Source: Gemmata obscuriglobus | GTDB lineage: Bacteria > Planctomycetota > Planctomycetia > Gemmatales > Gemmataceae | Assembly (NCBI RefSeq): GCF_008065095.1 | Contig: NZ_CP042911.1 | Span: 3,660,001 to 3,692,000, forward strand | DNA: 32,000 bases | Reading direction: 5' to 3' | Part shown: in pieces, positions 1 to 32,000 of the stretch | Layout: each line of letters starts with the position of its first letter | Numbering within the stretch: position 1 is the first letter of the stretch | Position numbers and translations under genes: made by a program | The notes under the pieces: model-generated | Database searches by the model: none | Seen by the model: the letters and a program-made list of their open reading frames with translations, nothing else | What the model was told of the DNA's origin: nothing

Positions 1-1
1 C

Positions 2-76
2 GGGGCGATCATGCGGACGGTCGTGACCTTGGCCGTGATCGTGACGTTCGCCGCGATCTACCTGACCGCGAAGTGA
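2..76 (+). CDS. 3' end of an ORF entering from the left window edge, with a hydrophobic C-terminus (..MRTVVTLAVIVTFAAIYLTAK*)
   Basis: The frame is open from base 2 to TGA at 74-76. It contains one TM-like hydrophobic stretch. The stop lies 1 nt before palindrome copy 1, the same layout as other genes in the cluster. Confidence 0.25.
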   Translation, partial: GAIMRTVVTLAVIVTFAAIYLTAK

Positions 77-77
77 G

Positions 78-93
78 GTGGCCGCGCGACCAC
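78..93. repeat. Palindrome copy 1 (variant GTGGCCGCGCGACCAC, 1 mismatch)
   Basis: Read directly from the sequence. It lies 1 nt after the upstream stop. GGGAGG and ATG-111 follow 17 nt downstream. Confidence 0.9.
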
Positions 94-110
94 TTTTCGG
101 GAGGTCACGG

Positions 111-641
111 ATGGCGGGCGGGCGGGAGTGGACGACGGGCGAGGAGGCCGAACTGAAACGGCTCCTCGCTGCCGGAACGAAGCTGGCGACCGTCGCCAAA
201 CGGCTGAACCGGTCCTACTCGGCGGTGGCCCAGCGGGCGTTCCGGGTGTCGGGCCGGGAGCGGCTGCCCCGGCTCCACAAGGCCGGTGAGTTGGAGGAGC
301 GGGTGCGGTCGCTTTCGGTTCCCGGCGTTCCTGACGCGGTGGTCGCGGGCATCCTGGGCGTGACCCGGCAGACCGTTCTGAAGACCCGCCAGCGGCTCGG
401 TATCCCCCAGAGCGTACCGCCGAACGGGAAACTGCCCCGCGACCCGGCCAAGCGGTCGGACCTGTCGATCGCCGCGAAGGTGCTGTGGCTGTACTCGGGC
501 GTCGGGCGGTCCGATGTGGTGATTGCGAAGCGGATCGGCGTGTCGAGAACGACCGTCCGCGATTACCGGCTCAAATTCAACCTGCCGGCGTTGGGCGAAC
601 TGAAGTGTGGTCGCGCGACCACTACGGAGGTGCAGAAATGA
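111..641 (+). CDS. DNA-binding protein with three helix-turn-helix-like modules (putative phage regulator)
   Basis: ATG at 111 is preceded by GGGAGG. There are three HTH-like segments: WTTGEEAELKRLLAAGTKLATVAKRLNRSYSAVAQRA (Myb/GcrA-like), VPDAVVAGILGVTRQTVLKTRQRLGI and RSDVVIAKRIGVSRTTVRDYRLKF. The stop overlaps the thyX start (ATGA at 638-641). The 78 start in the ORF track is the GTG inside the palindrome. Confidence 0.65.
   Translation: MAGGREWTTGEEAELKRLLAAGTKLATVAKRLNRSYSAVAQRAFRVSGRERLPRLHKAGELEERVRSLSVPGVPDAVVAGILGVTRQTVLKTRQRLGIPQSVPPNGKLPRDPAKRSDLSIAAKVLWLYSGVGRSDVVIAKRIGVSRTTVRDYRLKFNLPALGELKCGRATTTEVQK
607..622. repeat. Palindrome copy 2 (perfect GTGGTCGCGCGACCAC)
   Basis: It lies inside the last codons of the HTH gene (encodes CGRATT). 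GGAGG and ATG-638 follow 15 nt downstream. Confidence 0.95.
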
Positions 642-1567
642 AAGTCATCACCGAGCCTTCGGTTTACGTCTTGGGCCGACAAACGGTCGATCAGGCCGAA
701 CTCGATCGATTTTTGGTCGACCACGGCGTGAGCTGGGAGAGTGACAGCGAGGTCGCTGGCGAAGTGCTCACGGAAACGGCGGGACGCGTCTGTTATATGT
801 CGTTCGCGAAGCCGCGACCGGGCGGCAACAGCGCGTACCTGACCCACATCAAGGAAGTGGGGCACGGGAGCGTGCTGGAGCACGCGGTGTGGAACCTGCT
901 CCTCACCGGGGTGTCGCGGTCGCTCACGCACGAGCTGGTGCGGCACCGCGCCGGGTTCGGGTTCAGCCAGCTCTCGCAGCGGTACGTGGACGAGTCGGTG
1001 GCCGAGTACGTGGAGCCCGACATCATCGCCCGCGACCCCGAGTTGCACGCGATCTGGCTCGAATCGGTGAAGCAGTCGCACGCGGCGTACATGAAGCTCG
1101 CCGACGCGCTCAGCGCGAAGCTAACGAACACGTTCGGTCCGTGCGACAACCCGAACTGTGAGCGTGGTTACCAAGCGGACCACCTGAAGGTTCGGACCTA
1201 TGTGGCTTGCCCCACATGCAAAGGGAGTCCCAGTAAGGCATGGTACGCTGCGCCGCTCGGTCGGTTTGTGCCGGGATGGGAGAACGGTCTGACCGCGACT
1301 GATCGCCGCAAGGCCGCGCGTCAGGCCGCGCGGAGCGTGCTGCCGAACGCCACCGAGACCAAGATCTTCATCACCGCGAACGCCCGTGCTCTGCGGCACT
1401 TCATGGAGCAGCGTGGATCGGTCCACGCCGAACCGGAGATTCGGAAGCTCTCGTGCGCGATCCTTGACGCGCTCCAGAAAGACGCCCCCAACCTCTTCAG
1501 TGACTACCAGAAGGTGCCCCTTCCCGACGGCACGTTTGAACTGGTGACGCAGTTCAAGAAGGTGTGA
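638..1567 (+). CDS. thyX: FAD-dependent thymidylate synthase ThyX with a Cys4 insertion
   Basis: Contains the ThyX signature RHRAGFGFSQLSQRY (RHRxxSxxxxSxR) and the conserved ARSVLPNATETKIFITANARALRHF block. ATG-638 is preceded by GGAGG. Confidence 0.9.
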   Translation: MKVITEPSVYVLGRQTVDQAELDRFLVDHGVSWESDSEVAGEVLTETAGRVCYMSFAKPRPGGNSAYLTHIKEVGHGSVLEHAVWNLLLTGVSRSLTHELVRHRAGFGFSQLSQRYVDESVAEYVEPDIIARDPELHAIWLESVKQSHAAYMKLADALSAKLTNTFGPCDNPNCERGYQADHLKVRTYVACPTCKGSPSKAWYAAPLGRFVPGWENGLTATDRRKAARQAARSVLPNATETKIFITANARALRHFMEQRGSVHAEPEIRKLSCAILDALQKDAPNLFSDYQKVPLPDGTFELVTQFKKV

Positions 1568-1578
1568 GGAGCCGCAGC

Positions 1579-1884
1579 ATGAGCCAGAAGTCCAAGTCCC
1601 CACAAGAGGTGGCGAGAGAGCAAACGCTCGCGATCTCGGAACACCTGTACCTCGCCGGCCGCGACGGGCTGACCGCCGAGCAACTGGCCGGCGCGGCCAA
1701 GTTTCCGGTCGAGATCGTTCGAAAGCGGCTCCACGCCGGCGGCCCGAACTGTGCGAACCCCGAGTGGCGGCGGTTCACGTTCGACCGGCTGACGAACCGC
1801 TGGGCACTGACGCTCGGTGGGGAGCAAGTTTTGAAGAGAAGTGGTCGCGCGACCACCCGCCCGGGGCGGCGGCGGATCGCCTGA
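1579..1884 (+). CDS. Small winged-helix-like protein, function unknown
   Basis: ATG-1579 is preceded by GAGGA. The segment LAGRDGLTAEQLAGAAKFPVEIVRKRLHA resembles a wHTH. The ORF reads through palindrome copy 3 (..SGRATTR..). Confidence 0.45.
   Translation: MSQKSKSPQEVAREQTLAISEHLYLAGRDGLTAEQLAGAAKFPVEIVRKRLHAGGPNCANPEWRRFTFDRLTNRWALTLGGEQVLKRSGRATTRPGRRRIA
1841..1856. repeat. Palindrome copy 3 (perfect)
   Basis: It lies inside the 3' end of ORF 1579..1884 and 45 nt upstream of ATG-1902. GGTCTACCATAA lies between it and that start. Confidence 0.95.
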
Positions 1885-1886
1885 CC

Positions 1887-1898
1887 GGTCTACCATAA
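1887..1898 (+). promoter_or_regulatory. Conserved 12-mer GGTCTACCATAA, copy 1 (contains the -10-like TACCAT)
   Basis: An identical 12-mer recurs at 9552..9563. Both end 3-4 nt before an ATG that lacks a good Shine-Dalgarno sequence. Confidence 0.4.
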
Positions 1899-1901
1899 AT
1901 C

Positions 1902-3290
1902 ATGAGCGTTGCACTGACCGGAACCGGTGGGTTCTTCACCCGCTTGGGGAAGCTGGGGAAGCTGCTCTACGCCGTCAACGGCGACCAGTCCGGGTACGCC
2001 ACCGTGTTCGGTGAGATCGCGGCCCAGTACGCGTCCACCCTGAAGGACCGGTACGGGGCACTGGCGACCGCCGAAACGGGGCTGATCCGCGGCCAGTCCG
2101 CGATCGTGTCGGCGGTGCAGCAGCTCGCCCAGCAGACCGTGCTCGACATGGTGGCGGCGGACCAGCCGGCCGCGGCCCGCAACCTGACCGACGCCCTGAA
2201 CGAGGTGCGGCGTCAGATGTTGGCGAGCGGCGACACGATCAAGGCGTCCGCGGTGGCCGTGACGGTCGCCGCACTCGGCACCCCGACCGGCTCCGGGGCG
2301 TTCGTCGCGAGCACCAAACGGGGCGACGGGCTCACACTGGAACTGCTGTTCCCGGAAACCGGCCGGCTGGTGTGCGAGGCGGACAGCTACTCGGACGGGC
2401 TGACGGCGGGCCGGGAGCGGTTCCGGTACGTCGGGGAGTCGGGGCTCAACGCGGGGGTGTTCGACTACGACTGGCCGGCGGGTTCGGACGCGAACCAGAC
2501 GCTGACGGCGGTGTCGGCGGACCAGAACGCCAGCACGACCGGGAACCTGCTGACCAACGGGAACTTCGAGACCTGGACCGGCGGCACCCCGACGCTCGAC
2601 GGCACCAGCGGCACGGCGTGGGTCGCGACCGGGACCGCCGGCACCGACTTCGCCCGCAACCCCACGACGCCGTTCCGCGGCGGCTACGACTTCGAGTTCA
2701 AGCCCGGGACCGGGGCGAACACGGCCCTCACCCAGACGTTCGGGGCCGCGACTGGCACGACCGCCGCATTGAAGCCGCTCACCAGCTACGCGGTCAACCT
2801 GTGGGCGAAGCGGACCGGCTCCGTCTCTGCTGGCGTTCTCACCGTCGAACTGGTGGACGGCAGCAATGCGGTTATCGCCGACGCCCAGAGCGCGAACAAC
2901 TCGTTCACGCAGTCGTGTTCCGCCCTCACCACGATCTACGCGGCCGTGAACGGCGTGTTCCGCACCCCTGGCGTGCTGCCAGCGACCATGAAGCTCCGGG
3001 TCCGGATGTCCACCGCTTTGACGGGTGCGGCGGTGCGGATCGACGACGTGTGTCTCACGCCGCTCACCGCCGCTTACCAGGGCGGACCCGGGCTCGCGAT
3101 TTTCAGTGGGGCGACACCGTTCCTGAAGACCGACGCGTGGACGGCGGCGGCGACCAACAACCGCGGCGGGGCGAGCTACGGGGCGACGTTCCAGTGCCTG
3201 CTCGACAGGTTCTTCGGCCTGCGGGCGCTCGGCATCCTGTTCCCCTCGAGCGGGTCGCCAACGATTGCGGACTCGCTGATCAGTGCTTAA
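1902..3290 (+). CDS. Phage structural protein with a carbohydrate-binding or jelly-roll-like central domain
   Basis: 462-aa ORF with good coding character. [13 protein letters not shown] and the surrounding Gly/Thr-rich beta-type sequence resemble CBM4_9/CenC-type modules. It sits directly upstream of the tail-fibre gene. Confidence 0.5.
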
Positions 3291-3306
3291 GTGGTCGCGC
3301 GACCAC
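3291..3306. repeat. Palindrome copy 4 (perfect)
   Basis: It starts immediately after TAA at 3288-3290. GAGGG and ATG-3322 follow 15 nt downstream. Confidence 0.95.
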
Positions 3307-3321
3307 TCGCGAGGGCTCCGA

Positions 3322-4755
3322 ATGGCGGACGCGAAAATCAGCCAACTGACCGCCGCATCGCCCGCGGGGGCGGACTATTTGCCCATTCTGGACGTGTCGG
3401 ACACGTCGATGGGTCCGGGCGGCAGCACGCGCAAGGCACTGGTGTCGGACGTGGCCGCACTGGCGGTTGCCGGTCTCGGCACGGCCGCGGCGAGGAACAC
3501 CCCGGCGAGCGGTAACGCCGCGTCCGGTGAGGTGGTTCTTGGCAGTGACACCCGGCTCACCGATTCGCGTGCCCCGACGGCCCACACCCATCCGTGGTCC
3601 CAGATCACCGCGACCCCGACGACTCTGGCCGGGTACGGGATCACGGACGCTGTCAACACGTCGGACACCCGCTTGACGAACGCCCGCACCCCGACCGGGG
3701 CCGCCGGTGGCGACTTGGCAGGCACGTACCCGAACCCGACGCTCGGGACTTCTGGAGCGACACCCGGCACTTACACGCTCGCCACAATTACTGTTGACGC
3801 CAAGGGGCGGGTGACGGCGGCGGCGAACGGTGTGGGCAACACCCCGGCCGGCAACTCGGGCGAACTCCAGTGGAACAACGGCGGGGCGTTCGGCGGGGCA
3901 GGGGCCTTAACATACGCCGCGACCGGTACACACCTGCTCGCCACCGCACAGGGCACCGGCGTGGTGCCGTTCGCGGTTCAGGCGACGACAGGACAGACGG
4001 CCAACCTCGGCGAGTACCGGAATTCGTCCGGCACCGCACGAGCCTACGTCACGCCGTCGTTTCAGGGCGTTTTTGAGGGGCCGGGCACTTCTACGGGCAA
4101 CGTGGTGCTCGGCATCAACGCCGGTGCGGCCAACAACTACAACAACTCGGTCGTTATCGGTAACACCGCCAGCGTAACGGGTAACTTGGCCGGGGTAATC
4201 GCGATTGGACAAAGCTCCACCGTGAGTGCGTCTGGGGCGATCGCGATTGGACAACTCGCACAGGCCGGAAGCAGCGGCATCGCGATCGGCGGTAACACGC
4301 AGGCTACCCTCGGCCGCCAAGTGATGATTGGGTCGGGAACGAACGCGGCGAACCGGTCGGCGATTGTGTGTGTTGCTAACGCCCCGCCCACCAACCAGAC
4401 TTCCGGCTGGTTCACCTGGACATCTGAACTCGCGACAAACAAACCGTCCTTTATAGCGGCCACATCGTCTGCTAGCGGCACGTCCCGCACGGTTGGCGGT
4501 GTGCAGTGTGAGTGGGCTACCTCGACGGACGCTTCTCGGTTGGGCCGGGCTGCGTTAATCGCGTTCAACGGGGACACCATCCAAGAGGGGTTACGAGTCG
4601 AAGCAGCGTCAGGTGCTCCTCTAATCGGTGTGTTCGGATCTACGGCAGTTGCCAAACAAACGGTCACCGGGTCGCGGGGCGGTAACGCGGCACTGGCTTC
4701 TCTTCTCACCGCACTGGCCAACTTCGGCTGGATCACCGACTCTACTACCGCTTGA
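3322..4755 (+). CDS. Phage tail fibre protein
   Basis: The N-terminus [24 protein letters not shown] is typical of tail fibres. It also has the LAGYGITDA and [18 protein letters not shown] motifs, YadA/Hep_Hag-like repeats ([27 protein letters not shown]), and a C-terminal [38 protein letters not shown] motif seen in minor tail proteins. Confidence 0.85.
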
Positions 4756-4765
4756 GGATAAATTT

Positions 4766-5110
4766 ATGCTGAAAGTGTTCGAACCGGTAATCACCCCGCA
4801 CCGATTGACTGTGACAAACACCGTGTGGCGGTGGATGGGTAACAGCAACGATCCTCGCGGAACTATCGTAGTAGTTATGTGCGCGTATCCGGACATCGAA
4901 ACCGCTTCGGCGGCGACCGGACCCGACGCCGCCCCTCCCTTAATTGAAGAGCGGTACTCAATCACAGGCAACGACTTCCTGGCGTTGGCAGCCCAACTCG
5001 AATCGCCGACTGGTGCGGGCAAGCCGTACTCGCAGTGCGTCTACGACCACTTCCGCGCGAAAGTGCCGCGGTTCGCGAACGCGGTCGATGTGGATCCGAT
5101 CGGGGGCTGA
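4766..5110 (+). CDS. Small protein downstream of the tail fibre (possible fibre assembly or chaperone protein), hypothetical
   Basis: ATG-4766 lies 10 nt after the fibre stop and is preceded by GAGGA. It has no recognisable motif. It lies in the same visibly lower-GC patch as the fibre 3' end. Confidence 0.5.
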   Translation: MLKVFEPVITPHRLTVTNTVWRWMGNSNDPRGTIVVVMCAYPDIETASAATGPDAAPPLIEERYSITGNDFLALAAQLESPTGAGKPYSQCVYDHFRAKVPRFANAVDVDPIGG

Positions 5111-5113
5111 TTT

Positions 5114-5566
5114 GTGGCACTTGATGTTCTGTTGTTGGAGGATGGTGGCCGACTTCTGCTTGAAGACGGCGGCCGTCTGCTGCTGGAGTACTCTGCTCCG
5201 GATGCGATCCATGGCTGGGTCGCGGCTCCGGGGCAGCGGGTGTGGGTGGCCGGGAGGAGTGCGATGGGGGCTCTCGTCCGCAGCGTGATCGAGAAGACCC
5301 CGGGGGACTCGCTCCGGCTGTTCATGGACTTCGGCGACGTGCCGGAGATCGACGCCGGGGCCAAGATCGCGTCCTGCACCGTGGGCGTGGCGCCGAGCGG
5401 CCCGACGGTCGTAACGCCCGCCACGGTCAACACCGCCGGTTATCTCGCGTCCACGAAGATCGGCGGCGGCGAAACCGGTACGGATTACGAGGTGACGTTC
5501 ACCGCGACGCTCGACGACGCCGACGGGACCGTGATCGCCCGGTCGGGCACGTTGCAGGTGCGGTGA
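5114..5566 (+). CDS. Phage protein with N-terminal LLLEDGGR tandem repeats and a beta-rich C-terminal domain
   Basis: GTG-5114 lies 3 nt after the previous stop. The N-terminus reads VLLLEDGGRLLLEDGGRLLLE. The LLLEDG repeat is a recurrent N-terminal motif in phage tail-region proteins. Confidence 0.6.
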   Translation: MALDVLLLEDGGRLLLEDGGRLLLEYSAPDAIHGWVAAPGQRVWVAGRSAMGALVRSVIEKTPGDSLRLFMDFGDVPEIDAGAKIASCTVGVAPSGPTVVTPATVNTAGYLASTKIGGGETGTDYEVTFTATLDDADGTVIARSGTLQVR

Positions 5567-5582
5567 GTGGTCGCGCGACCAC
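5567..5582. repeat. Palindrome copy 5 (perfect)
   Basis: It starts immediately after TGA at 5564-5566. GGGGGG and ATG-5598 follow 15 nt downstream. Confidence 0.95.
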
Positions 5583-5597
5583 CCGGGGGGATCAGCC

Positions 5598-6131
5598 ATG
5601 ACGTTCGGTCAGGTGCCGGTGCGGATCGAGGATCTCGTCGAGCGGCTGGTGAAGCAGCTCCAGGCGAGGACCGGGTTGCCGGCGGACTGCGTGTTCGAGA
5701 CGCTGGCCGACGACCAGGATCACTGCGAGTTCCCGGCCGCGGACCGGTTCGTGACGGTCACGCCGCAGCGGTTCCAGCGGGTGCCGGGGCTGTGGGACGG
5801 GGCAGGGCGGTGCCTCGAAGGCTGGGACGGGACGTTCCGCGTCGCGTGCCTGTCCCGGTTCGCGTCCGACCAGCAGTTGCGGAGCACCCGCGAGCTGCGG
5901 GACAAGACCCGGTCCGCCCTCGCACTGGTGCTGAAGGTGGTGGACGGGCTGGACGGGTACAAGATGCCGTCCGCGACCGAGCCGACGAAGTCACTGCTCC
6001 GGGAGCCGGTGAAGGGCCTCGACATCGACGTGCGGCCGAAGCGGCTCAAGGTCGGCCCGTGGTCCGTGATCGGCTCGGCCTGGAGCGTCAAGTTCATCCT
6101 CGCGGTTCCGGGCGGGACCGCGGACCCGTGA
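5598..6131 (+). CDS. Hypothetical phage protein
   Basis: 177-aa ORF bracketed by palindrome copies 5 and 6. It has coding-like composition and no recognisable motif. Confidence 0.55.
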   Translation: MTFGQVPVRIEDLVERLVKQLQARTGLPADCVFETLADDQDHCEFPAADRFVTVTPQRFQRVPGLWDGAGRCLEGWDGTFRVACLSRFASDQQLRSTRELRDKTRSALALVLKVVDGLDGYKMPSATEPTKSLLREPVKGLDIDVRPKRLKVGPWSVIGSAWSVKFILAVPGGTADP

Positions 6132-6133
6132 AA

Positions 6134-6149
6134 GTGGTCGCGCGACCAC
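6134..6149. repeat. Palindrome copy 6 (perfect)
   Basis: It lies 2 nt after TGA at 6129-6131 and 7 nt before ATG-6157. Confidence 0.95.
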
Positions 6150-6156
6150 CGCAATC

Positions 6157-8175
6157 ATGCCCGTCACTTACGCCGGTATCGACCTGACGCCGCCCGCCTT
6201 CGCCCCCGCGGAGGTGGAGCGGTGGTGGCACGCCCACCGGGTCACGGAGTTCGAACACCCCGCCTACCTGACCGCGGGGATCGATCACCTTCCGCTGCCG
6301 GCCCCGCCGTCGCGGCACCCGCCCCGCGTGGGCGTGCTCCACTGGCCGAACGGGGCGTCCCGCTGGGCCACGTGCCACCTGCTCGCGACCGGGGGGCAGC
6401 TCGCCCGGTTGCCGACCTCGTCCGCCGCCGCGGGCCTCGTGATCTCGGACGGCACCCGTTCAGTGACGGCCCCGATGTACCGGCTGGCCGCGCGCCCGGT
6501 CTCGCAGCGGGGGGACGGGGCGGAACTGTACCTCGTCACGCTGGTGGACGAGCGGTACTACTGGTGGCAGTCGGGCGACGGGCTCGCCCCCGCGTCGCCG
6601 GCCTCGTGGTCCGCCCTCCTGACCTCCCTGTTCACGGCAGTCGGGGTGGTGGCGAGTGTTGGCTCGATCAACTCGAACTACGGCACCCCGGACGCTACGC
6701 GGTGGGGGGTCGGGTACGCCGCAATCCCGCTCCTCATTGATGCCGCGGCCCGGACGGTCGGGATGCGGGTGGTGCGGTCGCTCGCCGGGGCGGTGTCGGT
6801 CGTGAACTACGCGACCGCGGCGGCTTCTGATTCGTCGCAGTGGGCCACGCACAAGAACGAGGTGATGGCCGGCGGTCGCGAGTTGGTGTCGGAAATCGGG
6901 CGGCAGGTGCCCGCCTCTGTTGGCGTTGTCTTCCCGGGCGATTCACCGAACGTTACGACGAAGACCCTCTCCGGCTTGGCACTGACCGAGTACGGAGCCG
7001 CAACGGGCGTCAGCGGTCGCGTGGGCCGGGTCGGGGCGGACCTCGCCGCGACGGCCGGATCGACGCCCCGGGACAACTACGCCACGCAGGCCGCCACCGA
7101 TTACTACCTCTGGCAACTGTCGCTGACGGACGCGACGCTCCGGAGCGTGCGGGCGTGGACGCCGACCGGGTTGGAGTCGTGCGTCGAGTGGTCCGCCGGC
7201 CGAGACGAACTCCTCACGCGGGTGCTGAGAACGCCACTGAACCAAGGCGAGCAGTGGGGGCAAAAAGTCCCGTCCGGTTCGCTCACCGCCATCAACTCGC
7301 CGACGAACGTCACGGTCAAGAGCGGCGTCACGACCATTTATGCCAGCATCCCGACCGGCCTTCAATGGAACGGGTCGGGAACGGGCGCCGGCGCGGTGCG
7401 GTTGGAGACCATCGCCGCCTCGACGACGCAGCAGGGCACGGTCACGACCGCTGACCAGAGCTTCCGCGGCGTGAAGACGTTCGACGGTGCGCCCCTGGCT
7501 CCGTCCGGGGTGTACGCGGCGGGGAACTCGTTCATCGGCTGTGGCGACGCGTTCTACTCACTCGCCACCCCTCAAACGATGGCGTGGCCGACGCGGCTGG
7601 AACTGGTCGGACCGTACGGCGGGAACGCGTCCGACGTGACGCTGCCCACCACCGCGGACGTTACGGTCATCGGCGGCAGGGTTGCGACGGGGTTGGGAGG
7701 TGCGGTGACCACGCTGTTCAACCTTCCGCGTGAGACGTTGGGGGGAATAACGCCGGTGTGGGCCGACCCGGATTATCCCGGCGGGTCGCCCGACTCGTCC
7801 CACGACACCAGCGACCTGTGGGTCGTTCCCGGATCGCGGCCGGGCCGCGATCCGACGGTAAACCCCGAGACGTTCCCGCGCGCCTCCCCGCAGTACCCCG
7901 GTCGGCTTATGCTGGTCGGCAAGTATGGAACGGTAGAGACGCTACCCGACAACCTCGGCGGGAACGCGACCTTTAACACCTACACCGGCATCAGCCAGTC
8001 GTTCGCGCGGCAGACGTTCGTGAATGGAATCCTGGTCGATAACCAGAACTGGCCGAACAACAACGGCGCGCAAGAAGTGGCGGGGCTGCACTTCTACGAC
8101 GGGGTGTTCAGCTACCAACTAGGACCGGCGATTCTGACCGAACCGGGCGACGGCATCGCCGGAGGGACGTACTAA
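6157..8175 (+). CDS. Large phage structural protein (putative tail or baseplate-associated)
   Basis: 672-aa ORF in the tail-fibre neighbourhood. Its stop overlaps the next start (TAATG at 8173-8177). No specific family is recognised. Confidence 0.6.
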   Translation: MPVTYAGIDLTPPAFAPAEVERWWHAHRVTEFEHPAYLTAGIDHLPLPAPPSRHPPRVGVLHWPNGASRWATCHLLATGGQLARLPTSSAAAGLVISDGTRSVTAPMYRLAARPVSQRGDGAELYLVTLVDERYYWWQSGDGLAPASPASWSALLTSLFTAVGVVASVGSINSNYGTPDATRWGVGYAAIPLLIDAAARTVGMRVVRSLAGAVSVVNYATAAASDSSQWATHKNEVMAGGRELVSEIGRQVPASVGVVFPGDSPNVTTKTLSGLALTEYGAATGVSGRVGRVGADLAATAGSTPRDNYATQAATDYYLWQLSLTDATLRSVRAWTPTGLESCVEWSAGRDELLTRVLRTPLNQGEQWGQKVPSGSLTAINSPTNVTVKSGVTTIYASIPTGLQWNGSGTGAGAVRLETIAASTTQQGTVTTADQSFRGVKTFDGAPLAPSGVYAAGNSFIGCGDAFYSLATPQTMAWPTRLELVGPYGGNASDVTLPTTADVTVIGGRVATGLGGAVTTLFNLPRETLGGITPVWADPDYPGGSPDSSHDTSDLWVVPGSRPGRDPTVNPETFPRASPQYPGRLMLVGKYGTVETLPDNLGGNATFNTYTGISQSFARQTFVNGILVDNQNWPNNNGAQEVAGLHFYDGVFSYQLGPAILTEPGDGIAGGTY

Positions 8176-9176
8176 TGGCCCAACGGACTTTCATCCGCTC
8201 GGTTACCACGTCGGGCAACGCGCCACTCGGGCGGCTTACGGCGATCGTCCCCGATACGCTGCTGATCGGCGATCTACCCGGGACGGGCACGCCCAGCAGC
8301 AGCACTTACCTGCGGGGCGACGGGACGTGGGCCACGCCAAGCGGGAGCGGCACGGTCACCAGTGTGAACCTTACCGCCCCGGCCGCCGGACTCACGGTGT
8401 CGGGCGGACCGATCACATCTTCGGGCAGTATCACGCTGGCGCTCGCCGACGACCTCGCCGCCCTGGAAGCTTTGACCGGCACGAACACCCTCTACTACCG
8501 CAGCGGGGCGTCCACCTGGAGCGCCGTGACGATCGGCAGCGGGTTGTCCTTCACCGGCGGCACCCTGTCCGCGACGGGCGGGGGCGGCGGGTCGGGAACG
8601 GTCACGTCCGTCGGCATCACGGCCCCGGCGGCGGGAATTACCGTCAGCGGCTCACCGGTCACCACCAGCGGCAGCATCACACTCGCCCTGGCGAACGACT
8701 TGGCGGCACTGGAGGCGTTGAGTGGGACGAACACGATCTACTACCGCTCGGGAACCTCGACGTGGTCGCCGGTCACCATCGGTTCGGGCCTGACGTTCAC
8801 CGGCGGGACGCTGAGTGCGTCGGGCGGCGGCCCGACCCCCACCCCGACCTCGGTAGCTCCCGGGTCGTCCATCACCGCAACCGCCAACACCGAGTACATC
8901 ATCGCGGGGGGCATCCCCGCCACCTTGGCGACGATCAAGCTGCCCACGTCCGCCAGCGTCGGCGACTTCTTGACGATCATCGGGTTCGGTGCGGGCAAAT
9001 GGAAACTGACCCAGGATCTGAGCCAGAACATCCACGACGCGGTGCTGGGCGACACGACATCCGGCCCGACCGGGTACGTCCTGGCGACCAACCAGTACGA
9101 CTGCATCACCTTGCGGTGCGCTGCCACGAACGATTGGGTGGTCAGCCACCGGAACGGCGTCCCGACCGTCGCGTGA
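8175..9176 (+). CDS. Second tail fibre-like protein with an internal ~82-aa tandem duplication
   Basis: Contains the YLRGDGTWATP motif common in tail fibres. Two ~82-aa units follow, starting GSGTVTSV(N/G)(L/I)TAPAAG.. and running through ..SITLALA(D/N)DLAALEAL..YYRSG.STWS.VTIGSGL.FTGGTLSA. Confidence 0.8.
   Translation: MAQRTFIRSVTTSGNAPLGRLTAIVPDTLLIGDLPGTGTPSSSTYLRGDGTWATPSGSGTVTSVNLTAPAAGLTVSGGPITSSGSITLALADDLAALEALTGTNTLYYRSGASTWSAVTIGSGLSFTGGTLSATGGGGGSGTVTSVGITAPAAGITVSGSPVTTSGSITLALANDLAALEALSGTNTIYYRSGTSTWSPVTIGSGLTFTGGTLSASGGGPTPTPTSVAPGSSITATANTEYIIAGGIPATLATIKLPTSASVGDFLTIIGFGAGKWKLTQDLSQNIHDAVLGDTTSGPTGYVLATNQYDCITLRCAATNDWVVSHRNGVPTVA
8343..8825 (+). repeat. Intragenic tandem duplication (units about 8343-8588 and 8589-8825)
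   Basis: The two protein units are about 85% identical by eye. The DNA copies differ at many synonymous sites, so the duplication is old. Confidence 0.8.
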
Positions 9177-9185
9177 GACCCCGCC

Positions 9186-9527
9186 ATGAGACGCACACTG
9201 TTCGTCTGCCGCAACGGTTGCCGCCGGCAGTTGCTCCGGGACACGGGTCGCATCCCGGAGCCGCCGGCGTGCCCGAAGTGCGGGCGGCCGATGGTGCGGT
9301 TGAAGAAGAGGGGGCACCCGCGGAAGCTCGGCTTGCAGGCGGCGATCCGCAAACTGCTCCGCTCGTCGGCCGTCCCGGTCAGCACGAGCGACATCGGCTG
9401 GATCGTGTGCCCGGACCGAAAGAGCCCCCGACTGACCGTTTACGGGCTGCTCCGGCGGATGCTGGCCCGCGGCCGGGTGCGGCGAGTGGCGTCGTCGCAC
9501 CAGAGCGGGGCGTTCTGGACGGCGTGA
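9186..9527 (+). CDS. Small zinc-ribbon plus winged-helix-like protein
   Basis: Contains CRNGC..(16 aa)..CPKC, a Cys4 pattern, then the basic helical segment RLTVYGLLRRMLARGRVRRV. Its stop abuts palindrome copy 7. Confidence 0.5.
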   Translation: MRRTLFVCRNGCRRQLLRDTGRIPEPPACPKCGRPMVRLKKRGHPRKLGLQAAIRKLLRSSAVPVSTSDIGWIVCPDRKSPRLTVYGLLRRMLARGRVRRVASSHQSGAFWTA

Positions 9528-9543
9528 GTGGTCGCGCGACCAC
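9528..9543. repeat. Palindrome copy 7 (perfect)
   Basis: It starts immediately after TGA at 9525-9527 and lies 24 nt upstream of ATG-9568. GGTCTACCATAA lies between. Confidence 0.95.
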
Positions 9544-9551
9544 TCGGGGCG

Positions 9552-9563
9552 GGTCTACCATAA
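9552..9563 (+). promoter_or_regulatory. Conserved 12-mer GGTCTACCATAA, copy 2
   Basis: Identical to 1887..1898. TACCAT ends 6 nt before ATG-9568. Confidence 0.4.
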
Positions 9564-9567
9564 GGTA

Positions 9568-9810
9568 ATGGACGACTCGAACGTTTCCTACACCGCCGTC
9601 AGCTCCTCGAACGTGTCAGCGGTCGGCTACGACACCGCGTTCAAGCGGCTCTGGGTGAAGTTCAAGAGCGGCGACGTGTACGCCTACGAGTCGGTCCCGT
9701 CCCACGTCTACCTCGACATGCTGCGGGCCGCGTCCGTCGGCAGCTACCTCTGGCGGGTGGTGCGGGCGAACGGGACCGACTCCCTGTACGCCTACGCGAA
9801 GGTGCGGTAA
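9568..9810 (+). CDS. KTSC domain-containing protein
   Basis: SSNVSAVGYDTAFKRLWVKFKSGDVYAYESVPSHVYLDMLRAASVGSYL matches the KTSC pattern (S.I..vGYD....L.V.F..G.vY.Y..VP..vy..l..A.S.G.Y). Confidence 0.7.
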   Translation: MDDSNVSYTAVSSSNVSAVGYDTAFKRLWVKFKSGDVYAYESVPSHVYLDMLRAASVGSYLWRVVRANGTDSLYAYAKVR

Positions 9811-9817
9811 CCGCCGG

Positions 9818-9833
9818 GTGGTCGCGCGACCAC
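9818..9833. repeat. Palindrome copy 8 (perfect)
   Basis: It lies 7 nt after TAA at 9808-9810. GGAGGG and ATG-9855 follow 21 nt downstream. Confidence 0.95.
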
Positions 9834-9854
9834 CCCCGACCTGGAGGGCCGACG

Positions 9855-9953
9855 ATGATCACTCTGATGCTCACGTTGTTGCTGGCCACCGTCCCGGAAC
9901 GCCCGCACACGGCCCCGGCGACGCCGCCGGCGAAAGTGTCTTCCGAACCTTAA
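9855..9953 (+). CDS. 32-aa hydrophobic peptide (MITLMLTLLLATVPERPHTAPATPPAKVSSEP)
   Basis: It is below the ORF-track size cut-off. It has the same palindrome, GGAGGG, ATG layout as neighbouring genes. It has a TM-like N-terminus and ends 17 nt before the S8 protease start. Confidence 0.35.
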   Translation: MITLMLTLLLATVPERPHTAPATPPAKVSSEP

Positions 9954-9970
9954 ACACACACGGAGCAGTG

Positions 9971-11161
9971 ATGCGATCTTACGCAGCCGCAGTCGCGACC
10001 GCGCTGATTCTGGGGCTTGTTGGTGTGGCTCTGCCGCCGGCCGCCCCCAAGGGTGCGATCCCCGTCGTTGCGGCCCCGGCTCGGGCGGGCGACGACCCGC
10101 CGGATCGGGAGTACAAGCTGCCGCCCAACGAACTGGTTCCGACTGCCGTGCAGGCACTGACCGACGCGGGCGACGTGGCCGACTGGGGGCACGCCGTCGT
10201 CGGTGTGCCCGACGCGTGGAAGGTGACCAAGGGCAAGGGCGCGAAGGTGGCCGTGCTCGACACCGGGTGCGACTCCGGGCACCGCGATTTGAAACCGCAA
10301 ATTGTCGCCGCCCGTGACTTTACGGGTTCGCGGTCGGGCAGTTCCGACGTGAACGGGCACGGCAGTCACTGTGCCGGGATCGTGCTGGCCGCCGAGAACG
10401 CGGTCGGCATGGTGGGCGTCGCGCCCGAGTCACAGTTGATCGTTGGCAAAGTGCTGGGCGATTCGGGGAGCGGTCTGTCCAGCGGAATCGCGGCCGGCAT
10501 CGACTGGGCGGTAGAGCAGGGGGCCGACGTGATCTCCATGAGCCTCGGATCGCCCACCGAAGACGCACGCATCCGGGCGTCGATCGCGGCGGCCCGAGCG
10601 AAGGGCGTGCTGGTGATCGCCGCGGCCGGCAACGAGGGGCCGCGGGAGGGGACGGTGGGGTATCCGGGCGGCACGCCGGGGGTGGTCTGCGTCGCGGCGA
10701 TCGACTCGGCACTCGCCACCGCGTCGTTCAGCAGCCGTGGCAAGCAGGTGCAGGTGGCCGCCCCGGGAGTGAACATCCGGTCGTGTTATCCGGGCGACCG
10801 GTTCGCCACGATGAGCGGCACCAGCATGGCGACCCCGTATGTGGCCGGTTGCGCGGCACTGTACGTGTCCCGATGCAAATCGCTGGGCGTGAAACCGACC
10901 CCGGACGACTTCGCCCAGCGGATCGCTTCCACGAGTAAAGACCTGCCCCCGAGCGGGCGCGACACCGCCACCGGGTTCGGCCTCGTCCAGCCGGCCAAGT
11001 TGCTGCCCACGTCCTCGCCCGTTCCCGATCCGAAGGATCCGACGGTGCCCGTTCCGGTCCCGGTCCCGGTCGGCGACAAGCTGGAACTGTTCCTGCCCGG
11101 GCTGACGGTCGGCGGTCGCCCGGTCAAACGGATCGTCCTCGAACTGGAACCCAAGCCGTGA
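9971..11161 (+). CDS. Secreted subtilisin-like serine protease (peptidase S8)
   Basis: The catalytic triad motifs are VLDTGCD, HGSHCAGIV and GTSMATPYVAG. The N-terminal signal or anchor is MRSYAAAVATALILGLVGVALPPAAP. ATG-9971 is preceded by GGAG. The C-terminal linker is Pro-rich. Confidence 0.92.
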   Translation: MRSYAAAVATALILGLVGVALPPAAPKGAIPVVAAPARAGDDPPDREYKLPPNELVPTAVQALTDAGDVADWGHAVVGVPDAWKVTKGKGAKVAVLDTGCDSGHRDLKPQIVAARDFTGSRSGSSDVNGHGSHCAGIVLAAENAVGMVGVAPESQLIVGKVLGDSGSGLSSGIAAGIDWAVEQGADVISMSLGSPTEDARIRASIAAARAKGVLVIAAAGNEGPREGTVGYPGGTPGVVCVAAIDSALATASFSSRGKQVQVAAPGVNIRSCYPGDRFATMSGTSMATPYVAGCAALYVSRCKSLGVKPTPDDFAQRIASTSKDLPPSGRDTATGFGLVQPAKLLPTSSPVPDPKDPTVPVPVPVPVGDKLELFLPGLTVGGRPVKRIVLELEPKP

Positions 11162-11427
11162 GCAATCACGCACTGTTCGGTGCCGCCTCTGCGTTACCCG
11201 AACAGTTGCTCCTGAAACGGAGACCCGCTGTGAACGAGAAGTACCTAAGCGAACTGAAGGTGTGGGCCATTCGGGCCGCGGTCGTGATCGCTCTGAGCGT
11301 CACGACCGCCCTCATCAACCGCTACCTCGGTGTTCAAGTCGAGGTAGCGCCCCCGCCGGTTCAAGTGGTCGTGCAACCGGCCCCCGGAACCGAGCAGCAA
11401 CCGACCGTAACGGTCACCCGCCCCTGA
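11158..11427 (+). CDS. Small single-pass membrane protein
   Basis: The GTG start overlaps the protease stop (GTGA at 11158-11161). The TM segment is VWAIRAAVVIALSVTTALI and the tail is Pro/Val-rich. Confidence 0.45.
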   Translation: MSNHALFGAASALPEQLLLKRRPAVNEKYLSELKVWAIRAAVVIALSVTTALINRYLGVQVEVAPPPVQVVVQPAPGTEQQPTVTVTRP

Positions 11428-11467
11428 CCTGCCGCCCCTGACCTGCCGCCCCTGACCTGCCGCCCCC
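11418..11467. repeat. 14-bp tandem repeat CCCCTGACCTGCCG, about 3.3 copies
   Basis: Full units lie at 11421-11434, 11435-11448 and 11449-11462. Each carries a TGA (11425, 11439, 11453), and these fall in three different reading frames. Confidence 0.9.
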
Positions 11468-11508
11468 GCAGTTTTACCCGGACCCGATACCCGAAAGCCG
11501 AGCGACTC

Positions 11509-11895
11509 ATGAAAACCTTAACGATTCTCCGGATCTTTGCTGTCGCCGCCGTCGCCGCGTTTGTGACGCCCGATTCGGCGTCGGCCGGTCCGATCCGGCA
11601 GTGGGTCCGCGACCACCGGCCCGGGATCATCGTCCCGAAGCGGTCCGCCCCGTCGTGCGGGTCGTGTCAGACCGCCCCGGCCCCGCTGCCCCCCTCGCCC
11701 ATCACGGACCCGGGGCTCGAGATCAGCCCGTTCCCGGCCGCGACGGCTGGAGTGGTCCAAACCGGCGGCTGCAACGGCGGCACCTGTCCGGCACCTCAAT
11801 TCGCCCCCGGTCGGTGGTACGTGGTTCCGGCTGCTGGCGGGTGCCCGGGCGGAACCTGCCCCGCCCCGCAACGGCTCGTGATCCCCGTGAAGTAG
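11509..11895 (+). CDS. Secreted Cys/Pro-rich small protein
   Basis: The signal peptide is MKTLTILRIFAVAAVAAFVTPDSASA. The motif GGC.GGTCPAPQ is repeated. Confidence 0.6.
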   Translation: MKTLTILRIFAVAAVAAFVTPDSASAGPIRQWVRDHRPGIIVPKRSAPSCGSCQTAPAPLPPSPITDPGLEISPFPAATAGVVQTGGCNGGTCPAPQFAPGRWYVVPAAGGCPGGTCPAPQRLVIPVK

Positions 11896-11907
11896 ACCGA
11901 AGTACCG

Positions 11908-11923
11908 GTGGTCGCGCGACCGC
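11908..11923. repeat. Palindrome copy 9 (variant GTGGTCGCGCGACCGC, 1 mismatch)
   Basis: It lies 12 nt after TAG at 11893-11895. AGGAG and GTG-11961 lie downstream. Confidence 0.85.
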
Positions 11924-11960
11924 GTTCCGTTTCCCAATTCCCTGAATCAGGAGTCCGTCC

Positions 11961-12155
11961 GTGTTTCACCTGCACGCCCACTACCACGCCGGCGCCCCAG
12001 CGGTCACCCAGAGCGGGGCCGACGCCCAGGCGATCGGCGACGGCACACTGCTCCGGCTCATCCCCCAGATCATTGCGTTGCTGGTCCAGTTGGGGCTCAT
12101 CAAGCTCCCGGCCGGAACCGTGTCGCGTGACGGTGAGCCGTCGCCCACGCCGTAA
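11961..12155 (+). CDS. Small hypothetical protein with a hydrophobic helix (LLRLIPQIIALLVQLGLI)
   Basis: GTG start preceded by AGGAG. It is the last ORF before the tRNA-fragment junction. Confidence 0.35.
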   Translation: MFHLHAHYHAGAPAVTQSGADAQAIGDGTLLRLIPQIIALLVQLGLIKLPAGTVSRDGEPSPTP

Positions 12156-12294
12156 CGAACCCGGTGGCAACGCGGTGGCAATGAACTTCCGTGCCGTTTG
12201 GTTGATAGTGAACGAATTTGCAGTATTCGGCTTCGGAAAGCCCTAGTTTTGTAGGGCAAAATGCGTCAGCGTTGTTACCGTGCCGATCTGCTGG

Positions 12295-12341
<47 letters not shown>

Positions 12342-12349
12342 CTTGAAAA

Positions 12350-12372
12350 CCCCTGCAAAAGCAGGGGTTTTT
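12350..12372. terminator. Bidirectional intrinsic terminator
   Basis: CCCCTGC-AAAA-GCAGGGG is flanked by AAAA on the left and TTTTT on the right. It lies between the tRNA fragment (+) and the end of the minus-strand ORF at 12393. Confidence 0.8.
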
Positions 12373-12392
12373 CATTTGAATCCGCATCTGAA

Positions 12393-12812
12393 TTATTCGC
12401 TGTGCACCTTTGCGTCGCCGCAGAGCTTCTGAAACCGTCTGAACGCTGCTTCCCTGTCCCGCCCCAAATTGATCTGCTTGCCCCCGATTTTCACGTACCA
12501 GCACTGGTTGAACGTGCGGAGCCAAGGCTTTGAAGGGCGCCCGGGCCTTCGGGCGCAGTGGTTTGTCACGTCAGAAGGGTGAAATTCAAACGTTGTGGGC
12601 CACTCGGGCTCGTTCTCTTCGTGCCACTGCCGGTGGAGCTTTGCGCAAAGCCAACGAACCGTCAACCACTTCGCAGGGTAGTAGCTGTCGTGGTGGGCCT
12701 GTCCCCGCCTGCCGCAAATCTGACACGGTTGTCGCAGCAGCGTACCGTTTGCAATTGCCACCGCAACTGCTGAATGGGCCTGACTTTGGAGATGGTACGC
12801 GCGGTTGTCCAT
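12393..12812 (-). CDS. Small HNH-type endonuclease-like protein with a C-terminal extension
   Basis: CQICGRRGQAHHDSYYPAKWLTVRWLCAKLHRQWH fits the C..C....HH......LC..CH...H HNH/zinc pattern. Start taken at ATG-12812 (MDNRAYHL..). The C-terminal segment KPWLRTFNQCWYVKIGGKQINLGRDREAAFRRFQKL resembles integrase N-terminal arm-type domains. Confidence 0.55.
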   Translation of the reverse strand: MDNRAYHLQSQAHSAVAVAIANGTLLRQPCQICGRRGQAHHDSYYPAKWLTVRWLCAKLHRQWHEENEPEWPTTFEFHPSDVTNHCARRPGRPSKPWLRTFNQCWYVKIGGKQINLGRDREAAFRRFQKLCGDAKVHSE

Positions 12813-12947
12813 GCGCTGAACTTGCCTGAGCCTGCACCAAATGTCAACGATTACCTGCACCAAACCCCGGCTGCTCTGGCCGGGGTTACGTCATTTCGGC
12901 ATCGCGTTCAGCCGGGCGAACTCCCCGGCCCAGTGGTGTGATCGCCG

Positions 12948-13160
12948 TCAGGTCGTGGTGAGCACCTCCAGCTGGTCCTCACGGACCTCGACGTACGCTG
13001 GATTTGGCTTCCGTCCGACCCGGACCCGGTAAATCTGCGCACCGCCCGGACCGAGAGGGCCGCGCAATTCAACGATGCGGCCCTTCATGCCGGCCGAGTA
13101 GCGGATTTTGACCCGGTCACCGAGGACCGGGTTCTTGGCGGACTTCTTCGGGGTCGGCAT
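12948..13160 (-). CDS. 70-aa basic protein, translationally coupled to the upstream HEPN gene (candidate partner or antitoxin)
   Basis: ATG-13160 is preceded by AGGAGGG and lies 10 nt after the HEPN TAA. The sequence MPTPKKSAKNPVLGDRVKIRYSAGMKGRIVELRG..IYRVRVGRK has a small SH3/KOW-like beta character. Confidence 0.55.
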   Translation of the reverse strand: MPTPKKSAKNPVLGDRVKIRYSAGMKGRIVELRGPLGPGGAQIYRVRVGRKPNPAYVEVREDQLEVLTTT

Positions 13161-13170
13161 CGCTCCCTCC

Positions 13171-13734
13171 TTACGGCGGCCACGGATCACGCCGCAACTG
13201 TCGCTTTAATCGATTGTACATGACGCGGTCAAGCGATGCCGCCAGCCCGTCACAGGAATTTCGCCAATTCCGGAGGTCGGTGACGGATGGCAGGCCGGTA
13301 GGGGGAACTGTCCCTTGGTGGGCGGCAATATTCCGCCACTCGTTCAACTTAGAGAGGTGTGTAATCCGAGGCGGGTTCGCGATGTCAGCGGCGGCCAAAT
13401 CGAGCGTAAAGCCGAACCGCTCGAAGTCCTTTCGGATGTTGCTGAGGTTGGGGTTACCGTGGTCGAGGGCTCGGTGCGCGGTGAACTGCGATTGGACCAT
13501 CGCCTGAAGCGTGATCCGCACCCGCGACGCAATGACCTGCGCGCACTCAGAATACAGATCGCGACAGAAACCTTGAAAGTGCGCGCTCAGCAGCAATCCG
13601 TACCCCCGCACGTTTTCTTCAAACAGGCGAGGGTTTGGTGGGGAAACGAGCGACGAGGATGCGCACTGGAGATCGACCTCTTGAAGATGGATCATTCGGG
13701 TGAGACGCCACACCCCCAACGAAGTCGACGGCAT
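13171..13734 (-). CDS. HEPN-domain protein (putative RNase; Abi/toxin-like)
   Basis: Canonical Rx4H motif RNIAAH at aa 134-139 (nt 13318-13335) within LNEWRNIAAHQG. Upstream helical block LLLSAHFQGFCRDLYSECA is like the MAE_28990 / RiboL-PSP-type HEPN families. The sequence is all-helical in character. Confidence 0.6.
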   Translation of the reverse strand: MPSTSLGVWRLTRMIHLQEVDLQCASSSLVSPPNPRLFEENVRGYGLLLSAHFQGFCRDLYSECAQVIASRVRITLQAMVQSQFTAHRALDHGNPNLSNIRKDFERFGFTLDLAAADIANPPRITHLSKLNEWRNIAAHQGTVPPTGLPSVTDLRNWRNSCDGLAASLDRVMYNRLKRQLRRDPWPP

Positions 13735-13919
13735 CCCCAGACTCCCGATTTAATTTACGAACGCGCGGAATGAGATGTTATTGCCGCACACCCCGAGACC
13801 GCTTGAGCAGTTCCGGTCGGGACCTCTGCGCAGGACGAACCTTGCGATTTTTGGGGTGCTGGAACTGCCTTTCACTCTCGAGTACGGTCATTCCCGCCAA
13901 GCCCCATCGCGCCGAAGCC

Positions 13920-16625
13920 TTAGCCGGTGGCCCAAGCGTAGTACCCGCGCAGGCCATTCGCGTAACGCAGCGCCGATGTCGGTTTCCAATCCGCCTGCAA
14001 GGCCGCCTTTAGTTTGTCGCCGTACGCCGCGTTACTCAAGTCTTTGTCGGCGGCGAGCGCCTCGATCAGGACACGGATGACCGGCTGTTCCAAGACCGCA
14101 GACTTTGCGGCGTCGATTAGCTTTTTCAGGTCAGCATGCCGCTTGCGCAGAGCGATTCTGCCGTCCGGAAGTCGGTCCCCGAGTTCAAGGGCCAACGCGT
14201 CGTATACCGCGTTGCGAAGGCCGGATTCGACCAGGTCCGATTCGGGTGCGCCTTGCTTCGACGCGAACAGCTTGCCGAGTAGCCTCACGAAGGCTTCCGA
14301 CGTGCCGCTGCCGAGGAATTGTTTCTGCTTCGAGCGATGAGACCGGAGAACGCCCAATTGGCCGCCGCGTGTCCCGTGAGGTCGATAAACGTGAGGCCCA
14401 CGCTCCTCCAAGTGCCCCGCAAAAACAAGCCACCGACGCAGGTTGTTGGCTTGCTGGTGAATGGTGTCCTCCGTGAGCTCGTTGTCGGACGGTTTCGAGC
14501 GCTTGACGATCCCGTCGAGTTCGTTGCTCGGAAGAGGCGTGTCCCGGTCCCACTTTGCTAACTCCCGACATACGACGTGGCGCGAAAACTGACCGTGGAC
14601 GTGCTCGGCGACCCGGATGGGGTCCGTCGCAATTACGTGCGGAGCCAGGATGTACTGGTCATCATCGACCCGATCAACGAGCTGCAGAGCAATCAAGTCG
14701 CTCAGCACGTTGACACAGCCTCGGGTGTTCAGGCCGAGCTCCTGCCCCACCTGCTCGGCCGAAGCCCGCTTGTGTTTTTCGACCGCTTGCAAGGCTTTTA
14801 CCGCGGTCCCCGGGTCACGCTGGAAGGTCCTTGCCCACGGTATCTGTGGCACCCTCTCGTCAGTTAAGTAGTCCCGGAAGATGTCCCAGTAGACGACGTA
14901 GTTGGGACCGCTTCGGACAAGCAGTCGCCGACCCAGAAGGGCGTTGACCGTGTCTCCGCTGAAATGTTCGTTGACCTCGCTCATCAGCACGGGGGACTGG
15001 TCGGCGACGTAATGCAGGCACTTTACTTGTTCGGAAGTAAGGTCGGCCAAATCTTCCCTGAAGAGTTCTTGGATGTCGAGCTCACGCTCAAGTAGCGCGA
15101 ACTGCGAGGTTTTTGCCTGCAACTTCTTCGAGACGTGTACCAGCAACTTCTTCAGCAGCCACGGGTAGCCTTGGCATTGGTCGGTCAGCCGGCCCCGCAA
15201 TGCGGGATTCAACTTGACTCCGATTTCCTTGCCGGCCCGAGTCAAGAGTCGCGCAATATCACCGGTCCCGAAGCGGCGGATAGGGATGTCCAGACGCCTG
15301 TCCCTGAGTTCATGCCAGAGGTGGTACGCTGGGTGCTGCTGGGGGTGTGAAATATCCGTCTTCCACGCAAACCCAAGCACGAGGGGAGTTTGTTTGCTGT
15401 CGAGGTCAAGGCTCAACTCGCGGATGGCGCTGAAGATGCCGTAAAGCTGCTCCTTGGCGAACAGTTCCTCAAACTGATCAAAGATCAGCACGACGACGGC
15501 ATTCCGGTCGCGGAGAGCGTCAAAGGCACTGGAAACGTCCGGAGAGTCGAGTGGGTGGGTCAGGCTGCTGATAGTAAGCGATGACCCTTTAGCGATCAGG
15601 CCGACTTTGGCGGCATCCTGCAGTGCCGTCCGGATCGCCCCGCCAACGAAGGCCAAGTTCGTCGCCGACCGCGTGTCGACGGCGGTAATCGAGCAGTTGC
15701 TTATCCGCCGGCCCTTGCTCGCGAGATCGACCAGCTTGAGCATCAGGCTACTCTTGCCCCATCCGCTCGGACCTTGAACCGCAAAAGTGCGCGTGGTCGT
15801 ATTATCGGCTTGAACAGCGCTGACGAATTGCAGGATCTGGTTCAAAACGTCGTCGCGCCCTACGAAGTCGGCGGGGCGGGCAGGCCGTAGGTCGTCCCAC
15901 GCGTCACCAGCTACGACACGCGCCACTTGGAACCGCGGTGCACTCACCGGGGGCTCCGCCGGGCGCTCTTGAGTTTGAGGCAGGTGTTTGAGCGCGCTAA
16001 ATCGGTCCGCTGCCTTCGCCACGTCGGACGCAGTCTCCTCGGCGACCGGAGTGCCGGTCGCGGCGTTGAACACTGTAAAGTAAGCCGGCACCCCTTGCTC
16101 AAGAATCTCAATCAGCCACCAACGGCCGGCTTGATTGACAACAAGGGTCGCGTCCCCCGCTTCCACGGCGGAGCGGTCCGGGATCGGTGGCGGGGGCTTT
16201 ATAGCGTTCTGGTCGATCAGGATTTCGATGAGTCGTTGCGGCGGATACCACACAAACCGTTTGGACAGGTCGGGATCGTTCTGAATCTCCTGCCACTGGC
16301 CGCGGCCATCTTTGCTCAGGTCACACGTCGAGAACAGCCACCCGGCGTCGGCGCGGCGGATCGCGACGTTTCCGAGCAGTTTAGAAATGGTGTCCGCCGG
16401 AAGTGCGTCACGCTGCGCCTTGCACTCGACGAGAATCGTTCGCGGCTCATCGATTCCCCGCGCGAGGAGATCGATTTCCATGCCCGTGACGCGGATGCGG
16501 TTGTGGACTGCAAAGCGGAGGGGTCTGAGAATGTCGGCGACGAACTGCTCGAAGAACTGCCCCCGCTGGTCGTTCGACCAGTTGCTTGGAACGGAAAGTA
16601 AAAGATGCCGGGCGCCAGCAGCCAT
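13920..16625 (-). CDS. Mrr-like (PD-D/ExK) restriction endonuclease domain fused to a STAND/AAA_16-type P-loop NTPase and a wHTH-rich C-terminal region. Avs-like candidate antiphage protein.
   Basis: N-terminus: FEQFVADIL..GMEIDLLARG..ILVECKA (D52, E67-x-K69) matches the Mrr_cat layout. FVGRDDVLNQILQFV precedes Walker A GPSGWGKSS (nt 15750-15773). Walker B is VVVLIFDQFEELF, the hhhhDQFEE form typical of STAND NTPases. The C-terminal ~380 aa is helical with wHTH-like segments (EQVGQELGLNTRGCVNVLSDLIALQLV). Confidence 0.8.
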   Translation of the reverse strand: MAAGARHLLLSVPSNWSNDQRGQFFEQFVADILRPLRFAVHNRIRVTGMEIDLLARGIDEPRTILVECKAQRDALPADTISKLLGNVAIRRADAGWLFSTCDLSKDGRGQWQEIQNDPDLSKRFVWYPPQRLIEILIDQNAIKPPPPIPDRSAVEAGDATLVVNQAGRWWLIEILEQGVPAYFTVFNAATGTPVAEETASDVAKAADRFSALKHLPQTQERPAEPPVSAPRFQVARVVAGDAWDDLRPARPADFVGRDDVLNQILQFVSAVQADNTTTRTFAVQGPSGWGKSSLMLKLVDLASKGRRISNCSITAVDTRSATNLAFVGGAIRTALQDAAKVGLIAKGSSLTISSLTHPLDSPDVSSAFDALRDRNAVVVLIFDQFEELFAKEQLYGIFSAIRELSLDLDSKQTPLVLGFAWKTDISHPQQHPAYHLWHELRDRRLDIPIRRFGTGDIARLLTRAGKEIGVKLNPALRGRLTDQCQGYPWLLKKLLVHVSKKLQAKTSQFALLERELDIQELFREDLADLTSEQVKCLHYVADQSPVLMSEVNEHFSGDTVNALLGRRLLVRSGPNYVVYWDIFRDYLTDERVPQIPWARTFQRDPGTAVKALQAVEKHKRASAEQVGQELGLNTRGCVNVLSDLIALQLVDRVDDDQYILAPHVIATDPIRVAEHVHGQFSRHVVCRELAKWDRDTPLPSNELDGIVKRSKPSDNELTEDTIHQQANNLRRWLVFAGHLEERGPHVYRPHGTRGGQLGVLRSHRSKQKQFLGSGTSEAFVRLLGKLFASKQGAPESDLVESGLRNAVYDALALELGDRLPDGRIALRKRHADLKKLIDAAKSAVLEQPVIRVLIEALAADKDLSNAAYGDKLKAALQADWKPTSALRYANGLRGYYAWATG

Positions 16626-16707
16626 TCGACGGGCCTTAAGCTGGGAAGAGAATTATTTTAAGATGACTATACCTGAAATTGGAAGGCGAGGAAGGTTGGT
16701 TGGCACC

Positions 16708-16716
16708 AGACAACTG
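16708..16716. repeat. Target-site duplication AGACAACTG (left)
   Basis: An identical 9-mer lies at 18450-18458, immediately outside the right inverted repeat. Confidence 0.85.
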
Positions 16717-18449
16717 GAGGTCACGCCACGGTTTGCAGTAGGCCTTGCGGTCCTCGGGGCACGGGATAGGAAAAGCGCGGGGCGATTTCGCCGCAACTCT
16801 CGTGCGGGGCGAGTCATGAGCACACCGCGTTTCACGGCCGAGGAACTCGACCGCCTTCGAGCACTGGCGGCGGAGTGGGGCAAAATCGTTTCCAAGCGGG
16901 CGTTCGGGGACGACGGGCCGGGATTGGACGTGGACTTCCGGACGATGGAGCAGATCGCCACCGCGGCGGCACAAGGGCTCACCGAAGGTGCCCTCCAGCA
17001 GATGCTCCACCAGCAGGCCCGGAAGGTGCCCGAACAGGTTCCGTGTCCGGTGTGTGGCGAGCCGTGCCCGACCCGACCACACACCCGCACCCTGGCGGCC
17101 CAAGGGGCCACGGTTCAACAGGCCGAACGGATCGCCCATTGTCCCGCCTGCCGGCGGGACTTTTTCCCCCCTGCGGCTGGCCCTCGGGCTGGATGAGCAC
17201 GGGTACAGTTCCTCGGTCGTTCAACGCATCGTCACGGCCGCCGCCCGGTTCTCCTCGTTCCGGGATGCCGCCGAGGCGGTGCGGATGACCGGGGTCACGA
17301 TCAGCGACAACCAGGTGCGCCGACTGGCTCACGAGGTCGGGCACGAGTTGATCGCGCGGCGCGATCGGAAGGCGGTCGAGCACCGGCGCCGCCAGTTAGA
17401 GCCGCGGACCGCGGTGGTGCCCGTGGCCGTGGTGGTCGAGGTCGATGGGGGGCGCATCCGCACCCGCGCCGCGGGCGCCGGCCCGGGTGTTCACGAGGCC
17501 CAGAACAAGGAGGACAAGGTGGCGTGCCTGGCCACCCTGAGTGGCCCCACGTTCGCCACGGACCCGTGCCCCGAGCCGCCCGAGTCGTTCCGCTGCCCGC
17601 GCCGGGTGCGGCGCCTGGTGCAGCAGATGAAGGGCCCGGCGGGCGAGGTCGCGCCCCCGGAAACCGTGGACGAATCGACGCCCCCGGTGCCGGCCGGGGA
17701 ACCCGAAGGGGCCGAGCGGTGGTCCCCGACGCGGTTGGTGCGGACGTGCGTGGCGAGCCTGGAGGGGAGTACCGCGTTCGGCCCGATGATGGCCGCCGAG
17801 GCCCAGGAGCGGCGCTTCTATGAGGCCCCGCGTCGGGCGTTCGTAGCCGACGGTCAGGCGTACAACTGGACCATCTGGCGCGGGTACTTTGGTGCGTTCG
17901 AGCCGATCGTGGATTTCCTGCACGCGGTGTGTTACGTGTTCTCGTCGGCCGCGGCCGTGAGCCCCGATGAGGCGTCGGGTTGGTCCCAATACGTGGCCTG
18001 GATGCGCGCGTGCTGGCAGGGTCGCGTTGGAGAAGTGCTCACCGAACTGGATCAGTGGCAGGCGCGGCTGGGTGAGCCCCCACCGGGTGAGGCGGCGACG
18101 GCCGAGGAGCGCCGGGACCCGCGCCGGGTGGTGGCGCACGCGCGGACCTACTTGGGGAACAATCGGGATCGCATGGCGTACCCGCGATACCGGCGCAACG
18201 GGCTACCGACGACGAGTAGCTTGGTCGAGTCACTGGTGGGCGAGATCAACGCCCGGGTGAAGAGCACACAGAAGCATTGGACCCGGCCCGACGGTGCCGA
18301 ATCGATCCTGCAACTGCGGGCCGCCGTGCTGAGCCAAGACGACCGGCTCCCACGGTTCTTCGCCGAACGGCCGGGCTCCTCGTTCCGCAAACGAGATACA
18401 CTCTGCCACAAATCAGAGGGTGCCACAGCACAAACCGTGGCGTGACCTC
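16717..18449 (+). mobile_element. Insertion sequence (1733 bp), ISKra4-family-like
   Basis: Perfect 19-bp terminal inverted repeats: GAGGTCACGCCACGGTTTG (16717-16735) and CAAACCGTGGCGTGACCTC (18431-18449). They are flanked by 9-bp direct repeats. There is a single transposase reading frame whose stop lies in the right inverted repeat. Confidence 0.88.
16816..18445 (+). CDS. ISKra4-like transposase, interrupted by a 1-nt frameshift in a C6 run (17166-17171)
   Basis: The N-terminal zinc motifs CPVCG..HCPACRRDFFP are in frame 1. They continue as LRLALGLDEHGYSS.. in frame 2. The C-terminus YLGNNRDRMAYPRYRRNGLPTTSSLVESLVGEINARVK..W.....ILQLRAAVLS is typical of this transposase family. Removing one C restores DFFPLRLALGLD. 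Confidence 0.7.
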
Positions 18450-18458
18450 AGACAACTG
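18450..18458. repeat. Target-site duplication AGACAACTG (right)
   Basis: See 16708..16716. Confidence 0.85.
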
Positions 18459-19201
18459 ACGGATGCCGTTTTTGCGCACCACGGCAGCCTCGCCCGCTTC
18501 CCACACTCGCGGCGGCAAGCACGCCTCATCACCCCGCCGCCCGCATCCGCCGCGCCAGCGTGCCCCACACGCTGGGCGGCGTCTCGACCACGCCCGTCAC
18601 GAACAGCCACACGTCGTCCTTGCCAGCGACGCGCACGGGTATGCGCTGCCCCTGCCCGAGCCCGAGCTGCTGCCTGTCCCGAGTCGAACCGCACTCTCAT
18701 CCCGCCGTCTGTCTCGACCCCGGATCTGTGTCGTTTTCCGCCTATACCGGGTGGTGTTCGTTCCGAACGTCGTGGCGTGCCTGCGGTGCCATCAGTTTAA
18801 TGAGGGATCGCTCCGGGTCCGTCCGTGCGGGTGCTGTGCGGTGCCCGAGCGACCGGGGTCCAAAACCGGTTTCGTTTGTGACGGGCATGACGGGGCGTTT
18901 CTGTTACTCCTGGTTGCACTCACAAACGGCTCGACGTTCGGCGGTAACTCCGGCGTTCACGAGTGTCGCGGGGCTGTAACGGGGGTTCCAGCCCGATCCC
19001 GTGCAGCAGGGAGCCGACGGGGGGAGGACTGGACAGCCGCTGTCGCCCAACTGGCAATTCGCTGCTACTTTGCTGGGGCATCGCTACCCATGAATCACGT
19101 GCTCGAAACCGGTGTGAAGTCCTTGGGCGAAAGCAAAATCGTTTCCAACGGTGTTCGATCGCCGTGCGGTAATGTGCGATGGTGGTGGAACTTGTAACAA
19201 A

Positions 19202-19238
19202 TTCTATTCGCAGGATCGGTTCGCCCCTGCGAATAGAA
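19202..19238. repeat. 13-bp perfect inverted repeat (TTCTATTCGCAGG / CCTGCGAATAGAA) with an 11-nt loop
   Basis: Read directly. It lies in the ORF-poor region 18.46-19.67 kb. There is no adjacent U-tract on the plus strand and only a weak TTTGTT on the minus strand. Confidence 0.6.
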
Positions 19239-19673
19239 ACCGGCGCCGAAAACGTTGTTGGGTAGTGGTTCCGATTCCCAGAAGTGCCCGAATGACGGAA
19301 ATGCTGCGAAACAATACCTCCGGCGCCGACGGTTCGGCACGGTAGCAGTCCGCGAACGGGACGGGACGCCCCCGCCCGGGGCTGACTCGGGCGTCTCCCC
19401 TTGACCTTAAACGTAACCCTAACCTGTGCAGTCCGAAAAAGCGCTTGCGGTGGCGTTTTTGATGAGTGATTCCGGGTGGTGTGAAACCACCTCGAAGAAC
19501 GTATCTGGCATCGTTGCGGTCGCTATTGCAGGAGCCTTCGTCGGGCGGGCTCGCTATCGTGACGCGCACCCCATGCCAGGATTTCGTCAGGAACTTTTAG
19601 TAGGCCGGCCGCGATTCCGGCCAAAGAGTGGAACGCGCGCGGTCGTTCTTGTCGGACGAGTCACGCACCACCC

Positions 19674-20522
19674 TCACGCCCTCACCAACCGGTGGAGCGT
19701 GATCTCCGGGCGCACGTTGAACCGCACCCGCAGCGTGTGCCCCAACCCGCGGTTGATGTACATCGACCGCCCGTCGCCGAGGTCGAACGCCCCGGCGGTG
19801 TACCGCTTGTTCGCCACCGGTAACAGCGGGGGCGGGAGGAACGGCGGCTTACACTGACCGCCGTGCGTGTGCCCGGACAGAATCCACCCCCGAAAACGTC
19901 CCCAATCTACCGGCCGGTCGGCCGCGTCCGGGTTGTGACACAGCACCACCGTCGGTTCGTCGGCATCGAGTCGTGGGAACACGGCCTCGGGCTTGAAGTT
20001 TGGACACCAGTAATCGTCCACGCCCGCGATCCGCAGTCCCGCGACCACCCGGCTCTCGTTCCGGAGAACGGTTACACCCGCGCTACTAAGTTGTGCGGCG
20101 ACCTCGGCGCCCGCCCCCAGATCGGACCAGGCGGTACCAAAGTCGTGGTTCCCGAGCACCGCAAAAGTTCCGAGCGGGGGTGGGTCCAGCGCTGCGAAAA
20201 TCGTCTCGATGTCGTGCGCGTGTGCGCCCACCGCTCCGTGATCGGTCACATCGCCGGTCACCACCACAATGTCGGGCCGGAGGGCCGACAGGTCTCGCAT
20301 GCACGCGGCGAGGTAATCCGCGTCGACTCGTGCCCCGCTGTGCAAGTCGCTGACCTGCGCGAGCGTTTTCCCGTTCAGTTCGGGTGGCAGGTTGCGGACC
20401 GGCATGTCGTGGCGGACCACCGTGACCCAGCGCGGCTCGATCCGCCACGTGTACAACCCCACGCCGAGCGCGGCGCCTGCGCTGCCCATAAGGAACCGCC
20501 GACGGGTCAAGCGCCACTTCAT
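19674..20522 (-). CDS. Tat-exported metallophosphoesterase (calcineurin-like)
   Basis: Twin-arginine signal TRRRFLMGSAGAA. Motifs DLHSG, VVTGDVTDHG, LGNHD, LCHNPD and GHTHGGQ. Confidence 0.9.
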   Translation of the reverse strand: MKWRLTRRRFLMGSAGAALGVGLYTWRIEPRWVTVVRHDMPVRNLPPELNGKTLAQVSDLHSGARVDADYLAACMRDLSALRPDIVVVTGDVTDHGAVGAHAHDIETIFAALDPPPLGTFAVLGNHDFGTAWSDLGAGAEVAAQLSSAGVTVLRNESRVVAGLRIAGVDDYWCPNFKPEAVFPRLDADEPTVVLCHNPDAADRPVDWGRFRGWILSGHTHGGQCKPPFLPPPLLPVANKRYTAGAFDLGDGRSMYINRGLGHTLRVRFNVRPEITLHRLVRA

Positions 20523-20682
20523 CCGTCACCCTCGTGTCGTGAACTCATCCCCGATCGATGGTGACAGACGGCCGCCCACCCGTCTAGCCCAGCCGGATTC
20601 CCGGCGCGCCGCCGGAACCGCGGCGCGCTGATAGCTTGTCTTCGCGGGGTTCGTGCTCACACTCTTCACGGGAGAACACCTT

Positions 20683-21438
20683 ATGGCTGACAAACCGCTC
20701 GCGGGGAAGGTCGCGCTGGTTACCGGGGGCTCGCGCGGGATCGGCGCGGCCATCGCCACCCGGTTCGGTGCCGACGGGGCCAAGGTCGTCGTCAACTACG
20801 CGCGCAGTGCTGGTGAAGCCGAAAAAGTGGTTTCGGGCATCAAGCAAGCCGGCGGCGACGCGATCGCTGTGAAAGCGGACGTGGGCCAACCGGCCGAGAT
20901 CCTGCCCCTCTTCGAGTCGACCGTCAAGGCGTTCGGCAAACTCGACATCCTGGTGAACAACGCTGCCATCATGCAGCGCCTGTTCCTTTCGGATGTCACC
21001 GCCGAAACCATCGACGCGCACTTCAACGTGAACGTTCGCGGCTACCTCCTGTGCTCCAAGTACGCCGCCGAGCGCATGACCTCCGGCGGGTGCATCATCA
21101 ACATCGGCAGCGCGATCAGTCGCATGGCGTACCCCGGCGCGGTGGTTTACACCGCAACGAAAGGGGCGGTCGATCTCATGACACGTGTGCTGGCCGCCGA
21201 ACTCGGCCCCAAGGGTATCCGTGTCAACGTCCTCGCTCCTGGGTCTACCATCACCGACATGAACAGCGAGAAGAGCGGCAAGACGCAAGAGGAAGCGGAC
21301 CAGGAGATCGCAATGACCGCGCTGCGGCGCCAGGGCCTACCGGTGGACATCGCCGACGCAGCCGCGTTCCTGGCATCAAACGACGCCCGCTGGATCACGG
21401 GCACTTGGCTCGACGTGTCCGGCGGCATCCGGTTGTAA
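20683..21438 (+). CDS. SDR-family oxidoreductase (FabG-like)
   Basis: LAGKVALVTGGSRGIGAAIA (TGxxxGIG), NNAA and a YxxxK region (YTATKGAV). ATG-20683 is preceded by GGGAGAA. Confidence 0.9.
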   Translation: MADKPLAGKVALVTGGSRGIGAAIATRFGADGAKVVVNYARSAGEAEKVVSGIKQAGGDAIAVKADVGQPAEILPLFESTVKAFGKLDILVNNAAIMQRLFLSDVTAETIDAHFNVNVRGYLLCSKYAAERMTSGGCIINIGSAISRMAYPGAVVYTATKGAVDLMTRVLAAELGPKGIRVNVLAPGSTITDMNSEKSGKTQEEADQEIAMTALRRQGLPVDIADAAAFLASNDARWITGTWLDVSGGIRL

Positions 21439-21733
21439 AACAGTGTGCGGCACAGAGCCGCGCGTAAAAGAACCGGCCGCAAATCATCGAGGTGTCGCCC
21501 ATTCACCTCAATGACCGCGGCCGGTCTGCTGAAACATACCGCTCGATTCCGCCGGTCTAACACGAAGCGGGTTCAAACGAGCCGCCTCCGCCCTTCTCGC
21601 CCAATCTCCATTCGTTGCCTGCCTTTACAGCCGGTTGTCGCACTTCGTGTGCGTGACGATAACCATGTACTCATGCGAGAAACACCAAGCCAACGGACCG
21701 AAAAATGGGCGGAGCCAGCCCGTAGTCGGCTTT

Positions 21734-22201
21734 TCAAGAGGCTTGCGGCGTTTCAGGGCCGATGTCGCGCTCATCGGACCGGTGCTCCTCGCAAAGATAA
21801 AAGCTGCGCCGGAACACAGGCACGAACCAACACAGTTTGTGCCACCCGCGGTGCTGGTGAACGGCCGGCCGCTCGCACCTCTCGCAGCGCCGCACGCTGC
21901 CGTCGGCACGACGAACAACCGCGGCCTGGAGCGCGGCGTCGTACTCGGCGATCTGCTCGCGGGTGATTCTGCGGCGGTCGAGTTCCCCCTCCATCAGGTC
22001 GAGCGCAGCGGGCTCCATACCGTCGCGGTAAATCGTGACCCTGTCGAGCAGTTCCGCCGTTGGGGCGCGGCGGATGTATGCGGCAATCTCTTTCAACGGC
22101 AGGTGCATCGGCTTGGCTCCGATCAGAACCGGTTCGGGGGCCACGGGGTTCAAAGATGGGTGACGTGATTCGGGGAACTTCGGCGCCGGTTTCGGCGTCA
22201 A
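21734..22201 (-). CDS. Hypothetical protein
   Basis: 155-aa ORF with protein-like composition and a CxxC..C..H-containing C-terminus. It runs divergent to the DUF1549 gene. The overlapping + ORF 21635..22168 looks like a shadow. Confidence 0.45.
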   Translation of the reverse strand: MTPKPAPKFPESRHPSLNPVAPEPVLIGAKPMHLPLKEIAAYIRRAPTAELLDRVTIYRDGMEPAALDLMEGELDRRRITREQIAEYDAALQAAVVRRADGSVRRCERCERPAVHQHRGWHKLCWFVPVFRRSFYLCEEHRSDERDIGPETPQAS

Positions 22202-22356
22202 ATGTGGTAGGTGTCGGTGCCAGGCGAAAGTGAAAAACGGTAGACCGCTGCCGTTTCACTGGTCTAAACTACCGGAACAACCACCCCCACAGTTTACCCG
22301 TCCCGGACCGCAACGGGATCGCTCATTGACGAATTCCACCCTCCAGGGGAAGGCGA

Positions 22357-24234
22357 ATGACCCGCTACCTGCTCTTGCTCGGTGCGCTGCTGGTCGCAGC
22401 CGGGCCGTCGGTCGCTGACGACGAACCGAAGCCGCTGACCGGCGGCATCTCGCCCCAAACCGCTAAAATCAACGAATTCATCGCCAAGGGGTGGGAAGCG
22501 GCGGGAGCCAAGCCGGCGGCGAAGGCCAGCGACCACGAGTACATGCGCCGGGTCTTCATCGACCTCATCGGGCGCATCCCGACGGTCGAAGAGATCCGGG
22601 ACTTCGAGCAGGACCGCGCGGCGAACAAGCGCGTGCGGCTCGTCCAGCGGTTGCTGAACGAAAGGAAGTACGCCCCGAAGTCGAACGGCCGGCCCGTCAC
22701 CGCGGTCGCCGGGCTGTCGAAATTCCCCATCGACTACTCGGCGGCCTACGCCCGCAACTTCGCCGAAATCTGGTCCGTGTGGCTGCTCACCCGCAGCGGG
22801 TTGGACCCGATCTACCGCGAACAGTTCATGATGTGGCTGGAGGATCAGCTCGATAACAACGTTCCGTACCGCGACTTCGTTACGGGCCTGATTACTGCGA
22901 CCGGCAAGAGCAACGACAACGGTGCCGTTCACTTCGTCTTCCGACACATCGGCGACCCGATCCAGGCCGACGCGAAGGGCCAAAAGGTCGACCTGGGCGA
23001 GTTCGGCAAGTACGACAACGTGCCGGTCACGTCGCGTGTGACCAAAATGTTCCTGGGCATTCAGACCCAGTGTACCCAGTGCCACGACCACCCGCAGGCG
23101 AAGGAGTGGCTCCAGGCCGACTTCTGGGGGGTCAACGCGTTCTTCCGTCAAACGGAGAAGGTCGGCACACAGAACACCATGCAGAAGAAGCAGACCGCGA
23201 CGGCGAACTACGTCGAGCTGCGCGAGATGCCCGATTGGAACAAGAAGGGCATGGTGCTGTACGAGCGTCGCGACGGCCAGCGCAAAGCCACCTACCCGGT
23301 GATGCTGAAAGATCTGGCTCAGTCCGAGAAGGGCGAGAAATCCACGAAAAACCTGATCTCAGCGCCGGCGACGGCCAAGACCCGTCGTCAGACCCTCGCC
23401 GAGTGGGTCGTCCAGCACGACAACTTCGAGAAGGCGCTCGTGAACCGGATGTGGGGCCACCTGTTCGGCCGCGGGCTCCAGAAGGACGCCACCGTTGACG
23501 ACTTCAAGAGCGACAACGAGATCGTTCACCCGGAACTGCTCACCTACCTCGGCGAGCAGTTCAAGCAGTACAACCACGACACGAAGAAGCTCCTGGAGTG
23601 GCTCTGCACCTCCGACGTGTACCAACTGAGCCACGTCGCACTGAAGGGGCAGGCCGACCCCAAGTTCGACCCGTTCTTCGCCCGCATGCCGCTGAAAGCA
23701 CTGTCGCCGGAGGTGCTGTTCGACTCGCTCTCGCTGGCGACGCGGGCCGAGTCCCGGCTCAAGGACGCCGAGTACAAGGCCCTGAAGGCGAGCTGGACCG
23801 GTAAGCTGGTCCGCAACTTCGGCGACGACGAAGGCAACGAGACGACGTTCAACGGGACCGTCGTTCAGGCGCTGCTCCTAATGAACGGCAAGGACCTCAA
23901 CAACGAGGTGGGGACCACCCGCGACAAGGGCGTGGTCGCGGACGTGGTGAAAAAGCACCGCGGCACCCCGTCGCCCATCTACGACGAGTTGTTCTTGATG
24001 ACCGTGAGCCGGCACCCAACGCGTGAAGAACTGGCGAAACTCGAGCAGATCCGCTCCGGGCGCGCGACGATCACGCTGGGGAGCGGCGGCAGCGCGTCGT
24101 CCGGGGGCAAGGGCGCGAACCCGCCCAAGAGCGGTCCCGTACCCGTCCCGGGGGCCAACCCAGACGACATCACGTACTACCAGGACGTATTCTGGGCGCT
24201 GCTCAACACGAACGAGTTTATGCTAAATCACTGA
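22357..24234 (+). CDS. DUF1549/DUF1553 domain protein (planctomycete PSD1-type)
   Basis: Signal peptide MTRYLLLLGALLVAAGPSVA. DUF1549-like segment RRVFIDLIGRIPTVEEIRDF. CTQCHDHP motif. C-terminal FWALLNTNEFMLNH. Confidence 0.85.
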   Translation: MTRYLLLLGALLVAAGPSVADDEPKPLTGGISPQTAKINEFIAKGWEAAGAKPAAKASDHEYMRRVFIDLIGRIPTVEEIRDFEQDRAANKRVRLVQRLLNERKYAPKSNGRPVTAVAGLSKFPIDYSAAYARNFAEIWSVWLLTRSGLDPIYREQFMMWLEDQLDNNVPYRDFVTGLITATGKSNDNGAVHFVFRHIGDPIQADAKGQKVDLGEFGKYDNVPVTSRVTKMFLGIQTQCTQCHDHPQAKEWLQADFWGVNAFFRQTEKVGTQNTMQKKQTATANYVELREMPDWNKKGMVLYERRDGQRKATYPVMLKDLAQSEKGEKSTKNLISAPATAKTRRQTLAEWVVQHDNFEKALVNRMWGHLFGRGLQKDATVDDFKSDNEIVHPELLTYLGEQFKQYNHDTKKLLEWLCTSDVYQLSHVALKGQADPKFDPFFARMPLKALSPEVLFDSLSLATRAESRLKDAEYKALKASWTGKLVRNFGDDEGNETTFNGTVVQALLLMNGKDLNNEVGTTRDKGVVADVVKKHRGTPSPIYDELFLMTVSRHPTREELAKLEQIRSGRATITLGSGGSASSGGKGANPPKSGPVPVPGANPDDITYYQDVFWALLNTNEFMLNH

Positions 24235-24268
24235 TTGAAACCGGCACAGCGAGCCGCGCCACCACGGA

Positions 24269-24311
24269 AGCGACGCCGCCCCGCGACAGGTAGTCGCGGG
24301 GCGGCGTCGCT
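24269..24311. terminator. 19-bp GC-rich hairpin between convergent genes (probable bidirectional terminator without a U-tract)
   Basis: AAG CGACGCCGCCCCGCGAC aggta GTCGCGGGGCGGCGTCG CT. It lies between the DUF1549/1553 stop (24234) and the AI-2E stop (24445). Confidence 0.5.
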
Positions 24312-24444
24312 GAGCGGAGATATCCGCGTCGGCTCGCACTTCAGTACCTACCCGCGGCGAGCACATTCGATCAACACCTCGTAAAGCCCCGCACCATTCG
24401 TTCAACGGCGGAACCTAGAAAGAGGGGCCTAAGCCTCGTCGCTT

Positions 24445-25599
24445 CTACGTCGTCCCCGTGCTCGCGGCGCCTTCGACCGACGGAAGAGGACTGTTGGTCG
24501 TGCGGGTGTGCCACACGTCCAGCACCGCCACCGTCACGGCGAGAATAGCCGGCCCGAGGACGATGCCCGATGCACCGAAAAGGGCCAGCCCGCCGATGAA
24601 CGACAGCAGCGCCGGCACCGGGTGCAATCGCATCCGCCCGCCCGCGAGCCACGTGTACAACAGCGTGTCCACAAGTACACTCGACCCAACGCCCCATGCC
24701 ACCAGCGCGACGGCACCTCCCCAGTGATCCGTAAGCGCGAGGTACGCGGCCGCGGGCACCCAGATGAGGAAGATGCCGGCGACCGGCAGCATACTCACCA
24801 CGAAGACCACCACACCCCACAGAATCGGTGCGGGCAGACCCGTTGCCCAGAACAGTAGCGCGGCATTCACCCCGTTGATCGCGCTCGTGACGAGAGACGC
24901 GTACAGGTTCGCGTGGACCGAGCCGCCGGCGCGATCGAATACGCGGTCGGCTTCTTCGGGCGTAACCGGGAGCAACCGCCGGGCGGCGCGGAGAAATTGA
25001 TCCCCGTCCCGGAGCGAGTAATAGAGGATGTAAATAGCAATGGCGAGTTGGAGCAGGAACGCGACCGATCCGCGGGCCAGCCACATCCCGTTGCCGAGGT
25101 ATTCGCGGGCTGCTTTCTTCGCTTCCGCTTCCAGGTTCACCTCGGGCCGTTCCGCCCACGCGACCGCGTCGCGCAACACCGGCGTAGCTAGCATCCGCTC
25201 GCGAAGCGTGCCTTGCACCGCCTCCTGTTGCGCTTGCTCGGTGGACGAACTTACCTCGCGCGCCACCTGCTGGGCGACGTACCCGCTCGGGACCGCGACC
25301 AGGAGAATCACCACGGCCGAGGCCACGACCGCAGCACAGGTGCGGTTCGCAGTCACCCTCCGGAGCCACGAACTGAGCGGCCACGCGATAATCGCCAGTG
25401 CAACTCCCCAGGTCAGCGCCGGCAGGAACGGGACCGCGAGCGCGGCACTGAGCCCGATCAGCAGCGCGGTGAGCGCCGCAAGGGCGTACGGCCGGAGCCG
25501 CTCGCCGGTTGCCGCCGGACCTTCCTCGCGAACGAGTTGCTGACCTGCTTCGTGTTCCTGTCCGGTCGTGAGAGCAGAGGGCGGATGACCGTGGCGCAC
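24445..25599 (-). CDS. AI-2E family transporter (PerM/UPF0118-like membrane protein)
   Basis: About 8 TM segments. The size and sequence pattern (..LPFLPALTWGVALAIIAWP.., ..GLALFGASGIVLGPAILAVT..) are typical of this family. The GTG start is uncertain. Confidence 0.65.
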   Translation of the reverse strand: MRHGHPPSALTTGQEHEAGQQLVREEGPAATGERLRPYALAALTALLIGLSAALAVPFLPALTWGVALAIIAWPLSSWLRRVTANRTCAAVVASAVVILLVAVPSGYVAQQVAREVSSSTEQAQQEAVQGTLRERMLATPVLRDAVAWAERPEVNLEAEAKKAAREYLGNGMWLARGSVAFLLQLAIAIYILYYSLRDGDQFLRAARRLLPVTPEEADRVFDRAGGSVHANLYASLVTSAINGVNAALLFWATGLPAPILWGVVVFVVSMLPVAGIFLIWVPAAAYLALTDHWGGAVALVAWGVGSSVLVDTLLYTWLAGGRMRLHPVPALLSFIGGLALFGASGIVLGPAILAVTVAVLDVWHTRTTNSPLPSVEGAASTGTT

Positions 25600-25694
25600 T
25601 ATTTGACTCCTCGTCAGCGGCTAATTGCCAGTGATGAGCCTCAGCCAAAGCAAATCAGGTGCCAGGAGCCGGCGCGGACAAGCAGCCGTAAAAC

Positions 25695-25721
25695 GCAAAA
25701 AGCCCGACCGTTCGGTCGGGC
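25695..25721 (-). terminator. Intrinsic terminator of the small secreted-protein gene
   Basis: On the minus strand, GCCCGACC-GAAC-GGTCGGGC is followed by TTTTTG. It lies 24 nt after the stop at 25745. Confidence 0.75.
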
Positions 25722-25744
25722 CTCGGCATGAGCCGTGAGCTACC

Positions 25745-26074
25745 TTACTTGTCGCTCTTGTCCTTCTTGCCACCGCCGCCACGGAACTCGACGGAGGTCA
25801 GCTTCGATTCCTTGGCCTCGAACGTCACCTTCGTGCCGACCTTCCCGTCCTTGCCCTTGCGCTCAGCGGCCTTGGCCAGCGCCTTCAGGTCCGATTCTTT
25901 GGACTCGGTTTTGCTCTTGGTCGTGATCTTGGTGTCCTTGTCGACGGTGTACTCCTTGTCGTCGATCGTGACCTTCATTTTCTCAACGTCGACCTTGCTC
26001 ACGAACCCTTCGGCAGCGATTACAATCCCGGCCGAGAGGCACAGGGACAGCGTGACCATCATCAACTTGCGCAT
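25745..26074 (-). CDS. Small secreted Lys-rich protein
   Basis: ATG-26074 is preceded by GGAG. The signal peptide is MRKLMMVTLSLCLSAGIVIAAEG. It has its own terminator. Confidence 0.7.
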   Translation of the reverse strand: MRKLMMVTLSLCLSAGIVIAAEGFVSKVDVEKMKVTIDDKEYTVDKDTKITTKSKTESKESDLKALAKAAERKGKDGKVGTKVTFEAKESKLTSVEFRGGGGKKDKSDK

Positions 26075-26352
26075 GTGGGAACTCCTGAGGGGGTTTCTGA
26101 CCGGCCCCGGCGTTAGTCGCCGGGGTGCGATCACGATTGCGGCTACCCCACCGGGGGCAATCGTAAGTAACCCAACACACCACAGCAACCATCGGCTCGC
26201 CGATTCATCCTTTTCTCATCGACTTTCTAATCATGAGTGTCGGAATCAGGAAAAGTAGGGCGGAACAGTCGATTTAGATTCGCCAACTTTTCACGGAACG
26301 ACGTGCGAAGTCAAATGCCCCTCGCGGGTCAAACCACTGCCAGCCACGCGAT

Positions 26353-27057
26353 TCAACGCACGTAGTACATCGCTAATGCCAGCCCGGCACGCCGCATGGG
26401 TACAACGTGGCCGTCACAAAAGAGCACCCCGAACACACCGGTGTGGCGGTTCTCGGGGTAATGGTTGATCCAGTCAGCGTCATCAGGGGGCCAGGGAAGC
26501 CCCGGAGCCAACCCGGCTGGTAAGGTCCCGTTGGTCGCGCACTGTGGGGACCGGCAGTGCTGCCACACGTACAGCACCTGACTGGTGCCATTCCCGTTGG
26601 CCACATCCGTTAACCGCTGTCCGGCCGGGCCGCCGATCACGCTGTTGAGCGCGTAGCTGAGTTGCAGCGACTGGCCGAAGGTCGGGCTGCCGGGGAGTGC
26701 GTCGAGCCCTTTCGGGCACTGAAAAACCTGGGCGTTGCCCTCCAGATACGGCCACAGCATCGCGCGGGTCGGGTTGTAATCCGGCAGCGGCCGTTCGGCG
26801 TAGCCTACGCGGTCGTCAAACGGCCCCCAGTACACGCCGTCCCGACCAGCAGGGGGTAACCGCTCGTCGTGGTCCAGCGCGTAATGGTGTACGGCCAGCC
26901 CGATCTGCTTCATGTTGTTGGCGCACTTGATGCGCGCCGCGGCCTCGCGCACCTTTTGGACCGCGGGGAGCAGCAGGCCGATCAGAATCGCGATGATCGC
27001 GATCACCACCAGCAACTCGATCAGGGTGAACGCAGGACGGCGAGGGTGGGAGCGCAT
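26353..27057 (-). CDS. DUF1559 protein with a prepilin-type N-terminal cleavage/methylation domain
   Basis: [45 protein letters not shown], plus the C-terminal FCDGHV motif. ATG-27057. Confidence 0.9.
26930..27033. repeat. 104-bp inverted repeat, arm A (N-terminal coding region of a DUF1559 paralog)
   Basis: Its reverse complement matches 27839..27942 with 2 mismatches, by direct comparison. Confidence 0.85.
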
Positions 27058-27159
27058 CTCGGTTTCCGTTCGGGTGGGGCGTCCGGTTATCATTCTCCGC
27101 TGAACGGCCTGAAACGTGGTAGTGCGAAATTCGTTTGTGGCAACGTATACGGGGGCGTA

Positions 27160-27639
27160 ATGAGGCTGGTGCGCGTGATTTCGGGCGGACAGACCGGTGC
27201 GGACCGGGCCGCACTCGTAGCCGCAAAGGCCGCCGGCCTCGCGACCGGGGGGTGGATGCCGAAGGGTTTCTTGGCCCATGACGGCGAGCGCCCCGAGTTC
27301 GCCTCACTTTACGGGCTCCGCGAGCACGAGAGCCCTCGATACCCGCCGCGCACCGCGCTCAACGTGAAGGAATCCGACGCCACCCTTCGCTTCGCGACCG
27401 ACTGGGCGTCGCCCGGCGAAGCGCTCACGCTCAAAATGATCGAGCGGTACGGGCGCCCGCACCTTGATGTCACACCCGGCCGGGGCGAAACGGTCGCAAC
27501 CGTCGTCGAATGGCTCCGGCACCACGACCCGCACGTGCTAAACGTGGCCGGCAACTCGGAGCGCACGTCGCCGGGCATTGAGGCGTTCGTCACGGCATTT
27601 CTCGCAGACGTGTTCGCGCAACTCGTCCGCCCTATCTGA
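27160..27639 (+). CDS. YpsA-like SLOG family protein (annotated in databases as putative molybdenum carrier)
   Basis: [40 protein letters not shown]......Y..RT..NV.ESDATL matches the family pattern. ATG-27160. Confidence 0.7.
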
Positions 27640-27802
27640 CCGACCTCGTTACGCTCGTCACCGCAACCGGCCCAAGTGGGCCGGTTCCGCCCGCGCGCAC
27701 TTCGAGTTGTAAGTTTCACGGACACACTGCTTGAAATACTAAGTATAACTATTTATCATCTCGTTCGAGTTGCACATTTGCTGCTTGTCGAGGGTACCCG
27801 AC

Positions 27803-28894
27803 GTGACTTCTACCACGGTTCGTTCTCCGTTGCGCGCCGCGTTCACCTTGATCGAGTTGCTGGTGGTGATCGCGATCATCGCGATTCTGATCGGCCTGCT
27901 GCTCCCCGCGGTCCAGAAGGTGCGCGAGGCCGCGGCGCGCATGAGCGACCAGAACAACCTGAAGCAGCTCGCGCTCGCGTGCCACAACTTCCACAGTGCG
28001 AACGAGCGGCTCCCCGGGTACCAGCCGGCCCCGACCGGGTCGTCGGTGGCGTCCTACGGCTACTCGGTACATGCCTTCATCCTGCCCTACATCGAGCAAG
28101 AGCCGCTGGGGCGAATGTTCGAACCGAACACCCAGCAGTTGTTCTTCGGCAGCGCGCCGTTCGGCACGTTCAACGCCGCCCTCGCGTCCACCGCCGTGAC
28201 ACCGGTGAAGACGTTTCTGAACCCCGCCGACGGCCAGGACCCCGTTTACGCGATGTCCGGCGGCGCGCCTCACGCGGGCACCAATTACGCCGTCAACATC
28301 GGGTCCGGGCTGGATGCGAACGATGCCGTAAACAACCCTGCGCGGAGTAACGGCACCGACCTCCGGTTCCCGTCGGACGGGCTGTTCTGGTCCGGCTCGC
28401 GGGTGCGCCTCACGGACGTTGCCGACGGCACTTCGAACACGCTGATGATGGCGGACATCCTCCGCGGCACGAACGCGAGCGTTACCGGTACGGCATACGC
28501 GGCCTTGGCCCCGGAGCAGCGGCGCCGCCTGTACGCGAGTGCCAGTGCCGGACGTAGCGCCGTCGGAACGGCGCCGGGCGGGCTGAACCCGGTCCTCAAG
28601 ACCGCGGACGCGACGGCCGCCACGAGTTGGACCGGTAACCGGGGCGGGTCGTGGATCTGGGGGCAGCCGTATACGAACGGGTTCAACGCCGCCCTCACAC
28701 CGAACAGCTCCACGCCCGACGTGGCCGGACACGGACAGGGGTGGTTCTCGGCGCGCAGCCCGTTCGCCGGCGGAGTTAACGTCGCGCTGGCGGACGGAAG
28801 TGTTCGGTTCGTGCGCGACTCGATCCCGATCGCAGTGTGGCGCGGGCTCGCGACACGGGCGGGCGGCGAGGTCACCGGCGGGAACGATTTTTGA
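27803..28894 (+). CDS. DUF1559 protein with a prepilin-type N-terminal cleavage/methylation domain
   Basis: [45 protein letters not shown], plus the C-terminal LADGSVRF motif. Start is either GTG-27803 (GAGGG upstream) or TTG-27770. Confidence 0.88.
   Translation: MTSTTVRSPLRAAFTLIELLVVIAIIAILIGLLLPAVQKVREAAARMSDQNNLKQLALACHNFHSANERLPGYQPAPTGSSVASYGYSVHAFILPYIEQEPLGRMFEPNTQQLFFGSAPFGTFNAALASTAVTPVKTFLNPADGQDPVYAMSGGAPHAGTNYAVNIGSGLDANDAVNNPARSNGTDLRFPSDGLFWSGSRVRLTDVADGTSNTLMMADILRGTNASVTGTAYAALAPEQRRRLYASASAGRSAVGTAPGGLNPVLKTADATAATSWTGNRGGSWIWGQPYTNGFNAALTPNSSTPDVAGHGQGWFSARSPFAGGVNVALADGSVRFVRDSIPIAVWRGLATRAGGEVTGGNDF
27839..27942. repeat. 104-bp inverted repeat, arm B
   Basis: See 26930..27033. 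Confidence 0.85.
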
Positions 28895-29572
28895 CACGCC
28901 AACCCTGCACGATCAGCGGCACATCTTTCACGTCGGACAAGGTCAGCGCGCGCTTCTTGAGTAGCGGGTGGGGGGGCGATCAGCCCCCATTCGAGCGAAA
29001 AGAGGTGCCGGTACTCGATCCCGGCGGCACCTTCGTAAGGCGCCGCGACGCCGAACGCGAGGTCCGGATCGCGGAGCAACGCGTCCTCAATGTCGCGCTC
29101 GGTGCGGGCGCTGAGGCGCACGCGGGGTCGCCGGGAACGCGCGGTGGAACCGGCGGACGGCGTCGAGCATCGCGTACATCGTCAGGTATTGTGTGGCCGC
29201 GACGTGAATCTCTTGCGGGCCGTCGCCGGCGCGTTCGCCGAACCGCCGGGCGGCTTCGAGGAACGCGACCGCATGGGGCAGGAACAGTTCCCCTTGCGGT
29301 GTGAGCGGTGACCGCCGACGCGGCCCGCGCTGCTTGTGGTAGAGCGGCACCTTGAGGGCCGTTTCGAGCGCGACGAGCCGGTTGCGCAACCCCTGCTCGG
29401 TGAGGTGCAGCCCGATGGCCGCGGTGCGCAGGCTCCCGGCGCGTGCCAACTCGACCAGCGCCGCGACCTGATCCGTTGACACCGACGGCACACGTTCGGC
29501 CACAGCACGGCCCGTCTGAACAACAGTTGTTGTGCGGGTTCCCAATTTACCGCGACCGGCGCCCCGAGCCAA
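28872..29572 (-). pseudogene. LysR-family transcriptional regulator, frameshifted and 3'-truncated
   Basis: HTH LVELARAGSLRTAAIGLHLTEQGLRNRLVALETAL and the start of the effector domain lie in ORF 29087..29572. The gene continues as VRLSARTERDIEDALLRDPDLAFGV..LFSLEWGLIAP in a second frame. It then continues as HPLLKKRALTLSDVKDVPLIV in a third frame after a G7 run (28970-28976). It ends about 70 aa short and overlaps the DUF1559 gene's 3' end. Confidence 0.6.
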
Positions 29573-29647
29573 TCATGTGGTCGTGGTAACGCGATGACCA
29601 GCCCGCAGCGCGCCAAACACCCGTGCGCTGCGGCCGAGTGCCCGACT

Positions 29648-32000
29648 TCACTCGCGTTCGCTCGGCTCTTGCTCGATGTGCCCGCGGCGCTTCTCCAGGT
29701 ACGCGAACAGCGCCAGCACCGCCACGCCCAGCACGATGCCCGACGCGTACCACACCCACGTCTGTTGCAAGTTCACCGCCGCGTGCCAGATCATCGCGAA
29801 CACATCGAGCAGAAGGAACCCGGCCCCGAGGTAGATGAACGCACGCACCCGGAGCAGCACGCCGGCCAGCACCCCGAGCACGCACAGCGCCGCGAGGACC
29901 ACCGGCAACCACCTCGACTTCCCCACGCCCGCGATGAACATGTCCGCCGCCGAGGCGACGTAGATCATCGCCACGCCGGCGTACCGCATCGTGTTGGACG
30001 CCTCGGGCGAGAGCCGGTGCCGGTTGATGTGTTCGGACACCAGGAGAATCAGCGCGAGCGGGATCACCCACGCCTGTGGGTGAACGAAGAACGGTACGTC
30101 GCCGTGGGTAAGGGCTGCCCACAGCGCCGCGTTGGTCGCCAGGGCCGCGAGCAGCGCCCATCCGAACGACCGCTTCGAGAGCGCCACCAACCCGTAAACG
30201 CCGCCCGCGAGGAACCACAGCCACGCGTAGGTATCGAAGTGCTGCGGGAGCTTTTCCAGGTAACCGAGGATCGGCTCCAGTCCCGGAGCGGTGTCGCGTG
30301 CGAACTCGGAGACGGGGGCCGACGGCTTCGCCCAGAACGCGAGCAGCGGCACCAGCGGGAGCAGCGCGCCGGTGCGGCGGAGCGGCAGCGCGAGCACCTC
30401 GACCTTTCTCCGCTCAAAGAACTCGGCCAGCCCGATGCCCGCGTAGGCGAGCGCCATCACCACAAACGTCCAGAACTTCGCAAGCTCCCCCCGGAACAGC
30501 CCCGGCACGTTGAATCGGATCTGCAAAAAGAACAATACGACCAGCAATTCCGCGATGTACACGTATGCGGTGCGGCGCGTCGGACGCAGCTCGAACGGGT
30601 CACGGTCTGGTTTCAGTGCGAAGCGGAGGGCGAGGGCCGTCAAGCTCGCGACCGCGGCCAGTATCGCGAGGGCGGCCTCGCGCGCAAGTGGCGTGCGGCC
30701 TTTGACGGGATCAAACACCGGCACCTGCTGCACAAGGTTCAGGCCCAGCACGACGAACGCCGCGACCGCGGCCCATCCTCCGACGATGCGCACCACCCGG
30801 CGCCAGTGTTCGCTCACACGCGGCACCGCCACGCTCCCGCCCACGGCGGCGATCACCAGTGCGACGAACAGCCACGCGTTCCGGTGCAGCCAAACGTGCG
30901 GGGGTGTTGGGTCCGGCACCGCCCACCCGAGCGCCGCAAGGCACCACACCACAAGAGCCGCGGCTGCCATGCGGAGCGCATTCCCGACTTCGGTGGCGTA
31001 AGTCCGGGCCAGCACCGCGAAGCTGATCGCCAGAAGCGCTGCGGCGCCCGAGTTCGCACACCGGGACAGCAATTCCGCCGAGGTAAGTCCGCTGTGTATC
31101 CCAAACGCGACCGCAACCGTGGCGAGCAGCGACAGCCCGAGCGCGGGCCACTGCGCCTGAGGAGACTGTGGTAACCGGAGAACCGACCCAACGAATCGGT
31201 CGGACCCGAGGCGCAAGCACGCGACACCGAGTGCGTATGCAGAGAGCGCCAGAGCGGTCAGCGGGATGCTCCACACCGGTCGCGGCGCCCACTCACTAAC
31301 GATTTGCGGCTCCAAGTCGCACACGGTGAGCAGTACCGCGAGCGTGCCGGCCACGAACAGCGCCGGCCGGGCGAACCGCGCACGCGCGTCCCAGAGCCCC
31401 ACCGCACACGCCACCGCAATCGCTCCCAGCGCTCCCCACTTCAAACCGGCAGGATCGGACCCGGCTCCGGTGAATGTGGGCGCGAGACCAGCGAGAAGGA
31501 ACGCGAGCGCCGGGACGAGTGCCCCGTCGAGTGGTTCCAGCCAGGGGGCCGAATCGTTCGCCGCGCGCTTTCGGGCACGAACGACGCCCCACACGGCGAT
31601 CGCGGCACCAAAGCCAGTCGCGTTCGTGAGGAAGAACCCGGACACGGTTCTGGGTCCCTCTGCGACCCACACGAGGAGCGCGGCCAGGTTCATCGCCAAC
31701 CCAGAGGTGTACGCGAACGCAAGCGCTCGAGTGTGTAGCGAGACCGCTCCCAGCGCGACCGCCGCTCCGATCGCCAGCCCGGCCGGCAGCCACGGGCGCC
31801 ACGGGTCCAACTCGCCGGCGCGTAGAGCACACAGCACGAGCAGCGCCGCGAAGCAGGTGAGCCACCACGCTCCGAGTTTGACGTGCTTGATCGTCGCGAG
31901 GAAAGCCCCGCTCACACCAAGCCACGCGAGCGCCATCACATGGAACGACAGCCACCGGCCGGGCTCGTCCCACCGGCGCGCCGCCGAGGCGGCCAGGACG
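29648..32000 (-). CDS. Large polytopic membrane protein (>20 predicted TM helices), function unknown; 5' end probably outside the window
   Basis: Continuous hydrophobic-helix pattern over 763 aa. The frame stays open upstream of ATG-31939 to the window edge (..WLSFHVMMALAWLG..). Confidence 0.7.
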   Translation of the reverse strand, partial: VLAASAARRWDEPGRWLSFHVMALAWLGVSGAFLATIKHVKLGAWWLTCFAALLVLCALRAGELDPWRPWLPAGLAIGAAVALGAVSLHTRALAFAYTSGLAMNLAALLVWVAEGPRTVSGFFLTNATGFGAAIAVWGVVRARKRAANDSAPWLEPLDGALVPALAFLLAGLAPTFTGAGSDPAGLKWGALGAIAVACAVGLWDARARFARPALFVAGTLAVLLTVCDLEPQIVSEWAPRPVWSIPLTALALSAYALGVACLRLGSDRFVGSVLRLPQSPQAQWPALGLSLLATVAVAFGIHSGLTSAELLSRCANSGAAALLAISFAVLARTYATEVGNALRMAAAALVVWCLAALGWAVPDPTPPHVWLHRNAWLFVALVIAAVGGSVAVPRVSEHWRRVVRIVGGWAAVAAFVVLGLNLVQQVPVFDPVKGRTPLAREAALAILAAVASLTALALRFALKPDRDPFELRPTRRTAYVYIAELLVVLFFLQIRFNVPGLFRGELAKFWTFVVMALAYAGIGLAEFFERRKVEVLALPLRRTGALLPLVPLLAFWAKPSAPVSEFARDTAPGLEPILGYLEKLPQHFDTYAWLWFLAGGVYGLVALSKRSFGWALLAALATNAALWAALTHGDVPFFVHPQAWVIPLALILLVSEHINRHRLSPEASNTMRYAGVAMIYVASAADMFIAGVGKSRWLPVVLAALCVLGVLAGVLLRVRAFIYLGAGFLLLDVFAMIWHAAVNLQQTWVWYASGIVLGVAVLALFAYLEKRRGHIEQEPSERE

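What the first reader, a model, noticed from the sequence alone, without database searches (positions are those of the whole stretch)
78..11923. 16-bp perfect palindrome GTGGTCGCGCGACCAC marks every expression unit of the phage-like cluster
There are nine copies, seven perfect and two with one mismatch. All lie in the first 12 kb and none lie in the remaining 20 kb. Under uniform base composition, about 32000/4^16 (roughly 7e-6) copies would be expected by chance. Seven copies begin 0-12 nt after the stop of the preceding gene. The other two lie in the last codons of small DNA-binding ORFs. Every copy lies 7-45 nt upstream of the next start, usually followed by a GGAGG-like Shine-Dalgarno sequence. 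Genes with no copy upstream are tightly coupled to their predecessor (ATGA, TAATG or GTGA overlaps, or gaps of 10 nt or less). The motif therefore delimits about nine units: regulator; thyX plus wHTH; structural protein; fibre plus two small genes; hypothetical; large structural plus fibre 2 plus Zn-ribbon protein; KTSC; peptide plus S8 plus membrane plus Cys-rich; last ORF. No U-tract follows, so it is not a classical terminator. As RNA it could fold into a 6-bp GC stem with a GCGC loop. As DNA it is an ideal dimeric operator. The closest known analogies are the stoperators of Cluster A mycobacteriophages, the start-associated sequences of Cluster K phages and the PeSL elements of T4-like phages. 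This motif and its host lineage do not correspond to anything I recognise.
Basis: partly seen in the sequence, partly recalled or inferred. Interest (0 to 1): 0.82.

Follow-up and report, generated by a model that had tools for sequence, protein, structure and literature searches.

The report
Genome-wide palindromic operator in Gemmata prophage
A 16-base palindrome repeated about once per kilobase through a Gemmata obscuriglobus prophage is most likely the binding site of a small, previously undescribed phage DNA-binding protein that controls the whole phage genome, much like the "stoperators" of mycobacteriophages.

Summary
The window holds nine copies of GTGGTCGCGCGACCAC (seven perfect) in bases 78-11923 and none in the 20 kb of host DNA that follows. 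The window shows only the right end of a prophage of at least 33.5 kb in Gemmata obscuriglobus. That prophage carries about 33 copies, at gene junctions on both strands, and inside genes almost always in the reading frame Gly-Arg-Ala-Thr-Thr.

Related uncultured phages share only 30-55% protein identity, yet each carries many copies of the same palindrome or a symmetric variant (CGGTCGCGCGACCG, TGGCCGCGCGGCCA). All copies within one genome agree. The variant tracks residues in the predicted recognition helix of a small winged-helix protein (GobsT_31170 family, no Pfam family), which lies just upstream of the window.

There is no U-tract, no complementarity beyond 16 bp and no excess RNA stability. 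Five copies sit just upstream of a TACCATA -10-like box.

Best reading: a multi-site operator for a phage regulator, analogous to stoperators but dyad-symmetric and bound by an unrelated protein. Binding and the direction of regulation are inferred, not shown. The sites also show a partial polarity relative to transcription that remains unexplained.

The parts
78..93 (.). Motif copy GTGGCCGCGCGACCAC (1 mismatch, in the 5' half). It lies 1 nt after the upstream stop and 17 nt before the ATG at 111.
607..622 (.). Perfect copy inside the last codons of ORF 111-641, read as Gly-Arg-Ala-Thr-Thr. It lies 15 nt before the ATG at 638 (thyX).
1841..1856 (.). Perfect copy inside the last codons of ORF 1579-1884 (GRATT frame). 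It lies 34 nt upstream of the TACCATA box and 45 nt before the ATG at 1902.
1891..1897 (+). TACCATA, a -10-like box. Five nt separate the TACCAT hexamer from the ATG at 1902, suggesting a promoter for a leaderless or near-leaderless transcript.
   Evidence: five of the six TACCATA in 53 kb lie 2-34 nt downstream of a motif copy
3291..3306 (.). Perfect copy, 0 nt after the stop of 1902-3290 and 15 nt before the ATG at 3322.
5567..5582 (.). Perfect copy, 0 nt after the stop of 5114-5566 (Pfam Gp77 fibre-tail adaptor) and 15 nt before the ATG at 5598.
6134..6149 (.). Perfect copy, 2 nt after the stop of 5598-6131 and 7 nt before the ATG at 6157.
9528..9543 (.). Perfect copy, 0 nt after the stop of 9186-9527 and 12 nt upstream of a TACCATA box.
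9556..9562 (+). TACCATA, a -10-like box. Six nt separate the TACCAT hexamer from the ATG at 9568 (KTSC-domain gene).
9818..9833 (.). Perfect copy, 7 nt after the stop of 9568-9810 and 21 nt before the ATG at 9855 (a 32-aa ORF preceding the S8 peptidase gene 9971-11161).
11908..11923 (.). Last copy, GTGGTCGCGCGACCGC (1 mismatch), 12 nt after the stop of 11509-11895. The right end of the prophage lies near 12.2-13 kb, where GC falls from about 0.68 to 0.60.

Best explanation
The palindrome is a sequence-specific protein-binding site on double-stranded DNA. It acts as a multi-copy operator distributed about once per kilobase through a temperate phage of Gemmata.

The most likely binder is the phage's own small winged-helix protein. 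In G. obscuriglobus this is GobsT_31170 (106 aa), encoded about 1.5 kb upstream of the window on the strand opposite to its neighbours. It has an N-terminal basic helix, a helix-turn-helix and a conserved C-terminal Y-x-P-G-x-x-A-R-G-G-Y-V element. It probably binds as a dimer.

At about five sites the palindrome sits 2-34 bp upstream of a TACCATA -10-like box. There a bound protein would overlap the -35/spacer region, except at window 1841, where the palindrome lies further upstream (about -46 to -61), and would control initiation. The other roughly 28 sites lie between genes, or in frame within genes, with no promoter nearby. There a bound protein would act as a roadblock to elongation or as part of a genome-wide silencing array, as Cluster A mycobacteriophage repressors do at stoperators.

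Shown: the site distribution, the concerted sequence within each genome, the co-occurrence with the protein and the co-variation with it.
Inferred: the binding itself, dimerisation, repression rather than activation, and expression in the lysogen.
For: 1. Phage-specific and dense. The reconstructed prophage has about 33 copies in at least 33.5 kb. The adjoining 19.8 kb of host DNA has none.

2. Conserved far beyond the protein level. Viral contig L008/L135 shares 30-50% protein identity and has 58% GC, yet carries 16 copies in 14 kb.

3. Concerted variants. Each related genome carries many copies of one version.
- TGGTCGCGCGACCA: G. obscuriglobus, L008, L063, L137 (11 copies in 10.5 kb), L148. 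L141 shares the GGTCGCGCGACC core (14 copies in 12 kb) with mixed outer positions, C(C/T)GG...CCAC.
- CGGTCGCGCGACCG: L134, L144/L145.
- TGGCCGCGCGGCCA: L146 (10 copies in 11 kb), L143, L152.
. Independent structural hairpins would not stay identical within a genome. A trans-acting reader explains this.

4. Reciprocal co-occurrence. Both multi-copy loci found by the motif alone (L008, L063) encode a homologue of the winged-helix protein. Every homologue-bearing locus with intergenic DNA carries a multi-copy palindrome.

5. Co-variation with the predicted recognition helix.
- V-R-x-E-[ML] goes with TGGTC (or, in L141, mixed C/TGGTC) in 6 of 6 loci.
- T-E-[IV]-R-R-Q-L goes with CGGTC in two proteins that are only 38% identical overall and do not cluster together.
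- R-R-[QR]-[ML] goes with TGGCC in three proteins.
- P0017 was chosen in advance because it has Q in place of E, and it turned out to carry TGGCC.

6. The protein looks DNA-binding. It gives a three-helix winged-HTH model plus a small beta unit. The best sequence and fold matches are the DNA-binding domains of GntR, MarR, Lrp and DeoR, but they are weak (E = 0.033).

7. Sites inside coding sequence are kept at the nucleotide level. In well-defined ORFs, 12 of 13 copies with at most one mismatch are read as G-R-A-T-T. This includes four in the disordered C-terminal extension of each of two portal genes.

8. Promoter association. Five of the six TACCATA heptamers in 53 kb lie 2-34 nt downstream of a copy. 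L141 shows the same arrangement.

9. Little support for an RNA structure. Only one or two of the window's nine copies are followed by a T-rich tract (78 by TTTT; 11908 is the only one the terminator scan flags). Flanks are not complementary beyond 16 bp. Local folds are no more stable than shuffles, with z from -1.8 to +1.2, and the hairpin is absent from the minimum-energy fold in three to four of nine contexts. There is no Rfam hit.
Against: - No binding, expression or transcript data exist.
- The structure model comes from a single sequence (pLDDT 68), and all similarity to known DNA-binding domains is weak.
- Several loci are short and were fetched through the protein itself, so part of the co-occurrence is built in. 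The co-variation rests on 12 loci.
- Symmetric base changes between genomes fit an RNA or DNA stem as well as a dyad operator.
- Sites show polarity. When oriented to the mRNA sense, departures from consensus fall 49 times in the 5' half and 18 times in the 3' half (p about 2e-4). This is driven mainly by L141 and G. obscuriglobus. A plain symmetric dimer-operator model does not predict it.
- Almost every gene has a copy just upstream of its Shine-Dalgarno sequence, so a role on the transcript is not excluded.
- Other HTH proteins of the prophage could be the binder. Candidates are 111-641, 1579-1884 and two Cro/CI-type proteins upstream.
Confidence: 0.5

Rival explanations
1. The element acts on the transcript. 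Each copy forms a short GC hairpin in the intercistronic RNA, right after a stop codon and just before the next Shine-Dalgarno sequence. It would act as a 3'-end stabiliser, a processing signal, a U-tract-less terminator, or a site for an RNA-binding protein that controls translation of the next gene. The RGG-containing winged-helix protein could be that RNA binder.
For: - Copies lie in transcribed gene junctions, 0-24 nt after stops and 7-47 nt before starts.
- The hairpin is -8.1 kcal/mol.
- Between genomes, changes are pairwise compensatory: U-A to C-G at positions 2/15 and 5/12.
- Sites show polarity relative to transcription.
Against: - All copies within a genome keep the same sequence rather than just the same pairing.
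- The commonest single-site variants break pairs on the mRNA strand (C-A or C-C), with no preference for G-U.
- Positions 1/16 are unpaired in about half of the L137 sites.
- The stem does not extend into the flanks.
- Local folds are not more stable than shuffles, and the hairpin is absent from several minimum-energy folds.
- No U-tract follows most copies.
- Copies lie in a divergent promoter region and inside the portal ORF, where cleavage or termination would be harmful.
- No Rfam family matches.
Confidence: 0.17
2. The palindrome is an operator, but the reader is another factor. This could be one of the other phage HTH proteins (window 111-641 with two HTH motifs, 1579-1884, or the Cro/CI-type proteins upstream) or a host regulator conserved in Gemmataceae. 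The winged-helix protein would then merely be inherited together with the motif.
For: - The prophage encodes at least five HTH proteins.
- All motif-bearing loci are relatives, so shared ancestry could explain the co-occurrence.
- A homologue of 1579-1884 is present in L137.
Against: - Only the winged-helix family is found in all loci that carry the motif, including the two loci found by the motif alone.
- Its helix-3 residues track the motif variant across lineages that do not cluster together.
- A prospective test held.
- A host factor would not explain different variants in different phages.
- No homologue of 111-641 or 9186-9527 was seen in the related loci.
Confidence: 0.15
3. The repeats are mainly substrates for genome evolution. 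Identical 16-mers at nearly every gene junction would act as micro-homologies or recombination sites that let related phages exchange single genes or modules, or they would spread as a tiny mobile palindrome. Any protein binding would be secondary.
For: - Gene order around shared genes differs between relatives, while each gene keeps a flanking copy.
- Site presence varies between homologous junctions.
- The Cluster O paper reports insertions and deletions explained by recombination between such repeats (PMC4351075).
Against: - No target-site duplication or extended conserved flank was found.
- This model does not explain the concerted switch of all copies together with a protein's recognition helix, the promoter association, or the polarity.
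- No recombination junction at a site was actually demonstrated here.
Confidence: 0.08

Closest known systems
Stoperators and operators of Cluster A mycobacteriophages (L5, Bxb1), bound by the immunity repressor
   Same: - There are 20-30 or more near-identical sites spread through a temperate phage genome, mostly in short intergenic gaps.
- A few sites lie in promoters and most do not.
- The motif differs between related phages in step with the repressor (PMC6550527).
- The system here has about 33 sites, five next to promoter-like boxes, and a motif variant that tracks a protein's recognition helix. It also shows some polarity relative to transcription.
   Different: - Stoperators are 13-14 bp, lack dyad symmetry and are bound by a monomeric two-domain repressor (PMC6550527, PMC9283540).
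- The sites here are 14-16 bp perfect palindromes.
- The candidate protein is a roughly 106-aa winged-helix protein with no detectable similarity to that repressor and no Pfam family.
- The host phylum is Planctomycetota.
- Binding and roadblock activity are untested.
The 17-bp palindromic repeat of Cluster O mycobacteriophages (5'-TGTTCGGNNNCCGAACA)
   Same: - More than 30 invariant dyad-symmetric copies per genome.
- The copies lie partly in short intergenic regions and partly inside ORFs.
- The repeat is absent from the host genome.
(PMC4351075)
   Different: - The sequence is unrelated and has a 3-bp AT-rich spacer.
- No binder was identified and the function is unknown.
- Those phages are not known to form lysogens.
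- Here a candidate binder is identified by co-variation, and some sites are adjacent to promoter-like boxes.
Conserved inverted repeats (CIRs) of Streptomyces phage phiC31, bound by its repressor
   Same: A roughly 17-bp inverted-repeat operator is present in many highly conserved copies in the intergenic regions of a temperate phage. It is bound by the phage repressor.
   Different: The repressor family and the sequence are different. This comparison was not checked against the papers here.
Start-associated sequences (SAS) of Cluster K mycobacteriophages
   Same: A conserved short motif placed just upstream of many start codons (PMC3203893).
   Different: The SAS is asymmetric, lies a few bp from the start codon and includes the ribosome-binding region. 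Here the palindrome is separate from the Shine-Dalgarno sequence and 7-47 nt from the start.
ParB/parS, KorB/OB and Noc/NBS (13-16-bp palindromes bound by ParB-family proteins; own knowledge)
   Same: Multi-copy 13-16-bp perfect palindromes are read by a helix-turn-helix protein. KorB sites regulate many operons of a mobile element.
   Different: - No ParB N-terminal domain is present in the G. obscuriglobus protein, and there is no Pfam ParB hit.
- Only the L063 homologue has a larger N-terminal extension, of unknown nature.

Membership tests
Cluster A stoperator system | Many (20-30 or more) near-identical sites dispersed through the phage genome, mostly in short intergenic regions | tested here: met
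   About 33 sites in at least 33.5 kb
Cluster A stoperator system | Sites are 13-14 bp and lack dyad symmetry | tested here: not met
   The sites are perfect 14-16-bp palindromes
Cluster A stoperator system | [quoted passage not shown] | tested here: inconclusive
   Perfect palindromes have no orientation. Imperfect sites show polarity, with 49 departures in the 5' half against 18 in the 3' half. The effect is strong in L141 and absent in L146 and L144.
Cluster A stoperator system | Bound by an immunity repressor homologous to L5 gp71 / Bxb1 gp69 | tested here: not met
   The candidate protein has no Pfam or PHROG family. Its only similarities are weak ones to GntR/MarR/Lrp winged-helix domains. 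Direct homology to gp71 was not tested by pairwise alignment.
Cluster A stoperator system | The motif co-varies with the repressor between related phages | tested here: met
Cluster A stoperator system | Bound repressor blocks transcription elongation | not testable with these tools
   Needs reporter, RNA-seq or in vitro transcription experiments
Intrinsic (Rho-independent) terminator | GC-rich hairpin followed directly by a U-tract | tested here: not met
   The terminator scan flags only 11908 of the nine window copies. The number of terminator-like sites is no higher than in shuffles.
REP/BIME-type host repeats | Spread through the host chromosome at comparable density | tested here: inconclusive
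   There are no copies in 19.8 kb of adjoining host DNA, and the motif is present on viral contigs.
Structured RNA family (Rfam) | Match to a curated covariance model | tested here: not met
   No hits at gathering score in window 1-13000
Cluster O mycobacteriophage 17-bp repeat | Consensus TGTTCGGNNNCCGAACA (7-bp arms, 3-bp spacer) | tested here: not met
   The sequence is different and has no spacer (compared)
GntR-type winged-helix regulators | Significant match to the GntR DNA-binding domain | tested here: inconclusive
   A profile search of PDB sequences gives a best E-value of 0.033, to a GntR-family regulator. Fold matches have E > 0.1. No Pfam GntR hit.
ParB/KorB-parS systems | ParB N-terminal (CTPase) domain in the binding protein | tested here: not met
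   No Pfam ParB domain in P0001, its 40 homologues or the L063 fusion protein

The most novel reading that the evidence does not exclude
The palindrome is not a passive symmetric operator but a polar, transcription-coupled signal at nearly every gene junction. The winged-helix/RGG protein would read it on the non-template strand or on the nascent RNA, and set termination, read-through or re-initiation gene by gene. This would be a new mode of whole-genome control in phages. It would also explain why the 3' half is better conserved and why the copies hug stop codons.
Probability: 0.12. Interest if true: 0.8.

Novelty: new variant of a known kind. Interest (0 to 1): 0.55.

Why it matters
No Gemmata phage has been isolated (PMC5707555), and nothing is known about gene regulation in phages of Planctomycetota.

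This finding defines a new phage lineage through a signature motif. It also identifies a new family of small DNA-binding proteins and a natural set of at least three operator specificities tied to a few helix residues. That set gives directly testable predictions for heteroimmunity. It could also provide orthogonal repressor-operator pairs for the few genetic tools available in planctomycetes.

The finding also gives a candidate answer for a class of phage repeats whose reader is unknown, such as the Cluster O palindromes. The same co-variation approach could be applied to them.

Tried and rejected
- **Genome-collection scan with the 16-mer.** It stopped at 120 rows. Nearly all hits were single chance matches in high-GC bacteria, and the host genome was not reached. 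Host-wide density therefore remains untested beyond the 19.8-kb flank.
- **The search for related loci with the 462-aa structural protein, and tblastn against GenBank phages.** Neither found a relative.
- **Scans of IMG/VR with broader protein alignments.** One gave an error. The other returned only the two contigs already known.
- **Promoter and terminator consensus scans.** Nothing above shuffle level.
- **Classical terminator, REP element, CRISPR-like array and Rfam RNA.** All rejected.
- **A protein-level meaning for the repeated GRATT peptide (for example a protease site).** Rejected, because most copies are non-coding and every GRATT is encoded by the same nucleotides.
- **Mobile-element insertion.** No target duplication or conserved flank was found.
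- **ParB-like identity of the L063 fusion protein.** No Pfam support.
- **L140, fetched through an unrelated prophage gene.** It has neither the motif nor the winged-helix gene. This is a weak negative control.
- **L142.** Too short to judge.


Full report
**1. The observation**

The window contains nine copies of GTGGTCGCGCGACCAC with at most one mismatch. They lie at 78, 607, 1841, 3291, 5567, 6134, 9528, 9818 and 11908, and seven are perfect. There is none with two or fewer mismatches after 11923. The 3-mismatch hits are at chance level. The 12-bp core at up to one mismatch gives the same nine sites, and none of 100 shuffles reached nine.

Coding frames were assigned from third-position GC and from Pfam and PHROG hits.
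- Seven copies begin 0-12 nt after a stop codon.
- Two copies lie in the last codons of ORFs 111-641 and 1579-1884.
- All nine lie 7-45 nt before the next start.

One statement is too strong. Genes without a copy are not always tightly coupled to their predecessor. The gaps are 17 nt at 9953->9971 and 81 nt at 11427->11509.

**2. What the region is**

Host genes to the right of about 12.2 kb carry planctomycete families: DUF1559, PSCyt2/PSD1, and an nSTAND/Mrr plus HEPN defence pair.

The exact protein encoded just upstream of the window is GobsT_31170 of Gemmata obscuriglobus, on a 9.03-Mb contig. I walked upstream through assemblies of the same strain and joined 21.3 kb to the window.

The element is a prophage of at least 33.5 kb. 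From left to right it holds:
- a giant Mu-type portal fusion gene and head genes;
- a region of small genes on both strands, with several HTH proteins;
- the window's genes: thyX, structural and fibre genes, a KTSC gene and an S8 peptidase.

The motif continues throughout. About 33 copies of the core occur at up to one mismatch, including next to minus-strand genes and in a divergent intergenic region. The 19.8 kb of host DNA in the window has none.

**3. Copies inside genes**

Where a copy lies within a well-defined ORF, it is almost always read as Gly-Arg-Ala-Thr-Thr. This holds for:
- the tails of 111-641 and 1579-1884;
- four copies in the non-conserved, disordered C-terminal extension of the G. 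obscuriglobus portal gene;
- four or five copies in the portal gene of the relative L008;
- the tail of the regulator gene in L148.

In total, 12 of 13 copies with at most one mismatch use this frame. Every GRATT peptide is encoded by the same nucleotides, and most copies are non-coding. The selected object is therefore the nucleic-acid sequence. The frame is simply the most tolerable way to translate it.

**4. Relatives**

An exact-match scan of IMG/VR found one contig with many copies: L008/L135, with 16 copies in 14 kb and 58% GC. Its shared proteins are only 30-50% identical to those of the prophage.

The truncated scan of genomes gave one multi-copy locus, a Gemmata MAG (L063).

The only protein family shared by the prophage and both of these motif-found loci is a small protein with a helix-turn-helix and a conserved C-terminal YxPGxxARGGYV element. 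In the prophage this is GobsT_31170 (106 aa). It is encoded on the minus strand about 1.5 kb upstream of the window. An imperfect motif copy lies 13 nt before its start and another lies 118 nt upstream.

Searching with this protein gave 48 clusters among 1.84 billion representative proteins. No Pfam family covers them. The only named organism in the homologue search is G. obscuriglobus.

Ten further loci encoding homologues were fetched. Every locus with some intergenic DNA carries a multi-copy palindrome of the same design.

| Palindrome | Loci |
|---|---|
| TGGTCGCGCGACCA | L137 (11 copies in 10.5 kb), L148 |
| GGTCGCGCGACC core, outer positions mixed: C(C/T)GG...CCAC | L141 (14 copies in 12 kb) |
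| CGGTCGCGCGACCG | L134, L144/L145 |
| TGGCCGCGCGGCCA | L146 (10 copies in 11 kb), L143, L152 |
| GTCAGCGCTGAC-type | L149 |

Within each genome all copies agree.

**5. Co-variation with the protein**

The motif version tracks the predicted recognition helix.

| Recognition-helix pattern | Motif | Loci |
|---|---|---|
| V-R-x-E-[ML] | TGGTC (L141: mixed C/TGGTC) | 6 of 6 |
| T-E-[IV]-R-R-Q-L | CGGTC | L134, L144 |
| R-R-[QR]-[ML] | TGGCC | L146, L152, L143 |
| V-R-L-N-L | the L149 palindrome | L149 |

The proteins form a star-like tree with 23-51% pairwise identity. The two CGGTC proteins are only 38% identical to each other and do not group together, yet their helices are nearly the same.

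P0017 was picked in advance because it has Q where its close relative P0015 has E. Its locus carries TGGCC.

The single-sequence AlphaFold model (pLDDT 68) shows three helices followed by a small beta unit. The best sequence and fold matches are winged-helix DNA-binding domains of GntR, MarR, Lrp and DeoR regulators, but all are weak.

The gene is typically a lone gene on the strand opposite to its neighbours, often convergent with and overlapping the next gene. This is a common arrangement for genes expressed from a prophage.

**6. Tests of the RNA or terminator reading**

- The bare hairpin is -8.1 kcal/mol.
- Flanks show no complementarity beyond the 16-mer. They show only a symmetric purine/pyrimidine bias.
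- Sixty- to ninety-nt contexts are no more stable than shuffles (z from -1.8 to +1.2). In three to four of nine contexts the minimum-energy fold does not contain the hairpin.
- Terminator-like sites are not enriched.
- Rfam finds nothing.
- Single-site variants usually break a pair on the mRNA strand, with no bias towards G-U.

Changes between genomes are pairwise symmetric. This fits a stem as well as a dyad operator. However, the concerted identity of all copies within a genome, and the link to a protein helix, favour a trans-acting sequence reader.

**7. Promoter association**

TACCATA occurs six times in the 53-kb composite, and all six are in the prophage. Five lie 2-34 nt downstream of a motif copy and are co-oriented with the next gene.

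In three of these cases, 5-6 nt separate the TACCAT hexamer from the ATG:
- window 1891-1897, before the ATG at 1902;
- window 9556-9562, before the ATG at 9568;
- one upstream of the window, before a head gene.

L141 has the same arrangement. These look like -10 elements of promoters for leaderless or near-leaderless transcripts. In four of the five cases the palindrome would cover the -35/spacer region; at window 1841 it lies further upstream. The remaining roughly 28 copies have no such box.

**8. An unexplained feature**

I oriented each site to the sense of the flanking genes. Departures from the palindromic consensus then fall 49 times in the 5' half and 18 times in the 3' half (p about 2e-4). 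Per site the split is 28 against 7.

The effect is strongest in L141, where sites read C(C/T)GGTCGCGCGACCAC on the mRNA strand on both sides of a divergence point. It is also present in G. obscuriglobus. It is absent in L146 and L144. Orientation came from crude gene calls and the sites are not independent, so I treat this as a lead. It recalls the co-orientation of stoperators with transcription.

**9. Interpretation**

The best-supported reading is a multi-site operator for a phage-encoded winged-helix regulator. A few sites are at promoters and most are at gene junctions or inside genes.

This works like the repressor/stoperator system of Cluster A mycobacteriophages. That system has 20-30 sites, with some in promoters and most not, and its motif co-varies with the repressor (PMC6550527). 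The system here is not a member of it. The sites are dyad-symmetric and the protein is unrelated.

It also resembles the unexplained 17-bp palindromes of Cluster O mycobacteriophages (PMC4351075). From memory, it resembles the conserved inverted repeats of phiC31.

Binding, dimerisation, repression rather than activation, and lysogenic expression are all inferred.

The rivals are:
- an RNA-level element;
- an operator read by another factor;
- a recombination or module-boundary role.

**10. Novelty**

The 16-mer does not occur in the searchable literature, and no Gemmata phage has been isolated (PMC5707555). The kind of element is known. The lineage, the protein family, the palindromic form, the fixed coding frame and the specificity classes are new.

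Noticed in passing
window 1891-1897 and 9556-9562; also 16449, 7394 and 489 nt upstream of window base 1 (L138/L001): TACCATA(A) boxes occur only in the prophage. Five of six lie 2-34 nt downstream of a motif copy. In three cases 5-6 nt separate the TACCAT hexamer from the ATG, suggesting promoters for leaderless or near-leaderless transcripts in a planctomycete phage.
   Followed up: partly
all loci; statistics: Imperfect copies deviate from the consensus mainly in the half that is 5' in the mRNA sense (49 against 18 mismatches). In L141 the sites read C(C/T)GGTCGCGCGACCAC relative to transcription on both strands.
   Followed up: partly
L138 1-3818 (upstream of the window); L008 5550-9866 (-): A giant (over 1270-1438 aa) Mu-type portal is fused to a long, non-conserved, low-complexity C-terminal extension. 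The extension carries four in-frame motif copies in each of two phages.
   Followed up: partly
L001 8097-8417 (-) with 7886-8116 (+); L141 10001-10321 (+) with 10260-10520 (-): The winged-helix gene is convergent with, and overlaps, a Cro/CI-type HTH_3 gene in two phages. In most other loci it is convergent with whatever gene follows it. This may reflect a switch based on convergent transcription.
   Followed up: no
window 13171-13734 (-) and 13920-16625 (-): Directly beside the right end of the prophage lie a RiboL-PSP HEPN protein and a 901-aa Mrr-nuclease/nSTAND NTPase. Together they look like a defence island. The GC fraction is 0.60 there, against 0.68 in the prophage.
   Followed up: no
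window 638-1567: The prophage carries its own thyX (flavin-dependent thymidylate synthase). It overlaps the preceding HTH gene by ATGA.
   Followed up: no
window 9855-9953 and 9971-11161: A 32-aa hydrophobic, proline-rich ORF lies directly upstream of a subtilisin-like S8 peptidase in the late region. It could be a leader peptide or a substrate.
   Followed up: no
window about 709 (end of L001 and of L003): Two independent Logan assemblies of G. obscuriglobus runs break their contigs at the same point, 68 nt into thyX, while a third reads through. This could reflect a repeat or a structural variant there.
   Followed up: no
L063 3035-4441 and 4485-5741: In a Gemmata MAG the winged-helix/RGGY module is the middle part of a 418-aa protein. 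That gene lies next to an NrS-1-like primase-polymerase gene, and two motif copies lie 54 bp apart upstream. The DNA-binding module is therefore also used in a replication context.
   Followed up: no
L149 36-51, 392-407, 687-702: The most divergent homologue examined (helix ISVRLNL) is flanked by a different palindrome, GTCAGCGCTGAC. Its arms resemble the main motif, but the centre is 2 bp longer.
   Followed up: no

Follow-up and report, generated by a model that had tools for sequence, protein, structure and literature searches.

The window analyzed here is a 32,000-nucleotide stretch of the Gemmata obscuriglobus genome (contig NZ_CP042911.1, positions 3,660,001 to 3,692,000), and its listing of open reading frames contains three minus-strand genes for proteins of 901, 187 and 70 amino acids, which are already annotated in public records (WP_010036825.1, WP_010036823.1 and WP_010036822.1, respectively). 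The first of these genes is referred to below as module A, and the HEPN gene together with the small gene that follows it as module B (Table 1). The stop codon of the 901-residue gene lies 185 nt from the start of the HEPN gene, and the G+C content of the three genes is 0.59-0.61, as compared with 0.68-0.70 for the flanking genes.

Table 1. Features of the two modules and their surroundings, numbered from the first nucleotide of the window
Feature	Position	Strand	Evidence
tRNA-Arg(ACG)-like 3' fragment (context)	12280..12341	+	Rfam tRNA model, below gathering score
HNH endonuclease gene (context)	12393..12863	-	PHROG 2340 endonuclease, E 2.5e-15
Hairpin CCCCGGC-N7-GCCGGGG then TTTG, possible module B terminator	12861..12885	-	read directly from sequence
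Module B gene 2, 70-aa basic SH3/KOW-like beta-barrel (GobsT_31390)	12948..13160	-	synteny, alignment, AF2
HEPN stop, AGGAGGG ribosome-binding site and 10-nt spacer to small-gene ATG	13161..13173	-	sequence
Module B gene 1, HEPN of RiboL-PSP type, 187 aa, predicted RNase (GobsT_31400)	13171..13734	-	Pfam, homologs
HEPN catalytic motif R134-N-I-A-A-H139	13318..13335	-	R134, N135, H139 invariant
Module A, 901-aa Mrr nuclease-nSTAND1 NTPase-winged-helix array (GobsT_31410)	13920..16625	-	ORF, Pfam, homologs, AF2 model
Module A C-terminal region, residues 505-901, presumed sensor	13923..15113	-	model secondary structure
Module A nSTAND1 P-loop NTPase, residues 250-500	15126..15878	-	Pfam, invariant motifs, Foldseek
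Module A Mrr-type PD-(D/E)xK nuclease domain, residues 1-127	16245..16625	-	Pfam, alignment, model
ISKra4-like IS, 19-nt perfect terminal inverted repeats, 9-bp duplication AGACAACTG	16717..18449	+	repeats, transposase

A sequence-only reading of this region had proposed a three-gene antiphage cassette in a defense hot-spot, and the open reading frames, motifs, spacing, lower G+C content and neighboring insertion sequence (IS) that it described all hold at the sequence level. Its domain calls are also correct, as judged by Pfam, alignments and the structural model: a Mrr-type PD-(D/E)xK nuclease, a STAND NTPase and a winged-helix-rich C-terminus without TPR arrays in the 901-residue protein, a HEPN domain with an RNIAAH motif, and a coupled small basic protein. 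In profile searches, the nuclease, P-loop and HEPN assignments each score above the Pfam cut-off.

The IS encodes an ISKra4-like transposase, its inverted repeats (16717-16735 and 18431-18449) are perfect over 19 nt, and the target duplication is found at 16708-16716 and 18450-18458. The IS is separated from the start codon of module A by 83-91 nt on its upstream side, and the fresh insertion may have altered module A expression in this strain. On the opposite side of the trio, the HNH gene was confirmed by its PHROG match, and the tRNA fragment noted beside it stands in part: the anticodon and T arms are present (T-loop GGTTCGACTCC), but the D arm is missing, the Rfam score is sub-threshold (19.5 bits versus 29) and ARAGORN found no tRNA. 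This fragment is possibly an att remnant at the edge of a phage-like left flank. A defense hot-spot is plausible at this locus, given the prophage-like left flank, tRNA-like fragment, HNH gene and IS, but the HEPN pair does not generally lie in such surroundings. Elsewhere, the neighbors of this pair are mostly ordinary metabolic genes, with each neighbor family found in at most 2 of 129 proteins. Defense genes are not enriched among these neighbors, and a search of viral contigs did not detect the pair; both results speak against a defense role.

Linkage of the three genes across genomes

The comparison set consisted of ~150 related loci, 72 with homologs of the 901-residue protein, which span many phyla, and 80 with homologs of the HEPN protein. 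By tblastn and profile HMM, a HEPN or small-protein gene was found within 8 kb of the 901-residue homologs at none of the 72 loci, and these loci share no conserved neighbor of any kind. A gene for the 901-residue STAND protein was likewise absent from all 80 HEPN loci, 50 of which had at least 500 nt of upstream sequence and 18 at least 3 kb. The closest STAND relative (87% identity, in Fimbriiglobus) has no HEPN gene downstream, and a divergent, unrelated gene lies upstream of the closest HEPN relative (76% identity). A small gene of ~70 codons follows the HEPN gene at all loci with enough downstream DNA (72/72).

The proposal that the STAND nuclease, HEPN RNase and small protein constitute one multi-effector defense cassette fails because the 901-residue gene and the HEPN pair are never syntenic in the 72 and 80 loci. 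The three genes are co-oriented, separated by short gaps (185 and 10 nt) and alike in their low G+C content, and a consensus scan of the coding strand revealed no evident terminator between the 901-residue and HEPN genes, but a single cassette is highly improbable in view of this zero co-occurrence, of closest relatives that each lack the other module, and of modules that are both complete and widespread alone. The synteny data instead support the fallback offered in the sequence-only reading, an Avs-like single-gene system beside a HEPN toxin/antitoxin-like pair. Module A is self-sufficient as a single gene, and module B is an obligate two-gene unit. The best explanation is probably that two unrelated, independently mobile modules have become chance neighbors within a Gemmata obscuriglobus island of low G+C content, with module A being an Avs-like nuclease switch and module B a toxin-first RNase toxin/partner pair.

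In Corallococcus, Lysobacter and Burkholderia, the module A gene is inserted by itself between housekeeping genes, a few copies of it sit on plasmids and predicted viral contigs, and module B occurs in unrelated contexts at different loci. The predominance of metabolic genes around the HEPN pair, together with a conservation of both families that is unusually high for defense genes, could be taken to mean that neither module is a conflict system, and that they have housekeeping or regulatory roles, for example as an RNA-processing enzyme with its cofactor and a DNA-repair ATPase. Such roles seem quite unlikely for families that are patchy and isolated, that turn up across unrelated phyla and surroundings, frequently next to transposases, and that have a G+C content below that of the host in Gemmata obscuriglobus. 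In addition, the plasmid and viral copies of module A argue against housekeeping functions, as do the Mrr, STAND and HEPN domain types, which are characteristic components of conflict systems (PMC3710099; PMC8195603).

Module A and its predicted activity

The module A protein has more than 100 full-length homologs of ~900 residues (30-60% identity). Its Pfam matches are to Mrr_cat (residues 22-112; 32.6 bits versus a cut-off of 21, E 1e-7) and nSTAND1 (residues 252-491; 40.2 bits versus 27.1, E 4.3e-10). When 71 homologs were aligned, E50, D52, E67 and K69 of the nuclease were invariant, as were Walker A (S287-G288-x-G290-K291-S292-S293, within GPSGWGKSS at residues 285-293) and Walker B (D383-Q-F-E-E387, the DQFEE of residues 383-387). 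The invariance of the nuclease residues and both Walker motifs suggests that the protein is catalytically competent. In the AF2 model (pLDDT 90.7, pTM 0.80), the Mrr domain shows an alpha/beta core, and Foldseek matched the ATPase core to those of RuvB, ORC/Cdc6, PAB2304 and Apaf-1. The modeled C-terminus contains four helix-helix-helix-strand-strand (winged-helix-like) units at residues ~531-578, 605-660, 669-747 and 776-826, is closed by a four-helix bundle (residues 833-900) and has no TPR repeats. Residues 608-656 match MarR_2 below the cut-off (E 3.4e-4) and residues 602-675 have weak wHTH matches in the PDB, so the winged-helix assignment is backed by sequence for one unit and suggested by topology alone for the other three.

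For this module, as for module B, we infer the biochemical activities, a role in defense or addiction and the direction of regulation. By analogy with characterized antiviral STAND proteins, the C-terminal region of module A would bind a ligand, and this would lead to nucleotide-dependent oligomerization that brings the Mrr domains together for DNA cleavage; as a result, the DNA of the invader would be destroyed or the infection would be abortive. The founding members of the Mrr family are modification-dependent nucleases, and the effector of module A belongs to this family. It is possible, though rather doubtful, that the protein works in an NTP-dependent manner as a restriction enzyme of the Mrr type (type IV-like) or as a sensor of nucleic acids, in which the winged-helix array would bind foreign or modified DNA directly, as opposed to the recognition of phage proteins by an Avs-type receptor. 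The name 'restriction endonuclease' in public records and a winged-helix-like C-terminus with one unit that is MarR-like in sequence, in the place of TPR or other repeat sensors, are in line with DNA binding, but the first winged helix is the WHD that STAND modules ordinarily have, contacts between proteins can be made through winged helices too, and three of the four units are those supported by topology alone.

Module B and its small partner

The 187-residue protein of module B matches HEPN_RiboL-PSP in Pfam (34.1 bits versus a cut-off of 28.4), and R134, N135 and H139 are invariant across 18 homologs, suggesting that it is catalytically competent. The family comprises 1017 homologous clusters, nearly all of 185-188 residues, with 60-76% identity among the 120 matches listed and a mean column identity of 77% in the alignment, and the protein is basic (pI 9.6).

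The HEPN stop codon (TAA, 13173-13171) is followed by AGGAGGG at 13171-13165 and the small-gene ATG at 13160, leaving a gap of 10 nt; at related loci where the ATG can be placed, this spacer measures 14-25 nt in most cases, generally with a GGAG. A GTG start at 13190, which would yield an 80-residue product, was rejected, as homologs have 70-73 residues and begin at the position equivalent to the ATG. The small protein family has 259 representative clusters and a median pI of 10.35 (10.5 in this member), and the loop E31-L-R-G-P-L-G-P-G-G40 is invariant in the alignment of homologs. No Pfam, PHROG or PADLOC family was found for the protein. Its AF2 model (pLDDT 76.7) is a five-strand barrel, for which Foldseek returned NusG KOW, L24/L21e, R67 DHFR and NdhS, all with E above 0.04. 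Because the consensus terminator scan missed the G+C-rich hairpin located ~60 nt past the small gene, a module B terminator at this site is something that we infer.

Tandem-duplicated small proteins exist, and an in-frame HEPN-small fusion occurs in one lineage, which suggests that the small protein acts as a dimer or physical interactor. Module B would be a toxin-first toxin/partner module, in which RNA is cut by a dimer of HEPN, and the small protein, in all probability a dimer as well, binds HEPN stoichiometrically and gates its activity, acting as an antitoxin and possibly as a trigger sensor as well. Two observations run against a toxin/antitoxin assignment: HEPN and its partner are both basic, the partner being a compact, highly conserved barrel, unlike most antitoxins, which are labile and fast-evolving; and a conserved operator was not seen upstream of the HEPN gene.

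A tentative and rather unlikely alternative is that the small protein, instead of inhibiting HEPN, binds RNA or the ribosome and serves as the specificity subunit guiding the HEPN RNase to its substrate, making module B a two-subunit RNase and not a toxin-antitoxin pair. This proposal draws on the likeness to the KOW/SH3 barrels found in NusG and in the ribosomal proteins L24 and L21e, but these fold matches are all weak. The strongly basic character across the family, the very high conservation (Gly/Pro loop included) and the lack of a conserved operator would also fit; the natural in-frame fusion is tolerated, but fused toxin-antitoxin proteins exist as well. Toxin-first order with a tightly placed downstream partner is also typical of RnlAB-type and HigBA-type modules, and an uninhibited, constitutively active HEPN RNase would probably be toxic.

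Comparison with known systems

The three proteins gave nothing meaningful against the PADLOC models, and a defense role is not supported by a known-system model for either module.

Avs4 resembles module A in its layout: one gene without conserved partners encodes one polypeptide, in which an N-terminal Mrr-type PD-(D/E)xK effector precedes a STAND-class NTPase and then a C-terminal region. Module A differs from it in having an NTPase of the nSTAND1 clade and in replacing the TPR-like repeats at the C-terminus with a winged-helix array and helical bundle. Described Avs4 proteins are also much longer than the ~900 residues of module A, no PADLOC model, those for AVAST included, matched module A, and Avs structures were absent from the top 50 Foldseek matches. 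Kaur et al. (2021, PMC8195603) defined the nSTAND1 clade within predicted counter-invader systems, and module A, with its above-threshold nSTAND1 match, has the effector-NTPase-sensor layout predicted for this clade (PMC8195603). A 2026 census of defense-associated STANDs includes Mrr-bearing proteins among its seeds (bioRxiv 10.64898/2026.01.04.697583), and neither the module A protein nor Gemmata was found in those of its supplementary files that were searched. The proteins described in these papers are built differently from module A, with EAD, Death-like or lectin partners, or carry sensors of the TPR type (PMC8195603; bioRxiv 10.64898/2026.01.04.697583).

The pairing of a HEPN protein with a tiny beta-barrel partner is undescribed in any source searched. 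The RiboL-PSP HEPN family has been described as a distant relative of the abortive-infection proteins AbiD and AbiF (PMC3710099), and PF18735 is, according to a review, the HEPN domain of PD-T4-2, PD-T4-5, PD-T7-3 and ApeA (PMC10952713). The PADLOC models of these systems did not match the 187-residue HEPN even at E 0.1, Pfam detected no Abi_2 in it, and, unlike module B, none of their descriptions includes an SH3-like small partner. HepT-MntA resembles module B in having two genes and a small Rx4-6H HEPN RNase, but in module B the HEPN gene comes first and the partner is no minimal nucleotidyltransferase (no Pfam match, other fold). RnlA-RnlB and LsoA-LsoB share with module B the toxin-first order, a HEPN RNase and a small protein encoded downstream that, by analogy, should bind the HEPN domain; module B differs in that its toxin is a 187-residue single-domain RiboL-PSP HEPN, whereas RnlA is a large three-domain protein, and in that its partner is an SH3/KOW-like barrel without detectable relation to RnlB.

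Synteny and setting of the three genes

The adjacency of a STAND gene and a HEPN gene in Gemmata is not a conserved feature. Relatives of the 901-aa STAND protein were compared at 72 loci of species-representative genomes (Acidobacteriota, Deinococcus, Bacillota, Pseudomonadota, Chloroflexota and others), each taken with flanks of up to 8 kb per side where the contig allows; none of these loci has a HEPN relative (tblastn, and a profile HMM at E values up to 1) or a relative of the 70-aa small protein (profile HMM). Clustering of flanking open reading frames in these loci also identified no neighbour common to more than 10 of the 72, apart from antisense frames within the gene itself. From the HEPN side, a STAND match was found in none of 80 loci with HEPN relatives, all of them on metagenome contigs, of which 50 have at least 500 nt of upstream DNA, 34 at least 1 kb and 18 at least 3 kb. 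The small gene lies directly downstream of the HEPN gene in 72 of these 80 loci, the other eight have no more than 102 nt of sequence beyond the HEPN match, and linkage is therefore complete (72/72) among the loci with enough downstream sequence. The spacer between the two genes is mostly 14–25 nt where an ATG start can be placed, usually with GGAG ahead of it. The closest HEPN relative (76% identity) is preceded by a divergent, unrelated gene, and there is no HEPN gene near the closest STAND relative (87% identity, Fimbriiglobus), which is truncated.

Because of this synteny across both sets of loci, we consider the HEPN and small genes to be one unit (module B) and the 901-aa gene to be a separate unit (module A). 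The sequence-only reading had proposed one three-gene antiphage system and suggested a search for co-occurrence of all three genes in other genomes; this search found no such locus (0/72 and 0/80), so the proposal is not borne out. Its fallback, an Avs-like single gene beside a HEPN toxin/antitoxin-like pair, is supported by the HEPN–small gene linkage and by the separate occurrence of the STAND gene. The false lead of a unitary ‘DNase-STAND plus HEPN’ multi-effector system, which does not exist, thereby gives way to two cleaner targets. A link between small genes and STAND genes was also considered on the basis of weak tblastn matches (E 0.003) just after STAND-like genes in two Desulfobacterales loci (L067, L068), and was rejected as chance because the small-family profile HMM finds no match there even at E 10.

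The window proteins are exact matches of GobsT_31410 (named ‘restriction endonuclease’ in RefSeq), GobsT_31400 and GobsT_31390, and the open reading frames first placed by eye proved exact. As had been claimed, 185 nt separate the stop codon of the 901-aa gene from the HEPN start, and the ATG of the small gene is 10 nt past the HEPN stop, with an AGGAGGG that overlaps this TAA codon. The 70-aa reading of the small protein is right, since its homologues are 70–73 aa long and start at the position equivalent to this ATG.

The surroundings fit the island of low G+C content that had been described for this genome, with a phage-like left flank, a tRNA-like fragment, an HNH gene and an insertion sequence (IS). 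G+C is 0.59–0.61 in the HNH, HEPN and 901-aa genes versus 0.68–0.70 in flanking genes, which puts numbers to a difference earlier judged by eye. The tRNA-like fragment may be an att remnant at which the phage-like flank ends; its att core occurs only once within the window, so direct repeats do not delimit the island. The inverted repeats of the IS and its 9-bp target duplication, AGACAACTG, are perfect, which argues for a recent insertion, and the element, 83–91 nt upstream of the start codon of the 901-aa gene, may affect the promoter of this gene. The IS transposase is split over two overlapping frames, so it is either produced by a programmed frameshift or encoded by a disrupted gene. Scans of the window for promoter and terminator consensus sequences were uninformative in this high-G+C planctomycete.

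Features of the window and predicted parts of the 901-aa protein (nt, window positions; aa, residues of the 901-aa protein)
Feature	Location	Strand	Remarks
Phage-like block	nt 1–11161	+	left of the region
Thymidylate synthase	nt 485–1567	+	in phage-like block
Head-decoration-like protein	nt 3283–4755	+	in phage-like block
Gly/Thr/Ser-rich repeat protein	nt 8175–9176	+	in phage-like block; resembles a fibre
Subtilisin-like protease	nt 9818–11161	+	in phage-like block; PHROG protease, E 2e-77
Perfect 14-nt tandem repeat, CCGCCCCTGACCTG	nt 11418–11466		about 3.5 copies; intergenic/short-ORF sequence between protease gene and tRNA-like fragment
tRNA-Arg(ACG)-like 3′ fragment	nt 12280–12341	+	Rfam tRNA 19.5 bits, below threshold; anticodon arm, T arm and acceptor 3′ strand; D arm absent
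HNH endonuclease gene	nt 12393–12863		
Small gene (module B)	nt 12948–13160	−	70 aa; GobsT_31390
HEPN gene (module B)	nt 13171–13734	−	187 aa; GobsT_31400
STAND gene (module A)	nt 13920–16625	−	901 aa; GobsT_31410, WP_010036825.1
ISKra4-like element	nt 16717–18449		nt 16708–18458 with target duplications; 19-nt inverted repeats at 16717–16735 and 18431–18449
IS transposase frames	nt about 16817–17196 and 16988–18445		
Alpha/beta nuclease domain	aa 1–127		AlphaFold2 model
Small three-strand beta-sheet plus helices	aa 129–215 (nt 16245–15981)		confident model, no Pfam match; between Mrr domain and NTPase
Flexible linker	aa about 216–250		AlphaFold2 model
NTPase	aa 250–500		AlphaFold2 model
Four helix-helix-helix-strand-strand units	aa about 531–578, 605–660, 669–747, 776–826		AlphaFold2 model
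Four-helix bundle	aa 833–900		AlphaFold2 model

The HEPN protein and its small partner

The HEPN assignment and its canonical motif, both made by eye, are upheld by a Pfam HEPN_RiboL-PSP match (34.1 bits against a cut-off of 28.4) and by the invariance of R134, N135 and H139 (R134-N-x-x-x-H139, of the Rx4-6H type); a second invariant block is L48-L-S-A-H-F-Q-G55. The family comprises 1017 protein clusters, mostly from soil and peat metagenomes, and the best 120 of these 1017 are nearly all 185–188 aa long and 60–76% identical, with a mean column identity of 77% in an alignment of 18 sequences. The linkage of the HEPN and SH3-like pair is strict and its conservation very high; the pair is common in environmental bacteria and was not found in viral contigs. 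In 19 long loci its neighbours are heterogeneous and mostly metabolic, with no Pfam or PADLOC family in more than two of 129 neighbouring proteins, and the upstream regions of 56 HEPN loci have only a ribosome-binding site in common, with no conserved operator.

The small family includes 259 representative clusters at E values up to 1e-3, with invariant G14, D15, V17, V30, E31, G34-P-L-G-P38, G40, Y44, E58 and D62-Q-L64, and has no match in Pfam, NCBIfam, PHROGs or PADLOC; when solved structures were searched by sequence, none of the three window proteins had a significant relative. The small protein is modelled as a five-stranded barrel (pLDDT 76.7) whose best fold matches are KOW/SH3-type barrels (NusG, ribosomal L24 and L21e, R67 dihydrofolate reductase and NdhS), and since all of these have E values above 0.04 they indicate a fold class only. 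Both proteins are basic, with pI values of 9.6 for the HEPN protein and 10.5 for its partner (family medians 9.25 and 10.35). Pfam detects no known DNA-binding domain in the small protein; a basic SH3-like barrel could nonetheless bind nucleic acid.

Strict linkage, tight spacing, duplicated partners and a natural fusion together suggest that the HEPN and small proteins associate physically. The fusion (P0122) is an in-frame protein of 262 aa, the closest relative of the Gemmata HEPN protein, in which a junction 1 nt shorter (CCGCCG to CCCCG) has removed the stop codon; it represents a single lineage, with identical DNA in two samples and sequencing runs (L163, 1021–1809; L164, 867–1655). The small protein is duplicated in tandem within one polypeptide in P0241, P0242, P0243 and P0249, or is encoded twice, by two genes in immediate succession, in L122, L127 and L129, which hints that the partner works as a dimer. 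Module B is probably a toxin-first pair: the HEPN protein would act as a dimeric RNase, and the small barrel protein, itself a dimer, would restrain it. An alternative, that the small protein is a targeting cofactor of the HEPN protein and not its inhibitor, is kept alive by the KOW-like fold of a partner that is both basic and highly conserved, and we regard it as rather unlikely.

Multi-copy occurrence is typical of toxin-antitoxin-like modules. One 59-kb metagenome contig (Ga0116219_10000231) carries two separate HEPN–small gene pairs (L100, L114), and another locus (L110) has a second small-gene copy about 2 kb downstream of its first pair. The Mycobacteroides abscessus plasmid NC_021278.1 (L166, 2854–4250) encodes a HEPN homologue that is distant and of full length (profile E 3e-23, motif RNAVVH), and a 263-aa protein of unknown family follows it after 15 nt in place of the 70-aa partner; this may be a case of partner exchange. 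An apparent likeness of the N-terminus of this 263-aa protein to the small protein received no support from HMM, Pfam or hhalign comparisons. Three long ‘fusions’ among the small-protein matches (P0289, P0337, P0356) appear to stem from frameshifts or from chimeric gene calls, and they were left out of the evidence.

The 901-aa STAND protein

The assignment of an Mrr-type PD-(D/E)xK nuclease and a STAND NTPase to the 901-aa protein stood up to profile searches, with Pfam matches above curated cut-offs to Mrr_cat (residues 22–112, 32.6 bits against 21) and nSTAND1 (residues 252–491, 40.2 bits against 27.1). In an alignment of 71 full-length homologues, E50, D52, E67 and K69 are invariant, as are the Walker A residues S287, G288, G290, K291, S292 and S293 (GxxGxGKSS) and the Walker B motif D383-QFE-E387 (DQFEE).

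An AlphaFold2 model built from 71 sequences (pLDDT 90.7, pTM 0.80) contains a core fold of nucleotide-binding, helical and winged-helix domains, and its C-terminal ~400 aa consist of winged-helix-like units and a helical bundle, with no repeat array. The first of the four units in the model is the expected winged-helix domain (WHD) of a STAND core, and sequence support for a winged helix exists for the second unit only (a MarR_2 match that is below cut-off, at E 3.4e-4, and weak matches in the PDB). Foldseek searches of the PDB matched the ATPase core only (RuvB, ORC/Cdc6, the archaeal ATPase PAB2304 and Apaf-1; E 1e-6 to 5e-5), and no Avs structure was among the top 50 matches. Taken from the model, the support for one unit and the Foldseek results, the earlier suggestion of a wHTH-rich C-terminus in place of TPR arrays appears sound at the level of predicted topology, and the protein exemplifies a short STAND layout that lacks repeat sensors.

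By analogy to Avs proteins, recognition of a ligand by the C-terminal region would license nucleotide-dependent oligomerisation, and this would in turn activate the Mrr nuclease. Because of the predicted winged-helix array, a nucleic-acid ligand is a serious alternative to a phage protein. Asking what a winged-helix-based STAND protein senses is practical, since full-length relatives at about 28–30% identity are present in tractable organisms, among them Acinetobacter baumannii, Burkholderia vietnamiensis, Paenibacillus and Listeria.

In Corallococcus, Lysobacter, Burkholderia and on a Burkholderia plasmid, the module A gene stands alone, inserted between housekeeping or hypothetical genes, and there it sometimes adjoins transposase remnants or toxin-antitoxin genes. 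Of its relatives, several are found on plasmids and plasmid-collection records (A. baumannii included), and two are on predicted viral contigs. The closest relative, from the Fimbriiglobus MAG (L005, 8001–9509), stops after about residue 496, ahead of a Y-family polymerase-like gene in opposite orientation, and has therefore probably decayed.

A joint reading of the two modules can be put forward tentatively, at a level of confidence well short of even. Module B could be a previously unrecognised, abundant two-gene RNase family, in which a RiboL-PSP-type HEPN protein is under the control of its own KOW/SH3-like partner of 70 aa. The invariant Gly/Pro loop of this partner (E31–G40) would plug or position the HEPN active site, and the partner could couple the RNase to a ribosome, RNA or phage cue; module A, in parallel, could use its winged-helix array to sense nucleic acid, not phage proteins, as a STAND receptor. 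If so, the small partner would be a new type of antitoxin or sensor fold.

Relationship to known systems

Module A has an Mrr effector and an effector–NTPase–sensor logic in common with Avs4-type proteins and, like Avs types 1–5, carries a defence-type N-terminal effector (Mrr_cat, with its D, E and K residues invariant), but the TPR-like C-terminal sensor of these types is absent from its model. PADLOC, a check proposed in the sequence-only reading, gave no meaningful match for any of the three proteins; in PADLOC-DB 2.0 the 901-aa protein had no Avs/AVAST match and only weak partial ones, to its Mrr part (PDC-S02) and P-loop (SspC). Both Walker motifs of the protein are intact; it falls in the nSTAND1 clade, whose members are predicted to act in counter-invader systems (PMC8195603). 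Its predicted Mrr_cat PD-(D/E)xK catalytic domain is also that of Mrr-type (type IV) restriction endonucleases. A 2026 census describes at least 90 defence-associated STAND families and the use of Mrr-bearing seeds, and the supplementary text searched does not contain the Gemmata accession (bioRxiv 10.64898/2026.01.04.697583).

For module B, the RiboL-PSP family is described in a published table as distantly related to AbiD/AbiF, with members that occur in fusion with L-PSP or share an operon with ParB (PMC3710099); neither arrangement applies to this 187-aa single-domain protein, whose only conserved neighbour is the 70-aa gene. PF18735 is listed in a review for PD-T4-2, PD-T4-5, PD-T7-3 and ApeA (PMC10952713), and the PADLOC models of these four systems did not match the HEPN protein. 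Literature searches found no description of either module, and for the partner fold of module B the sources searched describe no counterpart in other HEPN modules.

As in type II toxin-antitoxin systems, module B consists of two small, adjacent, co-directional genes that are invariably linked, have a patchy distribution and lie in unrelated contexts among heterogeneous neighbours. Its partner is not RnlB-like and, unlike that of HEPN/MNT (type VII) systems, has no nucleotidyltransferase match and is a predicted five-strand beta-barrel. Nothing in this analysis overturns current ideas; the HEPN–barrel pair is a clean, abundant module that has a predicted HEPN RNase and a two-gene logic in common with RnlAB and HepT-MntA.
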